Virus record (IMG/VR): IMGVR_UViG_3300021420_000004 | Span: 1-62,116 of that record | Strand: one strand, 5' to 3' | Source: a virus | Lineage: Duplodnaviria > Caudoviricetes | DNA length: 62,116 nucleotides | Part shown: in pieces, positions 1 through 62,116 of the stretch | How the letters are laid out: each line of letters begins with the position of its first letter | How positions within the stretch are numbered: the stretch's first letter is position 1 | The notes under the pieces: generated by a model | The model's database searches: none | Told to the model about the DNA's origin: nothing | What the model saw: the letters and a program-made list of their open reading frames with translations, nothing else | Program-made: the position numbers and the translations under genes

Positions 1-127
1 TCTCGCACACTCTCGATAAGCACCCTCCCACGGGAGAGCAATTCCTGTGCCTGCTCCAACTGAGAACTGGATGAGCCGTATTTGAGTGTCTGTAAATCCA
101 TCCCTTGCATCTTCATCGAGACTTGCA
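1..127. repeat. terminal overlap identical to 61990-62116 (circular assembly)
   Basis: Exact 127-nt match to the window end; the polymerase frame reads through the join. Confidence 0.95.
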
Positions 128-885
128 GACTCGAAAGTTTCGATGTCGTAACTAAGCACAAATTGACTGCTTGACTCAACCCGATCCACAAATCCTCGTA
201 CATCATCAAGACTTGGGCGTGTGTCATACGCGATCTTGCCATTGCGGACTCCTTCCTCTAAATCCCATATCCATTCCCGGTCCTTCCCCGATGCGACGTT
301 GATCGCACGCTGGAGGTTGCGGGAGAAGAATCCTTGGTACGCCGCCTTGCCTCGGCGGATGAACGCGGGATGGTAGGCGGGGATCACGGGGATCGTCCTA
401 TAGGGCGGCGGCTCCATACTATCCGCCCAATGCTGCCCCGGCCCCTTCAGGACATATCCGCAAAGATGCCCCACCCCTCGTGCTTCCCCCGCCTCCCCCG
501 TCAACTCCCGCAACGCCGTATCCCCCAGCGCCAAAATCGCCTTGGGCCTGCGCTCGGCAATCGCCACGTCCAGATTCGGTCGGCAATGATTCAGCGCGGA
601 GAATTCCCACGGCGATCCTACGAGAAAGTTATTCTTCGGTCGGCAGCGTAGGCAATTCGTCCATGAGAACTGCGCTCGGGATAGGCCCATGCGAGTGAGC
701 GTGCGTTGAACGACGGATCCCGCTGGCGCATAAGGGACTAAGGGGATGCCTTCGCGGGCTTCCATCTCACCGGATGCTTCCGCTACTATCATCACCGACA
801 GCGATCCGGTGCCATCGACGCGGGTGAAGTCGGTGCCGTGGGAGGCGCAAGAGCAACCTTCGCAACTGAGAGGTTTCTGTCGCAT
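1..885 (-). CDS. N-terminal part of DNA polymerase A: family-4 UDG-like domain plus start of 3'-5' exonuclease (continues at 61989-60109; about 921 aa in total)
   Basis: Hand translation from ATG 885: MRQKPLSCEGC..VMIVAEASGEMEAREGIPLV..TNCLRCRP..ILALGDTA..AYHPAF..LSYDIET; in frame with the PolA ORF across the overlap. Confidence 0.9.
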   Translation of the reverse strand, partial: MRQKPLSCEGCSCASHGTDFTRVDGTGSLSVMIVAEASGEMEAREGIPLVPYAPAGSVVQRTLTRMGLSRAQFSWTNCLRCRPKNNFLVGSPWEFSALNHCRPNLDVAIAERRPKAILALGDTALRELTGEAGEARGVGHLCGYVLKGPGQHWADSMEPPPYRTIPVIPAYHPAFIRRGKAAYQGFFSRNLQRAINVASGKDREWIWDLEEGVRNGKIAYDTRPSLDDVRGFVDRVESSSQFVLSYDIETFESASLDEDARDGFTDTQIRLIQFSVGAGTGIALPWEGAYRECAR

Positions 886-887
886 AG

Positions 888-1067
888 TTATGGCTCTAGT
901 AGTATCGGAGGCCCATAAGGAACTGGAATCTCAGTAAACCTATAATCCGTTGACAGCAATGCGAGGTGATACTTACGGCGGCATTCAGGACAAGTAAGGT
1001 TGAGCGAAGAACCGCCGACAGCAACTACCCATTTCTCATTTCCACACTGACACCTTACGCCTCTCAT
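888..1067 (-). CDS. small zinc-ribbon-like protein (59 aa, not in ORF track)
   Basis: MRGVRCQCGNEKW...LTCPECRRKY; ATGA coupling to the upstream gene; stop abuts the pol start. Confidence 0.6.
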   Translation of the reverse strand: MRGVRCQCGNEKWVVAVGGSSLNLTCPECRRKYHLALLSTDYRFTEIPVPYGPPILLEP

Positions 1068-1267
1068 CGGTACGCCTCCGGGTATCTCCTCCGCGCCTCT
1101 TCCACTCCCACCATCTCCTCAACCTTCGCCCGCTTCTCTGGGTCGTCGCGAAGGTTGAGCGCCGCCTGCCTCCTAGCGCCTTCAGTCACCGGCCCCCACT
1201 CGGTCATAATCACCGGAGGACGCTTGCCAAAGCGGGACTTGAACTGCTGCCACCATGTCTGGTTCAT
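1064..1267 (-). CDS. hypothetical protein
   Basis: Translationally coupled ORF in the replication operon. Confidence 0.65.
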   Translation of the reverse strand: MNQTWWQQFKSRFGKRPPVIMTEWGPVTEGARRQAALNLRDDPEKRAKVEEMVGVEEARRRYPEAYR

Positions 1268-1500
1268 TTATGACTCTCCAATAAAAGTATCGCTCGATCA
1301 TGATTGACCAGCCAGACAGCAAACTTCGTCATAATCCTCATAATCTCGGGAGCAGTGATTAGTATCTCGGGCCACTGCTGTGGTGGGCCACCTACCCGCG
1401 CAACGGATGTCGTCAGGATATATGGCATAATAACTCCTCCATCCTCAATGAGGAATGACGCGGCGTCTTTAAGGAGATCGTCGGCGTAGACTACAGCCAT
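1264..1500 (-). CDS. hypothetical protein
   Basis: Coupled to the helicase stop and to the next gene. Confidence 0.6.
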   Translation of the reverse strand: MAVVYADDLLKDAASFLIEDGGVIMPYILTTSVARVGGPPQQWPEILITAPEIMRIMTKFAVWLVNHDRAILLLESHK

Positions 1501-2933
1501 CGCTGTATCCTTTCATCCGCCTTACAATGCATCACAAACCTCTCCCGCTGTCCCACGATCCTCAACCCTTCCAAGGTCCGGCATCGGCTGAGCGCGACGT
1601 ACAACATACCCGGATGCGAGAAGAAGGAGTTGCGAATGTCCACCTGGAGCTTATCGAGGGAGAGCCCCTGAGACTTATGTACAGTAGACGCATAAGCCAA
1701 TCGCACCGGATAATATTCCACTTGCCCGATCACATACTTCCCCTTTCCGTCCCGATGCTCTCCCGCGTACCATCCGTCCTGCCTTAGCGTGGAATCCCAC
1801 CGCTCCGGCTTATCCTTCACCGCAACGGATCGCACCAGCTTAGGAACGCTAACAACAGCGCCAGTACGCACAAGACGGATATCGAGAGAGTACGTTCCGA
1901 CGGACTCCACATGGCCGCAGTCTCCGTTCACCCAAGGGAACTTTCCGGTTTCGTCGTCGATCTTGGCATTGGAAAGGATCATCACATAGCAGCCTTCCTT
2001 GAGGATGAGGTTGAACGGGATCGACTTCCATTCGGATCGCTGCTGGCCCCAGCGACGGCTGCTGACTGTGAACTTCGCTCCCTTATGCCCATCCAGCTTC
2101 AGTTGATTAAACCGATCCACCTGGTCGTTCTTCGGCACCAGGGTGGTCCCGTCGTAATCCGTGTCCAAGGCCGTCTCCCAGCGGACGCCGACGGAGGAGA
2201 GGACTTCCGCCGCCGGTCCTCCTTGGCCGCGACGGGCGAAGTTGAGCGCTTGGAGGAATTCCTGCTGGTCCTGCCGCCAGATGCGAGTGAGCCGCGTCGT
2301 ATGGGCGTCGAAGTGCTCCCAGCACTCCGCCTCGAATGCGAACTTGGCCTTCACCGGAGGGAGCTGCGCGAAGTCCCCTACGAGGACGATCCCCATCGGG
2401 GATTTAATATCCGCATAGTCGTTCGCCTGCTGGAGCCCGCGATAGATGAGGTCGAGCTGGAGGCCGTCGATCATGGAAACTTCGTCGATCACCAGCCAGC
2501 GGAACTCCAATGCCAGTTTGTGCAGCGCCGTCGTAAGGCGTCCGGTGAGATAGTTGTCACGAAGACCGTCAGAATCGAAGTAACCTAAAAGGCTATTTAT
2601 TGTGACCGCCGAAAGGTTGACCGCCGCGATCCCCGTGGACGCGCTTAGGATTCCGTAGGAAGGGTCGGCCTCGATCCGTCGCTTGATCTCGAAGGTTTTG
2701 CCGCAACCGGCGCTCCCGCAGAGGAATTCGCAGGGTACGACTCCGCCATCGGGAGCCACTTCTTCCGCCATCGCTTGATCGAACTCCGGCTGCATTTCAG
2801 CTCCTTCGCCATCAGATATTCGTTCCCCTTGCATTTCGCCAGCGCGTCGAGGTAGTTCAGCCGGATCGCCTCCTTCATTGGAGTCACCGGGGCGAGGGGG
2901 ACGCGGATAAGTCGCTTGTTCGGGGCCATTCAC
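1491..2933 (-). CDS. PIF1/RecD-like SF1B DNA helicase (true start may be ATG 2771)
   Basis: GSAGCGKT, IDEVSM, GDFAQLPPV, VNGDCG, TVHKSQGLSL, YVALSR motifs. Confidence 0.92.
   Translation of the reverse strand: MNGPEQATYPRPPRPGDSNEGGDPAELPRRAGEMQGERISDGEGAEMQPEFDQAMAEEVAPDGGVVPCEFLCGSAGCGKTFEIKRRIEADPSYGILSASTGIAAVNLSAVTINSLLGYFDSDGLRDNYLTGRLTTALHKLALEFRWLVIDEVSMIDGLQLDLIYRGLQQANDYADIKSPMGIVLVGDFAQLPPVKAKFAFEAECWEHFDAHTTRLTRIWRQDQQEFLQALNFARRGQGGPAAEVLSSVGVRWETALDTDYDGTTLVPKNDQVDRFNQLKLDGHKGAKFTVSSRRWGQQRSEWKSIPFNLILKEGCYVMILSNAKIDDETGKFPWVNGDCGHVESVGTYSLDIRLVRTGAVVSVPKLVRSVAVKDKPERWDSTLRQDGWYAGEHRDGKGKYVIGQVEYYPVRLAYASTVHKSQGLSLDKLQVDIRNSFFSHPGMLYVALSRCRTLEGLRIVGQRERFVMHCKADERIQRWL
2645..2929 (-). 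CDS. Fis-type helix-turn-helix protein overlapping the helicase 5' end
   Basis: ALAKCKGNEYLMAKELKCSRSSIKRWRKK resembles the Fis/NtrC HTH pattern AL....GN...AA..LGISR.TL.R. Confidence 0.6.
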   Translation of the reverse strand: MAPNKRLIRVPLAPVTPMKEAIRLNYLDALAKCKGNEYLMAKELKCSRSSIKRWRKKWLPMAESYPANSSAGAPVAAKPSRSSDGSRPTLPTES

Positions 2934-3173
2934 TTAGAATCCCTCGTCCTTCCATTCCGCGCCACATTCCCGGCAGATAATTTTCTTGCCCTCGTTCATG
3001 AGTATCAGGATATGGCCCGTGGCTCGGTCGCACTTGGCAATTTCATTTCTACTTTGCTCTAATGCCTCCGCAACCGGAACCCTACGCCACACAGGGTCCT
3101 CCGCGATCAGGTCTCTATTGTCGCTTCGTCCGCGCGCATCGTGGTTGTTGGAATAACTGCTTGTGACCACCAT
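2934..3173 (-). CDS. hypothetical protein with C-terminal CxxC
   Basis: GGAGG SD before ATG 3173; IICRECGAEW. Confidence 0.6.
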   Translation of the reverse strand: MVVTSSYSNNHDARGRSDNRDLIAEDPVWRRVPVAEALEQSRNEIAKCDRATGHILILMNEGKKIICRECGAEWKDEGF

Positions 3174-3190
3174 CGTCAGTCCTCCGAAAG

Positions 3191-3230
3191 TTAAAACGGC
3201 ACCGAACCGTCTCACCGCGCCCGGTGCCGC
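3191..3230 (-). terminator. intrinsic terminator downstream of the SSB-like gene
   Basis: GCGGCACCGGGC/GTTCGGTGCCGT stem followed by a short T tract on the minus strand. Confidence 0.6.
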
Positions 3231-3267
3231 ATTCGCCAACCTGAGCAGGACATCACCTCCTCTCAGC

Positions 3268-4005
3268 TTACTTGTTATGCGGCGTCTCCAAGGGCCAAAA
3301 TTGGACGATCCTCGCCTGCGCCCGCACCTGCGACTTACACACTGGGCACGCGGTCACCGGGTCATGCCCGCCGGACCGCAGTTGTGCGAATCGGTGCATC
3401 CCCAGCAGGAACGGCTTCGGCGCTCGATCCCCTTTCTTCTTTGCCACGTCGCCGCAGGTCATACATTGCGCTTCCCAAGCGGTCTCGACCACGATCTCCG
3501 GTTCCGCCGCGAGCACCTTCAGGAATTGCTCCATGCGTGCGCCGGGAGTGGCTGGGACCAGCGGCTGCTTTAGCTTCACAAGGATGGTGCCGATCTGCGA
3601 GTTGCCGGATCGCTCGACGACCGTCTTGACCCAATACTCAGTCAGCTTCACGCCGTCGTGCTTGCCCGAGGAGTCAAGGATCGTGCATTCCATGTTGGTC
3701 GCCAGAAATGGCTTGCCGTCGTTCATCTTGGGATAGCAGAACGCCGCGAATCGCTGAAGGTTTCCTTTGGAGTCCTTGATATCCACCTGCTTCAGCTTGG
3801 CCCGCCATTTGCCGTCTGGTAGCGGAGGAGGGACGGCGTAGGCATCGCCAGCCGGATTCTCGCTTAGTTGCTCCGACATCAGCCGGGGATCATTCAGGTC
3901 AATTACCTCTGCCGCCTGCGCCGATCCATTCGCGCCGTGGGTTGTGGTTGCGGAGGCTTCTGAAGGCCCCCCTTCATAGGTGGGTTCAAACGATGGTGTA
4001 CTCAT
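3268..4005 (-). CDS. putative ssDNA-binding protein (DUF669-like) with zinc finger
   Basis: GGAGG SD before MSTPSFE; PPLPDGKWRAKLKQVDIK; CMTC...CPVC; directly downstream of the Sak4-like gene. Confidence 0.65.
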   Translation of the reverse strand: MSTPSFEPTYEGGPSEASATTTHGANGSAQAAEVIDLNDPRLMSEQLSENPAGDAYAVPPPLPDGKWRAKLKQVDIKDSKGNLQRFAAFCYPKMNDGKPFLATNMECTILDSSGKHDGVKLTEYWVKTVVERSGNSQIGTILVKLKQPLVPATPGARMEQFLKVLAAEPEIVVETAWEAQCMTCGDVAKKKGDRAPKPFLLGMHRFAQLRSGGHDPVTACPVCKSQVRAQARIVQFWPLETPHNK

Positions 4006-5057
4006 TTGGTTACAGCCTCCTTGGGAATAGAAATTCGTGCAACGCCTGACGTGCCAGAGAGCAGACGACCAAGCCGCTGATCCATCTTTTCGCGCCAGCC
4101 TTTCAACGACTCCGACTGCGATTGATCCTTCGACAACTTGTCGCAGAGATGAAGATAGGAGTCGAATCCATGCTCGACCGTCGGCTCGAAGTATCCATAG
4201 GGATACTCCTTCGAGAACTCCTTGATCTTCTCCGGCGGGATGCGTGGCTTCGCCGGGAACATGATCCCCGTCGCCGGATCGGGATGCTTCTTGAAGTACA
4301 TCCGCACGGTGGTATCGACGATGATGGTCTCCAAGGGGTCGCCGCCCTCGGGGTTGGGTACTTTGACCGGACGCTTGATTGCATAATCCTGCGCGTGAAT
4401 ACAATCACCGACCCACGACGGGCAAGCGGCGGTGGCCTTCTTACCCGCAATGGATGGGCCGTAGATCGTCGAACGGTCGTCGTCCTCGGCTTTCGACTCC
4501 AGCGCGGTAAAGAGAACATAGCGCACCGGCAGGGAGAGGAACTGGGTGGTTAGCGCATAGAGCTGATTCTGGACGAAGCCGAAGTGGTTCTGCGTCGAGG
4601 GACCGAACTTCTCTTCTTTCCACTCTCCGTTGACTTGAATGGGCACGTTGAACAGGCCGGTGTAATCATCCTTGCCGAACTTTAACCCTTTGTCAGCTGC
4701 GTAGCGCATCAACATGTTTGACAGAGACGACCAGCCTTCCACGGCAATCCCACCGATCTCGTTCCAGTCCATCGGCTTCATGTTGATCTTCGTCGGGTCT
4801 ATCTCCGAGGTATCTTCGGGCCAGTAACCTTGGCTGATTTTACGAATCATGGGGAGAGGAAGGACCGCCGCCTCGCAGCGGTAGGCACGGATCATGCCAG
4901 CCTCGACCTCTGGTTCGCACGGCCCCCAGCCCCCGCCGTCCGACGAGAACAGGCAGGTAGATTTGCCAGTGGTCTCAGCTATATAGTGGGAGAACTGCTT
5001 GACCATGCCAGTTTTCCATGAGCCGGAAGGTCCGTAGATAACCCCGCTTCTAGCCAC
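4002..5057 (-). CDS. Sak4-like / AAA_24 ssDNA-annealing ATPase
   Basis: N-terminal VIYGPSGSWKT Walker A; VLFTALE..IYGPSIAGK..PSWVGD. Confidence 0.8.
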   Translation of the reverse strand: MARSGVIYGPSGSWKTGMVKQFSHYIAETTGKSTCLFSSDGGGWGPCEPEVEAGMIRAYRCEAAVLPLPMIRKISQGYWPEDTSEIDPTKINMKPMDWNEIGGIAVEGWSSLSNMLMRYAADKGLKFGKDDYTGLFNVPIQVNGEWKEEKFGPSTQNHFGFVQNQLYALTTQFLSLPVRYVLFTALESKAEDDDRSTIYGPSIAGKKATAACPSWVGDCIHAQDYAIKRPVKVPNPEGGDPLETIIVDTTVRMYFKKHPDPATGIMFPAKPRIPPEKIKEFSKEYPYGYFEPTVEHGFDSYLHLCDKLSKDQSQSESLKGWREKMDQRLGRLLSGTSGVARISIPKEAVTK

Positions 5058-5376
5058 GCGCCACGTCCGATCCGGGGAAGGAGGTTGACTTGTGTGCCTC
5101 GTTCAGGTTGTCCAGGTGTGCGGACATAGCGCGATCTGCTGGCGTTGGTTGCGCGACTGCGGCCCGAGCCTTCCGCTTTCGTCGCACGACCGGCTTCGAG
5201 ACGGCGGGAGCGGACGCCCCAGCTCCCCCCTCGATGCGTTCGAGAAGGAGCGTCCGCTGGTTGGTGATGGGATCGAGGTAATCCGCGACTACCTGCATCC
5301 CCTGCACGGAGGTCCGGCGGGTGATGGGGTCGGAGGGGCCGAGGGATAGCTTACGAAACTTTGACTTGGTTGCCAT
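5050..5376 (-). CDS. hypothetical protein
   Basis: Coupled ORF with a basic RRKRK patch. Confidence 0.65.
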   Translation of the reverse strand: MATKSKFRKLSLGPSDPITRRTSVQGMQVVADYLDPITNQRTLLLERIEGGAGASAPAVSKPVVRRKRKARAAVAQPTPADRAMSAHLDNLNEAHKSTSFPGSDVARG

Positions 5377-5518
5377 TTAACTTTGCCCTTTCTCGGAGCC
5401 GCTTTTGCGCGGCCCGGTTACGACAGTTCGCGTCATAGTACACCTTAAGGGGATTGCCGCGACGAGAGAATTTCCTCCCGCATCCGCACTTGCATTCGAG
5501 TCTCCTGACGATTCCCAT
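5351..5518 (-). CDS. small basic zinc-finger-like protein (55 aa, not in ORF track)
   Basis: MGIVRRLECKCGCGRKF...YYDANCRNRAAQKRLRER; first ORF after the 5578 promoter. Confidence 0.6.
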   Translation of the reverse strand: MGIVRRLECKCGCGRKFSRRGNPLKVYYDANCRNRAAQKRLRERAKLNGNQVKVS

Positions 5519-5549
5519 AAGCGTTTACTAATATTACTAATCGGGTCCA

Positions 5550-5578
5550 ACCATACGCCCAGTCACGATTCCTGTCAA
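5550..5578 (-). promoter_or_regulatory. sigma70-type promoter for the replication operon
   Basis: TTGACA-17-TATGGT with an AT-rich upstream element. Confidence 0.75.
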
Positions 5579-5607
5579 GCTTTTATTTCAGATTATTTCT
5601 CACAGCC

Positions 5608-5627
5608 TGTGGATAACCTGTGGAATA
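5608..5627. promoter_or_regulatory. DnaA box plus near-match
   Basis: TGTGGATAA (reverse complement of TTATCCACA) at 5608-5616 and TGTGGAATA at 5619-5627, both intergenic. Confidence 0.5.
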
Positions 5628-5647
5628 AGCGTAGGCGTCTTGGGCGG

Positions 5648-5950
5648 TCACTTTTGCACCATCGGCGCAACCAGAGTCATCGTGTGATCCGTGCAAAAGT
5701 TGATGCCGTCTCCGCAGTTCGGCGTGCGCAGATCGTGCCAGATCGGATTAACTTCCGGTATCCGGTCGGGCAGCGGAGCGGAGAGCACGGGAGCCACAGC
5801 GGGCACTACCACGATTCGTCCAGTCGGCATTACGCAGGCAATCTTGGTTTCTGAGAAATCGACGACTTCGCACCAAGGATAAGCGACTGACTTATAACTT
5901 TGCCCCGACATGCCCACCTGGAGGAGACAGACCGCCAAGAGAATTCTCAT
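5648..5950 (-). CDS. small putative secreted Cys-containing protein
   Basis: MRILLAVCLLQVGMSG|Q signal-like N-terminus. Confidence 0.55.
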   Translation of the reverse strand: MRILLAVCLLQVGMSGQSYKSVAYPWCEVVDFSETKIACVMPTGRIVVVPAVAPVLSAPLPDRIPEVNPIWHDLRTPNCGDGINFCTDHTMTLVAPMVQK

Positions 5951-6132
5951 TGTGTTGTACCGCCAGAGGTAATCGTAAACGGACGGTAATAAACCTCGCA
6001 AAATGACCTAACATATTCGTCGCGTGTCATCACTGCCGCCAATCCGGGATGCTTTTGGATGAGCCAGTCGTACCATGACGCACCGATTAGAGGTAATGAA
6101 GCAGCATATTCCTCGTTAGTTTGTTGAATCAT
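5947..6132 (-). CDS. hypothetical protein
   Basis: GGAGGT SD; coupled to neighbours. Confidence 0.5.
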   Translation of the reverse strand: MIQQTNEEYAASLPLIGASWYDWLIQKHPGLAAVMTRDEYVRSFCEVYYRPFTITSGGTTQ

Positions 6133-6252
6133 CTCCCACCTCCGAGTTTTACGTTGCCTGCGAGAATGACCAATATTCCAAACAGGAACAGCGCGATATC
6201 TACTAGGTTCATCGTTTCCCTTTCTTGGCTCGGAGACAGAAAAGAAGAGTCT

Positions 6253-6441
6253 TCATTGCCCAACCTTCGGCTTTGTGTGCGTAAGGCAAGCTATTCTAAA
6301 ATTGCTGGACTCTGCTTTACCGTCGCTAATCCATGATACTGAGGCGATCCGCTCATCTGATAAATGAAAGCACTCAATTACCATCGCAGGGCCTCCGCTC
6401 TTCAAATACACCACGTCGCCAACTTCAAATGACTTGCTCAT
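6253..6441 (-). CDS. DUF2158/YodC-like small protein
   Basis: FEVGDVVYLKSGGPAMVI signature; GAGGAG SD. Confidence 0.8.
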   Translation of the reverse strand: MSKSFEVGDVVYLKSGGPAMVIECFHLSDERIASVSWISDGKAESSNFRIACLTHTKPKVGQ

Positions 6442-6468
6442 TTTTTGTCTCCTCGACCGCACTCAGGA

Positions 6469-6657
6469 TCAACGCGGCTCATTTTCCACGAGTTGCACAT
6501 TCGGCCATTCAGCGCATAGGAAGCCCCGCAAATAGTCACCGAGCACTATAAGTATTTCTTCCTCGGACATTCCGTGATCTGGAACGCGGCCAATAATTCC
6601 GCGCTCGTCGAGTTGATCGTATAGCTTCTTGGCTGCATTAGCGATTATGTGGCTCAT
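6469..6657 (-). CDS. hypothetical protein
   Basis: AAGGAG SD; same-strand gene cluster. Confidence 0.55.
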   Translation of the reverse strand: MSHIIANAAKKLYDQLDERGIIGRVPDHGMSEEEILIVLGDYLRGFLCAEWPNVQLVENEPR

Positions 6658-6819
6658 GGCTGCTCCTTGTGCGTAGACACCGCACTCAATTTATCCACAA
6701 TTTCCCATAACTGAAACGCGATGGTAACTAGCAAAACCGGAATAGTGACGCACAACATAAACGACTCAAGTGAATTCATTTTCCCTCCGTCTTTGCGAGA
6801 TTAGTCTGGCTCATTGGAA

Positions 6820-7188
6820 TTATCCTTCTGACGCTCGATCCCGCTGCGGTCCGCAGGCGTCGAAAAGCGGCTTAAGTTTCTCGCCGTAGTGCTTGTAACT
6901 CGGCTGCTGTGGCCGCATCTTGCGAACTCTGGCGGCGAACAACTCCGTGGCATAAATCGTTCCAACCGTATCATCCGCAGCTTTCGCGTCTCGATAGGAT
7001 GCTTCCAGAACCTCAATGTTCTCTGGTGTGATCGGCTCACAATCCGCCGTAGCCCACCAAAAGCAATCGCTGCAATTCGCTAAGAATGTAATCGGGGCGT
7101 AGTTTCCGTCCATGCGCCACCAGAGATTGGAGTTGTCGCCGAAATCAAATACTTTCAACACGCGAAGAATGAACTCTTCTTGGCTCAT
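6820..7188 (-). CDS. hypothetical phage protein
   Basis: MSQEEFILRVL...CSDCFWWATADCEPITPEN...RKMRPQ; globular-looking composition. Confidence 0.65.
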   Translation of the reverse strand: MSQEEFILRVLKVFDFGDNSNLWWRMDGNYAPITFLANCSDCFWWATADCEPITPENIEVLEASYRDAKAADDTVGTIYATELFAARVRKMRPQQPSYKHYGEKLKPLFDACGPQRDRASEG

Positions 7189-7354
7189 TTGGGCTTCTCC
7201 GTCTCCTTGGCCAGCCGCGCCCTGCATGTGCATCCTCCAAGGCCGTGTACTAATAGGCATCCCCAATCATGCTTCACCAGTTCCCAAAAGAGTTGCCAAA
7301 AGAAACTTGATCGGTGGTCGTCGAATATGACTGGTGGCGGCATCCTAAGATTTC

Positions 7355-8173
7355 TCACTTTCCCTCCCCTGGCTTGGCTGTAGGACGCAATTCCCTCTCT
7401 GCCGCATCAAGAGCCAACGTCTGCTCCAGCAGTTCGGCCAACTCAGCGATGTGCTTGAAAGTTATATCCTTGGCGGGTGATCCGATGCACAGGTATCCCT
7501 TGTTGCACAGTCGTTGAATTTTACGCGCAATAGAGACGGGCGATTCCTCGCGCCCTCCAACTCCCGCCCGGCCGCCACCGTAAAACTCTTCTCGTTCTTC
7601 TGCTATTTCCAGTGCTGCCGCCGTGCGTGGTTCCGATGCGCCCGACTCGATTGGTCCGCCATGTTCTGAGCAAGCCCACGTCTTCCGCATAGGGACTCCG
7701 CAGACGGTACAACTTGGTGCTGGTGGCCCCTCCTGGCTGGGGTGTCCAGCGTATCGACTCTCCGATTTGTAGGCGGCTAATCGCTCACCCCAAGGCTTAT
7801 CCATGAAACCTGGTGTTCGCCATAACTGCTCAACTGCACCCATGAATGCTTCCTCGCTTGGCGCGGCTGTCGCCGGAGCGGAGGCGGAATGCCAATCATT
7901 ATTACAGTAGAAGTACTCACCCCACTGATAGCCAACTTGTAACTTGGTCGCCTTGTCATTACTTGCGCATCCGGGGCATCGTTCTCCCTGCGCTTCCATC
8001 TCCGCATCAATCTCGAATGTTTCGCCGTCTTCGAGCGGGTAGAACAACCTGCGCGCCTTATCAAGAGCCTCGTTCTCACAACTGGCCGTAACTCGTGCGC
8101 CTTCCGCCATACGCTTACCATCACGAAATCGTGAAACTCTGTACTCTTGGGGCGCTGCTTTGTCTTCGCTCAT
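7355..8173 (-). CDS. hypothetical mosaic protein with CxxC modules
   Basis: 272-aa ORF with CPGC and CTVC motifs and low-complexity linkers. Confidence 0.6.
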   Translation of the reverse strand: MSEDKAAPQEYRVSRFRDGKRMAEGARVTASCENEALDKARRLFYPLEDGETFEIDAEMEAQGERCPGCASNDKATKLQVGYQWGEYFYCNNDWHSASAPATAAPSEEAFMGAVEQLWRTPGFMDKPWGERLAAYKSESRYAGHPSQEGPPAPSCTVCGVPMRKTWACSEHGGPIESGASEPRTAAALEIAEEREEFYGGGRAGVGGREESPVSIARKIQRLCNKGYLCIGSPAKDITFKHIAELAELLEQTLALDAAERELRPTAKPGEGK

Positions 8174-8174
8174 C

Positions 8175-8456
8175 TCAAATCTCTCCGCCTTCCATGATTG
8201 AAAATCCCTTGACTAGCCTACAACCAATCCCGTATTGCGACTGTTCGTAAGCATCTCGTTGCGGATTCTGCAGCAAGCTGAATCGGCGTCCACTCTTTTC
8301 CAGCGTATGATGGGCTAACCCGGTATCGCGTGATCCGCAGAATGGACAATCCTCGAATACCAGAGTGAGCGGACCGTATTGACTTTCCGACGCATACACG
8401 TGATGACAAGATCGGCAATAGTTCATCGGCGTCTCTCGTCCCGTGTCTCCGCTCAT
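8175..8456 (-). CDS. zinc-ribbon protein
   Basis: CRSC...CPFCGS; GGAGG SD; ATGA coupling. Confidence 0.6.
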   Translation of the reverse strand: MSGDTGRETPMNYCRSCHHVYASESQYGPLTLVFEDCPFCGSRDTGLAHHTLEKSGRRFSLLQNPQRDAYEQSQYGIGCRLVKGFSIMEGGEI

Positions 8457-8707
8457 CGAGTTTCCTCCGGTTCTGTAGCCTTCCAGCGCTCTGCCGAAAG
8501 TTTGTACGAATGGATATGCGCTTGCCTGATTGTCACCTTGGGGTGCGTATAATGGTCCTTTTGGGCTGCACTCCAAGCTACTTCGAGTTCTGCTGCGTGC
8601 ATCGAATCGTAATAATTTCCCGTAGGCTCCCCAAGGCATTCAGTCCAATACACAACGGAAGATTCAGTAAATTCGCGCATCCATTGCTTGCTCTCAGTCG
8701 CCATCAT
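8453..8707 (-). CDS. hypothetical protein
   Basis: GGAGG SD before MMATESKQW. Confidence 0.55.
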   Translation of the reverse strand: MMATESKQWMREFTESSVVYWTECLGEPTGNYYDSMHAAELEVAWSAAQKDHYTHPKVTIRQAHIHSYKLSAERWKATEPEETR

Positions 8708-8815
8708 TTCGCCTCCGCTCAGATGTCCAAGTGACCTACGCCCTCGCAGTATTCGCAGGGCCAGCCTTCCCATTCCCTGCCGCTGCCGCTGCCGTGACAC
8801 TTAGGGCACTCCACA

Positions 8816-8844
8816 GCTTTGTCCGCTTCTATGATCCGCCGACC
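8816..8844. repeat. 29-bp direct repeat, copy 1
   Basis: GCTTTGTCCGCTTCTATGATCCGCCGACC; one mismatch to 9306-9334. Confidence 0.85.
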
Positions 8845-9026
8845 GAATTCTCAAAAATGGTCTTTACCGCAAGCGGGACAATCAAATCCCCATTCGTGGT
8901 CTTTAGCAGCCTTGCCTCTCGTCTGCCTGTCGGCCCCTCTGTGTCCTGCACTCTTAACTTCAGAGCAGTCATCCGAAGTCGGTTGTTTTCGCTCCGGTTC
9001 GCCGTTGCCGATCCCCGTCCGATTTG

Positions 9027-9302
9027 TCATACTCGTTCCTCAAGTTCGCGCCGAGATTTAAGAATGCAATCCTCACAGGTGTAGCAGCTTCCGAATCGCC
9101 CTTCGACTTTGGCACGCTCCATGACCATGCGAGTCTTTGCCGGAAGTGTCTGTGGACCTTTATGAATCACACTCAAACACTTATGCGAGAAGCGGGTAAC
9201 TACCCACGCAAACGAGCGACATTCGATCTCAACGTCTTCCGTGCCGACTCCATACAGGTAGTCCAGCGCATAGTGCTCCGAATCCGTGAGTGATTCGCTC
9301 AT
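9027..9302 (-). CDS. hypothetical Cys/His-containing protein
   Basis: AGAGGA SD within the repeat; HKC...CYTCEDC. Confidence 0.6.
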   Translation of the reverse strand: MSESLTDSEHYALDYLYGVGTEDVEIECRSFAWVVTRFSHKCLSVIHKGPQTLPAKTRMVMERAKVEGRFGSCYTCEDCILKSRRELEERV

Positions 9303-9305
9303 TTG

Positions 9306-9334
9306 GCTTTGTCCTCTTCTATGATCCGCCGACC
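9306..9334. repeat. 29-bp direct repeat, copy 2
   Basis: GCTTTGTCCTCTTCTATGATCCGCCGACC. Confidence 0.85.
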
Positions 9335-9351
9335 TTACCCTCCCGCCACCG

Positions 9352-10506
9352 TCACGGATGCTTCGCCGTGTACACGAACACCGCTCCCTGCCCGCTATCC
9401 GTCCCTGGCGCTCCCAGAAGCACCTTCCCGTCCTGCACCGCCACGCTTGCCCCAGCGTTCGTCTGCGGAGGCTTCGGCACCAAGCGGAGATCCGGCGTGC
9501 CCGATGCCCACCCTCCCGCTGGCTCATAACACACGAACGCCGATCCCTGCTGCACCTGCCATTGATTCACCGGCCCGGAGTCGCCGAGGATGATCGTTGT
9601 GGAGTCGATAGCCAGGGATGTGATCCCCCGGAAGTAGATATAATGCGGGATGGTCAAGGTCGCCGAGGGAATCGAGGTGTCCTGCCAGCCGGTCGAAGGC
9701 TCGATGAAGATCGGCGCGGAGCCATTGAGCAGGCCGGAGCCCGCGGCGGCGATGGTTCCCGCGTACATCGCCAAGGGACCCATGAGCGAGCCAGAGCAGC
9801 CCTCGGAGCTTCGGCTCCCGGCGGATAGTTCCGCCGTCTGGGTCATCGACTGCCATCCTCCGAGGGACTCCTGGTAGACGTAGATCGCCCCGCATCCCTC
9901 ATTCGCCAGGGGAGCGGAGATGGCTACCTTGACGCCAAAGACGGCCAGCGCGTAGCCGAATTCATAATCGGACTGCTGGGGATTATCCGATGGCGTCAGT
10001 TCCGCGCTGGGGGAGATTGACGAAGGCCATCCTCCACCCGGCTGCACGTAGAGATCCGCGACCCCGCCGGATTGCTGCGAGGCCATGACGACGGTTGAGC
10101 CGTTGACCGCTATCGACGGCAGCACTCCGGTCCAATCACTCGACGGCAAAAGCTGGGCCGTCTCGGTCGCATCCGCCCATCCACCTACGCCTTCGACGAA
10201 CACGAATCCTCCAGTCGAGGAAACGCCGACGATAGTAGTCCCCTTGTTCGCCGCCGCGACCTGCTGGATAGCTGAGCCATCCGAGGTCGTAAGAATCGCC
10301 AGCAGCGAAGGAGTCGCCCAAGTTGGCGCGGGCGCGAAGAGGTAAATCCCGCCATTGGAAAGGACCGCCGCCACCTGCCCGCTCAGCGCGACGGATTGTC
10401 CCGCTCGCTCCGAGCCGTTGATTGAGATTTCGCCGTTGAAGAATTGGCCGACCGCCAGCGACGCCAGGGACATCCATACGAGGATCAGCAATGGGATACG
10501 TTTCAT
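9352..10506 (-). CDS. secreted FG-GAP repeat beta-propeller protein
   Basis: Signal peptide ...ASLAVG|Q; repeats FGYALAV..AISAP..GAIYVY and AGASVAV..LLGAPG..GAVFVY; GGAGG SD. Confidence 0.85.
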   Translation of the reverse strand: MKRIPLLILVWMSLASLAVGQFFNGEISINGSERAGQSVALSGQVAAVLSNGGIYLFAPAPTWATPSLLAILTTSDGSAIQQVAAANKGTTIVGVSSTGGFVFVEGVGGWADATETAQLLPSSDWTGVLPSIAVNGSTVVMASQQSGGVADLYVQPGGGWPSSISPSAELTPSDNPQQSDYEFGYALAVFGVKVAISAPLANEGCGAIYVYQESLGGWQSMTQTAELSAGSRSSEGCSGSLMGPLAMYAGTIAAAGSGLLNGSAPIFIEPSTGWQDTSIPSATLTIPHYIYFRGITSLAIDSTTIILGDSGPVNQWQVQQGSAFVCYEPAGGWASGTPDLRLVPKPPQTNAGASVAVQDGKVLLGAPGTDSGQGAVFVYTAKHP

Positions 10507-10515
10507 ACTTCCCTC

Positions 10516-10680
10516 CTACTTAAAGTTGACAAGCTCAATCAGGTCCTTACATGCGAGAATAATCTCGCAGGCGCGGCGCTCGGGAGTCTTGCGATGTACG
10601 TCACCTTTGATGGAGGGATAAGCGTCCCCTAGATAATAGGAGACACGTCCCAGCAAACTATAAGCTTCCCAAGGCGTCAC
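10516..10680 (-). CDS. small hypothetical protein (54 aa)
   Basis: GTGA coupling to the Cas4-like stop; fills the gap. Confidence 0.4.
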   Translation of the reverse strand: MTPWEAYSLLGRVSYYLGDAYPSIKGDVHRKTPERRACEIILACKDLIELVNFK

Positions 10681-12278
10681 GATTTTTCTCCAGTTGATAG
10701 TGCAGCGGCGAGTCGTTCCGCTTCGTGATTACAGGTCCGGGCGACAAAGCGCCCCGTCGCCATCGGATCGCGCCGCACGTCTTCGCCACCATAACACACT
10801 TTCACGAAGGCGCATTCAGTGGGGTAGGAGCAAGCTTTCCGCGTTTTTCTGAACTTACGATTCAGCAAACTACGCCGCTCTCCGTCATCGACTGCGGATT
10901 CTACCAGAGCCACGTTTTCCGCGATCTCCGTCTCTTGCTCCTCTATTTCCTCCATAAAATCTCGAAGATCGTCATCGTTGCGATACACGGTAATCGGTGG
11001 AATAAAAACCGCGTCCAAGGGATGCTGACTCGTGTATCCAAGCGCCTGCGCGGAGGACTTCCATCCCAGAGGTCGCGGCTCCATGCCCACGGTCGAGTCG
11101 AACGCGGACATCGCCTCTTGGGAATCATCCAGCCGGTCGATCCATCGCTTCACGTCGTCCACCGGCTCTGGCTTCCAATGGCCGTAGTAGAGATTCGTCG
11201 CGCCTCCATCTTCCTTGATGTAGTCGTAGGACCAGCATTCGTCGCCAAGGTTGAAGGCAGATCCCTTCGCCGCTGTGCCTCGCGCCACATAACGACGGAT
11301 CAGGTGAGACTTCTGCGAGCGAACCTCGAAGCCGAACCGCGCTGACAACTCTTTATCCTTCCAGCGCTCCCCCTTGAGCATGTATTCGTAGCGGATGCCA
11401 AGGATGCGGGGCGGGGCGGGGAGTCCATGAAGGTAAACAGCTATACGGGGATCACACTCTAACCCATTACCATGATGAATGTCCGTCCACCAGTTCTGTA
11501 ATCGCCGCTCCACCTCCACTCCCTCGCTCAATCCCTGCATATCATGCTGCGCGTCCAGCTCCTTCCGGCGATCCCAGCTCGCGGCGGTCTTGAACGACAT
11601 GAGATACAGACTGTTATCCGAACGGGATCGCAGCAGTGCATCAGGACGGGAGCAGAATACAATCGCCGCGCCGTCGCGCCGGTCATCCTCGTAATACTTA
11701 TCGGGATCGACATGCGCCAACTCCCAAGTCCCCTCCCGCTCCACCTCCAGCACCTCGAACTCCTCCAGCAACGGTCGCAGCCGCCGTCTGGCATACGCCC
11801 GCACCAGCCCCTCAACCAGCGCGGACTGCTCCTTCCACAGATACTCGTCGAACTGGGATTGCCCGTTCGCTTGCGTGTCGTACAGCGCCTTCAACGTGGG
11901 ATCGTCGATCTCGACTCCCAGCTCCGAGGCCGTCGCCGTCATCTGCTGCTGAAGGTCGGTCGGCGCGGTCATCGCCGCCTGCTCGTTGGGATCGACGGCG
12001 AGGGCGTTGCGGTATTGCGCGAGGTCGGCTATCGCCAACTCCACCGCCGTATCTTCAATCGACGGCAGCGAGACGTTTATATCGTCGATGTTCGACGTGC
12101 TATAAGCGACCAGTAGCGTCTCCAATCCTTTGTGAACCGCCCCACCAACCGCGAGCGGCAACGGCTTCCTCGCTGGCGTCAATCCCACGCCCGACTGGTG
12201 GTATTCCAGCCAGCGGAGGCGATTGCAGCGCTGGAAGCTCTCGATGCGACTTCTATCGGTGAATACGGCCCGCGTCAT
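10677..12278 (-). CDS. Cas4-like PD-(D/E)XK exonuclease-family protein
   Basis: SRIESFQRC..LAVGGAVHKGLE..LEVERE..SRPDALL..MSFKT; C-terminal CSYPTECAFVKVC. Confidence 0.8.
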   Translation of the reverse strand: MTRAVFTDRSRIESFQRCNRLRWLEYHQSGVGLTPARKPLPLAVGGAVHKGLETLLVAYSTSNIDDINVSLPSIEDTAVELAIADLAQYRNALAVDPNEQAAMTAPTDLQQQMTATASELGVEIDDPTLKALYDTQANGQSQFDEYLWKEQSALVEGLVRAYARRRLRPLLEEFEVLEVEREGTWELAHVDPDKYYEDDRRDGAAIVFCSRPDALLRSRSDNSLYLMSFKTAASWDRRKELDAQHDMQGLSEGVEVERRLQNWWTDIHHGNGLECDPRIAVYLHGLPAPPRILGIRYEYMLKGERWKDKELSARFGFEVRSQKSHLIRRYVARGTAAKGSAFNLGDECWSYDYIKEDGGATNLYYGHWKPEPVDDVKRWIDRLDDSQEAMSAFDSTVGMEPRPLGWKSSAQALGYTSQHPLDAVFIPPITVYRNDDDLRDFMEEIEEQETEIAENVALVESAVDDGERRSLLNRKFRKTRKACSYPTECAFVKVCYGGEDVRRDPMATGRFVARTCNHEAERLAAALSTGEKS

Positions 12279-12568
12279 TTCCCCACCCGATCCACGACCA
12301 CCTCGCACTGCACAATCTGCGCCGCAATCCCCTGTGACAACTTGCCAGGACCGTCCAGCCGCACGAACGTGCGCCCCTCGTCCTCAAGGTTGTATGATCC
12401 CCGACTCACCGAATACAATTCGAATTTATCGGGGGCCGTGGACGTAATCTGCCATACCTCAAAGTACCCAGTCGTGGTAGAGTCCTCACACACAATCCCC
12501 ACGCGCCGCAACACGTCGCGGCCCTTAGGATGCAACTCAACGTATGTGCCCGCCTTGATTTCTGTCAT
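12275..12568 (-). CDS. hypothetical protein
   Basis: Coupled on both sides; GGAGG SD. Confidence 0.65.
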   Translation of the reverse strand: MTEIKAGTYVELHPKGRDVLRRVGIVCEDSTTTGYFEVWQITSTAPDKFELYSVSRGSYNLEDEGRTFVRLDGPGKLSQGIAAQIVQCEVVVDRVGK

Positions 12569-12738
12569 CGTCCCGCCTCCTTTTGCTCAACCTTCTCGAT
12601 CCCCCACCGTACCAGCGTCCGAATCATACTCGCCAAGGTCCGACCATCCTCGACCGCCATCCTCTCGACTCGATCCAGCATCGCCGGACTCATGCGGAAT
12701 GAAACCAACTCGGTGAACCTGTCTACTTTTGCCCTCAT
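12565..12738 (-). CDS. ribbon-helix-helix (Arc/CopG-like) regulator
   Basis: LVSFRMSPAMLDRVERMAVEDGRTLASMIRTLV. Confidence 0.8.
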   Translation of the reverse strand: MRAKVDRFTELVSFRMSPAMLDRVERMAVEDGRTLASMIRTLVRWGIEKVEQKEAGR

Positions 12739-12746
12739 GCGAGGAC

Positions 12747-12774
12747 ATATTAGCACGTCTGAATACGATGTCAA
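12747..12774 (-). promoter_or_regulatory. sigma70-type promoter, near-leaderless transcript
   Basis: TTGACA-16-TAATAT with extended TG; ATG 8 nt after the -10. Confidence 0.65.
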
Positions 12775-12924
12775 GTGTTATTTTCGCTCACCTGTGGAAA
12801 TACTTTATAACATTCACCATCCGCTACAGTTACGAAGACACAAATTTACAATATTTTCACTATTCTCTTGACTCCGAGGGGTGATAAGATGTAGTCAACA
12901 GAAGGTTGCCTGAGCAACGAAATC

Positions 12925-12996
12925 CCTGCGTGAGCAGGCCGGTTTACATGGGAGTGTCCGCCGGTCTGCTCAGCGTAGGAGAAAACTGGACACTCC
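12925..12996 (+). ncRNA. candidate structured 5' leader (hairpin plus pseudoknot)
   Basis: Stem 12925-12942/12961-12979; loop GGAGTGTCC is complementary to GGACACTCC at 12988-12996. Confidence 0.5.
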
Positions 12997-12998
12997 GA

Positions 12999-14279
12999 AT
13001 GGCTACTACGCCGTCGTGCATCTCCGCTAACGATCCAGCCATCACCAATCAGATCCTAAACGAGAATCCCAACGGCGATTCCTACGAATCCCAACGCAAG
13101 CGCCAACGCGATCCTTACTTTTTTGAACGCGACGCCTCTGGCGCGTGGCGAATCGTATCCTGGCTCGAACCTCGCGTCCATCGTGAGCAGCGTGAAGTCG
13201 CGCTCCAACTCCTCCGCGATCACGGCTGGATCGCCCGCGCTGACGCTATCGTGTCCTGTGGCCGCGCATTTATTCCCTTCAAGGGCTGCCTTGAAAAAGG
13301 TCCTGACGGGCGCTGGCACGAACTCCATGCCGTCGTGGGATTCTGCAATACCGCTTTCTGTTCTTATTGCTCTGATCCTAAGCGCAGATTAGATCATTTT
13401 CTAAACCTTGACCACAATCGCGTCATCCATTCTATCTACGCGATAACAAACACGCTCTCAGCTCGTGGGCTCCCCACATCAGTCAAGCGAATCGTCGTAG
13501 CCTCCAGAACCACCAAGACCACCAAAGGGCTAGGTATTCGTCAGCGTCAAGAAATCCTACAGAAGCAAATCGACCGATGGCGCGAGCGTGTTTGTCGCCA
13601 GTATGGAATCGGCACCGAGGAGCACGGGCTGCTTATCGCCGACGGCCTTCGTAAGGGGGGGGCCAGCGCTAAGATATTCTACGTAGGCCCCGACATTTCT
13701 GATTCCTTCCTGCGTGACACTTGGAAGGAAATCGTCGGAATTGGCTGGGAGTTCGATATAGACAGTGCCACCATTTGCGCCCACGAAATAGCGACCGACG
13801 AAATCGGCTGTCGCGGAATGGTCGAAGCAGAACTTCAGCGTCTCATGGAGGCCAATCACCAATTCGTCGCAATACGCAAGCCAAAGGAGCTGGCGGAACT
13901 ACATGTCATGTTCCGTAATTATCGAATGGTGCGCCGGATAGGATCGTTTTATGGCCAGAAGATCGTAAGCGATTCGGAGCAGATTACCGATATCGAGTCA
14001 TCCGAGATGACTGAGGCCGAAATCAACGCTGCCATAAACGCTATGCCCGTCGTTCCATCGGAGCTGGGATTGTGTATTACCTGTCAGGCTCCCCTAGTTG
14101 CGCTTATCAATCATAAGCCTAGCAATTACCAAGACTTAGACTCTAAGGCGATGCAGGTTAAGTATTACAAACCGAAGGAGCGTCAGGAACATAAACATAG
14201 TACCGTACATAAGTGTCCAGCCGACAGCAGATTGAGAGGAGATGTGAAGGCACTTATGAGCCAATCGCCGCCGTCCTGA
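12999..14279 (+). CDS. degenerate HUH rolling-circle Rep-like zinc-binding protein
   Basis: RADAIVSCG..C..H..FCNTAFCSYC; L..TW...G..FDI; YRMVRRIGSFYG; CITC; HUH and catalytic YxxK not present. Confidence 0.6.
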   Translation: MATTPSCISANDPAITNQILNENPNGDSYESQRKRQRDPYFFERDASGAWRIVSWLEPRVHREQREVALQLLRDHGWIARADAIVSCGRAFIPFKGCLEKGPDGRWHELHAVVGFCNTAFCSYCSDPKRRLDHFLNLDHNRVIHSIYAITNTLSARGLPTSVKRIVVASRTTKTTKGLGIRQRQEILQKQIDRWRERVCRQYGIGTEEHGLLIADGLRKGGASAKIFYVGPDISDSFLRDTWKEIVGIGWEFDIDSATICAHEIATDEIGCRGMVEAELQRLMEANHQFVAIRKPKELAELHVMFRNYRMVRRIGSFYGQKIVSDSEQITDIESSEMTEAEINAAINAMPVVPSELGLCITCQAPLVALINHKPSNYQDLDSKAMQVKYYKPKERQEHKHSTVHKCPADSRLRGDVKALMSQSPPS

Positions 14280-14341
14280 CCGCTCCAGCGATCCCCTGAC
14301 CCCGATTTCCGACCGCTCTACACGATGATGAAGGCGGAGCC

Positions 14342-14902
14342 CTATCCCCATTGTTCGGCCATAGCCTCTGCGATCCCCGGCAAGGTACGGCTACGTTCCT
14401 TCCAGCGATCAGGGCCCGGCGAAGCATGATGTACTCGTGGCGTCCGGCCTTCTACTATATTCGTAGGAACCAGTTTGGGTAGTCCTTTGAGCCACAAGCA
14501 GGTCGCCTTTGTCTCGCCATGTCCGAATTGCCACGGCTGAATGATCTGGTCGGGTTTCCGCCATTTTGTGCTTAGCACACCAATGGGATTTTCGATGGCC
14601 CATTTTTTGATAAGCGCGTTGTTTGCCAGCCAGCACTTGACAAATCGCAGCGCCTCTTTCTGCGGCTCAACTCTATTTTTGAACCACCTAGCACCGCTCA
14701 CAGCCAAGTAAGTGCAAGGCGGATGAGCGATCATCAAATCCCAGCAGCTCCACATGAACCAGTCTTCCTTAAGGTCCAACTGCATATGGAATTTACTGCC
14801 GTCTTCTGCTGGCAAAAGATCACACGACCAAGCATCATGGCCTCGCCCGCGAAATGCTTCCCGAACGATGCCAGAGAACTCACACGCCACCAGAACTCTC
14901 AT
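14342..14902 (-). CDS. phage DNA cytosine methyltransferase-like protein
   Basis: MRVLVACEFSG, AWSCDLLP, IAHPPCT, IENP, QPWQFGH, RSRTLPGIA.AMAEQWG. Confidence 0.85.
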   Translation of the reverse strand: MRVLVACEFSGIVREAFRGRGHDAWSCDLLPAEDGSKFHMQLDLKEDWFMWSCWDLMIAHPPCTYLAVSGARWFKNRVEPQKEALRFVKCWLANNALIKKWAIENPIGVLSTKWRKPDQIIQPWQFGHGETKATCLWLKGLPKLVPTNIVEGRTPRVHHASPGPDRWKERSRTLPGIAEAMAEQWG

Positions 14903-14917
14903 TTTTTGTCCTCCGCC

Positions 14918-15091
14918 CTATCCCTTCCAGATCCACCACAGCCACCGCACGACATGTCCCAAGGCCCACCACGCGCCTAGACATACCACGATGTAGAATC
15001 CCCAAGCCACGCGGATCAGCTTGCGGTTCTGCTGACGCCATAGCCGTATCTGCCGGTCCTCCGTCGCATAATCCTGCCATATTAACGACAT
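14918..15091 (-). CDS. small membrane protein
   Basis: GGAGG SD; Trp-rich hydrophobic C-terminal half. Confidence 0.5.
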   Translation of the reverse strand: MSLIWQDYATEDRQIRLWRQQNRKLIRVAWGFYIVVCLGAWWALGHVVRWLWWIWKG

Positions 15092-15328
15092 GTTATTGTC
15101 CTCCCCTTCCCTTTCTACGCTTCCGCGACTTCTCCCCGCGAAAGGATGGTTAAACTGGCACATGGCGAAAGAATACGACGCGCTGCCCGCCCTTGACGCG
15201 GCAGTGAGGGTTGGTCATATCGCCGTCGCGTGCTTTCCAGCCGTCTACCTCGAACGGTTTCAAGGCGGCGGAAATCTTCGCCCTATCCTCGGGCCAATGT
15301 GGACGGGCATTGCGGCCCGTTTCGACCT

Positions 15329-15568
15329 TTAGTAACTCGCCCAGCGTTGCTGTAGCTCTTGGCTTGGCTGCTCATACTCCCATCCATTCTGGTGACAGAC
15401 AATTTGCTCCCATACGTCACCGGACGCATCAAAACGGTCAATCCCCATGCGAGTGAACCCGGCATTGATGATGCGTTGCGTGGGTGCGTCAAAGTTCATC
15501 GCAAGGCCGTTCTTAATAGCCTTGATTTCGTCGCTGTGATCTTGGATAATCTGTTCGATTCGGCTCAT
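15329..15568 (-). CDS. hypothetical protein
   Basis: Purine-rich SD before MSRIEQII. Confidence 0.55.
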   Translation of the reverse strand: MSRIEQIIQDHSDEIKAIKNGLAMNFDAPTQRIINAGFTRMGIDRFDASGDVWEQIVCHQNGWEYEQPSQELQQRWASY

Positions 15569-15593
15569 TGTTCCCTTCTCCCTTTCTGTATCG

Positions 15594-15788
15594 CTAACCA
15601 CGATTGAACTCCGTCTCACCAGTTACAACTGGCGTCAGCTCGTCCCCATCCCATTCCGTCACCGCCGTCAGCCCTTGCCTAATGACAATCCTAAGCGCTT
15701 GGGCGAACGTCCACATCTGACGGTCCGCGATAGCTTGGATCGCATCGCGTTCGCTCTGCTCTAATCGCGTTTGTACTTGGATAAGCAT
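15594..15788 (-). CDS. ribbon-helix-helix-like regulator
   Basis: IQVQTRLEQSERDAIQAIADRQMWTFAQALRIVIRQGL. Confidence 0.7.
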   Translation of the reverse strand: MLIQVQTRLEQSERDAIQAIADRQMWTFAQALRIVIRQGLTAVTEWDGDELTPVVTGETEFNRG

Positions 15789-15794
15789 GATGAG

Positions 15795-15823
15795 AGTGTA
15801 TACAACGTATACGATCCTGTCAA
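15795..15823 (-). promoter_or_regulatory. sigma70-type promoter, leaderless transcript
   Basis: TTGACA-17-TACACT with ATG 6 nt after the -10; GTATAC..GTATAC palindromes overlap the spacer and -10. Confidence 0.75.
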
Positions 15824-15839
15824 GGATTATCTTTTATTC

Positions 15840-16345
15840 TGATCCACAGCTTATACACAGCGTTTGGCATCCCGATCCTGACCCGGTAACTAATAGCTCA
15901 AGATAGTTAATAGCCGTCCAGACCGCGCCAGCTAATGCATACTACATCCGTAGTAGGTCTCAGGGTGAGAATTGGTGAGGGATGTGAGCGGGTGAGTATG
16001 TACATCCCAACTCACGACTGGTAATACTACCCTCACCTGTCTAATCCTTATTCTCACCTGTCCGACGCTAACCTCACCTGTCCTTTGTCCCTCGACGACG
16101 CCGATTAGGACGCGGGATTCGCAGCTCGCCGACGCTGGACCCCCGACCGTCGTCCATCGCCCGCCATCGCGCATCCTTATTATATGTCCGATTGCCAGGA
16201 CGATGGCCGGGCAGATGCGAGTTGTCCGGATGGGAGGGCCTCCGCCGACGCTGACATGTCTCCATCCTCCCCACCCCCACACAAAAATAATAAAAATTAT
16301 AACTATCCTATAATCAACATGATCCCTAATTCCCACAGGTGAGGG
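15840..16345. other. non-coding strand-switch region; candidate origin or packaging site
   Basis: TGATCCACA and TTATACACA boxes; GTGAG x4; CTCACCTGTC x3 at 16032/16053/16073; AT-rich 16281-16320. Confidence 0.55.
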
Positions 16346-16347
16346 GA

Positions 16348-16376
16348 TTGACATGGCGGATGAGGGGTGATATGGT
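16348..16376 (+). promoter_or_regulatory. strong sigma70-type promoter of the rightward arm
   Basis: TTGACA-17-TATGGT with extended TG; GGAGGT SD follows. Confidence 0.8.
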
Positions 16377-16394
16377 CGCGGCTGGAGGTTAGAT

Positions 16395-16769
16395 ATGAAT
16401 CGGATACGTCAACTGGAGCAGCAGATCGCGCAGCTTAACACGGAGTTGAAGTGGGAGTACGATAACAACGCAAAGGGACAGACCATCCCATTGAGGGAGC
16501 AGGCGTTTACCAACGAGAGTCCGGGTACCGTGGGTGGTATGGCTGGACAGTTGTCGCAGCGAGACCCTATCGACGACGTATTTACCTTCCACGACAATCC
16601 CGATGCGGCTCCTCATTATATCGAGATCCGCGAAGCCGCTAAGACCTTCGCTCGCGTGATCGACCGGCATGCGCCGTGGTCAGAGGATAAGCGGTCCGCG
16701 CTCGGATGCGTTCGAGCGGCAGTAATGTGGGCTAACGCGGCGGTGGCGCTAAACGGACGAGGACTATGA
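16395..16769 (+). CDS. Acb2/Tad1-like helical hairpin protein (putative anti-defence nucleotide sponge)
   Basis: FTFH...HYIEIREAAKTFARVI...PWSEDKRSAL..VRAAVMWANAAVA. Confidence 0.7.
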   Translation: MNRIRQLEQQIAQLNTELKWEYDNNAKGQTIPLREQAFTNESPGTVGGMAGQLSQRDPIDDVFTFHDNPDAAPHYIEIREAAKTFARVIDRHAPWSEDKRSALGCVRAAVMWANAAVALNGRGL

Positions 16770-17032
16770 CCGACTCCTCCTTCCCCCACGACGCCCTAGG
16801 CAACTCGATCCGTAAGGACGACCTCGTACAGGTCAAGCTCCAGTCGCCGGACCTCATCTTCCAAGTCACCGACGTGCAACCCGCCGGGACGCTCATAGGA
16901 CCGGATCAGCAACCACTAGCGCTCCAAGGGACACTGACCGTTGCGGTGACCATCCCGATCACCTTCGCGCCGGGGGTCCTGTTGGGGAATATCTTGGTGC
17001 TGAAGAAGCCAGAGCAGGAGAGGACGAACTAG
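16766..17032 (+). CDS. hypothetical protein
   Basis: GAGGA SD; ATGA coupling. Confidence 0.7.
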   Translation: MTDSSFPHDALGNSIRKDDLVQVKLQSPDLIFQVTDVQPAGTLIGPDQQPLALQGTLTVAVTIPITFAPGVLLGNILVLKKPEQERTN

Positions 17033-17244
17033 TGGCTAAGACATATCTTAAACGCACACTTCGATTGGTGGCTGACAATGGTTGTAAGGTGTGCGAGGGT
17101 ACAGGAATCCGTGCGGAAAATCATTACTCTGTGGGATGCCGGAAGCTAGAGGTCGCGTTTGATATTTGCCCTTGTGTTAAGGTAAAACCCATTGGGTTAT
17201 ACCTACCCAAGAAGACACCTGATGTGATCGTGCCCGTTGACTAA
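17032..17244 (+). CDS. small zinc-finger protein
   Basis: CKVCEGTG...CPC. Confidence 0.6.
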   Translation: MAKTYLKRTLRLVADNGCKVCEGTGIRAENHYSVGCRKLEVAFDICPCVKVKPIGLYLPKKTPDVIVPVD

Positions 17245-17830
17245 TATGACCCCCTCCCCCGATGCCGTCGATCAGTCGGAGGTGATCCTCTCGGACGTAG
17301 TGAAGTGTCCGAAGTGTGGGGCGGATTGCCGTGATCTCGGTAATGGATATGTTACCTGCGATACTTGTTGTGAGCGTATCCGCAAGGAGCTAAACTCGTC
17401 CACCACGCCCGCCGATCCGAAGTCCTGCTCCTGCCTCCGTTGCGGCCACCACTGGACGCCCAAGGATCAATCCCGCCCCCCACGATGCTGCTCCCTGTGT
17501 CGGTCGGCGTACTGGGATTCCCCCTCAGCAGGCACGATGACGGATGAGCAACGCTCGGCGGCGCAAGCGCGGGTGAGAGAGAAGGTGGCGCGGCGGTCGA
17601 CGCTGGCGCGACGGAAGACGGCGGAGAGGAAGCTGGTGCGGTGGGCGGGGGAGGTAGGGCCGGATGCGCTGGAGATCGTGGCGGCGTTGTATCCAATGCC
17701 AGGTGATCCATCTCCTAAGTTCGAGACCGAGGAGGATCTAAGACATGCGTTGTTTAATCATGGGAAGGCTACCGTTATGATGCCTCCTGCGGGGATGCCC
17801 CCTCCGCCGAAGTTCGAGGACGAGCGATGA
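17237..17830 (+). CDS. multi-zinc-finger protein
   Basis: CPKC, CDTC, CLRCGHHW..CSLCRSAYW; C-terminal GMPPPP. Confidence 0.65.
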   Translation: MTNMTPSPDAVDQSEVILSDVVKCPKCGADCRDLGNGYVTCDTCCERIRKELNSSTTPADPKSCSCLRCGHHWTPKDQSRPPRCCSLCRSAYWDSPSAGTMTDEQRSAAQARVREKVARRSTLARRKTAERKLVRWAGEVGPDALEIVAALYPMPGDPSPKFETEEDLRHALFNHGKATVMMPPAGMPPPPKFEDER

Positions 17831-18207
17831 TCGGTAACGCCTACCACGACGCCTTCGTAGGACCGCTAGTATGGGGAGTTAGGAGAGAGAGAGAGAGAGT
17901 AATGGATGCTAATAGCCCACGGTCGAGAATCGTCTTTCCCGAGCGCACCCGGACCAAGATCCACGCCCGCTGGCTGGAATGGTCAGCGGCCTTGAAGATC
18001 GAGCAGCAGGCGCGACCCTCCCATCTGTGCTTCGACGAGACTTGGCACCAGGGATGGCTTATCGACCTTCTTCGCCGGGGAGTGGAGATGCGCGTGGTGC
18101 GGCGGCTGGAACTGGACGACCCGCGCAAGCCGCTGACGGAGTTGCATCGGCGGGTGACTAAGTATTTAATGAGGAAGGATAATCGACATGTTAGTAACCA
18201 GCAATGA
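17827..18207 (+). CDS. hypothetical protein containing a (GA)8 tract
   Basis: Coupled ORF; dinucleotide run at 17883-17899. Confidence 0.55.
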   Translation: MIGNAYHDAFVGPLVWGVRRERERVMDANSPRSRIVFPERTRTKIHARWLEWSAALKIEQQARPSHLCFDETWHQGWLIDLLRRGVEMRVVRRLELDDPRKPLTELHRRVTKYLMRKDNRHVSNQQ

Positions 18208-18511
18208 GAATCGCTTGCTATGGGCGTTAAGAGATATGGTAGCGCAGCATTGCAGTTGCGTGGACCCACAGGGATTGCGGAACAAGGTGCTCGACACGGA
18301 ACTGGTATTCGATTCTGGTTACATTCGATGCAACCGGACAGCAATGGAAATCCTCGTCGAGCATGGCCATATGGAGTTGGTGAGCGCGGACGATGGTGGA
18401 GGCCGCTGGTACCGCGCCAAGATGATATCTCCTGGCAATACTCCGAACGCTTTTGGAAGAGATATTACGGATATAAAGGAGACCGCACAATGCCAGCACG
18501 CCAAGAGCTAG
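18188..18511 (+). CDS. hypothetical protein
   Basis: AAGGA SD; operon context. Confidence 0.55.
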   Translation: MLVTSNENRLLWALRDMVAQHCSCVDPQGLRNKVLDTELVFDSGYIRCNRTAMEILVEHGHMELVSADDGGGRWYRAKMISPGNTPNAFGRDITDIKETAQCQHAKS

Positions 18512-19131
18512 TAGCGAACCGTCCACTCCGAGGTGATGAGTTGGCGAAGATCATCCTCGCCGATGTCACCGACATCCTCGCCCGCGATTGCATGATGACT
18601 TCCCGCGTGGCCTACGGTCGCATCGCCTACGAGATCAAAGTCGTCCTGCACATGGACAACCCGGCGTTCAAGGAATCGGAGACGGTGATCCGCGCTAAGG
18701 CTCCGTCGGATAACATGGTCGAGGCGCGACCGGAGCTGGCGGCTATCGAGGGTGGGCCACCCTTGGCGAAGCCTTGGTCCTCCACTTGCGCCAACTGCGA
18801 CCGCCCTGAGTCCGAGCACGACGGCGACGAGAAGCTATGCCGCGTCAACGCTGGAGAACTCATCACCCGCTGGGAGCCCTCCACCAACTCCTACGTCTCC
18901 GCCACTCAGCGTGACCGCACCATCGACTCCCCCAACGTCGCCCGGATCGAACATGGACTCCCGATCACCGTCATCCGCCAAGGCCACGATACTGGCGGGA
19001 ACGCGATGTCGGTCGAGGAAGGCGTGCTCTATCCGCCCGAGACCGTACAGGATGTCTCGGTGCCGCCGAAGGATCACGATCTCACCCGGCAGGTGAAGCA
19101 GGCGTTCACGGATGGGAGCAATCTTCTGTGA
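18490..19131 (+). CDS. hypothetical protein
   Basis: AAGGAG SD before MPARQELV. Confidence 0.7.
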   Translation: MPARQELVANRPLRGDELAKIILADVTDILARDCMMTSRVAYGRIAYEIKVVLHMDNPAFKESETVIRAKAPSDNMVEARPELAAIEGGPPLAKPWSSTCANCDRPESEHDGDEKLCRVNAGELITRWEPSTNSYVSATQRDRTIDSPNVARIEHGLPITVIRQGHDTGGNAMSVEEGVLYPPETVQDVSVPPKDHDLTRQVKQAFTDGSNLL

Positions 19132-19340
19132 CCGTCGAGGAGATCAGGAAGTTATTGCCTGAGGCGGAAGTATTCGCGCTCTCTCCCGAATTCAATTACA
19201 TCATCACCTTCGATATGAACCTTGTGCAGCGAGAGACTATGAAGGCGGTTGGAGAGTCGTTATATAAACAAGGTATATGGGCCGCGCTGGTGGGAGTATG
19301 CGGTCCTGATGCGATCAACGTGTTCAGGGTGCCACAGTGA
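19128..19340 (+). CDS. hypothetical protein
   Basis: GTGA coupling. Confidence 0.6.
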   Translation: MTVEEIRKLLPEAEVFALSPEFNYIITFDMNLVQRETMKAVGESLYKQGIWAALVGVCGPDAINVFRVPQ

Positions 19341-19567
19341 TCTTGGCGTGGCAAGTCGCAAGGGGAGTCGCGTGGCTGAAGAAACTAGTCAGCGCGTCCG
19401 AGTCCATCGCGGGCTCTCTTGAGGAACTGGTCAAGATCGAACGCGAACGCACCCCCGCCCGTCGTACAATCAAGAAGGCGGAGATCACCGTGGCCGATCC
19501 TCAGGAATGGAACCAGTCGTGGCGCGAGGCGCATCCGCAGCTGGACGCGGAGGAAGGAGAGTTATGA
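19337..19567 (+). CDS. hypothetical protein
   Basis: GTGA coupling. Confidence 0.6.
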   Translation: MILAWQVARGVAWLKKLVSASESIAGSLEELVKIERERTPARRTIKKAEITVADPQEWNQSWREAHPQLDAEEGEL

Positions 19568-19824
19568 TCCGATTTATACTGATCGGAAATCAGATCGACG
19601 ATGACGATGAGCAGCCGGGGCACCACTTCGCATTCTTCAACACCGTCAACGACCTATTCATTACGCTCGACAACGAGCAGGTGTGGCAGACGTGGGAAGA
19701 GTTTGAACACTCGTGGCGAGAAGAATACGCGGAAGGAAACTACGACCTTCCTGTTGTGTGGCCGCTTGAGCGTTTCAAGGGACTATGCAGTCATTACGTC
19801 AGCGTCCGAAAGGTGGCGTCCTGA
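19564..19824 (+). CDS. hypothetical acidic/aromatic protein
   Basis: AAGGAG SD before MIRFILIG. Confidence 0.6.
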   Translation: MIRFILIGNQIDDDDEQPGHHFAFFNTVNDLFITLDNEQVWQTWEEFEHSWREEYAEGNYDLPVVWPLERFKGLCSHYVSVRKVAS

Positions 19825-20579
19825 TGCCCCACGTTCCTCCTCCCATCGGCGCTCACCCCTCCCGCCGCCTCATCACCGCGCAGGAGATCGCTGCCTACAA
19901 GGAACTCGGCGTGCGTCCTATCGACGTTCTCGAATGCGTCCGCATCACTCCGTTCCTGAACGACTTCGGCGGTCGCGCCCGATGCCTCGCCTACCTCCGC
20001 GCCTCCGACTCGCGCCTCGCCCGACGGTTCATCGAGTGCTACGATAACTTCAAGCTGTCCTATTTCGTTCGCTATCGCTTGCCGCTCGAAGCGTTCTGCA
20101 TCAAGGCCGGTATCAACCCGCTCGAACTCCTGAAGGAGATCGGCGCATCCGCGCGGGCGATCTACCAGATTCAGGCGTCGATGGCTGCGGCGGAAGCTCA
20201 CCCGGCCATCGTCGGGAAGTCCATCGAACTCGCCAAGGAAGGCGACGTGGATCACACGACCCTTCAGATGAAGCACATGGCGTTCCTCCCGCTGCCGAAA
20301 GGCTCCCAGGTCCAAGTGAACGTGAACGCCTCTGCCAACGCCGCGTCCTCCGCGCAATCCACTACCGTGGCCGCGCCCGCGCCAGAGAACACAATCCGTG
20401 GCCTCGTCAATCGCTTCAACCTCCCGGCGAAGACCCAAGCGATCCTCGCGGGAGAATCCGCCGGAGAGACGATCCCCGCGATCATGCCGGGGGATTCCCG
20501 GGAGCTGACAACCATTGACGCCGACGACTCCGAGGAGGACGACTCATTTACTGTTCAAGACATGTCGAGCGACGAATAG
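19824..20579 (+). CDS. putative terminase small subunit
   Basis: Immediately upstream of and overlapping TerL; helical core, QVQVNVN strand, acidic tail. Confidence 0.5.
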   Translation: MPHVPPPIGAHPSRRLITAQEIAAYKELGVRPIDVLECVRITPFLNDFGGRARCLAYLRASDSRLARRFIECYDNFKLSYFVRYRLPLEAFCIKAGINPLELLKEIGASARAIYQIQASMAAAEAHPAIVGKSIELAKEGDVDHTTLQMKHMAFLPLPKGSQVQVNVNASANAASSAQSTTVAAPAPENTIRGLVNRFNLPAKTQAILAGESAGETIPAIMPGDSRELTTIDADDSEEDDSFTVQDMSSDE

Positions 20580-22804
20580 CCCTCGCCGAATCCCTCCAGC
20601 GCGACCTCGGCAATCCCATCCGCCTCCAGCATCATGAGGTCTGGGAGGTGGACGAGTTTGAGGCTCGCCTGCGTCTGGGGAAGAAATACGTCATGGGTCC
20701 TTCGGGACTCCCCATCGCCACCCAGAATCTCTCCCATGAGGAAGCGCAGTGGATGCTCAACGAGCAGCTTCTCGTCATGTCGGACCACGCCTATGCGATC
20801 ACCCGCTACGGCTATGTGACCGACGAGGAAGGCGTCATCAAGCGGTTCACCTTTCGCCTTGCCCAACTCCTCCTATTCAACGTGATCTCCGACCTCGAAG
20901 ATTTGGACGCCGCTATCGAGATCATGATCCTGAAGGCGCGGCAGCTCGGCATGACTACCGTCGTCGAACTCCTAATTATGTTCCGCATCATCTTCTCGAA
21001 CGGCGTCAACGCCATCATCGCTTCCGCCGACCGTCAGAAATCGAAGATGATGGGGAAGAAACTGCTGATGGGCTACGACATGCTTCCCATATGGCTGCGG
21101 CCCCAGTACACCTCGCGCGTGGAGACGGAAAATGGAGAACTCACCTTTGGACAACTTAACTCAGGTGTATATGTCCAGCACGGCAACCAAATGTCTGGCA
21201 TCGCTCGTGGCTCAACTCCAACGCTGTATCACCTCTCCGAGTGTGCGTCTTTCACCAACGCAAAAGAACAAATTGAAGCATCATTGTTTAAGGCTGTCCA
21301 CGCATCTCCGTCGATATTTGGAATACTCGAATCGACTGGAGAGGGAGATGAAGGCTGGTGGGCCGAAACCTGGCACTACTCAAAAGCGAACTGGGCCTCG
21401 CGCACCTGCCGCCTCTGCCCGATCTTCTTCCCGTGGGTGATCGGCAGGGATCTCTATCCGAAACCCGCGTGGCTAAAAATGCGCCCGGTGCCGGAAGCCT
21501 TCTACGAGCACCGCCTCCCCGACACCCAAGAGCACGTCGCCCGCGTCGAAGCCTACATCGCTAACACTCCTCTCCTCCGTAAGCAACTCGGTCCCAACTG
21601 GAGGATGCCTATCGAGCAGCAATGGTTCTGGGAGGTCGGCCACGAGGAGCACAAAGCGAAAGGCATGGAGGGCATCTGGTTTCAGGAGATGGCCGGAGAC
21701 GACATCGAAGCTTTGCAGCGGTCGCAGGAATCCGTCTTCGGCCATGACGTGATGATCGAAGTGGAGAACGCGGCGATCCCCACCTTTCAAGCGTTCGGCC
21801 TCACCGGACAATCCATTGAGGACCACCACGAACCGCCGCCGGAGGACATCGACTATGGCACTCCAGACAAGCCACGAATGCGTGAAGTGGTTACTTACAA
21901 TTCCAACCGAGGTGACGCGTACCGATGGGAGTTGCTGCCCCTCCATCATGATATGCAATTTGTCGAATCCCTCAAGACCAAGCCGGATGCTTTCAGGGAG
22001 TATGCGAATGGCAAGCTCATGGTGTTCTGTCCTCCCAGCCCTGGTATTGACTACAGCATCGGGGTTGACACATCTAATGGCATGGGCGAAGATTCGACGG
22101 TCATTTGTGTTACGGCACCCGCCTCCCGCCGAGGTCAGCCTGATATTCAGGTCGCGGAATTCCGATCCGCCTACGTCTCCCACGTAGAAGCCTACGCCTT
22201 CATCATGTGCATCGCGGCCTACTACTCCAAGTTCATGGAAGACTCCACTCCCCACCGCAATCCCCTCGTCGGCGTCGAGCAAATCGCCTCGGTCGGCGAC
22301 GTGGCCCAAGTCCAGATGCGTAAAATGGGCTACACGCGATTCCCCTCGTTCATTCGCTACGACGGCAAGGACTTGAAGAAGCAGAAATCCCGTAAGATCG
22401 GCTGGTACACGAACGTCTGGTCGCGCCCGATCCTCGTTGACTCCTTTGTTCACTCCGTCCAGAACGGCTGGTACGTCATCAACTCCCCATGGCTTATCGA
22501 CGAATGTAAACACTTCGAGGTCCACTACACCGCGTCCGGCAAGGAGAAGAAGGAGCATGAGGAAGGCGAGCATGACGACGGACTATTCGCCGCCGCCATT
22601 TCCGAGATCATCGTCAACGATCTCAAGTCGATGACCGAGCGCTCGAAGAAGCGCTTCGGCGCGGCGGAGAACCAAGCCCTTCCGCCGATCAACGTGGAAC
22701 CATACAAGGGCCAGACATTCTCTACGAAACCCAGCGGAAGTCGTGATATAACTATGAGTGAAATTATCTACTCCTCGACGGCGGAGTTGGACCGATGGCG
22801 CTAA
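20546..22804 (+). CDS. terL: terminase large subunit (probable ATT start at 20546; ORF track uses GTG 20648)
   Basis: ILKARQLGMTT Walker A, YHLSE Walker B, EST coupling motif, IGVDTSNG and HDDGLFA nuclease motifs. Confidence 0.93.
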   Translation: MYCSRHVERRIALAESLQRDLGNPIRLQHHEVWEVDEFEARLRLGKKYVMGPSGLPIATQNLSHEEAQWMLNEQLLVMSDHAYAITRYGYVTDEEGVIKRFTFRLAQLLLFNVISDLEDLDAAIEIMILKARQLGMTTVVELLIMFRIIFSNGVNAIIASADRQKSKMMGKKLLMGYDMLPIWLRPQYTSRVETENGELTFGQLNSGVYVQHGNQMSGIARGSTPTLYHLSECASFTNAKEQIEASLFKAVHASPSIFGILESTGEGDEGWWAETWHYSKANWASRTCRLCPIFFPWVIGRDLYPKPAWLKMRPVPEAFYEHRLPDTQEHVARVEAYIANTPLLRKQLGPNWRMPIEQQWFWEVGHEEHKAKGMEGIWFQEMAGDDIEALQRSQESVFGHDVMIEVENAAIPTFQAFGLTGQSIEDHHEPPPEDIDYGTPDKPRMREVVTYNSNRGDAYRWELLPLHHDMQFVESLKTKPDAFREYANGKLMVFCPPSPGIDYSIGVDTSNGMGEDSTVICVTAPASRRGQPDIQVAEFRSAYVSHVEAYAFIMCIAAYYSKFMEDSTPHRNPLVGVEQIASVGDVAQVQMRKMGYTRFPSFIRYDGKDLKKQKSRKIGWYTNVWSRPILVDSFVHSVQNGWYVINSPWLIDECKHFEVHYTASGKEKKEHEEGEHDDGLFAAAISEIIVNDLKSMTERSKKRFGAAENQALPPINVEPYKGQTFSTKPSGSRDITMSEIIYSSTAELDRWR

Positions 22805-22913
22805 AGCCCAAACTGAATAAGATTAAACCTTCACGATGGGCCAAGTTACAGTTCGACGCCCTATGGGATAAGAAATTTATTGATTACTTACGTAAGCGTA
22901 AAAAGGTTGGCTA

Positions 22914-23342
22914 GTGATGGCGATTCACCTCTATTATTTCGAGTCCCCTTCCGGCGATGTCCAGCTTCCCCCGAATGATGAATGCTACTTTACTCTTTGT
23001 CCTGCTGGTTATGAACGCCGTGAGGCCAACACTCTTTCGGAAGTGGACTGCTTGCAGAAGAAATTACAGGAGCAGACCTACCGCTCGCAGCACGCGGCGT
23101 GGGAACACGACGACGCCACCTTCGCCGCCGCCCGCAAATCCGTCATCGACTCCCTCCATCAACGGCTGGCATCATCCGTGACCACTGAATACGAGCGCGA
23201 GTTCATCCGAGCGTACATCCAGTTGCGTGAGGAGAAGCGAGCGAAGTACCGCCAGCGGTTCGTCTGTGATCGCGCTTACTTGGAGTTGAGAGAGAACGAC
23301 CGCCCGCGCAATCCCGAGGAGACGCTAGGAGAGTCGCTATGA
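22914..23342 (+). CDS. hypothetical protein
   Basis: 142-aa ORF between TerL and portal. Confidence 0.7.
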   Translation: MMAIHLYYFESPSGDVQLPPNDECYFTLCPAGYERREANTLSEVDCLQKKLQEQTYRSQHAAWEHDDATFAAARKSVIDSLHQRLASSVTTEYEREFIRAYIQLREEKRAKYRQRFVCDRAYLELRENDRPRNPEETLGESL

Positions 23343-23545
23343 GGTTATGCTGTGTCAATTCTGATCTCTCTGTCGCTAATCTGGAACTTCTAGAAGCTCC
23401 TCCCCACCTCGAAATCAGTGAATGGTTATCTAATCCAAACATACCCGGAATCGTTACTGGCAAGCGTATTCGCATTCTTGAGCGCCTTACGGGAGTAACT
23501 GATCCCGTGAATGGAATCGTGTTCTACCAAGAGGTTCAACGCTGA
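23339..23545 (+). CDS. hypothetical protein
   Basis: Coupled on both sides. Confidence 0.5.
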   Translation: MRLCCVNSDLSVANLELLEAPPHLEISEWLSNPNIPGIVTGKRIRILERLTGVTDPVNGIVFYQEVQR

Positions 23546-25653
23546 TGGCCTTCTCCGACGATCGAGTATCGCAGGACAACTACCGCCAGTGGCAGGCCCC
23601 GCCCGCCGCCTCCAAGGAAGACACGAAGCTCGGATGGCTCCAAGAATGCCAGGAGACCGGCCTCTCATGGCTCAAGTCCCAGCGCGGCTCCTCCGACTGG
23701 CGCAAAGCCCTCGACGTGATATCCGGCAAGCTGATGTCGGCGGACATCCCGCAGTACCGCTCGCAGCTCAACACCAACCACCTGAAGCGCAACATCCGCG
23801 AGATCGTCGGAGTGCTCTCGAAACTCCGCCCGCTGTGGGGATACTCCTCGGACAATCCCGCCTACGCGAAATCCGCTAACCAGTTCAACCTTCTGATCCG
23901 CGCTCTCTTCCTTGAGAACGACTGGGACCGTGCGATCAAGGAAGCCTTGCAATACTGCGCGGCGACTTGTACCGGATGGATTCGACCGACCTACACGCGA
24001 GACTTGGTAAGCGGCGAAGGCTCGATCCAGTTATTCAGTTATGGAGCGCCCTGCGTGCTCCCGACGCAACTCCCTCCGTCCGGCAACTTTCAGAAAGCCT
24101 ACGCCATGACGCTCCTCGACGAGCAGCCGATCTACATGGCGCACGCCCTCTTCCCGCTTTACCAGCATCGTCTCCAGCCGACCTCCTCTGTCTATTGGTA
24201 CTCGAACGAAATCCGCAAATCGGCGCAGGGGAACATCTGGAAGCGCATCTTCGGCCAATCGACCACCTCCGGCCCGACCAACCTTCCCGATCTGATGATC
24301 CCGATCCGCTACACTACCGTCTGCGATCTCAGCCGGAACACCACGGGGACGAACCAGAAAACCGCTACGATGATCCCGATGGGCGAGCCGGGGTCCACTT
24401 GGTATTACGAAGTCCCCTACATCGGCCAGCGATGGCCCTCCGGCCACGGCAGGGATCGTGAAGGCAATCCCATCGCGGATGAAAACGACGCTCGACTCTA
24501 TCCCTACCGCCGACTCCTTATCAGTAGCGAAACTTGCTGCATGTACGACGGCACCGCGTTCTGGTGGCACGGGCGTTCCGACCTGATCCCCTTCTCAACC
24601 GACCACTGGCCGTGGGAGCCGCTGGGATTCTCGATGGTCCGCGACGGGTACGATCTTCAACAGACGATCACGGAGCAGGAACGCGGGATGGCGGACAAGA
24701 AGCGGGTGCAACTCGATTCCCCGCTTGCCTACGATATCAATTCCGTCTCCTCTCGCGAGGCCAAGGCGTTCGACCCCATGCAGCCCCGCGCCCGCATCGG
24801 ATTCGACGGGTCGCAAGTTGACAAACCCTTCTCCTCGCCCATCGACCCGAACGTCATCAAGCTCGACGCCACGGACTTTACTTGGCTCGAATACCTTGCG
24901 AACTCAATGGACTCCCAGCACGCGATCAAGGATGCGATGGCCCTCGCGCAGGCACGTATGGCGGGATCGGACTTAGAGAAATTGCTGGAAGCTACCGGCC
25001 CGATCATCGAAGATATGTCCCGCTCGATGGAGCCTCCGATCCGCGAGATCGCGGAGCAGGTTAAATTTCTCACCATGCAATTCCTCCCGACCGCTCGCGT
25101 GATGCAATACGTCGGCTCGGATAACATCACCTTGGAGAACTTCGACTATGATCCCGCGTCCCTTGTCCCGTCGCACATGCCGGGAGAGAATCCGGGGACG
25201 GCGGAGCAGCCGATTAAATCCGCTTATAATCAGATCCAGCGTTCGCGGATGTTCGCTTCTAATCTTCGCTATGTAACGACGCCGCGCTCGGTGCATGAGA
25301 TCACTCAACTAAAGATGCAGCTAGGATTGATACAGCTTAAAAAAGTGGGAGTGAAGATCGACTCGCAAACCATCGCCGACTCGTGGGGCATCCCGAACTA
25401 CGGCATCATCCCCGGATCGACCGTCATGGAGAAGGCCGCACATGAACAAGAGCAGGACCTTGTGTTCGCGGCTCGTATGAAGGAGATCGGAGTGGACCTC
25501 GCACAGGGATCGCAACCGGGAGCACCGGCTCCGGGAAAGTCCGGCCCAGAAGGTCGTCCTCCGTCGGGCAACGCCGCGCCCGCGTTGAAACAGCGCACCG
25601 ACGGCTCATCCACGATCACCCAATCCGAAGGCGGAGGCACCCAAGTCCAGTGA
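23545..25653 (+). CDS. portal protein (putative)
   Basis: 702 aa; lies between TerL and head genes; helical with a low-complexity C-terminus. Confidence 0.8.
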   Translation: MAFSDDRVSQDNYRQWQAPPAASKEDTKLGWLQECQETGLSWLKSQRGSSDWRKALDVISGKLMSADIPQYRSQLNTNHLKRNIREIVGVLSKLRPLWGYSSDNPAYAKSANQFNLLIRALFLENDWDRAIKEALQYCAATCTGWIRPTYTRDLVSGEGSIQLFSYGAPCVLPTQLPPSGNFQKAYAMTLLDEQPIYMAHALFPLYQHRLQPTSSVYWYSNEIRKSAQGNIWKRIFGQSTTSGPTNLPDLMIPIRYTTVCDLSRNTTGTNQKTATMIPMGEPGSTWYYEVPYIGQRWPSGHGRDREGNPIADENDARLYPYRRLLISSETCCMYDGTAFWWHGRSDLIPFSTDHWPWEPLGFSMVRDGYDLQQTITEQERGMADKKRVQLDSPLAYDINSVSSREAKAFDPMQPRARIGFDGSQVDKPFSSPIDPNVIKLDATDFTWLEYLANSMDSQHAIKDAMALAQARMAGSDLEKLLEATGPIIEDMSRSMEPPIREIAEQVKFLTMQFLPTARVMQYVGSDNITLENFDYDPASLVPSHMPGENPGTAEQPIKSAYNQIQRSRMFASNLRYVTTPRSVHEITQLKMQLGLIQLKKVGVKIDSQTIADSWGIPNYGIIPGSTVMEKAAHEQEQDLVFAARMKEIGVDLAQGSQPGAPAPGKSGPEGRPPSGNAAPALKQRTDGSSTITQSEGGGTQVQ

Positions 25654-25862
25654 GCACAACCGCGATCAAACCCATCGACCAGCATCTCATCCTCCGCAAG
25701 CGCACGTTCGCGGTTACTGCGCGTGATATCACTCTCGATGTAGTCGGCGCGGTACTGGCGATGCTCCGATCCGAGCACGCGACTGGATGCCTCCACATCG
25801 ACCTCTCTCAAGGAGCGCCGTCTTCGATACGATTCGAGGAGACGGCTAAGCTGACTTCGTAA
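25650..25862 (+). CDS. hypothetical protein
   Basis: GGAGG SD; GTGA coupling; TGCLHIDLSQG. Confidence 0.6.
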   Translation: MSTTAIKPIDQHLILRKRTFAVTARDITLDVVGAVLAMLRSEHATGCLHIDLSQGAPSSIRFEETAKLTS

Positions 25863-25869
25863 ATAATTG

Positions 25870-25899
25870 TTGACATCGTAGTCGCGCCTGTGCTCCACT
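25870..25899 (+). promoter_or_regulatory. candidate promoter for head genes
   Basis: TTGACA at 25870 after an AT-rich tract; weak -10 (TGc-TCCACT). Confidence 0.45.
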
Positions 25900-25941
25900 C
25901 AACCTTGACGAGATTCTAAGGCCGTCATCGAGACGCAGCCG

Positions 25942-25979
25942 AAGGCTCCGAGCTTAACCGCTCGGGGCTTTTTTATTTT
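25942..25979 (+). terminator. intrinsic terminator
   Basis: GGCTCCGAGC-ttaacc-GCTCGGGGCT then TTTTTATTTT. Confidence 0.85.
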
Positions 25980-26009
25980 GCGTACAAACTTAGAAAGGAG
26001 GGACATCAC

Positions 26010-26072
26010 ATGGAAACCAGTTTTGGTCCGGTCGCAAACCGCAAGAAAGGACGTAAGGGCCACAAGAAATAA
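26010..26072 (+). CDS. 20-aa basic micropeptide
   Basis: AAAGGAGG SD then METSFGPVANRKKGRKGHKK*. Confidence 0.6.
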   Translation: METSFGPVANRKKGRKGHKK

Positions 26073-26188
26073 CCGTCCCCGACCCGGAAACGAGTGGCCT
26101 GACAACCGCTCTCCGAGTTCGGATCAACCGAGGTAAGGGACGGCGCGGCCTCCGCCCACCGTCCCCTCTTTCACCAAGGAGATTGCAG

Positions 26189-26392
26189 ATGGCATACGGA
26201 CGATCAACCGGCGCACGCATGGGCGGCAAGGGTGGACACGGATTCTCCCTCAAGACCGACATGTCTGACTCTGGTATGTCACGGACCAAGATGGGCCAGA
26301 AGAAGCCCTTTGGCAAATCCGGCGGCTCTGGAGTTCGCGGTTCTCAAATGGGCAAGGGCAAGGCGCGGAAGCAAGCGCGGGCGAAGGTTTAG
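26189..26392 (+). CDS. small Gly/Lys-rich basic protein (possible DNA-condensing core protein)
   Basis: AAGGAG SD; composition. Confidence 0.6.
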   Translation: MAYGRSTGARMGGKGGHGFSLKTDMSDSGMSRTKMGQKKPFGKSGGSGVRGSQMGKGKARKQARAKV

Positions 26393-26396
26393 CTCG

Positions 26397-26678
26397 ATGG
26401 CCGCAGCCTCACCCACGATGCCACCGCCTCCGAGCGGACCGACGGCTCCGACTTCCCCCGTCGCGGCATCACCCTCGGCTCCCACTCCGAACCCCAAGCT
26501 CGAACAGGGATCGAAGATGGTGATCCAAGTCGTACAAGGATTACGTTCCATCGCGCAACAGTTCCCGGCGGCAGCGAAGCCGATCTCGGAGATCAACCAA
26601 CTGATGCGTGAGGTTCAAATGGCAATGATGAAGGGATCGCAACCATCGGAACCAGCGGCCCCTCCCGTGAACGGATAA
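26397..26678 (+). CDS. Pro-rich hypothetical head-associated protein
   Basis: MAAASPTMPPPP...LRSIAQQFP. Confidence 0.65.
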   Translation: MAAASPTMPPPPSGPTAPTSPVAASPSAPTPNPKLEQGSKMVIQVVQGLRSIAQQFPAAAKPISEINQLMREVQMAMMKGSQPSEPAAPPVNG

Positions 26679-26689
26679 GGAGAATTTAT

Positions 26690-27079
26690 ATGTCACAGCC
26701 AACCACAGTGCAATCATTAGTAACCGCGAACGCCGGAACCTCGGCCTCCGACCTTCAGCCGTTGCTCTCGAACGACGCATTCTGTTCTGCCGCGAACGCC
26801 GAACTCGCTATCCTCGACCGCACCATCGCCGCGACATCTGCGCTGAATGACAAGACGGAGAATCTTACCGCCGGGATTCAGACCTTCGCCGGAGCGATGG
26901 GACATTTGCGGGCGATCTCGAAGCGCTTCCCTGAGACTTCCACCTTCATCGCCGAGGCGGTCAAGCAGGTGCAGCTTGCGATGGGCGTGGTCAAGGGGAA
27001 TGTGCCTGCGACCCGCGCTGGCGTTGAAGTGCCAGCGGCATCATCGACTTTGGCTCCGCGTCCTATCGTACTGAAGTAG
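26690..27079 (+). CDS. hypothetical head-associated protein, similar to the upstream gene
   Basis: AAGGAG SD; LRAISKRFP..QVQLAM. Confidence 0.65.
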   Translation: MSQPTTVQSLVTANAGTSASDLQPLLSNDAFCSAANAELAILDRTIAATSALNDKTENLTAGIQTFAGAMGHLRAISKRFPETSTFIAEAVKQVQLAMGVVKGNVPATRAGVEVPAASSTLAPRPIVLK

Positions 27080-27127
27080 GCAGGAGCCATGATTAAGATT
27101 TGTATCATTATTGAAGGAGAGCCTGAT

Positions 27128-27484
27128 ATGTCACAAGTCGAAGTAGTCGTCACCGGGACCATCGGTTCCGCGCCACAACCTCTCGTCATCTCACCCACGA
27201 CCTTTACGCTCGATCCGCAGACCGGGGTAGTGCTTCCCGAGACCACTATCGCTACCGTGTCCGGCGGCGTTCCCCCCTATACCTATGCCCTTGATCCAGC
27301 CATCACCACTCCGGGGACTCTGCCCAACGGCCTCGCCCTCGACGAGAATCAAGGCGTGGGGATCATTGGCATCAGTGGCACGCCGACTGATCCAGCGGGC
27401 ACGGCGGTTAATTTCGGCGTGATCGCCACAGACTCACAGGGCGCGACGGCGCAAGCGCAGATTAAGAGCGCGGTGAAGAAATAA
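27128..27484 (+). CDS. Ig-like (He_PIG-type) domain protein, possible capsid decoration
   Basis: SGGVPPYTY..GTLPNGL.L..ISGTPT..F.V.ATDS.G. Confidence 0.75.
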   Translation: MSQVEVVVTGTIGSAPQPLVISPTTFTLDPQTGVVLPETTIATVSGGVPPYTYALDPAITTPGTLPNGLALDENQGVGIIGISGTPTDPAGTAVNFGVIATDSQGATAQAQIKSAVKK

Positions 27485-27497
27485 CTAAGGAGGCGTT

Positions 27498-28325
27498 ATG
27501 ACGTATGCCGAGCTACTGAAATCACAAGGCGCGACCGACGACGATATCAAGATTCTGGCAACTCCCTTGGCCGAGCGCGTCTACGCCAAGCAGCAAGCCG
27601 ACCTCGCCGCTGCAACCGAAGCCGCTGCCAAGGCCACCAAGCAATCCGAAGCCTATCAGAAATGGTACAACGAGCAGGCTCTCCCTTACGTCACTGAGAC
27701 CGAGACTAAGTTGAAGACGACCGAGGCGACTCTCGCGGGAGAACGTGCTCGATTGAAGGCGCTACAGGACGCGGGACTCATCGAAGTCGCAGCGAACGAT
27801 GACGCAGCCAAAGCTGCCGCCGTCGCAGCCGCCGCCAGCGGTGCCCCAACCTTCGACCCAGCGAAATTCGTCCCCCGCGAGCAATTCAACGAACTGGCCG
27901 TCAAAGCCGCCGACTCGATCACCCTGGTCGCCGACCTCGCGCAGGAGCACTCCGCGCTCGGCCTCCCTCTTGTCTCATGGCGCACGCTTAAGACTGAAGC
28001 CTCCGCCGCCGGGCAGGATGTCGAAACCTATTGGAAGGCCAAGTTCGGCGTCGAAGCCGCTCGCGCCGCCAAATCCGCCGCCGCGCAAGCTGAACGCGAT
28101 AAGAAGATCGGCGAGGACGCGGTATCGAAGTGGAAGCAGGAGCATCCGGCGTCCGCCGTCAACCCTGCCCTCGGCTTCGGCTCGCCGTCGTCCAACCCAT
28201 TCACCGGCAAGGTTCCGTCCGCGTCCGACGCGCAGCATCCGTGGAACCGTTCGGACTCCGAGAAGGTCAACTCTCGGATCAACAAAGTTTTGCAGGCACA
28301 CCCGGATATCGCGGGGAACGCATAG
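27498..28325 (+). CDS. capsid scaffolding protein (putative)
   Basis: TAAGGAGG SD; Ala/Lys coiled coil upstream of the capsid gene. Confidence 0.7.
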   Translation: MTYAELLKSQGATDDDIKILATPLAERVYAKQQADLAAATEAAAKATKQSEAYQKWYNEQALPYVTETETKLKTTEATLAGERARLKALQDAGLIEVAANDDAAKAAAVAAAASGAPTFDPAKFVPREQFNELAVKAADSITLVADLAQEHSALGLPLVSWRTLKTEASAAGQDVETYWKAKFGVEAARAAKSAAAQAERDKKIGEDAVSKWKQEHPASAVNPALGFGSPSSNPFTGKVPSASDAQHPWNRSDSEKVNSRINKVLQAHPDIAGNA

Positions 28326-28328
28326 TCC

Positions 28329-28835
28329 ATGAGCGGCGTTTACAAGTCGGCGGGCAGGCGTGGTCAGTGGAAGGCTGAGGAGTTCGATGGCCTCAAACCA
28401 ACTGTCTATGACTGGGTTCGCATGGCCGCGTTCATCGACGGCGAGGGTTGTATTCAAATCAACCCGTATAAGAAGACGCGAAAGGTACAGGTGCGAATCG
28501 TAATTCTCAACACTAACGAGATTCTTCCCCTGTGGTTACAGGAGACGTTTGGTGGGCATATCGTTCCGCGATTCCATAGCAATCCGAAATGGAAAACTTC
28601 CTATACGTGGAGTTGTACGGCTGGACGCGCTTGCTGGATTCTCTATAACTGTTTGCCGTGGTTCTTATTGAAGTCTTCGCAGGCGAAGTTATTGATGGAG
28701 CTTCAGGAACACATCGACTCAAATCACAATGGCAAACATAAAAGAGTGTCTGAAGAGGATTACGCGTATCGTGACGCGATACATTCGGAAATAAAGAAAC
28801 TGAACGCAAAGGGTCCGAGGGTTAAGGAGAACTAA
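28329..28835 (+). mobile_element. free-standing LAGLIDADG homing endonuclease gene
   Basis: MAAFIDGEGCIQI, NTN..L..LQETFGG, PWFLLK..QAKL; lower GC than neighbours. Confidence 0.88.
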
Positions 28836-28837
28836 CT

Positions 28838-30076
28838 ATGAAATTCTTCTCGCGCATTCGAGATTTTAACGATGCTCCGTTTATGGAGCGTCCCGCCGTG
28901 ATGTCGTGGTCCTTTACCGCGACGTTCGTGTCGATTAACCTCACAGCGGACCCAAGCTTCGATCAAATTTCTGCCACTACGTTAGCTGATCTGAAGGACG
29001 ACGTTGTGATAGATAATTTTTTTGTGGACAGTACAACTTTAAGAAAAATGAGAATGTCCGGCGCGCTCGACGACTACGCGGGCGGCACCGCCATGCAGAA
29101 TCCATTCCAGTACAACCGCGTGAACGGCGGAGCCATCGCTCCTGGCACCGACGTGAACGTGTCGCAGGTGCAGATCCTCGCTGCGACCGCCTTCCAGCCC
29201 AAGGAATATCTTGAGCAGATCGGCGTCAACCTTTTCCAGGTCGGCGTCATCAACGCTGGTCCCGCTGGCAAGGTGAAGATCATCGACGCTTACATGACGA
29301 ACGCGGTCCAGTCGCTCAACACCGACCTTGGCATCGACATCTTTCATCACGGACAAAATATCTCCGGCTCGAACCGCATCGTCTACATCAACGGATTCGC
29401 CGAGGCCATGAACGACGGCGTAACGAACTCCTGGGACGGCAACATATTCACTTCCTACGGCGGCCAGACCCGCAACGGCGCGGTTGGCAACACTCTCAAC
29501 TCCGTCCCCATCTGGTTCGGCGATCAGAACGGCAACACGGGCCAGCTCGCCTACAAGCCTCTGGTCGAGATGATCCTCAACTGCGTTCAGCCTCCCGACA
29601 CCGGGATCATGAACAAGGCCGCTTATGCCTACGCGCTCGAACGCCTCGATCCCAAGCAACGCTACGGCGAGGAACAAGATGTCAAAATGGGCGTGACCGG
29701 ATTCCGCGTGATGTCCGTCCTGTTCATGGTGGATAAGCTCTGCCCTTCGACGAAGTACGGTCAGCTCCTCCCGACTGGACTGTCGCAGACGACCGCCGTC
29801 AAGCCTACCACTTTCACTTCGGCGACCTCGGGCATCTCATCCATCTCGAACCTCCCGGCGAACAAGACCATCAGCCCCGGCGAGCCCCTGTTCATCCTCC
29901 GCTCGCAAGGCTGGAAGGTCCGTCCGACCACCGACCCGGAGTACAACTTCAATTTCACCCCGTGGGTCCGGTCGCAGACGAACGCCGATCTGGTCGTGGG
30001 CTTCTTCAAATGCGCCCTGAACGTCTATTGCCTGTCCCCACGCGACAACGGACAGGGGTATGGAATTGGTTTCTAA
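28838..30076 (+). CDS. major capsid protein
   Basis: 412 aa after the scaffold; strong codon bias; DQISATTL..DNFF..GG...NPFQY pattern of podovirus-type capsids. Confidence 0.82.
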   Translation: MKFFSRIRDFNDAPFMERPAVMSWSFTATFVSINLTADPSFDQISATTLADLKDDVVIDNFFVDSTTLRKMRMSGALDDYAGGTAMQNPFQYNRVNGGAIAPGTDVNVSQVQILAATAFQPKEYLEQIGVNLFQVGVINAGPAGKVKIIDAYMTNAVQSLNTDLGIDIFHHGQNISGSNRIVYINGFAEAMNDGVTNSWDGNIFTSYGGQTRNGAVGNTLNSVPIWFGDQNGNTGQLAYKPLVEMILNCVQPPDTGIMNKAAYAYALERLDPKQRYGEEQDVKMGVTGFRVMSVLFMVDKLCPSTKYGQLLPTGLSQTTAVKPTTFTSATSGISSISNLPANKTISPGEPLFILRSQGWKVRPTTDPEYNFNFTPWVRSQTNADLVVGFFKCALNVYCLSPRDNGQGYGIGF

Positions 30077-30085
30077 GGAGACTCT

Positions 30086-30739
30086 ATGGCAGACACTTTC
30101 GTAAAGCCGCCGTTTTACCTTTCGGCCAAGTACCTGAACGATGTCAACGACTCGCTTCAGGGCGGTCAGCTTACCACCATGCCAACGGGGTTCTCCCAGT
30201 ACCAGCAGAACATCCCCGGCGACCGCATTATCCTTGACGACACGACCGCTTATGCGCTGTCGGACACCGCTGTCGGCACACTTTACGGTGGCATCTACAT
30301 GTACGTCAATGTGACGTGGACGACCACGGCGGCGGCGGTCGGTGGGATCGCGTTCTTTACTGGCGCATCGGTTGGCTCCGCAGCGGCATCCGGCGGGCCT
30401 TCAACCGCCTACCAAGTCACCGGAGACGCGCAGGCGACTACCACCCTCCCGGCGATGATCGCGGGGATCTTCATCAACGCCATCACTAAGGCGAACCTCG
30501 GCTGGATTCAGGTTGCGGGCGTGGCGGGGGTCCTCTTCGACTCCACAATTACCTCGACTGTCCTCGGCTCGCTGGTTGTTGCTAAGGCCACCGCCGTCGT
30601 GGCGTCCACCGCCGACAACACCACCACCACGACCATCACGGCGGCTCTAGCAGCGGCCATCATCGGCGTATCGCTGACCACGGTGACCACTTCGACCGTC
30701 GTCAAGGTGGCGATCACCCGAGGCATCAGCCGGATTTAA
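30086..30739 (+). CDS. capsid decoration/cement-like protein
   Basis: Directly after the capsid gene; Thr/Ala-rich; GWIQVAG. Confidence 0.6.
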   Translation: MADTFVKPPFYLSAKYLNDVNDSLQGGQLTTMPTGFSQYQQNIPGDRIILDDTTAYALSDTAVGTLYGGIYMYVNVTWTTTAAAVGGIAFFTGASVGSAAASGGPSTAYQVTGDAQATTTLPAMIAGIFINAITKANLGWIQVAGVAGVLFDSTITSTVLGSLVVAKATAVVASTADNTTTTTITAALAAAIIGVSLTTVTTSTVVKVAITRGISRI

Positions 30740-30748
30740 GGAGACGCA

Positions 30749-31126
30749 ATGGCGAACACGATAGTCTACGGATACCCGCAACCAGTCGGCGCGAAGATTC
30801 AGATGAAGGTGGACCACTATGGTCCTGCCTCCTACGTGCAATACGTCGCCGCGACTGGCGTGGGCGATGTGGTCAATGCCTCCGACGTGGGCGTGGGTGG
30901 ATTCGAGTCCGCAGGCGCGTCGTGGTCTGGTTATTCCAACTCCGGCAACTACATCGTCAACATCAAGCTCAACACGGCCACGCAGACGCAACCAGGGTCA
31001 GCCGTCGCCAAATTCACCGTGCAGTGGTACACGACATCCGCCGCCTTCGGCGCGATCTCAACCGAAGCTAACGCGGCGACCAACCTGTCAGCGGAGTACG
31101 TGCGCCTGACGCTCGACTGTGTGTAG
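30749..31126 (+). CDS. virion structural protein
   Basis: TAAGGAG SD; GPASY...TEANAATNLS. Confidence 0.6.
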   Translation: MANTIVYGYPQPVGAKIQMKVDHYGPASYVQYVAATGVGDVVNASDVGVGGFESAGASWSGYSNSGNYIVNIKLNTATQTQPGSAVAKFTVQWYTTSAAFGAISTEANAATNLSAEYVRLTLDCV

Positions 31127-31150
31127 CGATTGGGGAGCGGTATACTTAAC

Positions 31151-31175
31151 GGCGCGGCTTCGGTCGCGCCTTTTT
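31151..31175 (+). terminator. intrinsic terminator ending the capsid operon
   Basis: GGCGCGGC-TTCG-GTCGCGCC-TTTTT. Confidence 0.9.
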
Positions 31176-31189
31176 AACAGGGATCGGGA

Positions 31190-32206
31190 ATGGCGTTACT
31201 AGACCTTCAGACCGAATTGCGCGGCGCGGTGCCGAAGCTCTCTTTCAACTACACGAAGACGCTCATCAATCGCGCCTACGCCGATCTCCGCCGTCAGAAC
31301 CTTTGGTCGTTCCAACTCTTCGAGGGCCAGTGGATCGCTCCGCCCCAGCTCGCCTCGACCGGCACCGTCACCACCATCCAAGGTTCCTCGTCTGTCACGT
31401 TTGATGCCACCGCTACTGCCGCCATTAACGCCCTCGCTTCTTCCCAGCCATACTCCCTCATCACCCAGCGTCAGTTCCGCATCGCCAGCGGTGGCATCTA
31501 TAATATCTGGGGATGGAATCCCTCAACTGGTGTGGCAACCCTCGACCGTTGGTACGGAGAACCGTCGCTGACCGGAGCCCAGTTCTCGATCTTCCAGTGC
31601 TACTACGTCCCCATCGTCGCCAATTCCCCGATTAAGGACTTCCGCACCTGGATCAGCGTCCGCGACATGCAGGATTTCATCGACCTCTACACCGAACGCT
31701 ACCAGATGCGCGATATTGACGTGCAAGACCCGCAGCGGACTTGGTACGGCATCCCTTCGGATGTGATCCCTTACCAAGATGACCAGAATCCAGCATCGCC
31801 AACCTACGGATCGCTGATGTTTTTCCTGTGGGGGATTCCTACCTTCAACGTGAACTATCAGCTCTATGGCATCCGCTTCGGGCCGGACCTCGCCAAGCCA
31901 ACCGACCAGCTTCCCTATGTGATCGGACAGGATGTCGTGATTGCCCGCGCCAAGTATTACGCCTACGAATGGGCCGAGGCGAACAAGGACCTCACCCCGC
32001 GTAACTCAGGGCCGGATTTCAAATTCCTGATGGGAGCGGCGAACAAGGAATACGACACTCTATTTCGTAAGTACCGTCAGATGGACCGGGATCGAGTTGA
32101 CAACTGGTTCGCCACGCGGACGCGATCCAACTACGCGAAGTGGCTTGCCTTCTATAATACTCAGGGCGGAGTCGCATCACCAGGATTCGCAGGAGTGCAA
32201 TCCTAA
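31190..32206 (+). CDS. head-tail adaptor-like protein
   Basis: LINRAY.DL....WSF; GIPS; DQLPY; position after the capsid module. Confidence 0.6.
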   Translation: MALLDLQTELRGAVPKLSFNYTKTLINRAYADLRRQNLWSFQLFEGQWIAPPQLASTGTVTTIQGSSSVTFDATATAAINALASSQPYSLITQRQFRIASGGIYNIWGWNPSTGVATLDRWYGEPSLTGAQFSIFQCYYVPIVANSPIKDFRTWISVRDMQDFIDLYTERYQMRDIDVQDPQRTWYGIPSDVIPYQDDQNPASPTYGSLMFFLWGIPTFNVNYQLYGIRFGPDLAKPTDQLPYVIGQDVVIARAKYYAYEWAEANKDLTPRNSGPDFKFLMGAANKEYDTLFRKYRQMDRDRVDNWFATRTRSNYAKWLAFYNTQGGVASPGFAGVQS

Positions 32207-33528
32207 TGCAGGCATACTCCAACTTCGCACAGCAAGGAGACGTTTCCGTAGTCACCTCCGGCCTCTCCTCGACCACCGTCGTCGAAGGCTCCTATCCCCT
32301 CTGCTTCGTCTCCGTCTACCTCCACGGCTCCGGCACTCTCGCGTCGATCTACTCCGACAATGGCGTCACTCCGCTCTCGAATCCCTTCACCGCGAACTCG
32401 AACGGTCAATTCACCTTCTACGCGGCGAACAATCGCTATGACGTGACCCTCTCGAACAACTCTGGGTCCGGTCCCGCGTCCCCGATCACGATCCCCGATA
32501 TCCTGCTCAACGATCCCGCAGGCGGCGGTGGCGTCGTCAATTCCGTCTTCGGTCGCAACGGCACCGTCATCGCCCAGACCGGAGACTATAACGTATCGCA
32601 GGTGACAGGCGCGGCTCCTTTAGCCTCGCCCACCTTCACGGGAATCCCCGCTGCCCCGACCGCGACCTTCGGCACTAACACAACGCAGCTTGCCACAACC
32701 GCCTTCGTGCAGGCTGCGTTGCCATCCATCCCGGTCACTTCAGTATTCGGTCGGACAGGAGTGGTCGTCGCGGTCAGCGGAGATTACAACGTCTCTCAGG
32801 TCACCGGGGCCGCGCCGCTTGCTTCCCCCGCGCTGACCGGAGTTCCAACCGCGCCGACGGCAGCCTTTGGCACGAACACGACTCAGCTTGCCACCTGCGC
32901 CTTCGTCCAAGCCAACCTCCCGTTTATCGGCGTGACCAGTTGGAACGCTCGCACGGGCGCGGTCACTCCTCAGACCGGCGATTATACCGTCAGCCAGGTG
33001 ACCGGCGCGGCTCCGCTTGCATCTCCCGCGCTCACTGGCGTCCCTACGGCACCGACCGCCGCGCTCGGAACCAGCACGACGCAGATCGCAACCTGCCAGT
33101 TCGTGCAGCAGACCGGGAACACTCCGGTTCTCTCGGCGTCCGTCACCCTGACCTCCGCTCAGCTCCTTGCGCTCCATGGGACGCCGATCACTCTCGTCCC
33201 AGCCCCCGGCGCGGGCGTCGTCATCTATCCGACGCAGATCGTCCTCGAATATAAATACGGCACTGTTGCGTACACGATCAACGGCGACTCCATCATCCTC
33301 GATTACAACAACGCTGGCTCGGCGCTCAAGCAGACCTTTGCCGAGACCGGATTCTTCGATCAAACCGCGTCTCAGATCGGATTCCTCGATGGAGTGGTGG
33401 CGCGGGCGGCATTGACGGTCGCAGCTAATCAACCGTTCACCATCGGCGCGTCCGGCGGATCGGATATGACTTTAGGAAACGGGACCTTGGTGGTATACAT
33501 CTACTATGCACTCATCACGTTGCAGTGA
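32206..33528 (+). CDS. tail/head fibre protein with three tandem repeats
   Basis: LASIYSD...SNPFTANSNGQF.FYA attachment-like domain; 3x SVFGRTG..GDY.VSQVTGAAPLASP..TG.PTAPTA..GT.TTQLAT. Confidence 0.75.
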   Translation: MQAYSNFAQQGDVSVVTSGLSSTTVVEGSYPLCFVSVYLHGSGTLASIYSDNGVTPLSNPFTANSNGQFTFYAANNRYDVTLSNNSGSGPASPITIPDILLNDPAGGGGVVNSVFGRNGTVIAQTGDYNVSQVTGAAPLASPTFTGIPAAPTATFGTNTTQLATTAFVQAALPSIPVTSVFGRTGVVVAVSGDYNVSQVTGAAPLASPALTGVPTAPTAAFGTNTTQLATCAFVQANLPFIGVTSWNARTGAVTPQTGDYTVSQVTGAAPLASPALTGVPTAPTAALGTSTTQIATCQFVQQTGNTPVLSASVTLTSAQLLALHGTPITLVPAPGAGVVIYPTQIVLEYKYGTVAYTINGDSIILDYNNAGSALKQTFAETGFFDQTASQIGFLDGVVARAALTVAANQPFTIGASGGSDMTLGNGTLVVYIYYALITLQ

Positions 33529-33537
33529 GGAAACTGG

Positions 33538-33975
33538 ATGACCTTGTTATCTCTATGTTGGCTATGGCTCTGGTTCGTGATCGGAGAACTCGTTTACATT
33601 CTCAAACGAGCCTATTACTTGATCACGGGGCCGAACCCTATCGCCAACGATTACAAGCAATTCCTCGACCGCTGTTGGGCACCTCTCTTGGTCCGAGCCA
33701 TCTGCGGAGCGGGGGTCTATTGGCTGACTTTCTATCCCGAGCTTCTAAGTGACGCGTTATCTCTGACCGGGATTAGCTGGAAGATCCACTCCCCGATTCC
33801 TCACTACGCAGTATTCGCGTTGTTCTTCGGACTAGGCGTGGATTCGATCTTGGATTTCGCCGTCAGCAAGATTCCGTATCTCAAGGACTGGCTCCCGCAG
33901 ATGCCACCGCCTCTGCCGAAAGCACAGATAGCAAATCCTCCAGCCCCAGAAGATCGGAAAGCGGAGGGAGCGTAG
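33538..33975 (+). CDS. multi-pass membrane protein (holin candidate)
   Basis: About three hydrophobic segments and a Pro/charged tail. Confidence 0.55.
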   Translation: MTLLSLCWLWLWFVIGELVYILKRAYYLITGPNPIANDYKQFLDRCWAPLLVRAICGAGVYWLTFYPELLSDALSLTGISWKIHSPIPHYAVFALFFGLGVDSILDFAVSKIPYLKDWLPQMPPPLPKAQIANPPAPEDRKAEGA

Positions 33976-33997
33976 GCTCTGGCCGGAAGGACGAACA

Positions 33998-34522
33998 ATG
34001 TGGACGCAAATAACCGACTGGTTTGGGAACTCAACTCTGATTCATTACGGTTCATTGCTGGCGCTCTTAGCTGGCTATGGTTTCGTTCTGCTGCGCGTCA
34101 TGACGCTCTGCGTAAGGATGTGGAGGAACTTAAAGGGAAAGTCGCCTTTCTGGAAGCTACCCATCCCAATCCTATACGTAAGACTATTGACTGAGTTTCA
34201 CGGAGTCTCGCTAGTGCTGGTGAGCCTGATCGGATTCGTGGCTGGGTCCTCGGTGACTTATTCCTATATGAACACGCAGCGCATCGACCGCGAACGCGGG
34301 CCTTACAAGATCAAGGTGCTGGAGCGATATGATCCCTACCACGCCCTCGCGCAGAAGCTCGGCGATCCGCGAGAGTTTCGGTTCGCCACCTGCACGCACG
34401 AGCCTGCGCCAGCGTTCGACGCGGGGCATATCTACGAGGTCCAGTTCGAGATCGCCAGCAACGAGGACGGCGAATGCAACACATTCACAGGCCCGAACGG
34501 GCACTTTGAGGAGGAGCGATAA
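33998..34522 (+). CDS. membrane protein
   Basis: Two hydrophobic segments plus a soluble C-terminal domain. Confidence 0.55.
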   Translation: MWTQITDWFGNSTLIHYGSLLALLAGYGFVLLRVMTLCVRMWRNLKGKSPFWKLPIPILYVRLLTEFHGVSLVLVSLIGFVAGSSVTYSYMNTQRIDRERGPYKIKVLERYDPYHALAQKLGDPREFRFATCTHEPAPAFDAGHIYEVQFEIASNEDGECNTFTGPNGHFEEER

Positions 34523-34737
34523 TGGCAACCTACGAGGAAGCGATCACCGCAGTCACCGAGGGCGTAGAAGGCGAGCCGCAATACGCCTACCGGAATGCAT
34601 GGGCGAATCCGGTTGAGTACATCGGCCTGAATGGGTCCACAATCTACGTGTATCCGCAAGATGAGCAATATGAGGCATCGCAAGCGGACAAGGAAGCGAC
34701 AGACTGGTCGTATAACGGGGATTTACCGCCCCGGTAA
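34522..34737 (+). CDS. Tad2/DUF2829-like small protein
   Basis: TYEEAITAVTEG..AYRNAW..YEASQADKEATDW parallels F..A......G..R..W...SQ.D.LA.DW. Confidence 0.6.
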   Translation: MATYEEAITAVTEGVEGEPQYAYRNAWANPVEYIGLNGSTIYVYPQDEQYEASQADKEATDWSYNGDLPPR

Positions 34738-34748
34738 AAGGAGAAACC

Positions 34749-34922
34749 ATGATTTCAACTATCTTGCTCGTGTTCGCATTCGTGCTGGCCGTGCTTGCGG
34801 TATTTGTCGGCCCCTACGCCCCATCCCCCAACTTCCGCTGGCATTTGGGCTGGGCAAGTCTGGCGTGCTACTTCTTGAGCCTTTTGCTTGGGAGTTGGGG
34901 CTTGGCGCATCCCCTGCGATGA
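34749..34922 (+). CDS. two-TM small membrane protein (holin-like, 57 aa, not in ORF track)
   Basis: AAGGAG SD; MISTILLVFAFVLAVLAVF...WHLGWASLACYFLSLLL. Confidence 0.65.
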   Translation: MISTILLVFAFVLAVLAVFVGPYAPSPNFRWHLGWASLACYFLSLLLGSWGLAHPLR

Positions 34923-34923
34923 C

Positions 34924-35214
34924 ATGGGCGACCGCGATATCGAGCACCTTCGCAGGGAGTTGATGCTTGAGATCGCAATCGTCAAGCAAGCGTTGACTGC
35001 ACACTCGAATCAGGATGACATTCGGCACTTAGGCGAGGAGAAGGCGATACAACTAGCCGAGCAGGATATCAGCCGACGATTGCAAGAGATGAACCAGTTC
35101 CGGGCGCAGATTTCTGACGAGCGCCGGACGTTTGTAACATGGGGGGCACTGGCCGGAGTGCTGGCGAGCTTGGTGGCTGTTGCCACTCTGGTTCTGCTGT
35201 ATTTTAAGAAATGA
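34924..35214 (+). CDS. coiled-coil protein with C-terminal TM helix
   Basis: RRLQEMNQFRAQI then a hydrophobic tail ending KK. Confidence 0.6.
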   Translation: MGDRDIEHLRRELMLEIAIVKQALTAHSNQDDIRHLGEEKAIQLAEQDISRRLQEMNQFRAQISDERRTFVTWGALAGVLASLVAVATLVLLYFKK

Positions 35215-35344
35215 ATGAAGCCCAATTACGCAAGGAGATCGCGCGATTGAAACGGCATCAACAAGTCGAAACGGATTCGGTGCTCCTGCTTGCCATAAAG
35301 TACCGCATCAAGGAACTGGAAAAAGAGTTGGAGAAATTGCAACA

Positions 35345-35992
35345 ATGATCTACCAAAACATCGAGAATGGATTTACTCAGTGTCATAACGGCGTCCAGGG
35401 CGCAGGCGGATGCCCTGCCAAGACCGCACTCTCGTTGCCGATTGGCAACGGACGGCTGTTTACCATCCAAGGCGCAACTCAGCCTACCAATGCTAACGTG
35501 CTCTGGTATCAAAAACTTCCTCCCTCCGTCAGCGCGACTCACTTCATGCTTGAATATGATCTCGGCGTTGACTCGAACGCGAGCAGTGTATGGGCGCGAG
35601 AGCGGGATTGGTGGAGATTCCTTAAAGGCATGGCGGCTAATTTTGCCTGTCAGTTGCTCAAGAAGGCTGTCGGCTATGAATTGGATATCTCCAACCAGAA
35701 CAATGGTTGGGTGAATACAGGATGGACAGTTCCAGAGCTTGCATCTGGGGCCATGCACCACTTTACGCACATCGGCTCTGTAGACGATATCAATGAGACC
35801 TATTCTTATGAGTTGATTGTGATTGACGGAATAGGCTACCCGATTCCTGTAGCCTTGCAGAACCTCAAGATGACAAATATGGGATGGCCGGACGGTCTGT
35901 ATCCGCAGTTCCAACAGGACTTGGACGGAGCGCAGAATCAGAATTTGGGATTCTCGGAGTTCGTTACAGGGATGAACTTGATAGCATGGTAA
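35345..35992 (+). CDS. hypothetical beta-rich (possibly lectin-like) protein
   Basis: 215 aa, aromatic/Asn-rich; PQFQQDLDG. Confidence 0.55.
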   Translation: MIYQNIENGFTQCHNGVQGAGGCPAKTALSLPIGNGRLFTIQGATQPTNANVLWYQKLPPSVSATHFMLEYDLGVDSNASSVWARERDWWRFLKGMAANFACQLLKKAVGYELDISNQNNGWVNTGWTVPELASGAMHHFTHIGSVDDINETYSYELIVIDGIGYPIPVALQNLKMTNMGWPDGLYPQFQQDLDGAQNQNLGFSEFVTGMNLIAW

Positions 35993-36255
35993 GCGCCTTC
36001 TCCAACTTCATCGCCCGCATGGGCCAGAACATTCAGTTCGTGGCGTTCTTCGCCCATGCCGGAGTAGCCGCGTTAGTCGTCGAGCACTCTCCGCATCGCT
36101 GGATCGTAGCGGGGGCTGTGATGGTCGCTGGGGGGATCAAAGAATACTGGTTCGATGCCCGAGACGAGACCGATCCGCCGCAAACCTTCTGGGACAACAC
36201 GGAGGACTTTGTAGGATGGACTACCGGCGCGATCCTTGGAGCGTTCCTCGCATGA
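35986..36255 (+). CDS. small membrane protein
   Basis: FFAH...GGIKEYWFD...DFVGWTTG. Confidence 0.6.
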   Translation: MVSAFSNFIARMGQNIQFVAFFAHAGVAALVVEHSPHRWIVAGAVMVAGGIKEYWFDARDETDPPQTFWDNTEDFVGWTTGAILGAFLA

Positions 36256-36656
36256 TTACCTCAGACCGCAGCACTTGGCCGACCGGCGACCGCCTCTGGC
36301 AGATCGCCCAAGCCATCGCCATCGCGGAAGGTTACAACCTCCCCACGTCGAATCCATTCCGGCTCAACAATCCCGGCGACCTCTCCGACGGCTTTGACCA
36401 ATTTGGCGGCGAGCCTCACTCTGGCTCCAACGTCACCTGCTTCCCTAATGCCGAAACCGGCTGGCAATGGCTATACAACAAACTTTCCCGTATCGCTCAG
36501 GGGAAATCGGCTGTATACTCTCCCCAAATGACGTGGACCGAATTAGCAAAGAAATGGGCTGGAAACTGGATAGTCTGGGTAGCGAACGTAACCAAGGAAC
36601 TCGGCGTATCGCCGGATTCTACTTTTGCGGAGTACGTCCAAGGAGGACAATCATGA
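36252..36656 (+). CDS. lysozyme-like peptidoglycan hydrolase (endolysin candidate)
   Basis: AIAIAEG..RLNNPGDL..F...ETGW..L..KWA..WVANV..LGVSPD. Confidence 0.7.
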   Translation: MITSDRSTWPTGDRLWQIAQAIAIAEGYNLPTSNPFRLNNPGDLSDGFDQFGGEPHSGSNVTCFPNAETGWQWLYNKLSRIAQGKSAVYSPQMTWTELAKKWAGNWIVWVANVTKELGVSPDSTFAEYVQGGQS

Positions 36657-37012
36657 AAAGATTTCTGATCGCGCCACTATTGGTATGGTGTCTATCAATG
36701 ATCGCCTGCGAATCACTGGAACAGCAAGCCAGAGATACCGCAGCCGCTCTCGGCGGAGCTATCGCAGCCGCGCAGACACAGTATCAATCCGCTTGCACCA
36801 CCACTCCAACCGCTACGGCTTGCACGCTTATCAACAAGGCTGTCGCCGCGCAGAACGCTCTTGTTACCGCAGACGAAGCCTATTGTGGATTCAGCCCTGG
36901 AACGCCGCTTACTACCACCTGCACCCCGGTAAAGTCCGCTCAAGGGGCGCTGTCGGCTGCGATCTCAAACGCGACTCCATTCGTCACTGAACTCAAAGCG
37001 ATAATCCAGTAA
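36653..37012 (+). CDS. lipoprotein (spanin-like candidate)
   Basis: MKRFLIAPLLVWCLSMIA|C lipobox; follows the endolysin candidate. Confidence 0.65.
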   Translation: MKRFLIAPLLVWCLSMIACESLEQQARDTAAALGGAIAAAQTQYQSACTTTPTATACTLINKAVAAQNALVTADEAYCGFSPGTPLTTTCTPVKSAQGALSAAISNATPFVTELKAIIQ

Positions 37013-37022
37013 AGGAGAAACC

Positions 37023-37208
37023 ATGATTTCAATCGTTGAGCTTGTACTCTCGTTGTTATCAACCACGCTGGCGAACCTAAAGGGAACCGGCGCGGAGCAG
37101 GCTATCATCACCGACGTAGAAGCGGCTATCACCGCGCTGGAGAAAGTCCAAGGGACGCCGGTCACGATGGGTCAGTTGGAATCGCTGCGAGCGAAGGTGA
37201 CCTTCTGA
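37023..37208 (+). CDS. small amphipathic protein
   Basis: AAGGAG SD. Confidence 0.6.
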   Translation: MISIVELVLSLLSTTLANLKGTGAEQAIITDVEAAITALEKVQGTPVTMGQLESLRAKVTF

Positions 37209-37390
37209 TGGCGAACAAGGAAGGTTATCCCTGGTCCTGCGAGCGCGACGGGATGAACGTGAAGGATATCGCGGAGCGCCCGACCATCGGCCTGACGAAG
37301 ACTCACACCGAGCGCCACGACTCCGAGACCGGACGCAACGTCGAAGAAGAAGCGCAACCGGTGAATCAGACAGGCCGACGGATGCCCTGA
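37208..37390 (+). CDS. hypothetical protein
   Basis: TGATG coupling on both sides. Confidence 0.55.
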   Translation: MANKEGYPWSCERDGMNVKDIAERPTIGLTKTHTERHDSETGRNVEEEAQPVNQTGRRMP

Positions 37391-37557
37391 TGCCGATCTC
37401 GAAACATTACGGCGGTCACGGCTCCGAGGTGATGTCGTCGATGAAGAAGACCTACGACCCTGAGACGGCTAAACGGGTCTTCTACGCGACTGAGAACAAA
37501 CGTAAGAACGAGAAGAAGTCGAAGAAGAAGTCGAAGCGCAAGGGAGGCAGCAAGTAA
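37390..37557 (+). CDS. small Lys-rich phage protein (55 aa, not in ORF track)
   Basis: MPISKHYGGHGSEVMSSMKKTY...KRVFYATENK...KSKKKSKRK. Confidence 0.65.
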   Translation: MPISKHYGGHGSEVMSSMKKTYDPETAKRVFYATENKRKNEKKSKKKSKRKGGSK

Positions 37558-37560
37558 CGT

Positions 37561-39870
37561 GTGGCTACCCTCGTCCATAGCACTTACTTCCACTCCGTCG
37601 GCGGAAGCACGAATCCGGTTGTATCCCTGTCCGCCGAATCCACCGCAAGCAACTGGGTACTCGTTTATGTGATCGCTGACTTCGGTCAGCAATGGACGCT
37701 TATCAGCGATCAAGGGGAATCCTTCTCCCCGGTTGGCATAACCAGCGGTTCCGCTCCATTCAACGCGGTGTTCTGGCTGCTCGAATCCACTAAAACTTGT
37801 TCCTCGATTACCTTTACTAGCACCCACGGCGGGTCGAACAATCTTTATTACGCTGGCATATTTGAGGTCAGCGGCACCGGACTCCAGTACGTTAATCAGG
37901 GCGGGGTTAATGGCGGCGGTAGTCACAGCACACACGCCTTCGAGACCAGCCATTTCGCCACTAGCGTGCAACTCGCGGCGATGGCAGGCTCTGGTACGGG
38001 GACGACGATGTACTTCTCGGGATGCGCTGGCGGCGCGGCGTTCCCTCCTGCGTCGTTCTCGGTCACCGGGGGGTGGACGCTCGATCAGCTTACGGTCCTA
38101 TCTGACTATCAGATCGCCAGCGGATATTTGTCATCCTCTGGCACGCAGCAACCGACCTATAGCTGGACAGCAGCTTCAGCGCAGTTAGATGCGGCAGGGA
38201 TTTACATTCAGGACAGCGTGACCACCGTCGCCACAACCACCACCGTCGTCAGCAACGACGACCCCTCCTTCGTCGGCGCATCCGTCACTTTTACCGCCAC
38301 GGTCAACGGTCCCGGCGGAACCGGCTCTCCTACAGGCACCGTAACCTTCAACATCGACGGATCGAACGTCGCCACGGTCGCGGTCAGCGCGGTCTCGACC
38401 GGAGTCTCGCAGGCGCAGTACTCTACCTCGTCGCTCTCGCTTGGCATCCATCCGGTTCAGGCGTCGTATTCCGGCGACTCTCAATACCTCGCGTCTGTAT
38501 CCTCTCCCATCGACCAGATCGTCGTGCAGCAATGCCCGTTCCCGTTCGGCACTGCGCTTCAGGAATTAGCCAATCGACTATACGACTCGACGATGCAGTT
38601 CTGGTCGCCTGCCGAACTCGTCTACTATATGCAGGAGGCATTCCGCACTTGGAACGCGCTGACATCGTACTGGCGCGGAGACTTCACCTTTCCGACGCAG
38701 CAAGGAGTTGTGTTCTATGACATTACCAACGCTACCACGGCCCCAAACACTATCCGACCCCACACGATCACGGACCAATACCTGTATAACATTATCGAAT
38801 ATCACTTGCTTGAACCCGTGGTGGGGGCTGGACCTTGGACCGGATCGCTCCAGTTCGATATCGACGATATACTTAATGCCGTACAGCGTCGTGATAATGA
38901 AATCCTGGGCGTCACCGGATGCTCTGTCACTCACTTCACGACCGTAGCCGCGCCGGACCGCATTTACCTACCGAACACAACCTTGGAGATTCGCCGCGTG
39001 GCCTACGTCCCCGGCTCCGGCGAAGGCTCGACCGTCCCAATGTTCCAAGACGACACTTGGGGCATTGGCGCGTACCAGCCGTCCTACACGACCCAGCCGC
39101 CGGGGACGCCATCCACTTACCGTGTCTCGACTGAGCCGGTTCTATCATTCGACGCGGATGTCCCACCGCTCCCGGGGCAATATGATCTGGTGACAATCCA
39201 AGCGGGACCGCAACTGGTGACGACGCAGGCGAGCACCTTCACGATCCCTGATGATTGGACGTGGGTCCTGAAATGGGGAGCGCTGGCGGATCTACTCGGG
39301 AAGGAATCCAATGCGAAGGACTTACTTCGTGCCAAATATGCCGAGGGTCGATATAAGCAAGGTCTAGCTCTCTTATCCGCCGCCTCCGCCGTTCTCGCTA
39401 TTCGAGCGAATAATGCCCCTCTTCAAATCGACGCCCTCAAGTCCGCCGACCTCTACAATCCCACATGGCAAGGCCAAGCTCAAGGACCTCCAACCGAAGC
39501 CATGACCGCTGGGCTTAACCTGATCGTGGTGCCGCCGCCGGACGCTGGTCCTTATTCTATGACCGCGACCGTGGTCGAGAATGCTCCGGTGCCCGTCCTC
39601 GTCAGCGATTGCCTTCAGGTAACGCAGGATGTGTTCGATGTGATCCTCGACTACGCGCAGCACCTAGCGATGTTCAAATGCGGCGGAGAGGAATTCCTCG
39701 CCACGCAACCACTCCTGCAACGCTTCATGCAACTGGCTGCGTTATACTCGTCGAAGCTGGCCGAGCAAGGAGAGTTCACGAAGATTCTCTATGCGATTTC
39801 GCAGGACGAGGCGAATATGAATCCGCGATACACGCCGGACAGCGATCCAGCAGCGGGCGGTGACGAGTGA
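37561..39870 (+). CDS. tail protein: beta-rich N-terminal domain + Big_3-like Ig domain + adaptor-like C-terminus
   Basis: TTTTVVS..PSFVGASVTFTATV..PTGTVTF..H.V.ASYSGD..Y..S.S; then LANRLYD..FWSPAEL..Y. Confidence 0.7.
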   Translation: MATLVHSTYFHSVGGSTNPVVSLSAESTASNWVLVYVIADFGQQWTLISDQGESFSPVGITSGSAPFNAVFWLLESTKTCSSITFTSTHGGSNNLYYAGIFEVSGTGLQYVNQGGVNGGGSHSTHAFETSHFATSVQLAAMAGSGTGTTMYFSGCAGGAAFPPASFSVTGGWTLDQLTVLSDYQIASGYLSSSGTQQPTYSWTAASAQLDAAGIYIQDSVTTVATTTTVVSNDDPSFVGASVTFTATVNGPGGTGSPTGTVTFNIDGSNVATVAVSAVSTGVSQAQYSTSSLSLGIHPVQASYSGDSQYLASVSSPIDQIVVQQCPFPFGTALQELANRLYDSTMQFWSPAELVYYMQEAFRTWNALTSYWRGDFTFPTQQGVVFYDITNATTAPNTIRPHTITDQYLYNIIEYHLLEPVVGAGPWTGSLQFDIDDILNAVQRRDNEILGVTGCSVTHFTTVAAPDRIYLPNTTLEIRRVAYVPGSGEGSTVPMFQDDTWGIGAYQPSYTTQPPGTPSTYRVSTEPVLSFDADVPPLPGQYDLVTIQAGPQLVTTQASTFTIPDDWTWVLKWGALADLLGKESNAKDLLRAKYAEGRYKQGLALLSAASAVLAIRANNAPLQIDALKSADLYNPTWQGQAQGPPTEAMTAGLNLIVVPPPDAGPYSMTATVVENAPVPVLVSDCLQVTQDVFDVILDYAQHLAMFKCGGEEFLATQPLLQRFMQLAALYSSKLAEQGEFTKILYAISQDEANMNPRYTPDSDPAAGGDE

Positions 39871-42800
39871 GCGACTATCAGCGACCGAAGGATGGCTTCC
39901 GCTACTCCCATGGCGGCGTCAAGCTCACCGACACGCCTGACGCCATCCCTCCCGGCAAATACGCCGCCCTCGTCAACGTCCGCGCCGTCACCGACAACTC
40001 TCTCCGCACCCGCCCTGGCATGGTACAGCTATTCACCACGAACGGCTCGAACATCACCGATCTCCGCGCTTACTCGACGCTCAACTCGGATAACAAGCCA
40101 AGATTCCTGACGCGCAACGGCAACGACACAATCTGGCTCGACAACGGCGCTCAGGTCGGCACTATGCTTGGCGGCGGCGCATCCCTTGGCGCGGCGATGA
40201 TTCCATTCCGCCCGAACGAATCCCCAACGCCTTACATGTATATCGCCACGGGAAACGACTATCGGAAGTTTTCCGCGCCGTCCTCATCGGATGCCGTGAT
40301 CCAACATAACGCCGGAATCGCCGAACCTCAGGTCGCCCCTAGCGTAGGCATTAGCAATTTCAACTTGGCCTTCATGGGAGAGCCTGCTGGCGGCTCCTAC
40401 ACAACCGGCGGCGTGGCATCCGGTCTCAGCATCGGCGGACGCATTAACGATGTCGTGCAGGGAGTGTTCCCCGATCCGACCGGACTTGGCATCGCATCCG
40501 TGCAAGTCGCAGGCGGTGGATCGCTTGCCGCTGGCGTTTATCTCTCTGGCACTGTCCTTGCCTACCTCTGGCCTCGACTCTCCTATGAGCAAGGCGCGTT
40601 CGGACGTTACTACCCGACTCCGACCAGCGGCGCATCCGCGACCGGCGCGGGCTCCTCGATTATGTTCAACCCGCCACAGTACAACGGCACCACTGATCCC
40701 ATCGTGCAGCCGATGGAATGGGCGCAGGTGAGCGCCACAGGGACGATCACTGGATACGTCCCAGTGCCAACCGCAGGCGGGACGGTCGGATATCAGAACT
40801 ATGACATGGTGGTTCTCGCGTCTCTGTTCGTTCCGCAGCCAGGGAATTACACCATCAACATAAACCACGACGACGGAATCATATTCGCTATCCAAGGGGC
40901 CAAGCTGGTCAGCGGTCCCGCCGCCGATCCCTTCTTCAACCATACGCAGACGGCGGTCAACGGGTACACTTTCTCCGCTGGGTCTTCTGCCGCCGTCGGG
41001 GGGACCAACGAATCTGGCTATCGCACCGAGACATTCGTCGTCAACTTTCCTGCCGCTGGTAACTATCCCATCGAGATCGACTATTCACAGTGGGTGAATA
41101 ATCAGGCGCTCGTGCTGCTTAACAACGGATCAATCCTCAAGCAGGCGACAGGAATCGCTGGCTATCAACGTGGAATGGCGATCATCATTAACTCCGGTCT
41201 CTACACGGTTGAGGATGTCTATCCGCCGCTGCCGCAATCGCTCAGCATTCAGGGGATCGCCTACCTCAGCGGCACCACCGGGGAATGCGTTGTGGTCCCC
41301 ACCTCTCTTGGCTCTGGTCCTGGGATCGACGACGCCTCGATCTACGAGGAAGGTGTGCTGGCGTCCCTCCGTCGGGGATGCCTCGTCCAGATTGGCTCGG
41401 AGGTGTGCTTCGTCTACGATGTCGAGACTGGACCGAACGGGACGGTATGCTTTACCACGTTCACGACCGTCAATCATACTGCCGCCGAGACGATCAAGGG
41501 AGTCCCGGCGATCTCCGTATTCCTCCCCGGAGCCGCCGTCGGCATGACTATCACCTCGCCGGATGTTCTATTCTCGGTGACTCCTAGCGGTGGCAATACA
41601 GTCGGCACTGTTACCTCGCCGCAGAACGTCAATCCATTTTCCATCGCCGAAGCGCAGCCGCAGGATTACCTTCACCTCTCGTTGAACGTCGATAACCTTG
41701 ATAACCTCACCGAGGCGAAGATCCTGTTCGATGTGGGTGACGGCAGCTTCACGGAGAACTTCTATTACTACGCCATCCGCCCGAACGACATCGCGCTCGG
41801 AGTTTCCAATGGCCTGACGCAACTCGGCGTGGCGCAACTGGTCGCGCAACGCGCTGCCATCGATGAGGAGAAAGCAGCCGAGACGAACAATCAGGGACCC
41901 ACATTCACCAGCGGGCAATCCGCGACTGGGACTTCCCAATGGGGCGAGTTGGAATTTGCTATCACCGAACTGACCCGCGTCGGCAACGACGAATCGAAGA
42001 CCTTACAGAATCTCAACGCGATCCAAATCCTGATCAACGCCAGCGCGGTCGTCAACGTCTCGTTCAACTCGGTCTATGTCAAAGGTGGATACTCGCCTGA
42101 CGTGGGAGCATCCGGCGCACCTTACCTCTATCGCGTGCGGCCACGATCCTCGGTCACCGGAGTCAAAGGGAATCCCTCCCCTGCGACCCGCTACGGCACG
42201 AATCCCCGGCGGCAACAGGTGACTGTGCAATGCCCATCGGCGGTTTACGATCCGCAGATCGACACTTGGGATATCTTCCGCTACGGCGGGACGGTAACTT
42301 CGTGGCGTTATATCGGGCAGATTCCCTCGGCGGGGAGTCCTTACTTTTATGATAACTACTCCGACGACTCCGCGAACGCTGGCGAGGCGTTGGACTTCGA
42401 CAATTACCAGCCATGGCCGTCCATCGACATCCCTCTGAACGTCACCGCGAGCGTCGTCACTGGCACCTTAGCCCTTGTCAACATCCCCGGCGCAACCAAC
42501 ATCCTCCGCTACCTCCCCGGCAACGAAGTGAAGATCGGAGGGACCAACGTCTACACGCTTCAGACGCGGCCCACGCTTCTATCCGGCACGACCTACCTCC
42601 TACGATTCGTCGAGAACGCCGGATACTCCCCCAACTCTACTCTTTCGATCTACGAGCCCGCGCTCGCGCAGCAACGCCTCCCGTACATGTGGGGACCGGA
42701 CGCCGACGGGACGTTCTTCGCCACGGGCGATCCGCTGCGCCCCGGATTCTTCTCGACATCGAAGACTAATAATCCCGACTCCGCGCCGGACACTTACGCG

Positions 42801-44390
42801 CAGGAGTTGAGCACGCCATCGGAGCCCCTGCTCGGCGGAGAAATCATCGACGGGGTGTCCTATATCGCGTCCACGGAACGCTGGTGGCGGCTTTACCCGC
42901 AACTCGAAAACGAAGCGCAACGCTACAATCCAGTCCAGCAGGCGATCCCGCGCGGACTCGCGGCTCCTTATGGCAAATGCACCGACGGCGCGTCGATAAC
43001 TTGGTGGGCCAAGGACGGCATCTGGGACAGCAAGGAAGGATCGCTGACCGACGCGGACCTCTATCCACTGTTCCCGCACGACGGCGTGGTCGGACAAGAA
43101 GTCACCTACGGCCCGATTACCTACACGCCGCCGAACTATTCCAGCGCAGCCACCTTTAGGATCGAGACAGCGAATGGATTCATCTACGCGAGCTATAAAG
43201 ATACCCTTAATATCTATCGAACCCTTGTATATGACCGCAAGCGCAAGGCGTGGTCCTTGGATTCCTACGGAACCGCCGCGACGGTGACTTACCATATCGA
43301 GCAGCAAGATGGAACGCTGTTGTCGAACACCGCTCGATATCCATCACTAGTGTATGGTCTGACGGATGGAGTGGTGGCATCGCAGCAGGAGCTAACCAAC
43401 GATCTCATAACTCCCATCTCAGTTACTATCGCCACGAACGAATGGCCGGGGGGAGATATTCGCGCCGGGATGCAGTGGGGCGACCTATGGCTGGACTCCA
43501 CGCCTGCGTCTCAGATCACCGCGACTCCGATGGCATTCGGCGCTCAGGCATCTCCTCCCGTTGCCGTCGGCCCGCAATCCTCCCGGCTCCAGACTCCGAT
43601 CTCCCTCGGCGGAGAACTGCTCTCCGACTTCCTTGGCCTGATGACAACGTGGACGGACGACTTCTCTTCGATCACGACGCAGACGAAGGTTCACATCTGG
43701 CAACCGTCGCTGATCCCGAAGCCAGAGACCATCGACGACCGATTCACCGATTGGTATTCCGCTGGGGACGACGATTCCGCGCAGCCCGCCGCGTGGTGGC
43801 AGGGATTCGTGCTGCACGCGGATACTTTTAACGCCGTCAAGGGATTGCAGGTGCGGGACGCGGATTCCGGCGCGATCCATCCGTTCACGCCTATCGTGCA
43901 GCACAACGGCGAGCAGACGAAGGCGTACTCGTTCAACACGCCGTTCATCGCCCACCTCGTTCGCATTGAGCCCACGGATCAGCTTCCGTGGAGGATGTTT
44001 GATATGGTATGGGTAAGTCAGCCGACACCGGAGGCGGCGGAGACATGGCAGACGCAGGGAACATCGTTCGGGTACAACGGGTACTCGCATATCCAGAGGA
44101 TCGTCGGGGCGTATGCAGCTACACAGCCTGTTACCGTGACCATCACCAGCTTCGATGGACAATCTCCAGCCGTGATCACGCTGCCTTCGACCGGAGGAGC
44201 CTACGAGAAGATTCTCCAAGTGCTGACAGCGAACAAGGGACAACTGTACTTCTTCAAGGCGACCAGCGCCGCGCCGTTCCAACTCTACCTCGATGACTGG
44301 GAAATCCTCGTCGGCAACTGGGGCCGTCAGGGGAACTACTTGACTTACAAGTCGCTCGGTGGCAAGGTGGGGGCGGAGGCGCATATATGA
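39867..44390 (+). CDS. large tail nozzle/stabilisation-like protein with a PA14-like insertion
   Basis: 1507 aa, beta-rich; PDAIPPGKY..LVNVR N-terminus; GNYTININHDDG..YPIEIDY. Confidence 0.65.
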   Translation: MSDYQRPKDGFRYSHGGVKLTDTPDAIPPGKYAALVNVRAVTDNSLRTRPGMVQLFTTNGSNITDLRAYSTLNSDNKPRFLTRNGNDTIWLDNGAQVGTMLGGGASLGAAMIPFRPNESPTPYMYIATGNDYRKFSAPSSSDAVIQHNAGIAEPQVAPSVGISNFNLAFMGEPAGGSYTTGGVASGLSIGGRINDVVQGVFPDPTGLGIASVQVAGGGSLAAGVYLSGTVLAYLWPRLSYEQGAFGRYYPTPTSGASATGAGSSIMFNPPQYNGTTDPIVQPMEWAQVSATGTITGYVPVPTAGGTVGYQNYDMVVLASLFVPQPGNYTININHDDGIIFAIQGAKLVSGPAADPFFNHTQTAVNGYTFSAGSSAAVGGTNESGYRTETFVVNFPAAGNYPIEIDYSQWVNNQALVLLNNGSILKQATGIAGYQRGMAIIINSGLYTVEDVYPPLPQSLSIQGIAYLSGTTGECVVVPTSLGSGPGIDDASIYEEGVLASLRRGCLVQIGSEVCFVYDVETGPNGTVCFTTFTTVNHTAAETIKGVPAISVFLPGAAVGMTITSPDVLFSVTPSGGNTVGTVTSPQNVNPFSIAEAQPQDYLHLSLNVDNLDNLTEAKILFDVGDGSFTENFYYYAIRPNDIALGVSNGLTQLGVAQLVAQRAAIDEEKAAETNNQGPTFTSGQSATGTSQWGELEFAITELTRVGNDESKTLQNLNAIQILINASAVVNVSFNSVYVKGGYSPDVGASGAPYLYRVRPRSSVTGVKGNPSPATRYGTNPRRQQVTVQCPSAVYDPQIDTWDIFRYGGTVTSWRYIGQIPSAGSPYFYDNYSDDSANAGEALDFDNYQPWPSIDIPLNVTASVVTGTLALVNIPGATNILRYLPGNEVKIGGTNVYTLQTRPTLLSGTTYLLRFVENAGYSPNSTLSIYEPALAQQRLPYMWGPDADGTFFATGDPLRPGFFSTSKTNNPDSAPDTYAQELSTPSEPLLGGEIIDGVSYIASTERWWRLYPQLENEAQRYNPVQQAIPRGLAAPYGKCTDGASITWWAKDGIWDSKEGSLTDADLYPLFPHDGVVGQEVTYGPITYTPPNYSSAATFRIETANGFIYASYKDTLNIYRTLVYDRKRKAWSLDSYGTAATVTYHIEQQDGTLLSNTARYPSLVYGLTDGVVASQQELTNDLITPISVTIATNEWPGGDIRAGMQWGDLWLDSTPASQITATPMAFGAQASPPVAVGPQSSRLQTPISLGGELLSDFLGLMTTWTDDFSSITTQTKVHIWQPSLIPKPETIDDRFTDWYSAGDDDSAQPAAWWQGFVLHADTFNAVKGLQVRDADSGAIHPFTPIVQHNGEQTKAYSFNTPFIAHLVRIEPTDQLPWRMFDMVWVSQPTPEAAETWQTQGTSFGYNGYSHIQRIVGAYAATQPVTVTITSFDGQSPAVITLPSTGGAYEKILQVLTANKGQLYFFKATSAAPFQLYLDDWEILVGNWGRQGNYLTYKSLGGKVGAEAHI

Positions 44391-45202
44391 GTATCGTCCC
44401 GGTTGATATCGCCGATCTCGTGAAGCACACCGGCCTGCGGTGGGCCGAGCGTCCGGTTAAGCCTCCACAATTATCTCCAGTCGCTGAAGAGTGGGCCTTC
44501 GTTGGCGGAGAGCACATCTCCAAGAACATCGGCGTGGCCGTCGGACTCGTCTGCTCTGGTCGCTATTGCCCGCCGGAATGGGGATTCGCCTTGGGGATGC
44601 TAGAAATCCCGCCGGGATCGAATCGAATATTCCTGATGCAGAAGGGAATCCAGCGGGACGTGGCGCGGCAAGCGGTCGCGGAGATGGCGGTTCAGGTGAA
44701 CGCGCGGAATCTCCTGTTCATCGACGATGATAATCCTCCTCCGAGGGATACTGTCTACAAGCTGATGCAGACGCTTGACTCCGCTGACGACGACGTGGCC
44801 GTGTGCGCTGGCATCTACACTACTAAGACGAATCCCCCTTCGCCGCTCGTGTTCGAGTCCGAGGGCTCCGGTCCAATGTGGCGATGGAAGCGTGGGGACA
44901 TATTCGAGTGCGGCGTGATCGCTACCGGCTGCATGATGATCCGCACCTCGGCGTTACTCAAGCTGCCGAAGCCTTGGTTCGTCGATGTGACCTCGGTCGC
45001 GCAGGCGAAGGATCTGGGACTGCTGGCGTGGGAATCCCACGCGACTCACTTCGAGATGACGGATGATGTGTACTTCTGCCGGAAGATTCGAGACGCGGGG
45101 TTCAAGTTGCTGGCGCATGGGGGCGTGTTGCCATCCCACTATGACGAGTTCGGGAACGCCTACTTCCTCCCTGACGACAGCTATCCTATGGTGCCTCGGT
45201 GA
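44387..45202 (+). CDS. GT-A fold (GT2-like) glycosyltransferase
   Basis: LLFIDDD, ATGCMMIR, PKPWF, TDDVYFCRK..AGFK. Confidence 0.85.
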   Translation: MSIVPVDIADLVKHTGLRWAERPVKPPQLSPVAEEWAFVGGEHISKNIGVAVGLVCSGRYCPPEWGFALGMLEIPPGSNRIFLMQKGIQRDVARQAVAEMAVQVNARNLLFIDDDNPPPRDTVYKLMQTLDSADDDVAVCAGIYTTKTNPPSPLVFESEGSGPMWRWKRGDIFECGVIATGCMMIRTSALLKLPKPWFVDVTSVAQAKDLGLLAWESHATHFEMTDDVYFCRKIRDAGFKLLAHGGVLPSHYDEFGNAYFLPDDSYPMVPR

Positions 45203-45480
45203 GCCGTTACTATCCCCAAGGCCACGGCCCTCGGCTCGACGAAGACCTCCGCCTCCTCTACGATCACATGTACTCGCAGCAGGACAAGGCGAGGACAGGG
45301 AAGCCTTCCGCGCCGTCCGCGATCATCAAACCGGGCGGTCCATCGAACACTCAAATCGCTGGTCTCAACGTGCGCGGCATCCCTCCCCAATCCGGCGCAA
45401 GTGTGACGACGCTATCCAAGATACCTGTTCTAGGGTACGATATGGCGAGCGGAGATATTTCTTGGTTTATTCCGATGTAA
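45199..45480 (+). CDS. hypothetical virion-associated protein
   Basis: GTGA coupling. Confidence 0.55.
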   Translation: MSRYYPQGHGPRLDEDLRLLYDHMYSQQDKARTGKPSAPSAIIKPGGPSNTQIAGLNVRGIPPQSGASVTTLSKIPVLGYDMASGDISWFIPM

Positions 45481-45591
45481 AGTAGTATTCTTGGCACGAT
45501 AGAGATTCTTGCTGGGGTTCCTTACTGGGTTGGGACCCGCCACAAGGCTCATGGGCATCACGCTCATGGGCCTTTTGCTTTGGAGGAATAA

Positions 45592-46038
45592 ATGGCAACG
45601 CAGTCGGTTGAGATAGATGAGTATGGACCGGATTGGCCGTTAGGATTGATTGCGGTGGTTACGCCAGGGACGCCCGTGTCGATCATGTCGCTGGTCGATC
45701 CTTCGGCGGTCAACGCTCCGAACAATCCCACGCCGACCGGGACCGATACCGAGTTTGAATATTCCCCGTCGGTCCAGCAGATTGCGTTCCTCGCCGTCAA
45801 AGCAGGCGCGTCACATGGCACCCAGAATAACACGGGGAATATCTATATCGTCCGCAAGGGCGTGCAGGGCGCGGGCAACCGGGACGACTACGGCGCGATG
45901 GTCTGGGCGTTGGGACCGGGGCAGAATTTATTCCTATCGTCGGCTCCGTTGGAGCGGAACGTGTTCTCTCCTTATCGTTATTACATTGACGCTGACAATG
46001 CTGGGGATAGTTGCCTAGTGACGTTGCTAATCGCATGA
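45592..46038 (+). CDS. virion structural protein (putative)
   Basis: GGAGG SD; NTGNIYI..YYIDADNAGD. Confidence 0.65.
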   Translation: MATQSVEIDEYGPDWPLGLIAVVTPGTPVSIMSLVDPSAVNAPNNPTPTGTDTEFEYSPSVQQIAFLAVKAGASHGTQNNTGNIYIVRKGVQGAGNRDDYGAMVWALGPGQNLFLSSAPLERNVFSPYRYYIDADNAGDSCLVTLLIA

Positions 46039-49000
46039 GACATCTAAAGCTGATCCTCGCTCTCCTTCTTCTTTCGACGATGGCCGTCGGGCAATCTTCC
46101 AGCGGCGGCGGATCGGGCCTGCCAAACGCTACCGGAGTCAGCCAGTGTCTTCTGTCCTTGGCGAACGGGAGTCCCGCTTCCATCTGGGGATCGTGCTCGG
46201 GGTCGGCATCGACGAACTGGTCGGCGCTGGTTGCAGGGACCAACACCGCAGGTGGGAATTACCTCGTCGGAGCTGGCTCGGCGATCAACACGACTAGCAC
46301 CGGGACGATCAACGCCACGGGACTCAACTTTGGCGCAACCGGAATCACACTCGGCACCGCTCCGACCTCCAGCCAAGTCCTCGAATACAACGGGACGAAT
46401 ATCGTCGGACTCACCCTCGCCGCTGGTTCTGGCCTCAACTATTCCGCTGGGACCTTCAGCATCCCTGCGCTGGGCGTCACGAACGCGATGCTAGCGAATT
46501 CCGCAATCACCGTTCAAGGACAGTCTACATCGCTCGGCGGATCGGTCAATATCAACAGCGTAACCACCGCACATGGCGTGGCGTTGAATGAAGGCGCAGC
46601 GACTCAACTCGGCGGGACCGCCGTCGGCGCAACCGGAACCGTTCTGCTAGGCAACACGGGAGCTGACCCCAGCTTTGGCGCGGTTCCGAACGCCAATCTA
46701 GCTAACTCCACCATCACCATCGCAGGGACTTCCGTCGCGCTTGGCGGATCGACCAGCAGCTTGCCCTCACCAGGAGCCATCGGAGGCACAACGCCAGCGG
46801 CGGGCAACTTTACCACGCTCGGCGCTACTAGCAACCTCACCACCAATGTGACCGGCGGTGGAACCCAATGCCTACAAGCAAGCAACACAGGCGTCGTGAG
46901 TGGGACTGGTTCCGCGTGCGGCTCTGGCGGCGGGTCTCCGATCACAGTCAACGGCGGATCGGCGCTCACTGGAACGGTTAATCTTCAGAATGGATCAGCC
47001 GTCGATGGGATCACGATTAACGCATCGAACCCATCTGCGTCGAACGTGGCGTTCGCCATCAGTGGGTCGCTTACCAACGCAGGCCTCGCCAACTCCTCGA
47101 TCACCACATCTTGTACCTCCCCGCTCAACTGTAGCGGATCGGTCGCGCTTGGCGGGTCCAACACTTTCAATTTCATCACCACGCCGCTCACCGGACAGGG
47201 ACTCGTAGCGACCAACGGCAGCCAGCCTTCCTTCTCATCTCCCGGCGTGCAGGACAGCGTGAACTCCCCCGTCACATCCGCGTCCTATACTCTCGCCTGC
47301 GATTCCGGCACGGCCCTTGTGGATCGCGCCCACCTTGTTCGATTCCAATCCGGTGCGAGCACTCCGGTTGTTCCCTTGAGCACGGCGTCTGGCTGCACGG
47401 GGGGATTCGTCACCACGGTATTCGACGACGGCGCTGGCTCGCTGGTATTCGGTCGCACCTCCCCAGACACCTTCAGCGTCTTCAATGGCTCAACCGCGTC
47501 TGACGGACAGACCTCGTTCACGCTGACCAACGGCCAATACGCCACCCTCACCCAAGGCGCATCCGGCATCTGGGAGGTCCGGGTAACCTCCGCCGGAACC
47601 GGACTCGCAGGCTCTATTTCGACGAACCAAGTAGCCTATGCGACTGGGACTAATACCGTCGGTGGATTCTCTCTTCCCGTCGGCGATTGGGTAGCAGGTA
47701 CATCCACGAATCCCATCGCGCAAGCGAAGACTTGGGTCGATATCCGTGACGCCAATCCCGCCATCGCCGGAGACTTCTGTGACGCTCTCAACTATCTCGG
47801 CAATCTCTATGGCACCGGCGTGTGGATCGACGCGACCAATCCCGGCGGATACCTCGACACAACCGGAGGGATCGACCGCGTGTATTGCACGCATGGGCCA
47901 TGGGGCGCGATCCCTCCGGCGACCTTCACCAACTACACCAACCTCGGCGCGGGATTCCAGTTCAATATCAAACTGGGGAACTATCAAATCGTTAGCGGTG
48001 ACGCATGGTGGATTCCCTCGGGCGCGAATTTCGTCTACGGCGCACCGCAATCCGCGTCAGCGTCTCCCTTGAACGGGACGGTTATCCTCCCTTGCTATGG
48101 ATCGACGAACGCGAGCAGTCTGATTACCACCTGCACCAATAACAGTACGCTCGGCGCGGGAGCGACTATTCCGGCGGTAACCACAACACCGAATATCGCC
48201 GTGGGTGGGCCATTCATCGCCAACACGGTTTGCGATTCAACCACCGCCAATGCCGATAACGGATTCAGTAGTTGTGGAACGATTAACGGTTACAACGGTT
48301 CAACGGTGACAGTTAGCTGCACTGCGGCCAATCCTGCGGTCTGTACAGCTAGCGGAGGAACCCCATTCGTTTCTGGGGACGCCGGGGGATGGTTTATAAG
48401 TTGTGCCACAAGTGGTAGTCCGTCAGCGGCTTGCCCAAGTCTCACCAACGCAGCATATCAATATGTTTCCAGTTATCAGAGTAGTACGCAAATCACTCTT
48501 GCTGGAACTTGGGCGGGTGCGACTGCGACCGCGCTTCAAGCATGGACTATTATTCGTCCGAACGAATGGTGCTTCCTATGCGTCGGCATGATCGGGCAGC
48601 AGAACAACTCCTTCGCGCACGAGTTTAGGGATTTCCGCGTGGATACCGAAGGCGTGCCGCATGGCATCGGGATCTATTCGCAGAACGCGCAGGAGCGGGT
48701 GGCATTCTTGGATGTCCCAGTCAGCCTCAACTTCGCCATCTATAACACCGAGCCGATCACAACGAATCCCGGCTCGGATTCCTGCTGGGTGTTCGACCGC
48801 AACTACGCCACGTCCTCCCTGGGGTCGAACAATGCTGGGCCGAATCACCCGTCGATGACCCTCGGCGAATGTGATGTCACCAACGGCCAAGGGACGACCA
48901 GAGCCACCGCTCAGTCCAATCCTCCCATCGGCGGCGTGGCGTCCATGTGGTCTTACGGTCGCGGCAACGGGACGGACTTCCAGAACGGCATGTGGGACCC

Positions 49001-51773
49001 TGGCACGTTCAAGGGGATCGCCAACAATCCATTCCAGACCTGCATGTGGGTCGATGGCACGCAATCCTTTTGGAATGGCGGGACGCACTGCGAAGACGCC
49101 AGCATCGGCGTGGACGTGGGTGAGAATAATAAAACGCTCGGCGTTCACATCAATGACTTCCACGCGTCCAACTTCACCAGCGACACGGTTATCAAGTTCG
49201 GCTCGAACACACAGCAGAGCCAAGCGCATGTGATCGAGGTACAGACTTCGGGGAATACCCTGCTGAGTGATGTCAACGGGGCGGGGACGAATGGATGCGG
49301 ACTATCCTCGTGCTCCTACGCTTCCACTTCCGGCGATCTGATCTTGCAGGATTATGTGCAGGCGACCACGACGGGATCGACGTTTGGGACGCTCATCACG
49401 CCCAGTCTGACGATCAACGGCGCAACGAGCGGAACCGGGACCATCGGCGCTACAGCGACAGGAGGGACACTAGAGCTGAACGGCACGACAGCGGAGATCA
49501 CTTCATCCGGCGGCGCAACCTTTGCCAGCCTTACCGACACCGGCGTCACCGGATCAACGCAGTGCTTACAGGCCAATTCTTCGGGAGCCATTAGCGGCAC
49601 CGGAGCCGGATGCGGAAGCGGCGGATCGGTGACCAACTTCAGCGCGGGGAACCTATCGCCGCTGTTTACGACCAGCGTAGCGACATCGACGACCACGCCC
49701 GCGCTGACGTTCACCGCAAGCAACGCCGCGTCAGGGACCTTCCTTGGCAATAACACAAACGCCAGCGCCGCGCCCGCTTATGCGACACTGAGCGCGATCA
49801 ATCCTCAGACGACTACGTATCAGGTACTTGCAGCGGATTTCGCAGCATACAAGACTATCGCCGTAGCGTCGGGATCATTCACGATCACTCTCGTCGCCAG
49901 TGGAAGCCAGCCAGCGGCGGGGCAGTACATCAACGTCGTGAATTACGGCACTGGCACGGTGACCATTGCTCGGAGCGGACAGAGCATCAATGGCGCAAAC
50001 AGTTCCATCGTATTGAGTCCCGGCACGTCGATCAACTCCACCGGAGCGACGATCTGGTCGGACGGTACGAACTACGTCGCAGCAGTCGATGAGGATAACG
50101 CAGGCACGGGAACGGTTACCAGCGTAGCCACAACTTCCCCAATCACCGGAGGGACGTTTACCACCAGTGGGACGATTGCCTGTGCGACCTGTACTACGAG
50201 TGCGGCGGCAATCACGAATAACGTGATCCCAAAGGGAAGCGGCGGGGCACAAGGTATCGCCAACTCCTCAATCACGGACAACGGAACCACTATCGCCAGT
50301 GCAGAACAGATCGCCATCACGCAGACATCTGGGACATCAACAGGGTTCTCGCTCACCAATTCGACTGCCGCGACCAGTTCCGTCGCGCAGAGTTCCCCCT
50401 TCGACATCCGTACCGGGCAAACATGGCTGAATTATTTCCCGTCTACAAGTGGAGCATTCATCGCCGCCGCAAGTCAGGCTGATTGCTGGAGCCACCAAGT
50501 TACCGAGACGAATGGAACGAACGGGTCGAGTATCTACGTCCTGCTTCACAACAGCGCGGCGGATAATTGCCAAGGGAGTCCAGCCAACTCCTATCTTCAA
50601 ACTCCATTTGAATATAACTGGGGTGTGCAGACGCAGAGCCTCGCCCAACCTTCAACACCAGCCATTACTTGTTCTCCTACTTGCGCCTCAAGTCATACTT
50701 GGACCTATGAAGTCGCGGCCTGCACGGGCCCTGGCTGCACTCAGCCATCTGTCACAGGAAGCACTACGACCGGAGTTGCAACTCTGAGCACGAGCAGCTA
50801 CAACATCATCACTTGGTCGGTGACGCCGAATGCGGATTATTACAAGCTCTATCGCACGGTCTCTGGAGGAACACCATCGACGCTCGGCATAATCGCTGTC
50901 ATTCCATCCGGCTCAACCGCTTCAGGCGCGAGTTGCAGTTCGAGTACGTGCGTGGTCAACGATGAGGCGCTTGCTGGAGATACGACCACAGCGCAAGCCT
51001 ACAACTCTTCTGGCCAAGTTTATGTCGGCACCGGACCAGCAGTCGGCGGAGGCACGGGCGGCGGTATGTTTGGAACTGGCGGCACGGTTCCGAGCACACT
51101 AAGCGCGACTGCGGCAGGGTGGTATGTGGATGCTAACGATCTTTTCCATGTCGTAAACAGCACGACGGATGAGGGCGTTGCGCCTATTGGATGCTTATCA
51201 AAATGCTCCTTCGTGGTAGGAGCGCCGGGAATTTCTCCCGGTGAGAGCGTGGTCACAGGTGTAGCGGCAGGCAACACGGCTCTCTATACCCACTGGTATC
51301 GTTTTTACAATGATGTCACTCGCAAGCTAGGAACTACGTGCTTGACGGGCGTACAAACCGTTCTTGCCAGCGATCACCTTCATGCCGGAGTTTACTCCTT
51401 CAATGGGTCCAGCATCAGCGCAGCTCCGGTGTGGGATTGTGGTCAGCAATCAACCGCAACTGCCGGACAGGTTGCGAACACTTCCGTAACCGCATATACG
51501 ATGAGTCCGGGGTATTACTATATTGCTTTTTGTGCGGACACAGCCGCAACCTTCATCCCCTATGTCCTGCTCAACACCACAGCAGCAGCCAGTGGAGCAG
51601 CTACTTTCGGCGGCGGCGGCAGTCAAACGGCGCACAATATCGGCGTAGATTCGACCGATGTCTGCACAGCCGCCGCCGCAGCCTTACCATCCAGTCCGGC
51701 TATCGCCAATATCTCATTCACGGCTGGAACTACCGTGGTAGATGTGCCTTACATCGTGAGCGTGAATCCATGA
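46035..51773 (+). CDS. giant fibre/spike-like protein with signal peptide (about 1912 aa)
   Basis: MRHLKLILALLLLSTMAVG|Q; Thr/Ser/Gly-rich fibre repeats (VTNAMLANS.IT), many Cys pairs, beta-helix-like middle. Confidence 0.75.
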   Translation: MRHLKLILALLLLSTMAVGQSSSGGGSGLPNATGVSQCLLSLANGSPASIWGSCSGSASTNWSALVAGTNTAGGNYLVGAGSAINTTSTGTINATGLNFGATGITLGTAPTSSQVLEYNGTNIVGLTLAAGSGLNYSAGTFSIPALGVTNAMLANSAITVQGQSTSLGGSVNINSVTTAHGVALNEGAATQLGGTAVGATGTVLLGNTGADPSFGAVPNANLANSTITIAGTSVALGGSTSSLPSPGAIGGTTPAAGNFTTLGATSNLTTNVTGGGTQCLQASNTGVVSGTGSACGSGGGSPITVNGGSALTGTVNLQNGSAVDGITINASNPSASNVAFAISGSLTNAGLANSSITTSCTSPLNCSGSVALGGSNTFNFITTPLTGQGLVATNGSQPSFSSPGVQDSVNSPVTSASYTLACDSGTALVDRAHLVRFQSGASTPVVPLSTASGCTGGFVTTVFDDGAGSLVFGRTSPDTFSVFNGSTASDGQTSFTLTNGQYATLTQGASGIWEVRVTSAGTGLAGSISTNQVAYATGTNTVGGFSLPVGDWVAGTSTNPIAQAKTWVDIRDANPAIAGDFCDALNYLGNLYGTGVWIDATNPGGYLDTTGGIDRVYCTHGPWGAIPPATFTNYTNLGAGFQFNIKLGNYQIVSGDAWWIPSGANFVYGAPQSASASPLNGTVILPCYGSTNASSLITTCTNNSTLGAGATIPAVTTTPNIAVGGPFIANTVCDSTTANADNGFSSCGTINGYNGSTVTVSCTAANPAVCTASGGTPFVSGDAGGWFISCATSGSPSAACPSLTNAAYQYVSSYQSSTQITLAGTWAGATATALQAWTIIRPNEWCFLCVGMIGQQNNSFAHEFRDFRVDTEGVPHGIGIYSQNAQERVAFLDVPVSLNFAIYNTEPITTNPGSDSCWVFDRNYATSSLGSNNAGPNHPSMTLGECDVTNGQGTTRATAQSNPPIGGVASMWSYGRGNGTDFQNGMWDPGTFKGIANNPFQTCMWVDGTQSFWNGGTHCEDASIGVDVGENNKTLGVHINDFHASNFTSDTVIKFGSNTQQSQAHVIEVQTSGNTLLSDVNGAGTNGCGLSSCSYASTSGDLILQDYVQATTTGSTFGTLITPSLTINGATSGTGTIGATATGGTLELNGTTAEITSSGGATFASLTDTGVTGSTQCLQANSSGAISGTGAGCGSGGSVTNFSAGNLSPLFTTSVATSTTTPALTFTASNAASGTFLGNNTNASAAPAYATLSAINPQTTTYQVLAADFAAYKTIAVASGSFTITLVASGSQPAAGQYINVVNYGTGTVTIARSGQSINGANSSIVLSPGTSINSTGATIWSDGTNYVAAVDEDNAGTGTVTSVATTSPITGGTFTTSGTIACATCTTSAAAITNNVIPKGSGGAQGIANSSITDNGTTIASAEQIAITQTSGTSTGFSLTNSTAATSSVAQSSPFDIRTGQTWLNYFPSTSGAFIAAASQADCWSHQVTETNGTNGSSIYVLLHNSAADNCQGSPANSYLQTPFEYNWGVQTQSLAQPSTPAITCSPTCASSHTWTYEVAACTGPGCTQPSVTGSTTTGVATLSTSSYNIITWSVTPNADYYKLYRTVSGGTPSTLGIIAVIPSGSTASGASCSSSTCVVNDEALAGDTTTAQAYNSSGQVYVGTGPAVGGGTGGGMFGTGGTVPSTLSATAAGWYVDANDLFHVVNSTTDEGVAPIGCLSKCSFVVGAPGISPGESVVTGVAAGNTALYTHWYRFYNDVTRKLGTTCLTGVQTVLASDHLHAGVYSFNGSSISAAPVWDCGQQSTATAGQVANTSVTAYTMSPGYYYIAFCADTAATFIPYVLLNTTAAASGAATFGGGGSQTAHNIGVDSTDVCTAAAAALPSSPAIANISFTAGTTVVDVPYIVSVNP

Positions 51774-52822
51774 AAAGGCTTTTATTGCTCTTGTTCATCT
51801 TGCCTTGTTTTGCTCCTATAGCTCACGGGCAAAACTATCAGGGATGTCTGTTTGACGGTAATTCGGGTGCATTGAGTCTGGGCGGCGGCTGGACTTGTTA
51901 CAACGGCTCCTCGCAATTCAGTTTGACTGGGGTGTTGCCAGCTTTTCTAAATCCTCTTACGGCTGGCCACTCTCTTGTCGCTTGGTGCGGGAACGGCGCG
52001 AACGTGGCTGGGGCCACAGAATCCATAAGCGACAACGCAGGGAACACTTGGGATTGGGACACTATTCTCTATTCCGTCGCGGTCAGTGGATCGAAGACGG
52101 TGAACTATACCGCAGGCTGTACGGTCAGTGGAGGGACCGGGCCGGGTGGGGCGACTTGCAGCTCGACGATCAGCAGCGGCTCGGTCACGGCGATTACGGT
52201 CACTGCGCCCGGTATCTACTTTCATAGCGGCGGGACTGTCACCATCAGCGTTCCGAGTGGTTCCGGCCAAACATTTACGGCGACGATGGGCAATGCGACT
52301 TGGAACAGCCCGGCCACTAGTCAGTACACGTTGGGATGGGTTGTCAACTCCTTGGGCAAGGCATCTGGTTATCAAGTGACCTGTAGCAATACAGCAGGCT
52401 CCAATGACGGCGCGGTTATGGAAGTCGGTTACGGCGGAGGAGTAAGCCGAGGAATAGAAACCGGAGCATTGTCTCAGGCGCAAACCAATGGCGCTACAAC
52501 TGCTGCCGGAGGAACTTGTCCTTGTGCGGCGTTCAGCGGAAGTATCACCACCACAATCAACGGAGATTTGATTCTGGCCGCCATCAATAGCATCAACGGC
52601 GATTTGGATACATGGACATCGGGATTCTCGCACAATGTTTATAGTCTGACCGGGCCACAAACCACGGCAGGAGTGCAGAATTTTCAGTGGTCAGATACAA
52701 CAGCCAGCGACCTATATTTTACAGGAGTGATGGCTTTGGAGCCGTCCATCCCAGCGGGCAGCACTGTGTTGACTGGAACCACTGCGTTAATCAATTCAGT
52801 AAAGTTGGGTGCCTCTCAGTGA
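51770..52822 (+). CDS. signal-peptide-bearing beta-rich protein
   Basis: MKRLLLLLFILPCFAPIAHG|Q; G.VTAITVT.PG..; ATGA coupling. Confidence 0.7.
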   Translation: MKRLLLLLFILPCFAPIAHGQNYQGCLFDGNSGALSLGGGWTCYNGSSQFSLTGVLPAFLNPLTAGHSLVAWCGNGANVAGATESISDNAGNTWDWDTILYSVAVSGSKTVNYTAGCTVSGGTGPGGATCSSTISSGSVTAITVTAPGIYFHSGGTVTISVPSGSGQTFTATMGNATWNSPATSQYTLGWVVNSLGKASGYQVTCSNTAGSNDGAVMEVGYGGGVSRGIETGALSQAQTNGATTAAGGTCPCAAFSGSITTTINGDLILAAINSINGDLDTWTSGFSHNVYSLTGPQTTAGVQNFQWSDTTASDLYFTGVMALEPSIPAGSTVLTGTTALINSVKLGASQ

Positions 52823-54930
52823 GACATATATTTGCGGTGTTGTTGCTGTGTGGTGCGGCTTTGGCCGCGACCACTTATATTTCGCAGTCCGGCGGGAGCG
52901 TGAGCTGTGCGGGCGGAACACAAACGACGATCTCTCTCGCAACCTTCAATGCGAGTTCTCCGAGCGGCGGCAACACTTACATTTTCTGCGGTAACTTGAC
53001 GAGCGTGATTGCCCCAGCGGGATCGGGCGGGACAACGGGCAATCTGGTGACGCTTCAATTTGATTCTGCCTCTCATGCCAATGTAAGCATGTCGGCTGGA
53101 AATTGCCCAATCAGCGGAATTATCCAGCTTGGGAGTTGGTCCTACTACACCCTAAACGGAAACAGCACCGGAGCCGATGACGGGGATTTGACTGGCACCA
53201 TTCGTTGCATGGCGCAAGGCACCCCAGCGGCCACAATCACAAACATCACCTGCTCGGCAGGAACAGCGACTGTCACTGGGCCGTCCGCGTTTGGCTTCAC
53301 GCCGGGAAACGCAGCGACAACACCCAACCTCGTCATCTCAGGGAACAGCGTCTCCGCCTACAACACCACGATTACGGTCCTTGGCAACTCCAATGTTCAA
53401 ACCGGGACAAGTTTCACTTTCACTCCTAGTGGAGGATGTGCAGGGACGGGCAGCGGGGGTACGGTCGGAGTACTTTGTCCCAGCGGAAGTTTTTGTACAG
53501 ATACTACGGCGGCGACGGGGCTTTATCTCTCAGGGGGATCGAATTACACCGTTGAAAATATGAAGGTCTATTCGCTCTATGTACACACGAGCGTGGCCGA
53601 TTTGTTCAACCAGCCCTATCCTTACGCGGTCCAGTGGCTCGGAAACAACATCACGATCACCGGAAATATCTTCAAGGATTTCGGCTGGATCATTGGCGAA
53701 GGGAACACGATCACCTTCTCAAATAATCAGTGCATCAACTTTGACCATTGCTTTGCTTCCGGGGTGACGGCCCACAACGTGAACTACGGCCCTTACTACA
53801 TTTTCGACAATACCATGTCCCATGCGGTGACTTGGGACACTGGGACTACGGGAGCCTACCACCATGACGGTGTGCATCTCTTCGCTTACGTGAGCGGGGC
53901 TTACGATGCGACTACGTTTATCCATGACGTTTATATGTACAACAATCACTTCTCTGGAAATTGGGGGCCAATCAACGTCACAGCCCACATCTTTCAGGAA
54001 TACAACATCAAGAACGTCTGGATTTTTAACAACCTTTTCGACTGCTCGGCCAACCAGTGCGATTCCGGCATCGTCTACGGCGGAATCAATATGCACTTCT
54101 GGAACAATACGCTATTCGGGATTACCGAGGCAGGCTGCATTGCCAACGTGACCGCCTATGGCTACTCGTCGGGCGAGTGCAACAATGGGGCACTAACCGT
54201 CACAGGTAGCACGACGCTTTCCCAGCAGAACAATGTATGGACAACCGGCGAAATCCTTCCAGAGATCACCGCGACGGACGAAGGCGGCAGTAATCCCACG
54301 ACCATTGCAGCCTTGAGTAACAACGTCTACATGAATGGCGGCGGCACGGGGGGCAATCCTTGGAACTGGCAAGGCACGCCAAAGTCCAGCATAAGCGCAT
54401 GGAACACGGCGAGCGGAGAGACGAATGACGTTTATTCCGCGACGAACACGGTCAATTCAGGGACGTTGACGCTTCAGGCTGGCTCACCCGCTATCGGCGC
54501 GGGAGTGAATCTCCATTCCACTTGCAACGGGCAACCGAATCCAGGTCTGGGGGCATTGTGCTCAGATTATAACGGTAACTCTAGACCATCATCTGGAGCG
54601 TGGGACGCTGGAGCTATCAATTCTTCCAATACGGTAACAACTCCTCCAGCTCCCGCAACTATGTTCGTTCAACTCAATCAGCAACCAAAAGTCGAACTAG
54701 CTTGGGATGCCTCAACCAGTCAGGGAGTGAATTACAGCATCTTCCGCTCTGTCGCAGGTTCTCCGTTCAAGCTCATCAAGACAGGATTAAGCGATCTGTC
54801 GTGGACTGATACGGATGTGATTCGAGGCACGAAATATACATACGAGAATCAAGCGTATTATCCGCCTCCGTGCAACAATAATTGTAAGTCGGTGATGTCG
54901 GATCAGGTTAACGTGAACTGTTGCCAGTGA
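52819..54930 (+). CDS. signal-peptide-bearing parallel beta-helix protein with C-terminal Fn3-like domain (depolymerase/adhesin-like)
   Basis: MRHIFAVLLLCGAALA|A; HHDGVH, YNN.F, FNN.F, WNNT; LQAGSPAIGAG..D..GN.RP..AWDAGA; V.LAWDAS..Y.IFRS. Confidence 0.75.
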   Translation: MRHIFAVLLLCGAALAATTYISQSGGSVSCAGGTQTTISLATFNASSPSGGNTYIFCGNLTSVIAPAGSGGTTGNLVTLQFDSASHANVSMSAGNCPISGIIQLGSWSYYTLNGNSTGADDGDLTGTIRCMAQGTPAATITNITCSAGTATVTGPSAFGFTPGNAATTPNLVISGNSVSAYNTTITVLGNSNVQTGTSFTFTPSGGCAGTGSGGTVGVLCPSGSFCTDTTAATGLYLSGGSNYTVENMKVYSLYVHTSVADLFNQPYPYAVQWLGNNITITGNIFKDFGWIIGEGNTITFSNNQCINFDHCFASGVTAHNVNYGPYYIFDNTMSHAVTWDTGTTGAYHHDGVHLFAYVSGAYDATTFIHDVYMYNNHFSGNWGPINVTAHIFQEYNIKNVWIFNNLFDCSANQCDSGIVYGGINMHFWNNTLFGITEAGCIANVTAYGYSSGECNNGALTVTGSTTLSQQNNVWTTGEILPEITATDEGGSNPTTIAALSNNVYMNGGGTGGNPWNWQGTPKSSISAWNTASGETNDVYSATNTVNSGTLTLQAGSPAIGAGVNLHSTCNGQPNPGLGALCSDYNGNSRPSSGAWDAGAINSSNTVTTPPAPATMFVQLNQQPKVELAWDASTSQGVNYSIFRSVAGSPFKLIKTGLSDLSWTDTDVIRGTKYTYENQAYYPPPCNNNCKSVMSDQVNVNCCQ

Positions 54931-54949
54931 GAGTACAATAGGACGGAAT

Positions 54950-55579
54950 ATGGGATCACCACTCAGCGCGATCTTCTCCCTCTTCTCCGGCTCCAGCGCG
55001 AACACGGACCGGAAGAACCAACTCGCGGGATTCGGCGATCTTAACAATGTGTTCAACTTCGCGCTACCGAATGCCGAGGCGGGGTATAACGCGGGGCAGG
55101 CGACACAGAAGCAGGCGCTTAGTCAGTTGTCGTCGCCAGCGCAGTATTATCAATCGCTGCTGAGCGGGAATCGCCAGCAGACGCAGCAGGCGGTTGCTCC
55201 GGTCGCATCGGCGGTGAACGCTCAAGCCGACGCGCAGAAGAAGCAGATCGCCAACTCTGGGACCGCTCGCGGCGGGGGAGTAAACGCCGTCGGGCAGCAG
55301 ATCGAGACGAATAAGAACGCGACGGTAGACACGGCGATCAATCAAGCGAAGCAAGGCGCGGCGGCGGGAGCGACCGGCGTGGCTGGCGCGACGAGCAAGG
55401 TGGGGGATTCGCAGTTAAGCGCGGCGTTGAACCTGTTAGGGATTGGGAATAACGCGGCGGCTAATCTGACCAAACAGGCTGGGGAGTCGCGGCTCACGTC
55501 GAACGACTTACATAATCAGAACGCGCAGAACGCTTCGTCAACTGTCGGCACACTCCTTGATCTAGGACTATCACTCTAA
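54950..55579 (+). CDS. putative DNA ejection/pilot protein
   Basis: Ala/Gln/Gly-rich helical protein; GTARGGG; follows the tail genes. Confidence 0.55.
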   Translation: MGSPLSAIFSLFSGSSANTDRKNQLAGFGDLNNVFNFALPNAEAGYNAGQATQKQALSQLSSPAQYYQSLLSGNRQQTQQAVAPVASAVNAQADAQKKQIANSGTARGGGVNAVGQQIETNKNATVDTAINQAKQGAAAGATGVAGATSKVGDSQLSAALNLLGIGNNAAANLTKQAGESRLTSNDLHNQNAQNASSTVGTLLDLGLSL

Positions 55580-57273
55580 TGCCCGATACCATGCCCCCAC
55601 CTCCGACCGATACACCCGTTGCGGGCGTCGGCTCCGGCTCCGAAGGCGACAAGCTCAAGGGATTCCTCGTCAATCTAACTGGCGGAGGGATGCCGATGGT
55701 TCGGCAACAGCTTGAGGATGCTCACGCCAAGCGAGTCGCAGAGGCGGATCGGAATCACAAGAGTTACGGAGAGTTGTCGCAGGTGCTTGCTGGGGATACG
55801 ACAGGGAAGTACGTCGATCAACAGGGTAACCTGACTCCTGATGGACAGAAGATTGAACTCCAGCGGAAAGCCGCGTTCGATGCTTGGCAGAAGGCGGCGG
55901 GGGTCAGCAAAGAGAATAAAGGGATCATCGGCAAGCTAGGTCAGTTGACCGACAAGCTGGTCCACCATCGCGCCGGGGGGCAGCCGCCTCAACCGGGACA
56001 GGGACAGCCAGCATCGACTGGGATGCCCCAGCCGCCCACAGCCGCGAGCCCTGCTGCGGGATCGGCCCCGCCAACGGCTTCAGGGATGCCCGCCCCGCCG
56101 AACGCCCCGCCTAGCGCATCTGCGATGCCTGTGCCACCGGGATATACACCCGCTGGACAGGACCCGGATACCTTAGCGGCGAGGTCGCAGGCGGAGTCAG
56201 CGGAGGCGGCGAAGCTGGATCTTTATAAGAAAGAGGGGCAGGCGGACGCGGATATCAAAGGGAACGCGGCCACCGCCGCGCCGAAGCAACTTCTCGACGG
56301 GTTAATTAAGGCCGGACTTAGCCAAGAAGAGGCACAGAAGGTTGTTAGGGAGAAGTATTCAGGGATCGCGGGTCGGCCTAAGTCGGTTATGTACTCGGAC
56401 CCAAGCGATCCAACAAGGAAGCTGTTCGGGACCGAGGTTGGCGGCGTCGTCTACGACCAACAGGGAGAGTCGGTGCCCAACGCAGGGCAGGTGGTTCCAG
56501 CGATGCTTCCTTCGGCGTCGTCGAGCACCAGCGTTTACAACGCCGATACCGGAACGACCACCACGTCCCATTCGACGCAGAAGGTTGCGCCGAAGGTTAA
56601 AAGTGGGATGCCTTCGCCGCCGTCAACAGGAGCATCCCCATCCAAGTCCCCTTCCGCCAAGTCCCCCGCCGCTGGAGGCCGTGTAGCGGCAATGGCCGAC
56701 GACTGGGAACAGAATGGAGTCGTACCGTCGGCCAAGGATAAGCCTGCGGTCGAGAAATACCTCAAGGATCAAGGACGCAACGCCCCCGTCACCCTCATCC
56801 CCGAAGCGCAGAAGACGATCATCGCCGCTAGCCCAGTCATGGATCAGATCAACGGGTTACTGAAGGACATCGACGATCTTAAGCTAGGGGATAATAACAA
56901 GAGTGCCTACCTGCTCCCCGCTCGCGCTGAGTATGCGCTGGGTCACGCATCGCCGGAAGGTTCCCTTGGCAAGGATATCGCTGGACTATCCCTCGGCTCC
57001 GTCGTCGAAGCGGCATCCGTTCTCAAAGGGACCAGTCGATCCGTGCTCGCGCTGAAGAAAGCACTGGAGCATACGCCGAATCCCTGGATCGACTCGCCAA
57101 AGCTGATGAAGGAGAAGTTGCAGACGATCCAAGCGCGGCTCAAGGATGTGATGGACGACGCTTATAAATACGGCAAGAAAGGCGCGGCGGTTGGCTACGG
57201 CGAATCCCACATGCCCGCGCCGCCTCCACGAGGCACCGGCACCAAAGACGATCCCATCATCGTATCCCCCTAA
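55579..57273 (+). CDS. putative ejection/internal virion protein
   Basis: Pro-rich linkers with six MPxPP motifs; C-terminal GTKDDPIIV. Confidence 0.55.
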   Translation: MPDTMPPPPTDTPVAGVGSGSEGDKLKGFLVNLTGGGMPMVRQQLEDAHAKRVAEADRNHKSYGELSQVLAGDTTGKYVDQQGNLTPDGQKIELQRKAAFDAWQKAAGVSKENKGIIGKLGQLTDKLVHHRAGGQPPQPGQGQPASTGMPQPPTAASPAAGSAPPTASGMPAPPNAPPSASAMPVPPGYTPAGQDPDTLAARSQAESAEAAKLDLYKKEGQADADIKGNAATAAPKQLLDGLIKAGLSQEEAQKVVREKYSGIAGRPKSVMYSDPSDPTRKLFGTEVGGVVYDQQGESVPNAGQVVPAMLPSASSSTSVYNADTGTTTTSHSTQKVAPKVKSGMPSPPSTGASPSKSPSAKSPAAGGRVAAMADDWEQNGVVPSAKDKPAVEKYLKDQGRNAPVTLIPEAQKTIIAASPVMDQINGLLKDIDDLKLGDNNKSAYLLPARAEYALGHASPEGSLGKDIAGLSLGSVVEAASVLKGTSRSVLALKKALEHTPNPWIDSPKLMKEKLQTIQARLKDVMDDAYKYGKKGAAVGYGESHMPAPPPRGTGTKDDPIIVSP

Positions 57274-58919
57274 TGGCTGACGAGGCTCAAGACGACGGAG
57301 TACATGCGGTAGGGCCGGACGGGAAACATTATCTATTTCCAAAAGGGACTACGCCGGATGCGGTGATCGCGCATTTCAGGACCGCAAGCCCGCAGTCGTC
57401 GTCTCGGTCGCCTATCGCACCGCCTGCTTTACACCCGCCGGACGTGGGAATGCACAAGTCCTACCTCATAGGAGATCCCAACAAAGACCCAGCAAATGCC
57501 ACGCAGGAGGATATCGCTGGACTGCAAGATATGGCGGTCAACGCGGGAAAGAGTCTGGCCCGAGTATCTGGCCCCAACGTCGTGTATCAAGCAGCACGGA
57601 AAGCAGCACCTAGTTTAGGTCTACCTAAGGGACTGGGGATGCCATCGCCCGAAGAGGTCATACTTACGGGAGTGGGCGCGGCGGAAGGCGCACCGGAGGC
57701 AGGAGAGTCTCGTGCTGCGACAGCGACCGCTGAGGCCCCCAAGCCCAAGACTGGGATGCCCGAGCCTCCGCTGGAACCAGAGCAGCAGGCGAAATACACC
57801 TCCCAGCTCGACAAGGCCAACAAGGACTTCGCGGAGGACACCGCCAAGTACACGAAGAAAGTCGCTGATGCCGCTACCGAACGCAAGCGCGGCTTCGCAG
57901 GCGAGCCGGGAGGCCCGCAGTTCGAGGCGGAGAAGGCGGCGAACCGCAAGGACGTGTTGAATCGGTCGTCTATGGAGCATACGCGGCTGGCACAGGATAA
58001 TCTCCGGCAGACTTACGCTGCCGCTCGCGGCGCACTGGATCAACGCTGGGGCCAGTTCCGCACGCAGATGGAAGGGACACAGCTTGATCCGGTGCGGGCG
58101 TTTGAGGATATCGAAGCGGCGGAGAAGAAATATCTTAAAGGAAGTCCAGCATCGCTAAAGCTATTCAACGATCTGGCGGCAGAGATCGGGATCAAGAAGA
58201 TTACCGAGGAGGGCGAGGTTATCACGCCGAAGAGTGAACCGCCGGTTGAGCCGGAGTTACCGTTTGATACGGCTCGGGTGCATTACTCGGCAATTGGGGA
58301 TAAGTTGTCGTCGGGGACGTTGCCAGGGAACGTATATCACGCATTGAAAGCAGTACAGACCGCGCTCGACGATCAACTCACTGAGGCGGCGGACAGCCGA
58401 GGGCTTGGGAAGGAATATGATTCGTTAAAATCCGGCGAGCATCAATTCCGTTCCGACTGGACCGACTCGAAGTCTCCGCTGGCGAAGGCATTCAAGGCGC
58501 AGGACCCGAACTTCCTCCAAGGTCACCTCACCGGCAAGGGCAGCGATCTCCTGATGCAACAGTTGTCTCGGTATCGTAAGTTCGGCGCGAAGCCTTATCT
58601 CACCGCCGCCGCAAGACGGCTGGACGCCGAAGCCAGCGCGATCAAGGTGCCCAAAGTAGGAGAGCCGAAGCCACTAGGAGTCAAGAAGCCGACGCTGGCT
58701 GAGGTGAAGCGTCCGGTGCCGAAGGTTGAAGCGCCAGAGACTCCCAAGGCTGGAAAGTTCTCTCGTACCGCTGGAAGGATCGCCGGGAAAGTGGTCGGAG
58801 GCTCCGTTGGCTCCGCGCTCGGGCATCCTCTCCTTGGCTATAGCATCGGCGGCGAAGTCGGCACCGAGGCCGCGAACGCTATCGCGCGTCGTCGTGGGAT
58901 GCCGCCACCGCCCGAGTAG
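57273..58919 (+). CDS. putative ejection/internal virion protein
   Basis: GPDGKHYLFPKGT N-terminus, helical body, Gly-rich hydrophobic C-terminus, GMPPPPE end. Confidence 0.55.
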   Translation: MADEAQDDGVHAVGPDGKHYLFPKGTTPDAVIAHFRTASPQSSSRSPIAPPALHPPDVGMHKSYLIGDPNKDPANATQEDIAGLQDMAVNAGKSLARVSGPNVVYQAARKAAPSLGLPKGLGMPSPEEVILTGVGAAEGAPEAGESRAATATAEAPKPKTGMPEPPLEPEQQAKYTSQLDKANKDFAEDTAKYTKKVADAATERKRGFAGEPGGPQFEAEKAANRKDVLNRSSMEHTRLAQDNLRQTYAAARGALDQRWGQFRTQMEGTQLDPVRAFEDIEAAEKKYLKGSPASLKLFNDLAAEIGIKKITEEGEVITPKSEPPVEPELPFDTARVHYSAIGDKLSSGTLPGNVYHALKAVQTALDDQLTEAADSRGLGKEYDSLKSGEHQFRSDWTDSKSPLAKAFKAQDPNFLQGHLTGKGSDLLMQQLSRYRKFGAKPYLTAAARRLDAEASAIKVPKVGEPKPLGVKKPTLAEVKRPVPKVEAPETPKAGKFSRTAGRIAGKVVGGSVGSALGHPLLGYSIGGEVGTEAANAIARRRGMPPPPE

Positions 58920-59091
58920 CCACGGACGCCACGCCGCAGGATCGGCACTTGACCACCACTTCATTCCGTTCTAAGTTGAGATATGATTTCTCGTCGGCAG
59001 TCAGCCGGACCAGCTTCCATTGACCATCGCAGAGATAGCAGTGGGAGTCGAATGGGACAGGGTGGATGCGATTATGAGGACGGATGGTCAT
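58879..59091 (-). CDS. possible small zinc-ribbon protein
   Basis: CYLC...CRSC; orientation is awkward between plus-strand genes. Confidence 0.35.
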   Translation of the reverse strand: MTIRPHNRIHPVPFDSHCYLCDGQWKLVRLTADEKSYLNLERNEVVVKCRSCGVASVATRAVAASHDDAR

Positions 59092-60133
59092 AGATGCTTA
59101 CTCCCTCGATACCTTTCAACGCTGTCCTCGGCGGTGGCTCCTCGAACGCTCGTGGCGCGTGATCCACTGGCGGCCTAAGTCTCTTTTCGACTCGTGTCTC
59201 CGTCAGGGTATTTTTCAAATATCCAACGGAAGCGATCCGGCAGCGGAGATCCAGAGGGCGCGGACGCGGTTCCTGTCGGCGGCGGCAAATCCGGGGCTGG
59301 ACCTGAGCGAGGGAGCGGATTCGTGGGTTGTGGCGAATGATTACGCCGGGATGCTTTCCACGACACTAACAGCAGTATCAAAATTGACACTATTAACAGT
59401 CCAGCGCCTATCAGTGTTGTCCCTACCAGAGCCATTTGCCACAGCGTCATGGTCCCCCCTCTCCTGGTCCGACGAATCCGGCACCCTCCACCGCTGGATC
59501 ACCGTCGATGCCTACGATTCTACTGTCCTCTCCCGCGAGGCGCATTCCTGGGCCGTGTTCGGCGACATCGTGACGCTCGACGCGCCACTCACCCTCCATG
59601 TTATATCCATCGGACAGCAACGTAACGGACGGCGGCACTCCCCGTGGGCCAGAGCCTATAAGCATCCAGTGATCGCCCATCGATATAAGTTTCAGCGGAA
59701 GAATTCCCGAGGACATGGGACCTCCCTCTCGGAGCAGTGGATACCGATCTGGTACGCCGACCAGCCCCAGCCCGATCCTGTGACTTGGGTCGATCTCATG
59801 GACTCCGACGGCATCACGCCGACCCTTCTTCATCACATACCCATCGCTCAACCGTCAGAGGCAGTGCGCCGCGATACGCTAGGCCAACTAAGTTCGCTGG
59901 CGACTCGTATGTCACGATTGGCGTCCGAGCATCCAGGGCCGTCGGATTTCGTTCTAGAACCGATGTCTCGTTCGGCGTGTGACTCCCTAGTACCTTGTCC
60001 ACACCAGGAATTGTGTTATCGAGAGCGACCGGGGGAGGGCATCGCCGCGCTGGGACTGCATCAACGCCGAGCAGCCGACGCATACGAACCTGAACGCCGT
60101 CGATTGGTTCAGCTTGCCACCATCGGAACTTGA
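59084..60133 (+). CDS. second, divergent Cas4-like protein
   Basis: SLDTFQRCPRRW N-terminus and CDSLVPCPHQELC C-terminus; no clear D..(D/E)xK. Confidence 0.65.
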   Translation: MVIDAYSLDTFQRCPRRWLLERSWRVIHWRPKSLFDSCLRQGIFQISNGSDPAAEIQRARTRFLSAAANPGLDLSEGADSWVVANDYAGMLSTTLTAVSKLTLLTVQRLSVLSLPEPFATASWSPLSWSDESGTLHRWITVDAYDSTVLSREAHSWAVFGDIVTLDAPLTLHVISIGQQRNGRRHSPWARAYKHPVIAHRYKFQRKNSRGHGTSLSEQWIPIWYADQPQPDPVTWVDLMDSDGITPTLLHHIPIAQPSEAVRRDTLGQLSSLATRMSRLASEHPGPSDFVLEPMSRSACDSLVPCPHQELCYRERPGEGIAALGLHQRRAADAYEPERRRLVQLATIGT

Positions 60134-62116
60134 ACATCGACCGCCTCCATTTGCGACCAGTTCGCGCCAAAGTTAGCTTCCACATCCACTGAGAGCCCGT
60201 CGGGGGCCAGCGTCGAATGAATCAGCACCTTCGACGGCGCGGTCAGGATAGGGTAGACCTCCGCGATATGCTGCTCACGCATCTCCCTTGGATAACAAAA
60301 CATCACCGAGTCGTGGATCGTATTCATCAGGCCATATCGCGCCGCCGCGCCGGATGAATCGAGCATCTTCATTGTCTCCCTTATATTCCCAAAGGCGTAA
60401 TTCGCAGGCAGGAACGCTACCGCTTCCTCCGCTTGGTCACCGTTTTTCCAGCCGCCGGACTTGTGATCCCAGACGAAGACTTCGTAGAAGCGGCGGATGT
60501 GGCCGAAGGGGGAGCGAAGGAAGGTTTGTTCGTGGGCGAGCTTTCTAATTCTAGCCTGCCAATCGAAGATCCTTGGATAGAGATGTTGTAAGAGATCGAG
60601 GAATGATTTTGCTGTACGCTCGTTGGGGAAGTGTTCCAGATTCTCTTGAAATAATCTACGAGCACCCATTCCAAATCCAACTCCAAGGATAGTTGGCTTG
60701 GCTTGTTTATCCCTGACACGTTTACGGTCACTGTCGCTTTTGAACCACGCAAATCGGTCAAGTAGAGAGGCATCATCTTCCTCCGCAATCTCCGGTTTCC
60801 AATCCTTCGTGAAGCACCCCGCCACGAACGAGTGCATATCCAGTCGCGCCATCCGCATGTACGAGGCGTCCTCGGCGCAGAATCCCGTCGTTAGCACATG
60901 GTAGGACTTGTAATCCCACTCCGACAACTCGTATCCATCCGGCGCGGCGATCATCTTTCGCAACTGTTTCGAGAGACGACCGTGCTTGGGGAAATTCTGA
61001 CAGTTTGGATTTCGAGAAGTCGTTTGTCCTGTACCCGTGTCGAAGGTGAACGTGGTATGCACTCGACCGTCGTCATGCGGCTTGAATCCATCGACGTAGG
61101 TCCCTCTCGCCTTCGACAGCTCCCGATACTCGATCACCTTCAGGTAGAAGGTATCGGAATGGCGTTGGGCAAGGCGGATCAGCTCTTTTTTCTCGGTGGT
61201 GTCCTTGGGCGAGCCGTCCTCGTTCTCACTCTTTTTGGACTTGGGTCGCTTATGGCCGCGAGCGTCCATGTATTTGAGAAGCTGTTGCCACGAGTTAGGG
61301 TTAAACGGTACGATTCTGCACCACCGTCTATGAAGTACGGTTGTAGGCTCACCGTCCATCCCAACGGTAGCTTCTTCAAACTCTCGCTCCACCAATCCCG
61401 CAAGGTCCTTCGGAGCTTTCCTGTATCCGTACTCATAATTCCCTTTCTTTCCACGTCGAGGCTCTAGTCCTAATACTTCGAGTGGAACTCGGGATTGTAA
61501 TTCGGCGTTTAGTTCCTGCTGCGCCAAGTCAAACTCCCCGTCCAGCTTCAATCGCTCGGCATCGTCCACCGGGAGCCCGCGATCCTCCATCGCCGCGAGC
61601 ACTGGCCTCACTTGTTGCACCTGTCCGATGTAGCCGCCGTCGTTCCATCCGTCCGGCGACCAGCGACCGCACCAGATTTGATCCTTCTGCAACATCGCCA
61701 CTAGGAAATTATAGAGCCGCAGCGTGGCATCCACGTCCACGCAACCGTAGAACTCTAGATCGGTCCCCGCCAGATGCTTCCACGGGAATGGGAATTGGAC
61801 GAACTGCGCGGCGAACTGGAGATGCGCCGGGAGGTCCGGTTGCCAGTGGTGGAACATTTGCAGGGTGTCATGGATCGTGCCACGAGGGGTTAGGTCGAGC
61901 CCTTCGCGCTCCCCGGCGGCTCGAAGGACTCTGTTATCGAAGAGCCAGAGGTTGTGGCCGCACTTAGTATTGGGAGTGTGGAGTAGGCGTCTCGCACACT
62001 CTCGATAAGCACCCTCCCACGGGAGAGCAATTCCTGTGCCTGCTCCAACTGAGAACTGGATGAGCCGTATTTGAGTGTCTGTAAATCCATCCCTTGCATC
62101 TTCATCGAGACTTGCA
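60109..62116 (-). CDS. DNA polymerase family A, exonuclease and polymerase domains (5' part at 885-1)
   Basis: GHNLWLFD, HDTL, TGTGQTTSRNPNCQNFP, WDYKSYH, DMH, KQAKPTILGVGFGMG, SPFGHIRRF, TIHDS. Confidence 0.95.
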   Translation of the reverse strand, partial: ASLDEDARDGFTDTQIRLIQFSVGAGTGIALPWEGAYRECARRLLHTPNTKCGHNLWLFDNRVLRAAGEREGLDLTPRGTIHDTLQMFHHWQPDLPAHLQFAAQFVQFPFPWKHLAGTDLEFYGCVDVDATLRLYNFLVAMLQKDQIWCGRWSPDGWNDGGYIGQVQQVRPVLAAMEDRGLPVDDAERLKLDGEFDLAQQELNAELQSRVPLEVLGLEPRRGKKGNYEYGYRKAPKDLAGLVEREFEEATVGMDGEPTTVLHRRWCRIVPFNPNSWQQLLKYMDARGHKRPKSKKSENEDGSPKDTTEKKELIRLAQRHSDTFYLKVIEYRELSKARGTYVDGFKPHDDGRVHTTFTFDTGTGQTTSRNPNCQNFPKHGRLSKQLRKMIAAPDGYELSEWDYKSYHVLTTGFCAEDASYMRMARLDMHSFVAGCFTKDWKPEIAEEDDASLLDRFAWFKSDSDRKRVRDKQAKPTILGVGFGMGARRLFQENLEHFPNERTAKSFLDLLQHLYPRIFDWQARIRKLAHEQTFLRSPFGHIRRFYEVFVWDHKSGGWKNGDQAEEAVAFLPANYAFGNIRETMKMLDSSGAAARYGLMNTIHDSVMFCYPREMREQHIAEVYPILTAPSKVLIHSTLAPDGLSVDVEANFGANWSQMEAVDVQVPMVAS
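61990..62116. repeat. terminal overlap identical to 1-127
   Basis: Exact match. Confidence 0.95.

Follow-up and report, generated by a model that had tools for sequence, protein, structure and literature searches.

A stable predicted hairpin and putative pseudoknot over the ribosome-binding region of a Rep-like gene in an uncultured soil phage

In the 62,116-nucleotide phage record analyzed here, which assembles as a circle and is referred to throughout as the window, a strong hairpin lies directly upstream of a distantly Rep-like gene, where it pairs the only strong Shine-Dalgarno (SD) motif of the gene and carries in its loop a 9-nt sequence complementary to the bases beside the start codon (Table 1). 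The explanation that we favor is a translational throttle or switch working in cis, in which the approximately 100-nt 5' leader of the Rep-like mRNA (12897/12903–12998) would act on translation through a putative SD-hiding pseudoknot, and we put this forward tentatively. If real, this self-contained leader element of about 100 nt would be a compact case of a replication-type gene controlled by RNA alone, in an uncultured soil phage of a kind whose translational control has hardly been studied. The leader structure is a well-formed prediction and not a discovery, and both SD-hiding hairpins and pseudoknots at ribosome-binding sites (RBS) are familiar devices.

Table 1. Positions of the leader elements and neighboring features in the window
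Feature	Position	Strand	Remarks
Ribbon-helix-helix (RHH) gene, Arc/CopG-type	12565..12738	-	Divergent from the Rep-like gene
Promoter-like TTGACA-16-TAATAT	12747..12774	-	10/12, TG before -10; belongs to the divergent RHH gene
Inverted repeat TTCTCTTGACT / AGTCAACAGAA	12863..12903		11-nt arms, 10/11 complementary; flanks the candidate + strand promoter
Promoter candidate TTGACT-16-TGTAGT	12868..12895	+	9/12, best on this strand; own motif scan
Extended -10 TGATAAGAT	12882-12890	+	Alternative promoter candidate; own motif scan
HP0, GTTGC-CTGA-GCAAC	12905-12918	+	5-bp hairpin at the leader's predicted 5' end; read from sequence and fold
S1	12925..12979	+	18-bp stem (19-21 bp with extensions), 18-nt loop, bulged G12973
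S2a, loop 9-mer GGAGTGTCC (GGAGUGUCC)	12951-12959	+	Complement of S2b
AGGAG, SD-like	12977-12981	+	17 nt upstream of ATG; paired at the base of S1, first three bases within S1
A-rich linker AGAAAACT (AGAAAACU)	12980-12987	+	L3 of the putative pseudoknot; 5/8 are A
S2b, GGACACTCC (GGACACUCC)	12988-12996	+	Complement of S2a; -11 to -3 from the start codon
Rep-like gene	12999..14279	+	426-aa Cys-rich protein with predicted HUH-nuclease-like fold; start from P0001/P0002 N-terminal alignment

The hairpin and the ribosome-binding region

An earlier, sequence-only reading had described an 18-bp stem with two G.U pairs and one bulge, preceded by the small hairpin HP0, and both were found as described. 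Positions 12925–12930 pair with 12974–12979 and 12931–12942 pair with 12961–12972, the two G.U pairs being G12928.U12976 and G12938.U12965. In the predicted fold S1 is lengthened by U12943.G12960, C12924-G12981 and U12923-A12982 and its loop can close on itself (ACAU/GUGU), and in the nested fold S1 and the inner helix together form one long duplex with little interruption (21 bp plus 4 bp). The minimum free energy of 12895–13010 was -47.4 kcal/mol (z = -3.95), a stability equaled by none of 200 shuffles, and the S1 window ranked first among the 12,412 sixty-nt windows taken from both strands of the 62-kb genome. When folded as RNA, S1 gave -39.4 kcal/mol on the + strand versus -26.8 kcal/mol on the - strand. 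Since the G.U pairs of the + strand become A.C on the - strand, this 12.6 kcal/mol difference points to selection acting on a + strand RNA.

The stem was also correctly stated to cover part of the AGGAG motif: the unpaired probability in the predicted ensemble was 0.00 for A12977–G12979 and 0.24 for G12981, and the nested fold hides the SD together with much of the AUG. The spacing of this SD is unusual because those of many other ORFs sit closer to their start codons; an SD-like tetramer was present within 16 nt in 38 of the 58 ORFs of a rough gene call favoring SD-bearing starts, and many clear starts in the genome have AAGGAG or GGAGG at 5–9 nt. A hairpin of 4 bp with a 3-nt loop (UGGA-CAC-UCCG) can form between SD and AUG. 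The start codon proposed earlier, ATG 12999, agrees with the N-termini of the homologues, residues 9–424 of P0001 aligning to query residues 11–422 and P0002 also being consistent. Four other potential start codons occur within 12897–12998 (TTG 12906, GTG 12930, ATG 12948 and GTG 12954), all in the frame of the main ORF with no stop following; these were rejected as alternative starts as none had a properly spaced SD and none fitted the homologue N-termini.

Promoters and neighboring genes

Every candidate + strand promoter is located at 12895 or further upstream, and the interval between S1 and the AUG is just 19 nt long. Because every promoter-like site is upstream, the S1 structure should be in the 5' UTR, and a transcription start downstream of the stem, which the sequence-only reading had named as fatal to its proposal, is not what the candidates indicate. 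Judging from the position of either of the best candidates, which a stricter promoter scan did not call, transcription of the Rep-like gene would start near 12897–12903, and the inverted repeat around this candidate promoter looks like an operator. On the - strand no promoter-like site above 8/12 was present in 12985–13250 (best 13180–13152), a score to be read with the reservation that host promoter rules may differ.

The Rep-like gene is the sole + strand gene among the long ORFs of a leftward early/replication block. The likely start of the divergent RHH gene is ATG 12738, 8 nt past the -10 hexamer of its promoter-like site, which is one of four perfect-TTGACA sites in 1–20000. The product matched a PHROG Arc-like repressor (E 4.1e-7), while Pfam RHH matches were weak and below cut-off. 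No tRNAs were found in the window, and a mobile element was rejected as no matching hairpin or terminal repeats surround the Rep-like gene. One sequencing run (X1) may be where the record comes from, and in a second run containing the phage (X2) the sequence was identical where covered, with no contig on 12762–12992. An RNA run (X3) yielded one 151-nt contig at 14048–14198, which leaves the leader uncovered and so has no bearing on its transcription, strand or start.

The loop-to-start complement and the putative pseudoknot

The perfect complementarity of the loop to bases ending 2 nt before ATG 12999–13001, with an A-rich linker between, was likewise confirmed (9/9). The S2 duplex, with an energy of -15.9 kcal/mol, can be extended by G12960.U12987. 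A complement of at least 9 bases between the S1 loop and the corresponding 41-nt stretch was seen in 0.12% of 17,736 genome windows, the true site being counted in, and in 0.165% of 20,000 shuffles; the local chance of a perfect 9-nt loop-to-RBS match is about 0.001–0.002 (0.0012–0.0017). The exact 9-mer occurs in the genome at these two places only, and when one mismatch was allowed there were 21 matches versus 16.5 expected genome-wide, which is no enrichment. Both GGAGTGTCC and GGACACTCC are partly self-complementary (GGA...TCC), and GC-rich 9-mers complementary at 8/9 positions are common nearby. Two further candidates, an 8/9 complement between 12973–81 and 13003–11 and short TGAGCA-type repeats, were within chance.

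In silico, S1 (12925–43/12960–79) and S2 (12951–59/12988–96) have the crossing topology of an H-type pseudoknot. Loop L1, with 7–8 nt over 9 bp, is an easy span. For L3 the 8 nt over 19 bp correspond to a straight line of 46 Å or 5.15 Å per P-P step, the comparison value for 8 nt over 11 bp being 3.2 Å per step; because 8 nt must bridge 19 bp, L3 would be nearly extended even before any detour around the backbones in its path, or the base of S1 would be open. The predicted energy of S1 with open loop was -34.0 kcal/mol, against -39.4 kcal/mol for the nested alternative. The usual pseudoknot penalty is about 9.6 kcal/mol, and with this value the estimated stability of the knot roughly equals that of the nested fold or somewhat exceeds it. 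The upper 13 bp of S1 alone gave -23.1 kcal/mol, and a knot that kept these pairs only would fall short of the nested fold by several kcal/mol.

We propose that during transcription HP0 would fold first, followed by the very stable S1, which would pair the AGGAG motif, already too far from the AUG at 17 nt. As the last 20 nt emerge, GGACACUCC could pair with the S1 loop to give an H-type pseudoknot with the A-rich linker running along S1. Both the SD and the bases adjacent to the AUG would then be hidden and the protein would be made rarely or on some trigger; the hairpin probably keeps the protein scarce. As the 8-nt linker barely spans the whole of S1, the knot may require that the lower 6 bp of S1 be open, and since these are the SD-pairing bases the knot would then couple the freeing of the SD to the trapping of the start region, as in a two-state switch. 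An elaboration of this, which we consider a long shot, is a two-state leader operating without antisense RNA or leader peptide, in which a long-stem pseudoknot couples opening of the SD bases to start-region capture and the state depends on the protein that the gene itself encodes; having an HUH fold but no longer the nuclease residues, this protein would serve as a regulator that binds the hairpin in its mRNA or, alternatively, in DNA.

The Rep-like protein and its relatives

HUH Rep proteins are defined by a His-hydrophobic-His motif and a catalytic Tyr. In a fold search against 48,161 chains the top two matches of the predicted protein were HUH nucleases, 3wrn (Z 9.2, 153 residues aligned, rmsd 3.6) and 2x3g (Z 8.7); the model has a mean pLDDT of 54.4, and such Z values are near background, best scores of 7–8 being common for unmatched models. 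Subsequent matches were AAV Rep, a REP-associated transposase, and circovirus and nanovirus Reps, and the matching region comprised residues about 137–315. An hhalign comparison of alignment A1 with an ORF of genome G529 that has Rep-type motifs gave a probability of 96.8%, and the language-model neighbors of the protein were named replication proteins. In the same comparison both the His-hydrophobic-His motif and the Tyr were missing at the aligned positions (HCHGIWLGP opposite (gap)KIFYVGP; ALKYTSK opposite RLMEANH), which makes nicking by this protein doubtful. No Pfam, PHROG or NCBIfam family was matched, PF01446 (Rep_1) had no match in six frames at E <= 10, and five family members had no Pfam match except stray zinc-ribbon hits. 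The earlier designation of the gene as Rep-like therefore holds in a distant sense, by the putative HUH-type fold and the hhalign match, but not by His/Tyr motifs or membership in a Rep family.

Relatives of the phage and of the gene family are very few. Four relatives of the Rep-like protein were found among 1.84 billion representatives and six by profile search, and there were no matches when the protein alone was used in a word-indexed search. About ten members of the gene family are known, with an HUH-like predicted fold and without HUH or Tyr motif. When viral_contigs was queried with the window protein, P0001, P0002, P0008, alignment A2 and the neighboring nuclease, the sole match (L002) was spurious, consisting of 32 residues matching around QEILQKQI in an unrelated ORF. 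Scanning of metagenome_contigs with A2 and P0001 revealed no relatives, and blastn against a phage collection gave no match. Three samples of 401 genomes each, from the class, order and phylum of genome G001, contained only G001 itself, a weak match in G529 and a marginal one in G063 (3 stops). One relative of the gene in a Terriglobales genome is the only taxonomic pointer.

The loop-to-RBS complement was missing in the two distant homologues with DNA. The leader of one (L003) carries a hairpin of 11 bp, placed upstream of a GGAG that is left free, and that of the other (L006) has GGGAGG followed after 5 nt by TTG. An Rfam search of 12000–14000 in E-value mode returned only a chance snoRNA match (E 3.2), and there were no matches in gathering mode over the whole window.

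Alternative explanations

It is possible, though we think it rather unlikely, that the hairpin alone is functional, S1 being either a + strand RNA element hiding the SD or a site through which an early phage mRNA is processed by RNase III or stabilized, with the 9-nt complement coincidental or irrelevant. The stability of S1, its strand bias and the SD pairing all fit this explanation equally well, and with the nested fold alone the SD and a large part of the AUG are already concealed. RNase III cuts long duplexes of about the size class of the 21 bp plus 4 bp predicted here. The strained geometry of L3, the partial self-complementarity of the S2 arms and the abundance of nearby 8/9-complementary 9-mers point in the same direction. 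Against it stand the low local chance of the perfect 9-mer, its location at exactly -11 to -3, and the A-rich linker; A-rich loops typically lie in the minor groove of a stem.

A site acting at the DNA level is a real rival to the RNA reading, and we regard it as unlikely but not negligible. The hairpin and the inverted 9-mers would then be double- or single-stranded DNA sites, either an origin or nick-type hairpin or operators, for the HUH-like protein or the RHH repressor. The core of the protein resembles HUH nucleases whose substrates are DNA hairpins (3wrn and 2x3g at the top), its homology to an ORF with Rep-type motifs and its language-model neighbors agree with this, the record assembles as a circle, and an RHH gene adjoins, as CopG adjoins the origin of pMV158. 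As single-stranded DNA the S1 hairpin is significant, with -18.1 kcal/mol and z = -4.41. The - strand DNA hairpin is weaker (-13.7 kcal/mol), however, and the two defects of the stem are each a G.T on the same strand, a preference for which a duplex site or cruciform gives no reason. The space between promoter and start is filled exactly, with S2b adjoining the AUG, and the 9-mer is not repeated elsewhere. Neither the poor protein model (mean pLDDT 54), with Z scores close to the 7–8 common for unmatched models, nor the two His and the Tyr missing at the aligned positions favor a DNA hairpin nuclease. The cis-regulatory RNA proposal of the sequence-only reading is upheld in part, as regards a strong strand-specific RNA-type hairpin, a probable 5' UTR, a hidden SD and a loop complementary to the bases beside the start codon; the pseudoknot and any switching stay putative.

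We consider it improbable that the structure is a - strand terminator or insulator halting leftward transcripts, which would come from a promoter at 15823 and run through a methyltransferase gene and antisense to the Rep-like gene, before they reach the RHH promoter. No terminator-like site is present between the convergent gene ends (14280–14341), and the only - strand sites listed in 15795–12747 are 12938–12925 and 12918–12905. Yet these are 5-bp sub-hairpins with weak T-rich tails (GATTTCGTTG, CTTCTGTTGA), of a type found 10 times in 1–20000 versus 14.6 expected; S1 on the - strand is interrupted by two A.C mismatches, at a cost of 12.6 kcal/mol in stability (-26.8); and a terminator is expected right after a gene and not 1.3 kb later.

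A neutral intergenic palindrome without function is slightly more improbable still; a phage and gene family with almost no relatives to show conservation would accommodate it, but not the first rank among 12,412 windows, defects consisting of G.U pairs only and a position precisely over the SD and beside the start codon. Least probable of all is the target of a cis-encoded antisense RNA, in which case the hairpin of the countertranscript and S2b would be competitors for pairing with the S1 loop: any - strand RNA here would by construction carry GGACACUCC in its loop, and in plasmids of the IncI1 and IncB/O groups an antisense RNA blocks the pseudoknot that Rep translation requires (PMC8053102), but 12985–13250 has no - strand promoter-like site above 8/12, and there is no leader-peptide ORF and no Rfam match.

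Comparison with known systems

The cis-acting leader that we favor can be compared with several described systems. With HUH Reps such as parvovirus NS1, AAV Rep, SIRV1 ORF119, circovirus Rep and the CopG-RepB module of pMV158, in which copG and repB are laid out together, the phage locus shares a tentative fold match, a hairpin directly upstream and an adjacent RHH gene. Unlike these, the phage protein has neither His-hydrophobic-His nor Tyr at the aligned positions and belongs to no Pfam Rep family.

The sequence-only reading had drawn an analogy with IncI/IncB plasmid rep genes. In the I-complex (IncI1 ColIb-P9 repZ, IncB pMU720 repA, IncK, IncL/M) a short leader-peptide ORF is translationally coupled to a gene for a Rep of the RepA/RepZ family, and there is a cis-encoded antisense RNA. 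This antisense RNA prevents formation of a pseudoknot on which RepZ translation depends, according to PMC8053102. The phage leader is similar in that a loop complements bases by the RBS of a replication-type gene, but it has no separate leader-peptide ORF, no antisense promoter-like site above 8/12 and no Rfam match, its protein is unrelated and without Pfam family, the distal arm lies merely 8 nt past the stem, and the likely effect would be repression, not activation. As it differs in leader peptide and Rep family and apparently also in the antisense promoter, the leader falls outside the IncI/IncB system and the analogy does not hold.

The mRNA of timP, from the type I toxin-antitoxin system timPR, is described in PMC11228461 as having a hidden RBS and mutually exclusive conformations, the active one containing a pseudoknot essential for initiation. 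The RBS of the phage leader is likewise predicted to be sequestered by a stable structure, whereas the timP knot joins distant stem-loops and is the target of a trans-acting sRNA, no sRNA being known for the phage leader.

Leader pseudoknots serve in self-control of translation in T4 gene 32 and at the E. coli rpsO operator, as summarized in PMC3014915, and the phage leader resembles these in placing a putative pseudoknot before a gene for what would be a nucleic-acid-binding protein. In gene 32 the knot is found 67 nt upstream, and from it the protein begins to bind cooperatively across an A+U-rich RBS; that the Rep-like protein binds its own leader would be pure speculation. PMC3014915 also describes split ribosome-binding sites for T4 genes 38 and 25, with the SD 22 and 27 nt from the AUG and a foldable intervening sequence. 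The phage SD is similarly too far from its start codon, at 17 nt, with foldable sequence between; in contrast to the T4 genes, the intervening hairpin has only 4 bp and a 3-nt loop, and the SD itself is buried in S1.

A stable hairpin ahead of the Rep-like start codon

The leader of the Rep-like gene contains a hairpin which is real and exceptional. The sequence-only reading had described a small upstream hairpin (HP0), an 18-bp stem (S1), a loop 9-mer exactly complementary to a start-proximal 9-mer (the pairing S2) and an AGGAG motif, and all four were found at the positions tabulated below. All were read directly from the sequence, and RNA folding recovered S1 and extended it to 21 pairs. 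The region 12895-13010 had an MFE of -47.4 kcal/mol (z = -3.95), and none of 200 shuffles folded equally well. In a genome scan of both strands S1 was the most stable of 12,412 sixty-nt windows (-39.4 kcal/mol versus -37.1 kcal/mol for the next, which lies within a 1920-aa ORF).

A complement of at least 9 nt to this loop within a 41-nt stretch occurred in 0.12% of 17,736 genome windows, the true site being counted, and in 0.165% of 20,000 shuffles. The loop-to-start pairing, although selected post hoc, is unlikely to have arisen by chance, even given that the genome has approximately 25 hairpins of similar strength. On its own, the 5' arm of S1 forms a small palindrome that resembles HP0 and shares with it a direct repeat (TGCCTGAGCA/TGCGTGAGCA, spaced 20 nt); two small hairpins could form in turn on the nascent RNA before S1 does.

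Features of the leader and its genome setting
Feature	Position	Strand	Remarks
Terminal direct repeat, 127 bp	1-127 and 61990-62116		Inside DNA polymerase gene
Leftward block (long ORFs)	~1-16,350	-	Family A DNA polymerase, Dda-like helicase, Sak4-like protein, PD-(D/E)XK-type exonuclease, Arc/CopG-type RHH protein, DNA methyltransferase
Promoter-like sites, perfect TTGACA	15795-15823, 12747-12774, 5550-5578	-	Heads of gene blocks
Promoter-like site, perfect TTGACA	16348-16376	+	Head of gene block
RHH gene	12565-12738	-	Divergent from Rep-like gene
Inverted repeat, 11 nt	12863-73 / 12893-903		TTCTCTTGACT/AGTCAACAGAA
Best promoter candidate	12868-95	+	TTGACT-16-TGTAGT, 9/12 matches, 225-bp divergent region
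Other best candidate, extended -10	12882-90	+	TGATAAGAT
HP0	12905-12918	+	GTTGC-CTGA-GCAAC
S1	12925-42 with 12961-79	+	G12928.U12976, G12938.U12965, bulged G12973
Palindrome in S1 5' arm	12925-12938	+	CCUGC-GUGA-GCAGG
Loop 9-mer	12951-59	+	GGAGTGTCC
AGGAG	12977-81	+	Paired in nested ensemble
Start-proximal 9-mer	12988-96	+	GGACACTCC, then GA, then ATG 12999
Rep-like gene	12999-14279	+	
Gap between convergent gene ends	14280-14341		No terminator-like hairpin
Rightward genes	from ~16,395	+	Include large terminase, major head protein, tail fibre
Second most stable 60-nt fold	47861-47920	+	

Start codon and ribosome binding

The ATG previously proposed as the start agrees with the homologues P0001 and P0002, which align from their own residues 9-10 to query residues 11-12 and share with the query an N-terminal ...DP..T....NP.AD.Y motif; ATG 12999 is accordingly the start. 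No usable SD was found for the upstream in-frame TTG, GTG and ATG codons of the leader. The SDs of this phage are strong, with an SD-like tetramer no more than 16 nt from the start in 38 of 58 ORFs (in an approximate gene call biased towards starts with an SD), and many of the clear ones are AAGGAG or GGAGG placed 5-9 nt before the ATG. The sole such motif of the Rep-like gene is 17 nt from the ATG and has an unpaired probability of 0.00 at three of its five bases in the nested ensemble, where the AUG is also largely paired.

RNA or DNA

The two imperfect pairs in S1, G.U on the + strand, become A.C on the - strand, and the RNA fold energies were -39.4 and -26.8 kcal/mol respectively; selection on a + strand RNA would produce such an asymmetry. 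In the main rival explanation, the hairpin is a DNA site recognised by one of the two neighbouring proteins, HUH-like or RHH. The + strand hairpin was significant as ssDNA too (-18.1 kcal/mol, z = -4.41; - strand -13.7 kcal/mol), so a role as + strand ssDNA is possible. The most likely reading is that the hairpin works as + strand RNA and affects how the Rep-like gene is translated.

Feasibility of the pseudoknot

With its loop open S1 gave -34.0 kcal/mol, and the nested fold, which adds an inner ACAU/GUGU helix, -39.4 kcal/mol; the S2 duplex gave -15.9 kcal/mol with initiation included, and the upper 13 bp of S1 alone -23.1 kcal/mol. With a pseudoknot penalty taken as about 9.6 kcal/mol, full S1 plus S2 matched the nested fold or beat it by a few kcal/mol, and upper S1 plus S2 fell several kcal/mol short of it. 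By linker geometry computed from standard A-form parameters, the 8-nt linker over 19 bp has to cover 46 Å in a straight line, or 5.15 Å per step (8 nt over 11 bp would need 3.2 Å), so the knot could form only if the A-rich linker were almost fully extended or the lower 6 bp of S1 had opened. These lower pairs hold the SD, and a possible two-state switch is proposed on that basis. The pseudoknot is a reasonable, although unproven, addition to the hairpin.

Genome setting and transcription

The 62,116-bp record, the whole IMG/VR virus record, is a closed-circle assembly, as a 936-aa frame stays open through the terminal repeat. The repeat lies within the DNA polymerase gene and the frame is open over the junction, so the 'DTR' arises from assembly overlap in a genome that is circular or circularly permuted, and marks no physical end. 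Among the long ORFs of the leftward block, the Rep-like gene alone runs rightward, and because its convergent junction with the methyltransferase gene has no terminator-like hairpin, leftward transcripts may run antisense through it.

The four perfect-TTGACA sites suggest that early regions are transcribed by host sigma-70-type machinery. From either + strand candidate, transcription is predicted to start near 12897-12903, just ahead of HP0; the 19 nt between S1 and the ATG are too few for a promoter. The inverted repeat flanks both candidates and resembles an operator, which the RHH protein might bind. A TTGACA-16-TAATAT promoter-like site has its -10 hexamer 8 nt ahead of the likely ATG of the RHH gene (12738), which lacks an SD; the RHH mRNA would then have little or no leader.

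The encoded protein and its relatives

The Rep-like gene product fell into no family of Pfam, PHROG or NCBIfam and matched no PDB sequence, and its AlphaFold model was weak (mean pLDDT 54.4; residues 140-260 mostly 70-87). Exhaustive structural comparison placed the HUH nucleases MVM NS1 (Z 9.2, rmsd 3.6, 153 aligned) and SIRV1 ORF119 (Z 8.7, 115 aligned) at the top, followed by bocavirus NS1, AAV5 Rep, B19 NS1, a REP-associated transposase and circovirus and nanovirus Reps; Foldseek alone gave none at E <= 0.001. Protein-language neighbours were named replication proteins, some with Rep_1 in 12-60% of members.

Alignment of the family by hhalign with an ORF of G529, the genome of a weaker relative, gave a probability of 96.8% (E 3e-10, 286 columns). 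That ORF contains LTFTT, HCHGIWLGP and ALKYTSK, which we take to be the three rolling-circle Rep motifs. At the aligned places the family of the Rep-like gene has KIFYVGP (versus HCHGIWLGP) and RLMEANH (versus ALKYTSK), and thus lacks the His pair and the Tyr at the positions of the HCH and YxxK-type motifs. The family combines a core like that of HUH nucleases with a conserved Cys cluster (C87, C97, H107, C116, C121, C124, C359, C362), and may be a nuclease-dead Rep derivative; 'Rep-like' is fair for ancestry, given the HUH-like matches and the G529 alignment, and not for activity.

About ten members of the family are known, with four relatives among 1.84 billion representatives and six in the profile search. 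Upstream DNA was compared in P0003 (Terriglobales MAG, locus L003) and the G529 relative (locus L006, 1216-2283). L003 has a small upstream ORF, an 11-bp hairpin whose loop has no downstream complement, and a GGAG left free 10 nt ahead of the ATG; at L006, 5 nt separate GGGAGG from an in-frame TTG. The arrangement is absent at both, which weighs only lightly because both are below 30% protein identity and in other contexts. A second sequencing run with this phage was identical over the parts covered. The same-strand ORF preceding the Terriglobales homologue (L003 4732-4947, 71 aa) is predicted to be excisionase/AlpA-like, which would fit an integrated element better than a phage replication module.

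Comparison with known systems

The device type is well known; this instance is new and orphan. In I-complex plasmids antisense RNA blocks leader-peptide translation and also the pseudoknot on which RepZ translation depends (PMC8053102). The IncI/IncB likeness drawn earlier holds as a functional analogy only: the phage leader has no leader peptide and no antisense promoter-like site above 8/12, and the protein differs from the I-complex Rep. As described in PMC11228461, timP mRNA, with a sequestered RBS, mutually exclusive conformers and an active form with a pseudoknot, is a closer mechanistic parallel. PMC3014915 describes further close parallels: pseudoknots by which T4 gene 32 and rpsO are autoregulated, and a split RBS in T4 genes 38 and 25.

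Follow-up and report, generated by a model that had tools for sequence, protein, structure and literature searches.

Predicted signal peptides and paired cysteines in three fiber- and spike-like proteins of a podovirus-like soil phage

To our knowledge, tailed phages assemble in the cytoplasm in every case studied, and the known tailspikes, which lack signal peptides, fold there and have an N-terminal particle-binding domain. The window analyzed here, a stretch of 62,116 nucleotides, is a complete 62-kb podovirus-like genome that encodes three adjacent proteins with predicted signal peptides and many cysteines, which raises the question of where these proteins fold and where they are used. The host of this soil phage may belong to the Acidobacteriota, judging by the closest relatives in culture alone (TerL 29.5% identical). 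The three genes, encoding P0001, P0002 and P0003, follow a core gene as listed below.

45592..46038, + strand: 148-aa core gene without a signal peptide, homologue of Tunturi_1 gp33, coupled to the three-gene cassette
46035..51773, + strand: P0001 gene, 1912 aa by translation
51770..52822, + strand: P0002 gene, 350 aa by translation
52819..54930, + strand: P0003 gene, 703 aa by translation, with a GTG start rather than ATG

Each gene overlaps the next by four bases (ATGA between the 148-aa gene and P0001 and between P0001 and P0002, GTGA between P0002 and P0003), which together with the translations bears out the initial annotation of three translationally coupled genes of 1912, 350 and 703 aa. 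No Shine-Dalgarno-like purine run was found within 20 bases 5' of the start of P0001, P0002 or P0003, whereas such a run does precede several genes neighboring the cassette. The cassette accounts for 14% of the genome and sits in the late structural operon. It is flanked on the 5' side by homologues of Tunturi_1 gp31 ('virion structural protein') and gp33 ('tail fiber protein') and on the 3' side by homologues of Tunturi_1 gp35 and gp36 ('lytic tail protein'), confirming the surroundings that had been described for it. A consensus scan of the sigma-70 type, with non-sigma-70 promoters outside its reach, found no promoter- or terminator-like site belonging to the cassette on the + strand and left unsupported the candidate view that the cassette is a moron equipped with a separate promoter and terminator. 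Signal-bearing genes come after the 148-aa core gene in L003, L004 and L005 as they do in the window, and the equivalent slot in the Tunturi_1 genome is occupied by an acetyltransferase gene. The lysis genes of the window include holin-like genes and a lipoprotein (spanin-like) gene.

Signal peptides were called with a heuristic rule of our own requiring a net positive n-region, an uncharged window of 10 residues with a mean Kyte-Doolittle value of at least 1.9, and a small -3/-1 site. The rule and its cleavage sites are crude, and the cysteine parity counts given below depend on them. All three coupled starts (3/3) pass as Sec-type, in agreement with the signal peptide claimed earlier for each protein.

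46035..46091, + strand: P0001 signal peptide MRHLKLILALLLLSTMAVG, then Q; heuristic rule; the ATG overlaps the stop of the 148-aa gene (ATGA)
At the start of 51770..52822, + strand: P0002 signal peptide MKRLLLLLFILPCFAPIAHG, then Q; heuristic rule
At the start of 52819..54930, + strand: P0003 signal peptide MRHIFAVLLLCGAALA; heuristic rule

Genome-wide, 3 of 79 greedy ORFs taken from the longest start pass the rule, P0001 among them; the other two are a 384-aa ORF (9352-10506, - strand) and a 68-aa ORF, maybe spurious. By reading, the leaders (MRHLKL..., MKRLLL... and MRHIFA...) have no twin arginine and so are not of the Tat type, and there is no lipobox cysteine at +1 in any of the three proteins. 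The leader cysteines of P0002 and P0003 come after P or L, not G, A or S.

Signals were found to be kept in homologues and not replaced by downstream starts, the check that had been proposed for conservation. A signal was present in 24 of 32 P0001 homologues by the strict rule and in 28 of 32 by a looser rule, P0015 being doubtful among the latter. The sole homologue found for P0002 (55% identical) is also signal-bearing. Eight homologues of P0003 were found, and all six of those put through the rule pass; by reading, P0010 has a lipoprotein-type signal and P0012 none. Among relatives of the central domain of P0001, four of six pass, P0047 reads as having a signal peptide and the sixth is N-terminally truncated. 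Dozens of divergent homologues repeat the n-h-c layout, again with small residues at -3/-1 and with Gln at +1. Alignment A5 shows a domain that is collinear throughout except for the signal peptide, which is cleanly added as 19 extra residues at the N-terminus. A signal-less isoform made from a downstream start found no support, the internal Met16 of P0001 not being conserved in L003 or L004.

The cultured Tunturiibacter phages Tunturi_1 and Tunturi_4 have fiber or spike genes with signals as well. Examination of 14 late proteins of Tunturi_1 revealed that the long variable gp12, gp13, gp14 and gp17 are all signal-bearing, and that the long signal-less gp30, gp31, gp36 and gp37 are core genes common to the window. 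None of 12 tail or fiber proteins of Tunturi_3, on the same host strain, is signal-bearing, which rules out the signal as a universal trait of Tunturiibacter phages (Tunturi_5 was left out of this comparison). In a search of open-access papers and bioRxiv, no description of a fiber or spike of a tailed phage with a signal peptide was found.

The abundance of cysteines asserted in the initial annotation was also confirmed. P0001, P0002 and P0003 contain 44, 9 and 21 respectively, a total of 74 in 2965 residues (2.5%) compared with 41 in 7211 residues (0.57%) of 15 other late proteins and with 1.5% in all other greedy ORFs (Fisher p 2e-4). The mature counts are all even at 44, 8 and 20. The 44 cysteines of P0001, all mature, fall into 22 close pairs, each made of successive cysteines (permutation p 5e-5), with a median gap of 13.5 residues inside pairs versus 65 between pairs. 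Pair alternation was also found in P0003 (permutation p = 0.011) and was not detected in P0002 (permutation p 0.63). The cysteine and signal statistics draw on homologues that are not independent samples, and with that reservation even counts were obtained for 54 of 60 signal-bearing proteins (binomial p 5e-11) and, in an ORF survey of 19 loci, for 30 of 32 signal-bearing versus 58 of 110 signal-less proteins (Fisher p 9e-6), with median cysteine contents of 2.0% and 0.69% respectively (Mann-Whitney p 7e-11). Consecutive close pairs occur in L003, L004, L006 and Tunturi_1 gp12, gp13, gp14 and gp17. Signal-less relatives that have the conserved fiber module described below are cysteine-poor, with 3 in P0026 and 1-5 in L011, L012 and L014-L016. 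Since the signals are conserved and the cysteines even and paired, export and disulfide folding are well supported, though indirectly, and the three proteins probably fold outside the cytoplasm.

P0001 resembles a giant fiber or spike. Behind the signal peptide come, in order, a Ser/Gly linker (QSSSGGGS), an N-terminal region of ~540 aa rich in Thr, Ser, Gly and Ala, a central domain modeled as a beta-helix, a conserved fiber module and a variable C-terminal part, and T, G, S and A make up 51% of its residues.

47652..49634, + strand: P0001 central domain, residues 540-1200, right-handed beta-helix in the AlphaFold2 model
49752..50159, + strand: P0001 conserved fiber module, residues 1240-1375, AINPQT...WSDGTNY, common to many long fiber-like proteins

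The fiber-type repeats attributed to P0001 were upheld in part, in that two copies of a 22-residue motif are present (at residues 278 and 1176) and fiber modules are shared with other proteins, but self-BLAST detected no internal repeat. The AlphaFold2 model of the center has a pLDDT of 53.7 and a pTM of 0.62, and Foldseek returned nothing for it at E<=1e-3. VIA-align matched this low-confidence model to the alginate epimerase/lyase 8ja4 at Z 22.2 (rmsd 3.7, 314 aligned), to CBA120 TSP2 at Z 20.9 and to the tailspike of Sf6 at Z 20.5. The central domain has 20 relatives among 1.84e9 representatives. The fiber module was found both in signal-bearing cysteine-rich and in signal-less cysteine-poor proteins. 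P0001-type proteins show tip swapping, and in four related phages with a 1507-aa tail protein 68-72% identical the signal peptide and QSSSGG are the only well-conserved N-terminal stretch, there being no conserved mature N-terminus beyond QSSSGG. Pfam searches with six P0001 homologues gave no useful family, and neither P0001 nor P0003 had a tblastn match in 50,697 phage records.

A beta-helix was likewise modeled for P0003.

52867..54438, + strand: P0003 right-handed beta-helix, ~residues 17-540, AlphaFold2 model
54463..54618, + strand: P0003 choice-of-anchor Q domain, residues 549-600, NCBIfam NF041518, E 4.5e-6

The P0003 model (pLDDT 60.7, pTM 0.68) gave 20 Foldseek matches to the PDB at E<=1e-3, the best being the Klebsiella K1 capsule lyase 7w1c (2.4e-7), and one match in BFVD at the same threshold. 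The best VIA-align match was the Vibrio cholerae RbmB polysaccharide lyase (Z 26.6, rmsd 2.6, 298 aligned, model range 14-507). In the model the helix begins directly behind the signal peptide with no N-terminal particle-binding domain; the aligned part of the matched tailspikes begins at chain residues 159-331. The NF041518 match scored 26.8 bits, above the cut-off of 25. Residues 582-680 resemble part of a signal-bearing 985-aa L006 protein by blastp and are followed by a cysteine-rich tail. No relative of P0003 was found in the IMG/VR scan. Pfam contained no family for any of the three proteins at E<=0.01; P0001 and P0002 matched nothing in Pfam, PHROGs or NCBIfam, and P0003 matched only the choice-of-anchor Q domain. 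A PHROG 'head closure' match of P0002 (E 0.009) was set aside, as no stretch passes alone. Sequence searches of the PDB with the three proteins were empty or non-significant, and the ESM Atlas gave sub-threshold leads only (0.78-0.83). Both beta-helix models are of low to middling confidence and, as modeled, P0003 and the center of P0001 are right-handed beta-helices like those of polysaccharide lyases and tailspikes. The predicted folds fit the earlier alternative suggestion of depolymerases, and no Pfam or PHROG family backs an enzyme assignment of the three proteins.

We infer the export, cleavage, disulfides, enzyme activity and destination of the three proteins as follows. They would be made late from the structural operon through translational coupling, and the unfolded chains would be threaded through SecYEG and cut by signal peptidase I, probably just before Gln. 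Folding would take place in the periplasm, where a DsbA-type oxidase would join consecutive cysteines into a predicted 22 local disulfides in P0001, up to 10 in P0003 and up to 4 in P0002, and the beta-helix domains of P0001 and P0003 would be of the kind that binds and cuts polysaccharides. We regard these shared steps (late expression, Sec export, cleavage, periplasmic disulfide folding and beta-helix domains in two of the proteins) as highly probable. For what follows we lean slightly, over loading onto virions, toward the three being free or envelope-associated enzymes released at lysis, to which we assign a probability of roughly 0.4. The proteins would then stay out of the particle, build up in the periplasm and escape together with the progeny once the envelope is opened by the lysis genes (holin, endolysin and spanin-like). 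Either free or bound to envelope or matrix, and stabilized by disulfides, they would bind and cut polysaccharides and so clear exopolysaccharide or surface glycan from the dying cell and from cells nearby, so that progeny would not be trapped and could reach new hosts.

Several known systems resemble the cassette in part. Tailspikes and depolymerases (P22, Sf6, HK620, CBA120 TSPs, Klebsiella phages) have a beta-helix such as that predicted for P0003 (Z 21-23) and the P0001 center (Z 20-21), and like the cassette are encoded in a podovirus-like structural module and are hypervariable between related phages. Unlike those proteins, the three have Sec-type leaders and paired cysteines, and P0003 has no N-terminal domain ahead of the helix. 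RbmB, the best structural match of P0003, is a secreted matrix lyase encoded by a bacterial chromosomal gene, whereas P0003 is encoded by a phage late gene. The tailspike-like beta-helix enzyme WceF of Pantoea stewartii is exported by Tat and acts on the producer's own exopolysaccharide (PMC7949094); Tat exports folded proteins, whereas the three carry leaders of the Sec type and are predicted to form many disulfides. The PDB sequence search detected no similarity to secreted enzymes of the RbmB/WceF type. The MAT fibers of Bdellovibrio bacteriovorus (PMC10769870) resemble P0001 in combining a signal peptide with a long fiber of phage-fiber modules and a variable tip. Those fibers, however, are cellular proteins of the predator surface with one invariant ~130-aa beta-rich domain right after the signal, whereas the mature N-termini of P0001-type proteins are unconserved; in seven relatives with signals, a shared N-domain does follow the leader immediately.

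The pIII protein of Ff phages is a receptor-binding virion protein that has a Sec signal and acquires its disulfide-bonded fold in the periplasm, prior to incorporation into the particle. Ff phages build their virions at the envelope and extrude them through it, whereas tailed phages assemble in the cytoplasm and are released by lysis, and pIII has no sequence or fold relation to the three proteins. Small exported outer-membrane protein or lipoprotein genes, such as lambda lom and T5 llp, are present in phage tail regions. Phage products that use host Sec and wait outside the cytoplasm until lysis include fOg44 Lys44 and the SAR endolysins (PMC6116005). Lys44, the SAR endolysins, Lom and Llp are small lysis or exclusion proteins, in contrast to the fiber and beta-helix proteins of 350-1912 aa encoded here.

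The principal alternative is that the three are receptor-binding fibers or spikes which, after export and disulfide folding, join fiber-less cytoplasmic particles at lysis. The two would meet only after rupture of the inner membrane, and assembly would be finished in the joined compartments or extracellularly; addition of the P22 tailspike to heads in vitro reportedly shows such a terminal step to be workable. This was the inference of the initial annotation, of which the export and periplasmic oxidative folding are favored by the conserved signals and paired cysteines and the loading has evidence both ways. Loading is favored, and the proposed free step opposed, by a cassette of this size lying inside the structural operon, coupled to a core gene and lacking any promoter- or terminator-like site peculiar to it, by the receptor-binding-fiber layout of P0001 (long stalk, beta-helix, swappable tip), and by the use of one N-terminal fiber domain with and without a signal in relatives. 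That domain belongs to the ordinary fiber of the window phage.

32206..33528, + strand: signal-less tail fiber, 440 aa, 3 Cys, N-terminal domain at residues 2-104; comparison gene

The gene comes after a gp11-like tail protein gene, and its product is 75% identical to the L004 counterpart. The N-domain was found directly behind the signal in Tunturi_1 gp12, L006_597, P0039, P0027, P0033, P0023 and P0047 (E<=4.5e-7), always N-terminal, and the repeat motif of the same fiber is present in the signal-bearing P0032 and P0035, both in favor of loading. Consistent with loading are also the signal-bearing fiber genes of L009, L013 and L017, which directly follow tape-measure and J-like siphovirus tail genes, and the division in Tunturi_1 between long variable proteins with signals and long core proteins without. 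PHROGs searched with eight signal-bearing proteins (four of Tunturi_1, three of Tunturi_4, one of L004) gave only two matches, to C-terminal stretches in two of the eight. Complex prediction for the gp11-like tail protein with three signal-less fiber N-domains scored 0.00 in a run without controls and counts neither way. In addition, a Sec signal alone does not carry a protein across the outer membrane, a further point against the free step. Building into the particle is opposed by the helix of P0003 starting at ~residue 17 with no particle-binding domain, by the unconserved mature N-termini of P0001-type proteins in phages with conserved tails, and by the separate signal-less fiber of the window phage; post-lysis assembly would also compete with dilution, and in the Tunturi paper 'signal peptide', 'mass spectrometry' and 'structural protein' do not occur. 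The acetyltransferase in the Tunturi_1 slot and the absence of signals from the 12 Tunturi_3 proteins argue against building-in within the cytoplasm. We consider loading slightly less probable than release as free enzymes, and about as probable as loading the wider proposal that a set of soil phages, among them podo- and siphoviruses cultured on Acidobacteriota, complete their virions extracytoplasmically at lysis with Sec-routed, disulfide-stapled receptor-binding fibers and spikes.

Much less probable is display on the infected cell, in which envelope-held fibers would mask or destroy the phage receptor or act as adhesins like the MAT fibers, with superinfection exclusion or shielding of progeny from debris as proposed effects. 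The predicted beta-helices could destroy a glycan receptor, and the MAT fibers offer a precedent for Sec-exported, phage-like trimeric surface fibers (PMC10769870). By reading, however, neither an outer-membrane anchor nor a lipobox nor a C-terminal sorting signal is visible at the ends of the three proteins, and expression is from a late operon, not an early or lysogenic unit. The envelope-displayed exclusion proteins of phages known to us are also small. Slightly less probable again is that the proteins are not exported, their N-termini remaining uncleaved or serving another role such as membrane-proximal assembly, with folding in the cytoplasm and cysteines that bind metal or pair only after release. 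Such a view would accord with the cytoplasmic assembly of every tailed phage studied, but it is opposed by the recurrence of the n-h-c layout with Gln at +1 in divergent homologues, by the clean addition of the signal in alignment A5, and by the coincidence of the signal with high, even and pairwise-spaced cysteines where signal-less homologues are cysteine-poor.

Enzymes released at lysis are the reading of the three proteins toward which we lean slightly. Fiber- and spike-like proteins marked for export and disulfide folding probably depart from the known way in which tailed-phage fibers are made, as far as sequence can indicate, and the signal-bearing set spans several phage lineages and includes two distinct lineages of cultured isolates. 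The availability of Tunturi_1, Tunturi_2 and Tunturi_4 in culture, together with their hosts, makes the question directly testable. If the proteins belong to the virion, they would represent a so far undescribed extracytoplasmic last step in tailed-phage assembly; if they do not, 14-20% of these phage genomes would be devoted to an exported arsenal against surface sugars. Either outcome bears on phage life in the exopolysaccharide-rich, acidic soil habitat of Acidobacteria, on the recognition of receptor-binding proteins in viral metagenomes and on where very stable depolymerases may be sought.

The virus record is complete at 62,116 bases with direct terminal repeats, and its features include the following.

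Features of the phage genome and of the three-gene cassette
20648-22804: large terminase
23545-25653: portal, P22-like (weak match)
28329-28835, +: homing-endonuclease-like gene immediately preceding that for the major head protein (weak LAGLIDADG match in Pfam; HNH endonuclease match in PHROG, E 4e-22)
28838-30076: major head protein
32206-33528, +: tail fibre of 440 aa without a signal peptide (strong PHROG fibre matches)
33538-37012, +: lysis region, with multi-pass membrane proteins (33538-33975 and 33998-34522) and a 146-aa protein common to related locus L004
37561-39870 and 39867-44390, +: two large tail-module proteins with Big_3_5 and PA14 domains
45592-46038, +: 148-aa gene, homologue of Tunturi_1 gp33
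46035-51773, +: P0001, first gene of the cassette
51770-52822, +: P0002, second gene
52819-54930, +: P0003, third gene
Opposite strand: family A DNA polymerase

The closest cultured relatives are the Tunturiibacter phages Tunturi_1 and Tunturi_2 (TerL identity 29.5% over 92%), which are described as 63-kb podoviruses of an Acidobacteriota host (PMC11924767). Comparison with Tunturi_1 by tblastn revealed collinear terminase, portal, head protein, gp11 'tail protein', gp30, gp31, gp33, gp35 and gp36. The two large tail-module proteins carry sugar-binding-type extras missing in their Tunturi_1 homologues, an N-terminal 334 residues with Big_3_5 in one and a PA14 insert (approximately residues 205-426) in the other, and these extras could themselves be host-recognition parts. 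An internal start in the lysis-region ORF at 36467-37012 (+) yields a lipoprotein leader, MKRFLIAPLLVWCLSMIAC, a spanin-like feature.

Translation of the cassette confirmed three ORFs of 1912, 350 and 703 aa, as called in the initial annotation, with GTG as the start of the third. All three starts show 4-base overlaps with a stop (ATGA, ATGA and GTGA) and none has a Shine-Dalgarno-like run 5' of it, for which reason translational coupling of the trio to the 148-aa gene is the simplest reading. The cassette makes up 14% of the genome and lies within the late operon; a scan of the + strand revealed no promoter- or terminator-like site belonging to it. The gap just 5' of the 148-aa gene holds a strong hairpin (45544-45574, +; stem of 13 bp, 7 of them GC, with a T-rich tail after it) that may serve in termination, attenuation or processing, in which case the 148-aa gene would form a separate unit together with the cassette and the ejection-like genes.

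Signal peptides were scored with a simple heuristic of our own (positive n-region, uncharged hydrophobic window and small residues at -3/-1), and all three coupled starts passed, in agreement with the leaders first noticed in the sequence. Genome-wide, 3 of 79 greedy ORF calls using the longest start passed, the P0001 gene among them; the two outside the trio were a doubtful 68-aa ORF and a 384-aa ORF on the minus strand. The latter (9352-10506, -), located in the replication or early arm and encoded on the other strand from the structural genes, has the leader MKRIPLLILVWMSLASLAVG followed by Gln and an FG-GAP repeat match (E 7e-7).

It had been proposed that the leaders would be an artefact of start choice if homologues started downstream; instead, the homologues keep the leader. 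P0003 has eight homologues among 5.8 billion proteins, and all six put through the rule passed, a count that leaves out P0010, with a lipoprotein signal by reading, and P0012, with no recognisable signal. The single homologue found for P0002 has a leader. P0001 has 32 homologues (1051-3346 aa), every one on a contig of at most 104 kb, with leaders in 24 by the strict rule and 28 by a looser rule that includes the doubtful P0015; P0025, P0026, P0042 and P0044 have none. Four of six relatives of the P0001 central domain passed, P0047 has a signal peptide by reading and P0048 is N-truncated. Gln directly follows the predicted cleavage site, after Ala or Gly, in the great majority of signal-bearing homologues, which would leave pyroglutamate at the N-terminus; this preference may be a trait of the host lineage.

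Four IMG/VR loci (L003-L006), found via the 1507-aa tail protein (53-72% identity), all contain a large signal-bearing, Cys-rich ORF 3' of the gp33-like gene, directly after it in L003, L004 and L005 and with one gene between in L006. Classic leaders were present on 5 of 14 late proteins examined in Tunturi_1 (gp12, 13, 14, 16 and 17), including gp14, annotated 'tail spike protein', and gp17, 'virion structural protein'. Tunturi_4, a siphovirus of a different host species, has leaders on gp113 and gp114. Its gp111 'tail fiber protein' (36076-39171 of the Tunturi_4 sequence, L024) gains a classic signal peptide, MNRISKAIGLCALALSVGSSYG, and 12 mature Cys from an in-frame start upstream of that annotated at 36433, so the deposited start may be too short. 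None of 12 tail or fibre proteins of Tunturi_3, a podovirus of the same host strain as Tunturi_1, has a leader; the trait, as judged from these sequences, is therefore frequent on that host and not obligatory. A GTDB contig labelled as an Actinomycetota MAG (L007, 1-21722) switches character near 7800, where ABC-transporter-like genes give way to a fibre C-terminus and three signal-bearing genes, one of which is homologous to P0003 (50% identity to the query alignment); by eye only, the ORF at 19700 is terminase-like. L007 represents either a prophage or a contig that was mis-binned or is chimeric.

The abundance of cysteine noted initially held up, at 2.5% in the trio compared with 0.57% in 15 other late proteins and 1.5% in all other ORF calls. 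Mature Cys counts are all even (44, 8 and 20 in P0001, P0002 and P0003). P0001 contains 22 consecutive close pairs, with a median gap of 13.5 residues within and 65 between pairs, an alternation whose sum was reached by gap shuffling in fewer than 1 in 20,000 trials; alternation was also found in P0003 (p = 0.011) and was absent from P0002 (p = 0.63, gap shuffle). The pair pattern recurs in signal-bearing proteins of L003, L004, L005 and L006 and in Tunturi_1 gp12, 13, 14 and 17, and 54 of the 60 signal-bearing proteins that have any mature Cys have an even number. A survey of + strand ORFs of at least 250 aa at 19 loci yielded 164 ORFs, 32 signal-bearing and 132 signal-less, with median Cys of 2.0% and 0.69% respectively (Mann-Whitney p 7e-11), for sequences that are related to one another and cleavage sites that are our own guesses. 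Even counts occurred in 30 of 32 signal-bearing and 58 of 110 signal-less proteins (Fisher p 9e-6), one of the two odd cases being a mis-set cleavage site and P0002 being left out because its leader lies 145 codons inside the longest ORF.

The conserved fibre module of P0001 (residues 1240-1375) also occurs in short (431-541 aa) signal-less fibres of L011, L012, L014, L015 and L016 (matches at ∼9.5-11 kb), phage contigs quite different from the other set. These leaderless relatives are Cys-poor, with 1-5 Cys in the five contigs and 3 in P0026; the module is evidently exchanged between fibres of the cytoplasmic and the exported type. Consecutive cysteines are paired when a DsbA-type oxidase acts on a chain leaving the Sec channel. 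Of the indirect evidence for export, the strongest is the link of leader with paired cysteines.

The P0003 model, from a 9-sequence alignment, is a right-handed beta-helix (pLDDT 60.7, pTM 0.68). Foldseek matched it to 20 PDB chains at E≤1e-3, and at the top were a capsule lyase of Klebsiella K1, enzymes of GH110 and GH136, and phage depolymerases. In VIA-align the RbmB polysaccharide lyase of Vibrio cholerae scored Z 26.6 (298 residues aligned, rmsd 2.6), and several tailspikes scored Z 21-23. The helix begins at approximately residue 17, directly after the leader, whereas the matched tailspikes align from chain residues 159-331; P0003 would thus lack an N-terminal particle-binding domain. 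Its C-terminus comprises a choice-of-anchor Q domain and a stretch resembling a signal-bearing protein from L006.

The fibre-type repeats ascribed to P0001 are the least secure element: self-BLAST found no internal repeat, and just one 22-residue motif occurs twice. However, P0001 is 51% Thr/Gly/Ser/Ala and has modules in common with long fibre-like proteins. For residues 540-1200, just 20 relatives turned up among 1.84 billion representatives, and the model was poor (pLDDT 53.7). Foldseek returned no significant match for it; VIA-align nevertheless scored an alginate epimerase/lyase at Z 22.2 and the tailspikes of CBA120 and Sf6 at Z 20-21. Based on these Z scores a beta-helix is placed in the P0001 layout, which reads as leader, Ser/Gly linker, stalk of ∼540 residues, beta-helix, conserved module and a C-terminal part that differs from the closest homologues. 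For P0002, searches of Pfam, PHROGs, PDB sequences and the ESM Atlas yielded no fold assignment.

Overall, the trio is probably exported and disulfide-folded (probability approximately 0.85), and inference supports the mechanism well as far as export. The last step is proposed tentatively, at somewhat below even odds: the proteins would act as enzymes and binders that are free or attached to envelope or matrix, let out at lysis. The weight given to each reading of this step follows from the points for and against loading onto virions at lysis, a possible outcome of slightly lower probability. Loading is favoured by the size of the cassette and its place in the late operon with no regulatory site of its own on the + strand, and by the N-terminal domain of the signal-less fibre, which also stands directly behind a leader in Tunturi_1 gp12, the L006 protein L006_597 and five database proteins; this shared domain is N-terminal in every case and the leader is a clean 19-residue addition in the alignment. 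The signal-less fibre gene itself comes after the gp11-like tail protein gene, and in three other loci signal-bearing fibre genes come after tape-measure and J-like tail genes.

Against loading, P0003 has no N-terminal adaptor, and P0001-type N-termini in four phages with 68-72% identical tail protein conserve only the leader and QSSSGG, the opposite of what is expected for a docking domain. Moreover, the phage has an ordinary fibre of its own, 75% identical to that of L004, and Tunturi_1 has an acetyltransferase in the cassette slot with its signal-bearing genes elsewhere. Display on the cell surface or receptor masking is improbable, and that the proteins are not exported at all is the least probable reading. 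Release at lysis as enzymes and binders is, by a narrow margin, the reading we prefer.

The trio proteins are alike in fold to tailspike depolymerases and secreted bacterial matrix lyases. Filamentous-phage pIII resembles them in export route. So do the Bdellovibrio MAT fibres (PMC10769870) and Sec-exported endolysins (PMC6116005), and WceF is likewise exported, although by the Tat route (PMC7949094). Neither WceF nor the MAT fibres, the endolysins or pIII represent a fibre or spike of a tailed phage that carries a Sec leader; no published report of such a leader was found in the open-access literature, and the text of the Tunturi paper (PMC11924767) does not mention signal peptides. The trio with its leaders is a real, conserved feature, and the question is testable in cultured phages.

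Follow-up and report, generated by a model that had tools for sequence, protein, structure and literature searches.

A histidine at the steric-gate position of a UDG-exonuclease-PolA lineage of uncultured phages

A polymerase gene that crosses the record ends

The DNA analysed here (the window) is the whole of a 62,116-nucleotide IMG/VR phage record, and its polymerase gene lies on the minus strand and crosses the window end. Bases 1-127 are an exact 127-bp terminal repeat of 61990-62116, the reading frame is unbroken across the record ends, and a search within the genome itself matches 1-126 (minus strand) to residues 1-42 of P0001. The full product is the 921-aa protein P0002, to which both parts of the gene were assigned from the ORF list and translation. 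The features of the gene are as follows.

60109..62116, minus strand: polymerase gene, 3' part (P0002 residues 254-921 and stop), with exonuclease motifs II and III and the entire polymerase domain
1..885, minus strand: polymerase gene, 5' part (ATG at 885; translation identical to P0002 residues 1-295)
340..804, minus strand: domain resembling uracil-DNA glycosylases (UDGs) of family 4 (residues 28-182; PF03167, E 4.5e-15)
139..147, minus strand: exonuclease motif I, D247-I-E249
61936-61953, minus strand: exonuclease motif II (N308, D313)
61735-61749, minus strand: exonuclease motif III (Y376, D380)
61024..61026, minus strand: Gln617 at the TGR-motif Arg (E. coli R668), placed by profile-to-Klenow alignment
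60919-60921, minus strand: E652, just upstream of motif A
60892..60915, minus strand: motif A, DYKSYHVL, with catalytic D654 (codon 60913-60915) and H659 (codon CAT, 60898-60900) at the steric-gate position (E710)
60670..60714, minus strand: motif B (O-helix), RDKQAKPTILGVGFG, with R721 (R754), K726 (K758; codon 60697-60699), L730 (F762; codon 60685-60687) and F734 (Y766; codon 60673-60675)
60304..60318, minus strand: motif C, IHDSV, with H854, catalytic D855 and S856 in place of E883

Profiles PF03167 and PF00476 (DNA_pol_A) both match within the one 921-aa product, the latter over the polymerase domain with 89.9 bits against a cut-off of 34.3, and the gene also matches the DNA polymerase family phrog_17 (E 2.7e-56). 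An AlphaFold2 model (pLDDT 94.5, pTM 0.92) has Klenow (1kfs, E 3e-26), Bst and Taq as its best solved-structure matches in Foldseek (down to 1e-23), and this predicted structure shows a polymerase with a three-domain fold. All three exonuclease motifs are near-invariant in a 141-sequence alignment, including the proofreading residues D247, E249, D313, Y376 and D380, and D313 and Y376/D380 align with residues that we take to be D424 and Y497/D501 of Klenow.

The N-terminal UDG-domain profile matches the T. maritima UDG 1L9G (E 2e-31). Relative to the S. tokodaii UDG 4ZBX, GEAPG has become AEASG and the PF element has Leu for its Phe, with a two-residue insertion, whereas the uracil-contacting Asn (Asn77) and the HPA motif are retained. 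The four Cys residues of family 4 UDGs are ligands of an iron-sulphur cluster; here C81 and C101 are near-invariant in the 141-sequence alignment, and C8 and C11, both in the consensus of the family, line up with the 4ZBX Cys pair.

The nucleotide pocket and its conservation

The original prediction had picked out motif A and motif B (which reads KQAKPTILGVGFG) as non-canonical, and both strings occur letter for letter on the minus strand, within 60660-60920. It had also placed H, L and F at the equivalents of E710, F762 and Y766 of E. coli Pol I, an assignment with which two alignments agree. In a phmmer alignment to KlenTaq, LSEWDYKSYHVL lies opposite LVALDYSQIELR and DKQAKPTILGVGFGMGA opposite RRAAKTINFGVLYGMSA; an hmmsearch of Klenow with the 141-sequence family profile agrees with it, pairing D705 with D, E710 with H, K758 with K, F762 with L and Y766 with F, and setting the profile segment 'atgQlss' opposite Klenow 'ATGRLSS'. 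From the Taq and Klenow alignments together, His659 corresponds to E710, Gln617 to R668, Leu730 to F762 and Phe734 to Y766. The proposed remodelling of the nucleotide pocket is upheld (E710 to His, R668 to Gln, F762 to Leu), and it includes a partner of the His, the R668 to Gln change, that the original prediction had missed.

These alignments place no other acidic residue at the gate, and motif A has no acidic residue besides E652 and D654. In the AlphaFold2 model D654 ends the strand 648-655 and H659 begins the helix 658-666, presumably the same spot, at the helix start, that E710 occupies in the Klenow structure. The 141-sequence alignment shows no variation at D654, D855, R721, K726 or H854, the first four of which align with D705, D882, R754 and K758, so that, judged from the aligned residues, the catalytic Asp residues, the motif B Arg and Lys and the exonuclease residues are all intact. 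In motif 6, residues of E/A/N type stand opposite R841, N845 and Q849, an alignment that is uncertain by +/-1 residue.

The protein therefore has several defining features of family A (a PF00476 score above threshold, a Klenow-type fold, both catalytic Asp residues and the O-helix Arg and Lys), but His659 and Phe734 stand in place of the Glu gate and Tyr766, and Gln617 in place of the TGR Arg. The Glu gate and its hydrogen bond to Tyr766 have been described as invariant in A-family polymerases (PMC3715850), and in the 2023 reclassification of PolA the gate position and the TGR Arg are given as conserved across 19 clusters, with motif A position A2 treated as highly conserved (PMC10201439). In the titles, abstracts and text passages covered, we found no description of a natural His at the gate of a family A phage polymerase; none of E710H, E615H, E658H, E480H and E895H was found in the literature searched either, though a supplementary logo or table could show such a variant. 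Nasko 2018 (PMC6302109) does not mention positions 710 and 766 or uracil. On the aligned sequences, the gate His is a natural variant of the textbook family A active site.

The variant extends well beyond this genome. The gate column holds His in 118 of 120 close homologues and, among 267 pooled relatives, in 262, with Phe in two; the three other rows are one fragment without the region and two misaligned intein-bearing rows. The two Phe rows are P0055 and P0057, both full-length and otherwise intact. Among the IMG/VR loci matching this region the counts are 58 His and one Phe out of 59. Gln occupies the R668 position in 262/267 relatives and 57/59 IMG/VR loci. Family hits number 8,346. At E <= 1e-30, 583 sequence clusters (50% clustering) match, and in the best 150 of the 583 cluster representatives His is present wherever the region aligns. 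A search from the divergent member P0228 (8000 word-sharing candidates scored) returned 13 proteins and no Glu/His intermediates: 12 belong to the UDG-fusion lineage, nine of them new and all nine with His, and the thirteenth is a canonical Pol I (E 2.5e-4). By contrast, the seven other phage PolAs examined, among them the N4 and SPO1 UDG fusions, all keep Glu. No cultured phage with this lineage was found among 50,697 phage records, where the best tblastn identity was below 30%; the one lead to a host is Acidobacteriota. The pattern lies far above chance, and on these alignments the gate His is a hallmark of the lineage and not a quirk of one gene, and the data support strong selection on the pocket change throughout the lineage.

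The original prediction had treated the Glu to His and Tyr to Phe changes as a pair, and this is not what the lineage displays. On a tree of 203 tips the gate His accounts for one change, against about 16 at the B3 (F762) position and about 25 at the B4 (Y766) position, where the same 203 sequences have F (121), N (58), L (21) or Y (3). The changes truly fixed jointly, as read from the sequences, are E710 to His and R668 to Gln.

The accessory carboxylates follow a pattern of their own. In most of the lineage motif C reads HDS or HDA. No sequence combines E652, a Glu placed two positions ahead of the motif A catalytic Asp, with an acid at the third residue of motif C (166 sequences acid/non-acid, 18 non-acid/acid, 19 neither and none both). 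As a general stand-in for the missing motif C Glu, Glu652 is weakened by N4, SPO1 and MW202455, which lack both, and the mutual exclusion is retained as a pattern inside the lineage only.

Like Klenow, KlenTaq and Bst the protein has the exonuclease and polymerase fold (profile E 5.5e-40 to Klenow) and conserves both catalytic Asp residues, R754, K758 and H881; unlike Klenow it has E710 to His, R668 to Gln, F762 to Leu, Y766 to Phe, E883 to Ser and a remodelled motif 6, and unlike bacterial Pol I, to which identity is about 16-20%, it carries the extra N-terminal UDG-like domain. The N4-like UDG-PolA enzymes (cluster 17, Czernecki et al. 2023, PMC10201439) share the N-terminal family 4 UDG fusion in a protein of 800-900 aa, and N4 has a similar replication module of SF1 helicase, Sak4-like protein and exonuclease. 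However, N4 gp39 keeps the Glu (GLDFASLEDR), the TGR Arg and the motif B Phe and Tyr where His, Gln, Leu and Phe are found here; its BLASTP match has 22% identity over 209 residues only, and as a tblastn query it finds the window at E 1e-5, along about 100 residues. Cluster 17 is defined by a B3 Phe and by clustering with gp39, whereas Leu730 occupies B3 here and the protein does not cluster with gp39. The N4-like UDG is moreover described as having lost catalytic elements (the hairpin with its His; PMC10201439); the present domain retains the Asn, the four Cys and the His of HPA but has altered GEAPG and PF elements, so that its catalytic competence may go either way. N4 has the primase gp43 whereas this phage has no recognised primase.

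The SPO1-like and SP15-like UDG-PolA enzymes (Missoury et al. 2026, PMC13697223) resemble it in combining a largely conserved family 4 UDG with a proofreading PolA, and SPO1 has motif C HDS as well. Yet SPO1 retains FDYSQLELR and KKIQFGIVYQ, and tblastn finds marginal similarity to its gp31 (E 0.044, in the polymerase domain), which does not place the protein among the SPO1-like enzymes. For the SP15-like enzymes a much larger size is described, with two inserts and a C-terminal domain, together with thymine-modification genes in their phages (PMC13697223); by that description the present protein, of 921 aa against 1306 aa for YerA41 (PMC13697223) and with no modification genes among 71 ORFs, is set apart, and no YerA41 or phiLo polymerase chain appears among the structure and profile matches listed. 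DpoZ (clusters 18 and 19, PMC10201439) shares the B4 Phe and, in its phiVC8-like cluster, the B3 Leu, but has no UDG fusion, and the PurZ-like gene is absent from this genome.

Neighbouring genes, priming and genome chemistry

The genes near the polymerase, together with one lead further away, are as follows.

1491..2933, minus strand: SF1 (PIF1/Dda-like) helicase (PF05970, E 2.4e-12)
3268..4005, minus strand: conserved protein with a Cys-rich C-terminus, matched in 39 of 60 related loci
4002..5057, minus strand: Sak4-like single-strand annealing protein (phrog_124, E 4.5e-7; weak AAA_24), present in 42 of 60 loci
10677..12308, minus strand: PD-(D/E)XK nuclease (PDDEXK_1 clusters in ESM Atlas: feature score 0.97, structure TM 0.67)
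12906..14279, plus strand: possible Rep_1-like rolling-circle initiator (nickase) (ESM Atlas feature score 0.95; structural matches to Rep_1 clusters, TM 0.47-0.52)

In the direction of transcription the helicase gene is immediately upstream of the polymerase gene, which it adjoins in 45 of the 60 related loci; a PHROG scan of 71 ORFs found the Dda-like helicase family phrog_325 (E 1.3e-56), which we attribute to this gene. The 3268..4005 protein has no Pfam or PHROG match, and its matches in the 39 loci cover mainly residues 165-375 of a longer ORF, 3268-4404; it is a putative single-stranded DNA-binding protein (SSB) from its gene order, because in phage N4, too, an SSB gene stands behind that of the annealase. 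The nuclease has a weak match to the exonuclease family phrog_1218 and is found in 36/60 loci; this conserved 543-aa ORF was considered as a primase and rejected on its identification as a nuclease. The 12906..14279 product matches no Pfam or PHROG family and was found within 10 kb of the polymerase in none of the 60 related loci, and its identification as a Rep_1-like nickase is a lead only.

That no primase had been recognised in the genome was part of the original prediction, and at the level of Pfam and PHROG this stands. A six-frame Pfam search of the whole record gave no match to Prim-Pol, Toprim_2 or Zn_ribbon_DnaG, with control genomes positive; no primase family is among the 13 Pfam families or the best 25 of 34 PHROG families found for the 71 ORFs; and N4 gp43 and SPO1 gp21.95 as tblastn queries had no match in the window or the 60 related loci. 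The absence is nevertheless unremarkable given that the neighbours include a Dda/PIF1-like helicase, a Sak4-like annealase, a PD-(D/E)XK nuclease and the Rep_1-like lead. Priming is probably supplied by the host primase, by recombination intermediates or by a nick, and not by this polymerase.

These data bear on the suggestion that the pocket has relaxed its sugar selectivity, the Gln/His/Leu combination admitting a 2'-OH to which the His would hydrogen-bond, so that rNTPs are used or extended with; this might benefit a phage without a primase (none was found here), or one replicating in dNTP-poor cells. All three side chains known or reported to bear on the incoming sugar are indeed non-canonical, E710A lowers the barrier to rUTP (PMC3715850) and F762A widens the acceptance of modified nucleotides (PMC13369328). 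Nevertheless, the rNTP tolerance raised in the original prediction would not follow from a His, since the His gate of PolD is proven to be highly dNTP-selective and a His is bulkier than an Ala. Phe, the natural alternative, cannot hydrogen-bond, and the polymerase keeps its proofreading exonuclease complete, along with a UDG domain of the DNA-repair type. Further against such relaxation, no RNase H-type family was found among the 71 ORFs in Pfam, and the genomes were presumably recovered by ordinary shotgun DNA sequencing. We regard relaxed selectivity as unlikely.

A second suggestion, also present in the original prediction, is that the enzyme has adapted to a non-canonical nucleotide, the phage genome containing a modified base or sugar. 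Models for this are the SPO1-like and SP15-like UDG-PolA phages, whose DNA has modified thymine, and the 2-aminoadenine phages with their DpoZ enzymes. UDG-PolA fusions with conserved UDG residues occur in modified-thymine phages (PMC13697223), B4 Phe has been described as a feature that only the two DpoZ clusters have (PMC10201439), and R668 and motif 6, both changed here, are reported minor-groove readers (PMC10520511). The UDG-PolA gene of MW202455 adjoins genes that the record annotates as 'pyrimidine hmase synthase' and thymidylate synthase; however, the MW202455 enzyme and SPO1 both have Glu, Arg and Tyr, and thymine modification therefore does not require the His. Nor is B4 fixed as Phe within the lineage. 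Gene content lends the idea no support: at E <= 0.001 the 71 ORFs match 13 Pfam families, none for nucleotide metabolism, and thymidylate-synthase-like, dUTPase, deaminase, PurZ-like and glycosyltransferase families are missing among them, as are ribonucleotide reductase and nucleotide-modification families. C5 base modifications, furthermore, point away from the sugar pocket. We give this explanation little credence. A 186-aa ORF at 14342-14902 matches phrog_757, 'DNA methyltransferase' (E 8.7e-70); it was not counted as a DNA-modification gene, given that the Acb2/Tad1 hairpin family listed by Pfam for one of the 71 ORFs most likely belongs to it, and if that match is its own the product is probably an anti-CBASS sponge.

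A model of a proposed imidazole gate

On balance we think it probable that the enzyme is an ordinary proofreading replicase whose steric gate is an imidazole, from an uncultured phage of about 62 kb and an undescribed UDG-exonuclease-PolA lineage. According to this model, the side chains surrounding the sugar have been rebuilt, Arg668/Glu710 becoming Gln617/His659 and Phe762 becoming Leu730, the Gln/His pair acting as a charge-neutral replacement of the Arg/Glu pair. The imidazole of His659 would take the place of Glu710, packing on C2' of the incoming dNTP and clashing with a 2'-OH, and might also hydrogen-bond the 3'-OH, so that selection of dNTPs over rNTPs would be maintained in the manner of the family D His gate. 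Tyr766, its hydrogen-bond partner lost, could then vary freely, as Phe in this protein and as Asn, Leu or Tyr in related ones. We infer both the contact of His659 with the sugar and its action as a gate.

Several observations from other polymerases fit this model. H931 of PolD is a proven His steric gate with about 2,300-fold dATP/rATP selectivity that is lost in H931A, and His has also been proposed as the steric gate of family C (PMC7708050). His659 would resemble PolD His931 (PMC7708050) in being placed to face the 2' carbon of the incoming nucleotide, a functional likeness that would be convergent; PolD has an unrelated fold with a two-barrel catalytic core. In Bst the equivalents of R668, E710, Q849 and D882 are close neighbours with electrostatic interactions (reviewed in PMC10520511), which makes a joint Arg to Gln and Glu to His swap structurally coherent. 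Klenow Y766F behaves like wild type (PMC3715850), and Phe at this position is therefore a mild change. Klenow E710A and E710Q, on the other hand, are mutators and destabilise the closed complex (PMC3715850), which indicates that loss of the carboxylate is not trivially tolerated. The fidelity or substrate range of the lineage may accordingly differ from that of canonical enzymes.

The role of E710 in stabilising the closed ternary complex and in fidelity (PMC3715850) also allows for a His with little to do with sugar choice, in which Gln/His forms an alternative electrostatic network governing fidelity and the closing of the fingers, one that became fixed a single time in the lineage ancestor and has been frozen since. 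The reshuffled accessory carboxylates (motif C HDS/HDA, and the exclusion between E652 and motif C) accord with this, but such a network is compatible with a gate role and does not exclude it, and near-absolute conservation with Phe as the sole alternative points to a packing function beside the substrate. With Phe as the only natural substitute, a steric or stacking role fits the column and an acid-base role does not. As the explanation of the His, the network seems to us rather improbable.

There is a further possibility that departs from the imidazole gate. Leu at B3 leaves less floor beneath the sugar, and with motif 6 altered as well the pocket may be roomier than assumed; we see a slim chance that Gln617, His659, Leu730 and motif 6 confer a different sugar or minor-groove specificity across the whole lineage. 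Were this so, it could involve, for example, efficient use of ribonucleotides or of 2'- or minor-groove-altered nucleotides, and the phages would need no conventional primase or would have a genome chemistry not yet described.

What emerges is a large natural lineage without both the Glu gate and the TGR Arg that has kept all catalytic and proofreading residues. Polymerase engineering usually reaches modified-sugar nucleotides by way of gate mutants, and if His659 is a working gate the lineage offers a natural starting scaffold for such work, as well as a convergent solution common to families D and possibly C. If it is not, the polymerase with which these phages replicate has an unusual range of substrates.

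The polymerase gene and its altered residues

The record is a complete viral sequence of 62,116 bp (57% G+C) whose first 127 bases are repeated exactly as its last 127 (1-127 and 61990-62116). This repeat sits within the polymerase coding sequence, and its length would be in keeping with a k-mer overlap left when a circular or circularly permuted genome is assembled, rather than with physical ends. A search of the genome against itself showed the overlap, and the joined 921-aa product was recovered independently as protein P0002, both ends of which are identical to the two translations from the window. The polymerase is assigned by PHROGs to phrog_17, DNA polymerase.

Features of the polymerase gene
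ATG at 885 to base 1, resuming in frame at 62115 and ending with the stop codon 60109-60111, minus strand: polymerase gene
Residues 28-182: UDG-superfamily domain (Pfam, E 4.5e-15)
DNA_pol_A domain (Pfam, 89.9 bits against a cut-off of 34.3)
60892-60915, minus strand: motif A, DYKSYHVL (residues 654-661)
Within 60670-60714, minus strand: motif B, KQAKPTILGVGFG
60919-60921: E652
60307-60309: S856

Both motif strings in the original prediction are found exactly as quoted in the translation, and the substitutions it read from them, with His, Leu and Phe in place of E710, F762 and Y766 of E. coli Pol I, were upheld by alignment to KlenTaq (phmmer) and to Klenow (hmmsearch of a 141-sequence family profile). 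The two alignments agree on D654=D705, H659=E710, R721=R754, K726=K758, L730=F762, F734=Y766, H854-D855=H881-D882 and S856=E883. The profile alignment further places Gln617 at the TGR-motif arginine, R668, a change that had been overlooked, and motif 6 is also altered, with Glu/Ala/Asn-type residues at the R841, N845 and Q849 positions in a register uncertain by one residue. Confidence is very high (pLDDT 94.5, pTM 0.92) for an AlphaFold2 model made from the family alignment, which has D654 at the end of strand 648-655 and H659 at the start of helix 658-666. Its best matches among solved structures, at E 3e-26 to 1e-23, are Klenow, Bst and Taq. No close structure was found in BFVD, where the top identity, to other long phage PolAs, was 18%.

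The Gln/His pair across the lineage

Of 4,713 candidates scored in a word-based search, 1,144 were relatives at E <= 0.001, the majority of the 120 listed having both Pfam domains and lying on contigs of about 55-65 kb. When 50%-identity representatives were searched exhaustively, 583 clusters matched at E <= 1e-30. Histidine occupies the gate column, equivalent to E710, in 118 of 120 close homologues and in 262 of 267 rows pooled from two protein searches; Phe is found in two rows, and the remaining three are a fragment without the gate region and two misaligned intein-bearing rows. Among 60 related IMG/VR loci, 59 have a match at this column (His 58, Phe 1). Starting from the divergent relative P0228, all nine further UDG-fusion members reached have His, and the next match is a canonical Pol I that carries TGR and DYSQIELR (E 2.5e-4). 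The gate His is a trait of the lineage and not a one-off. Gln617 is as fixed, being present in 262 of the 267 pooled rows.

A FastTree phylogeny was built from the 203 rows that had coverage of 80% or more and every catalytic residue present, the other 64 being dropped. On this tree the gate column changes once, from His to Phe, while the position equivalent to Y766 changes about 25 times (F121, N58, L21, Y3). The pairing of Glu to His with Tyr to Phe, as originally proposed, is therefore not fixed; on the sequences compared, the fixed pair is R668 to Gln with E710 to His. The F762 equivalent changes about 16 times (L182, H14, others 7), and about 42 changes fall on the third motif C residue. 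Phenylalanine, the sole natural substitute for His659, occurs in the otherwise intact relatives P0055 and P0057, as would be expected of a packing residue.

In this lineage, an acid two residues ahead of the catalytic motif A Asp and an acid at the third motif C position (HD[E/D]) are mutually exclusive. At the E652 and S856 sites, respectively, the 203 tips comprise 166 acid/non-acid, 18 non-acid/acid, 19 with neither and none with both, through some 15-25 state changes. The pattern may reflect a migrating accessory carboxylate; the polymerases of N4, SPO1 and MW202455 have no acid at either site.

Many homologues reach 1,100-1,700 aa and align in a number of separate segments. In several, the sequence is interrupted immediately past the invariant motif B Lys-Pro, where CIAEGELVLT-like text follows. 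The interruptions, in motif B of P0122, P0125, P0134, P0154, P0176 and P0198 and in motif A of P0184 and P0245, look like inteins placed within the active-site motifs.

No close relative was found in a collection of 50,697 cultured-phage records, where all 145 matching records fell in the band below 60% identity (20-28% in the 40 listed). Motif A has Glu in all seven other phage PolAs compared: N4 gp39 (GLDFASLEDR) and SPO1 gp31 (FDYSQLELR), the UDG fusions MW202455 (ADYSQIELR) and MW202554 (EIDKNQLEYR), and those of Vibrio phage VHB1, phage DP SC_2_H4_2017 and Arthrobacter phage Amavida. An eighth, from Mastigocladus phage CHP58, is cut short at motif A by the end of its record. Motif B, read by alignment or pattern match, is canonical (Phe or Tyr at the F762 position, Tyr at the Y766 position) in N4, SPO1, MW202455, DP SC_2_H4_2017 and Amavida; that of VHB1 comes from a pattern scan alone, and none was found for MW202554. 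The classification papers describe two or three groups of UDG-PolA: N4-like ones with a dead UDG, SPO1-like ones and the new SP15-like group (PMC10201439, PMC13697223). The present lineage shares their three-domain architecture but departs from the sequence and motif criteria of each. No earlier description of a Gln/His lineage was found in the literature searched, which covered these papers apart from figures and supplements.

Neighbouring genes and initiation of replication

That no primase is recognisable was borne out by the profile and query searches made. Pfam scanning of the 71 ORFs individually gave only 13 families at E <= 0.001, none of them a primase or a nucleotide-metabolism or modification enzyme; no primase occurs among the best 25 of 34 PHROG families for the window ORFs; and neither six-frame searches with three primase models nor the N4 and SPO1 primases as queries, the latter against the window and the 60 related loci, found a match.

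Neighbouring and other genes
Beside the polymerase: PIF1/Dda-like helicase, kept in 45 of 60 loci
Beside the polymerase: Sak4-like annealase, kept in 42 of 60 loci
Beside the polymerase, at the position of the N4 SSB: Cys-rich protein, kept in 39 of 60 loci
Beside the polymerase: PD-(D/E)XK nuclease, kept in 36 of 60 loci
12906-14279, plus strand: Cys-rich ORF, 457 aa, with ESM Atlas likeness to Rep_1 rolling-circle initiators (score 0.95, TM about 0.5)
14342-14902, minus strand: ORF, 186 aa, phrog_757 (labelled 'DNA methyltransferase'), E 8.7e-70

Neither Pfam nor PHROG gave a match for the ORF at 12906-14279, relatives do not keep it close to their polymerase genes, and its identity as a Rep_1-type replication initiator is a lead only. 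With such neighbours, recombination-dependent, nick-primed or host-primed initiation is a sufficient, ordinary explanation, and there is no sign that the polymerase starts synthesis de novo.

The minus-strand ORFs 3268-4404 and 4002-5057 lie in different frames and share about 400 nt. Since conservation of the former in relatives is limited to residues 165-375, its true start is probably an internal ATG at about 4005, just behind the Sak4-like gene. One ORF, most likely 14342-14902, matched the Acb2/Tad1 hairpin family (4.5e-12) in the Pfam scan; a cyclic-nucleotide sponge (anti-CBASS/Thoeris), rather than a methyltransferase, is the probable product of ORF 14342-14902. Elsewhere the genome matches a P22-like portal family and a LAGLIDADG/HNH-type endonuclease, and it shows Ig-like domains and a large terminase subunit; ORFs 39867-44390 (plus strand, 1,507 aa) and 46011-51773 (plus strand, 1,920 aa) had no PHROG match at E <= 0.01.

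A 170-residue piece corresponding to polymerase residues 205-371 (64% identity) stands alone in a 2.5-Mb chromosomal contig of an Acidobacteriota MAG (locus L073, 5001-5510), and longer pieces lie on two short MAG contigs (Terracidiphilus, Solirubrobacterales). These are possible host hints or prophage remnants.

Probable function of the altered pocket

In Pol I, R668 is reported to touch the ring oxygen of the incoming sugar. R668 and Q849 also make minor-groove contacts, and the Bst equivalents of R668, E710, Q849 and D882 lie close together in electrostatic interaction (PMC10520511). PMC3715850 calls the Klenow E710-Y766 hydrogen bond invariant in the A-family, although Y766F nonetheless resembles wild type, and describes E710A and E710Q as mutators that fail to close. 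The full effect of the Glu gate needs F762 (cited in PMC13697223). Given these roles, Arg to Gln and Glu to His look like two halves of one coordinated, charge-neutral change that rebuilds the surroundings of the sugar, where Leu at the F762 position would re-pack the floor. Histidine is capable of serving as a fully effective gate: in PolD, H931 confers about 2,300-fold dATP/rATP selectivity that is abolished in H931A, its ring is proposed also to hydrogen-bond the 3'-OH, and a His gate is likewise proposed for family C (PMC7708050). A mainly electrostatic role, in which the Gln/His pair resets the network that acts when the fingers close, seems unlikely and would be compatible with His659 acting as a gate.

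Because the pocket differs at several substrate-contacting positions, relaxed sugar selectivity or adaptation to an unusual nucleotide could be envisaged. We consider the former unlikely. A modified nucleotide is unlikely too, as the canonical residues are retained in UDG-PolAs whose phages carry thymine-modification genes, and no such genes were found among the 71 ORFs scanned.

The metal-binding Asp residues and the R754 and K758 equivalents are invariant in the family, and exonuclease residues D247, E249, D313, Y376 and D380 are near-invariant; judged by its sequence, the enzyme is marked by its features other than the pocket changes as a replicative DNA polymerase. The family 4 UDG-like domain keeps four Cys, an Asn and the HPA motif, but its glycosylase activity is uncertain because AEASG stands in place of GEAPG and another residue takes the Phe position of the PF element.

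The original observation is confirmed and extended, and its interpretation is partly supported. We favour the view that the phage polymerase is probably a dNTP-selective replicase with an imidazole gate. Its lineage emerges as a large, uncultured UDG-PolA group, as defined by Gln at the TGR arginine and His at the steric gate.
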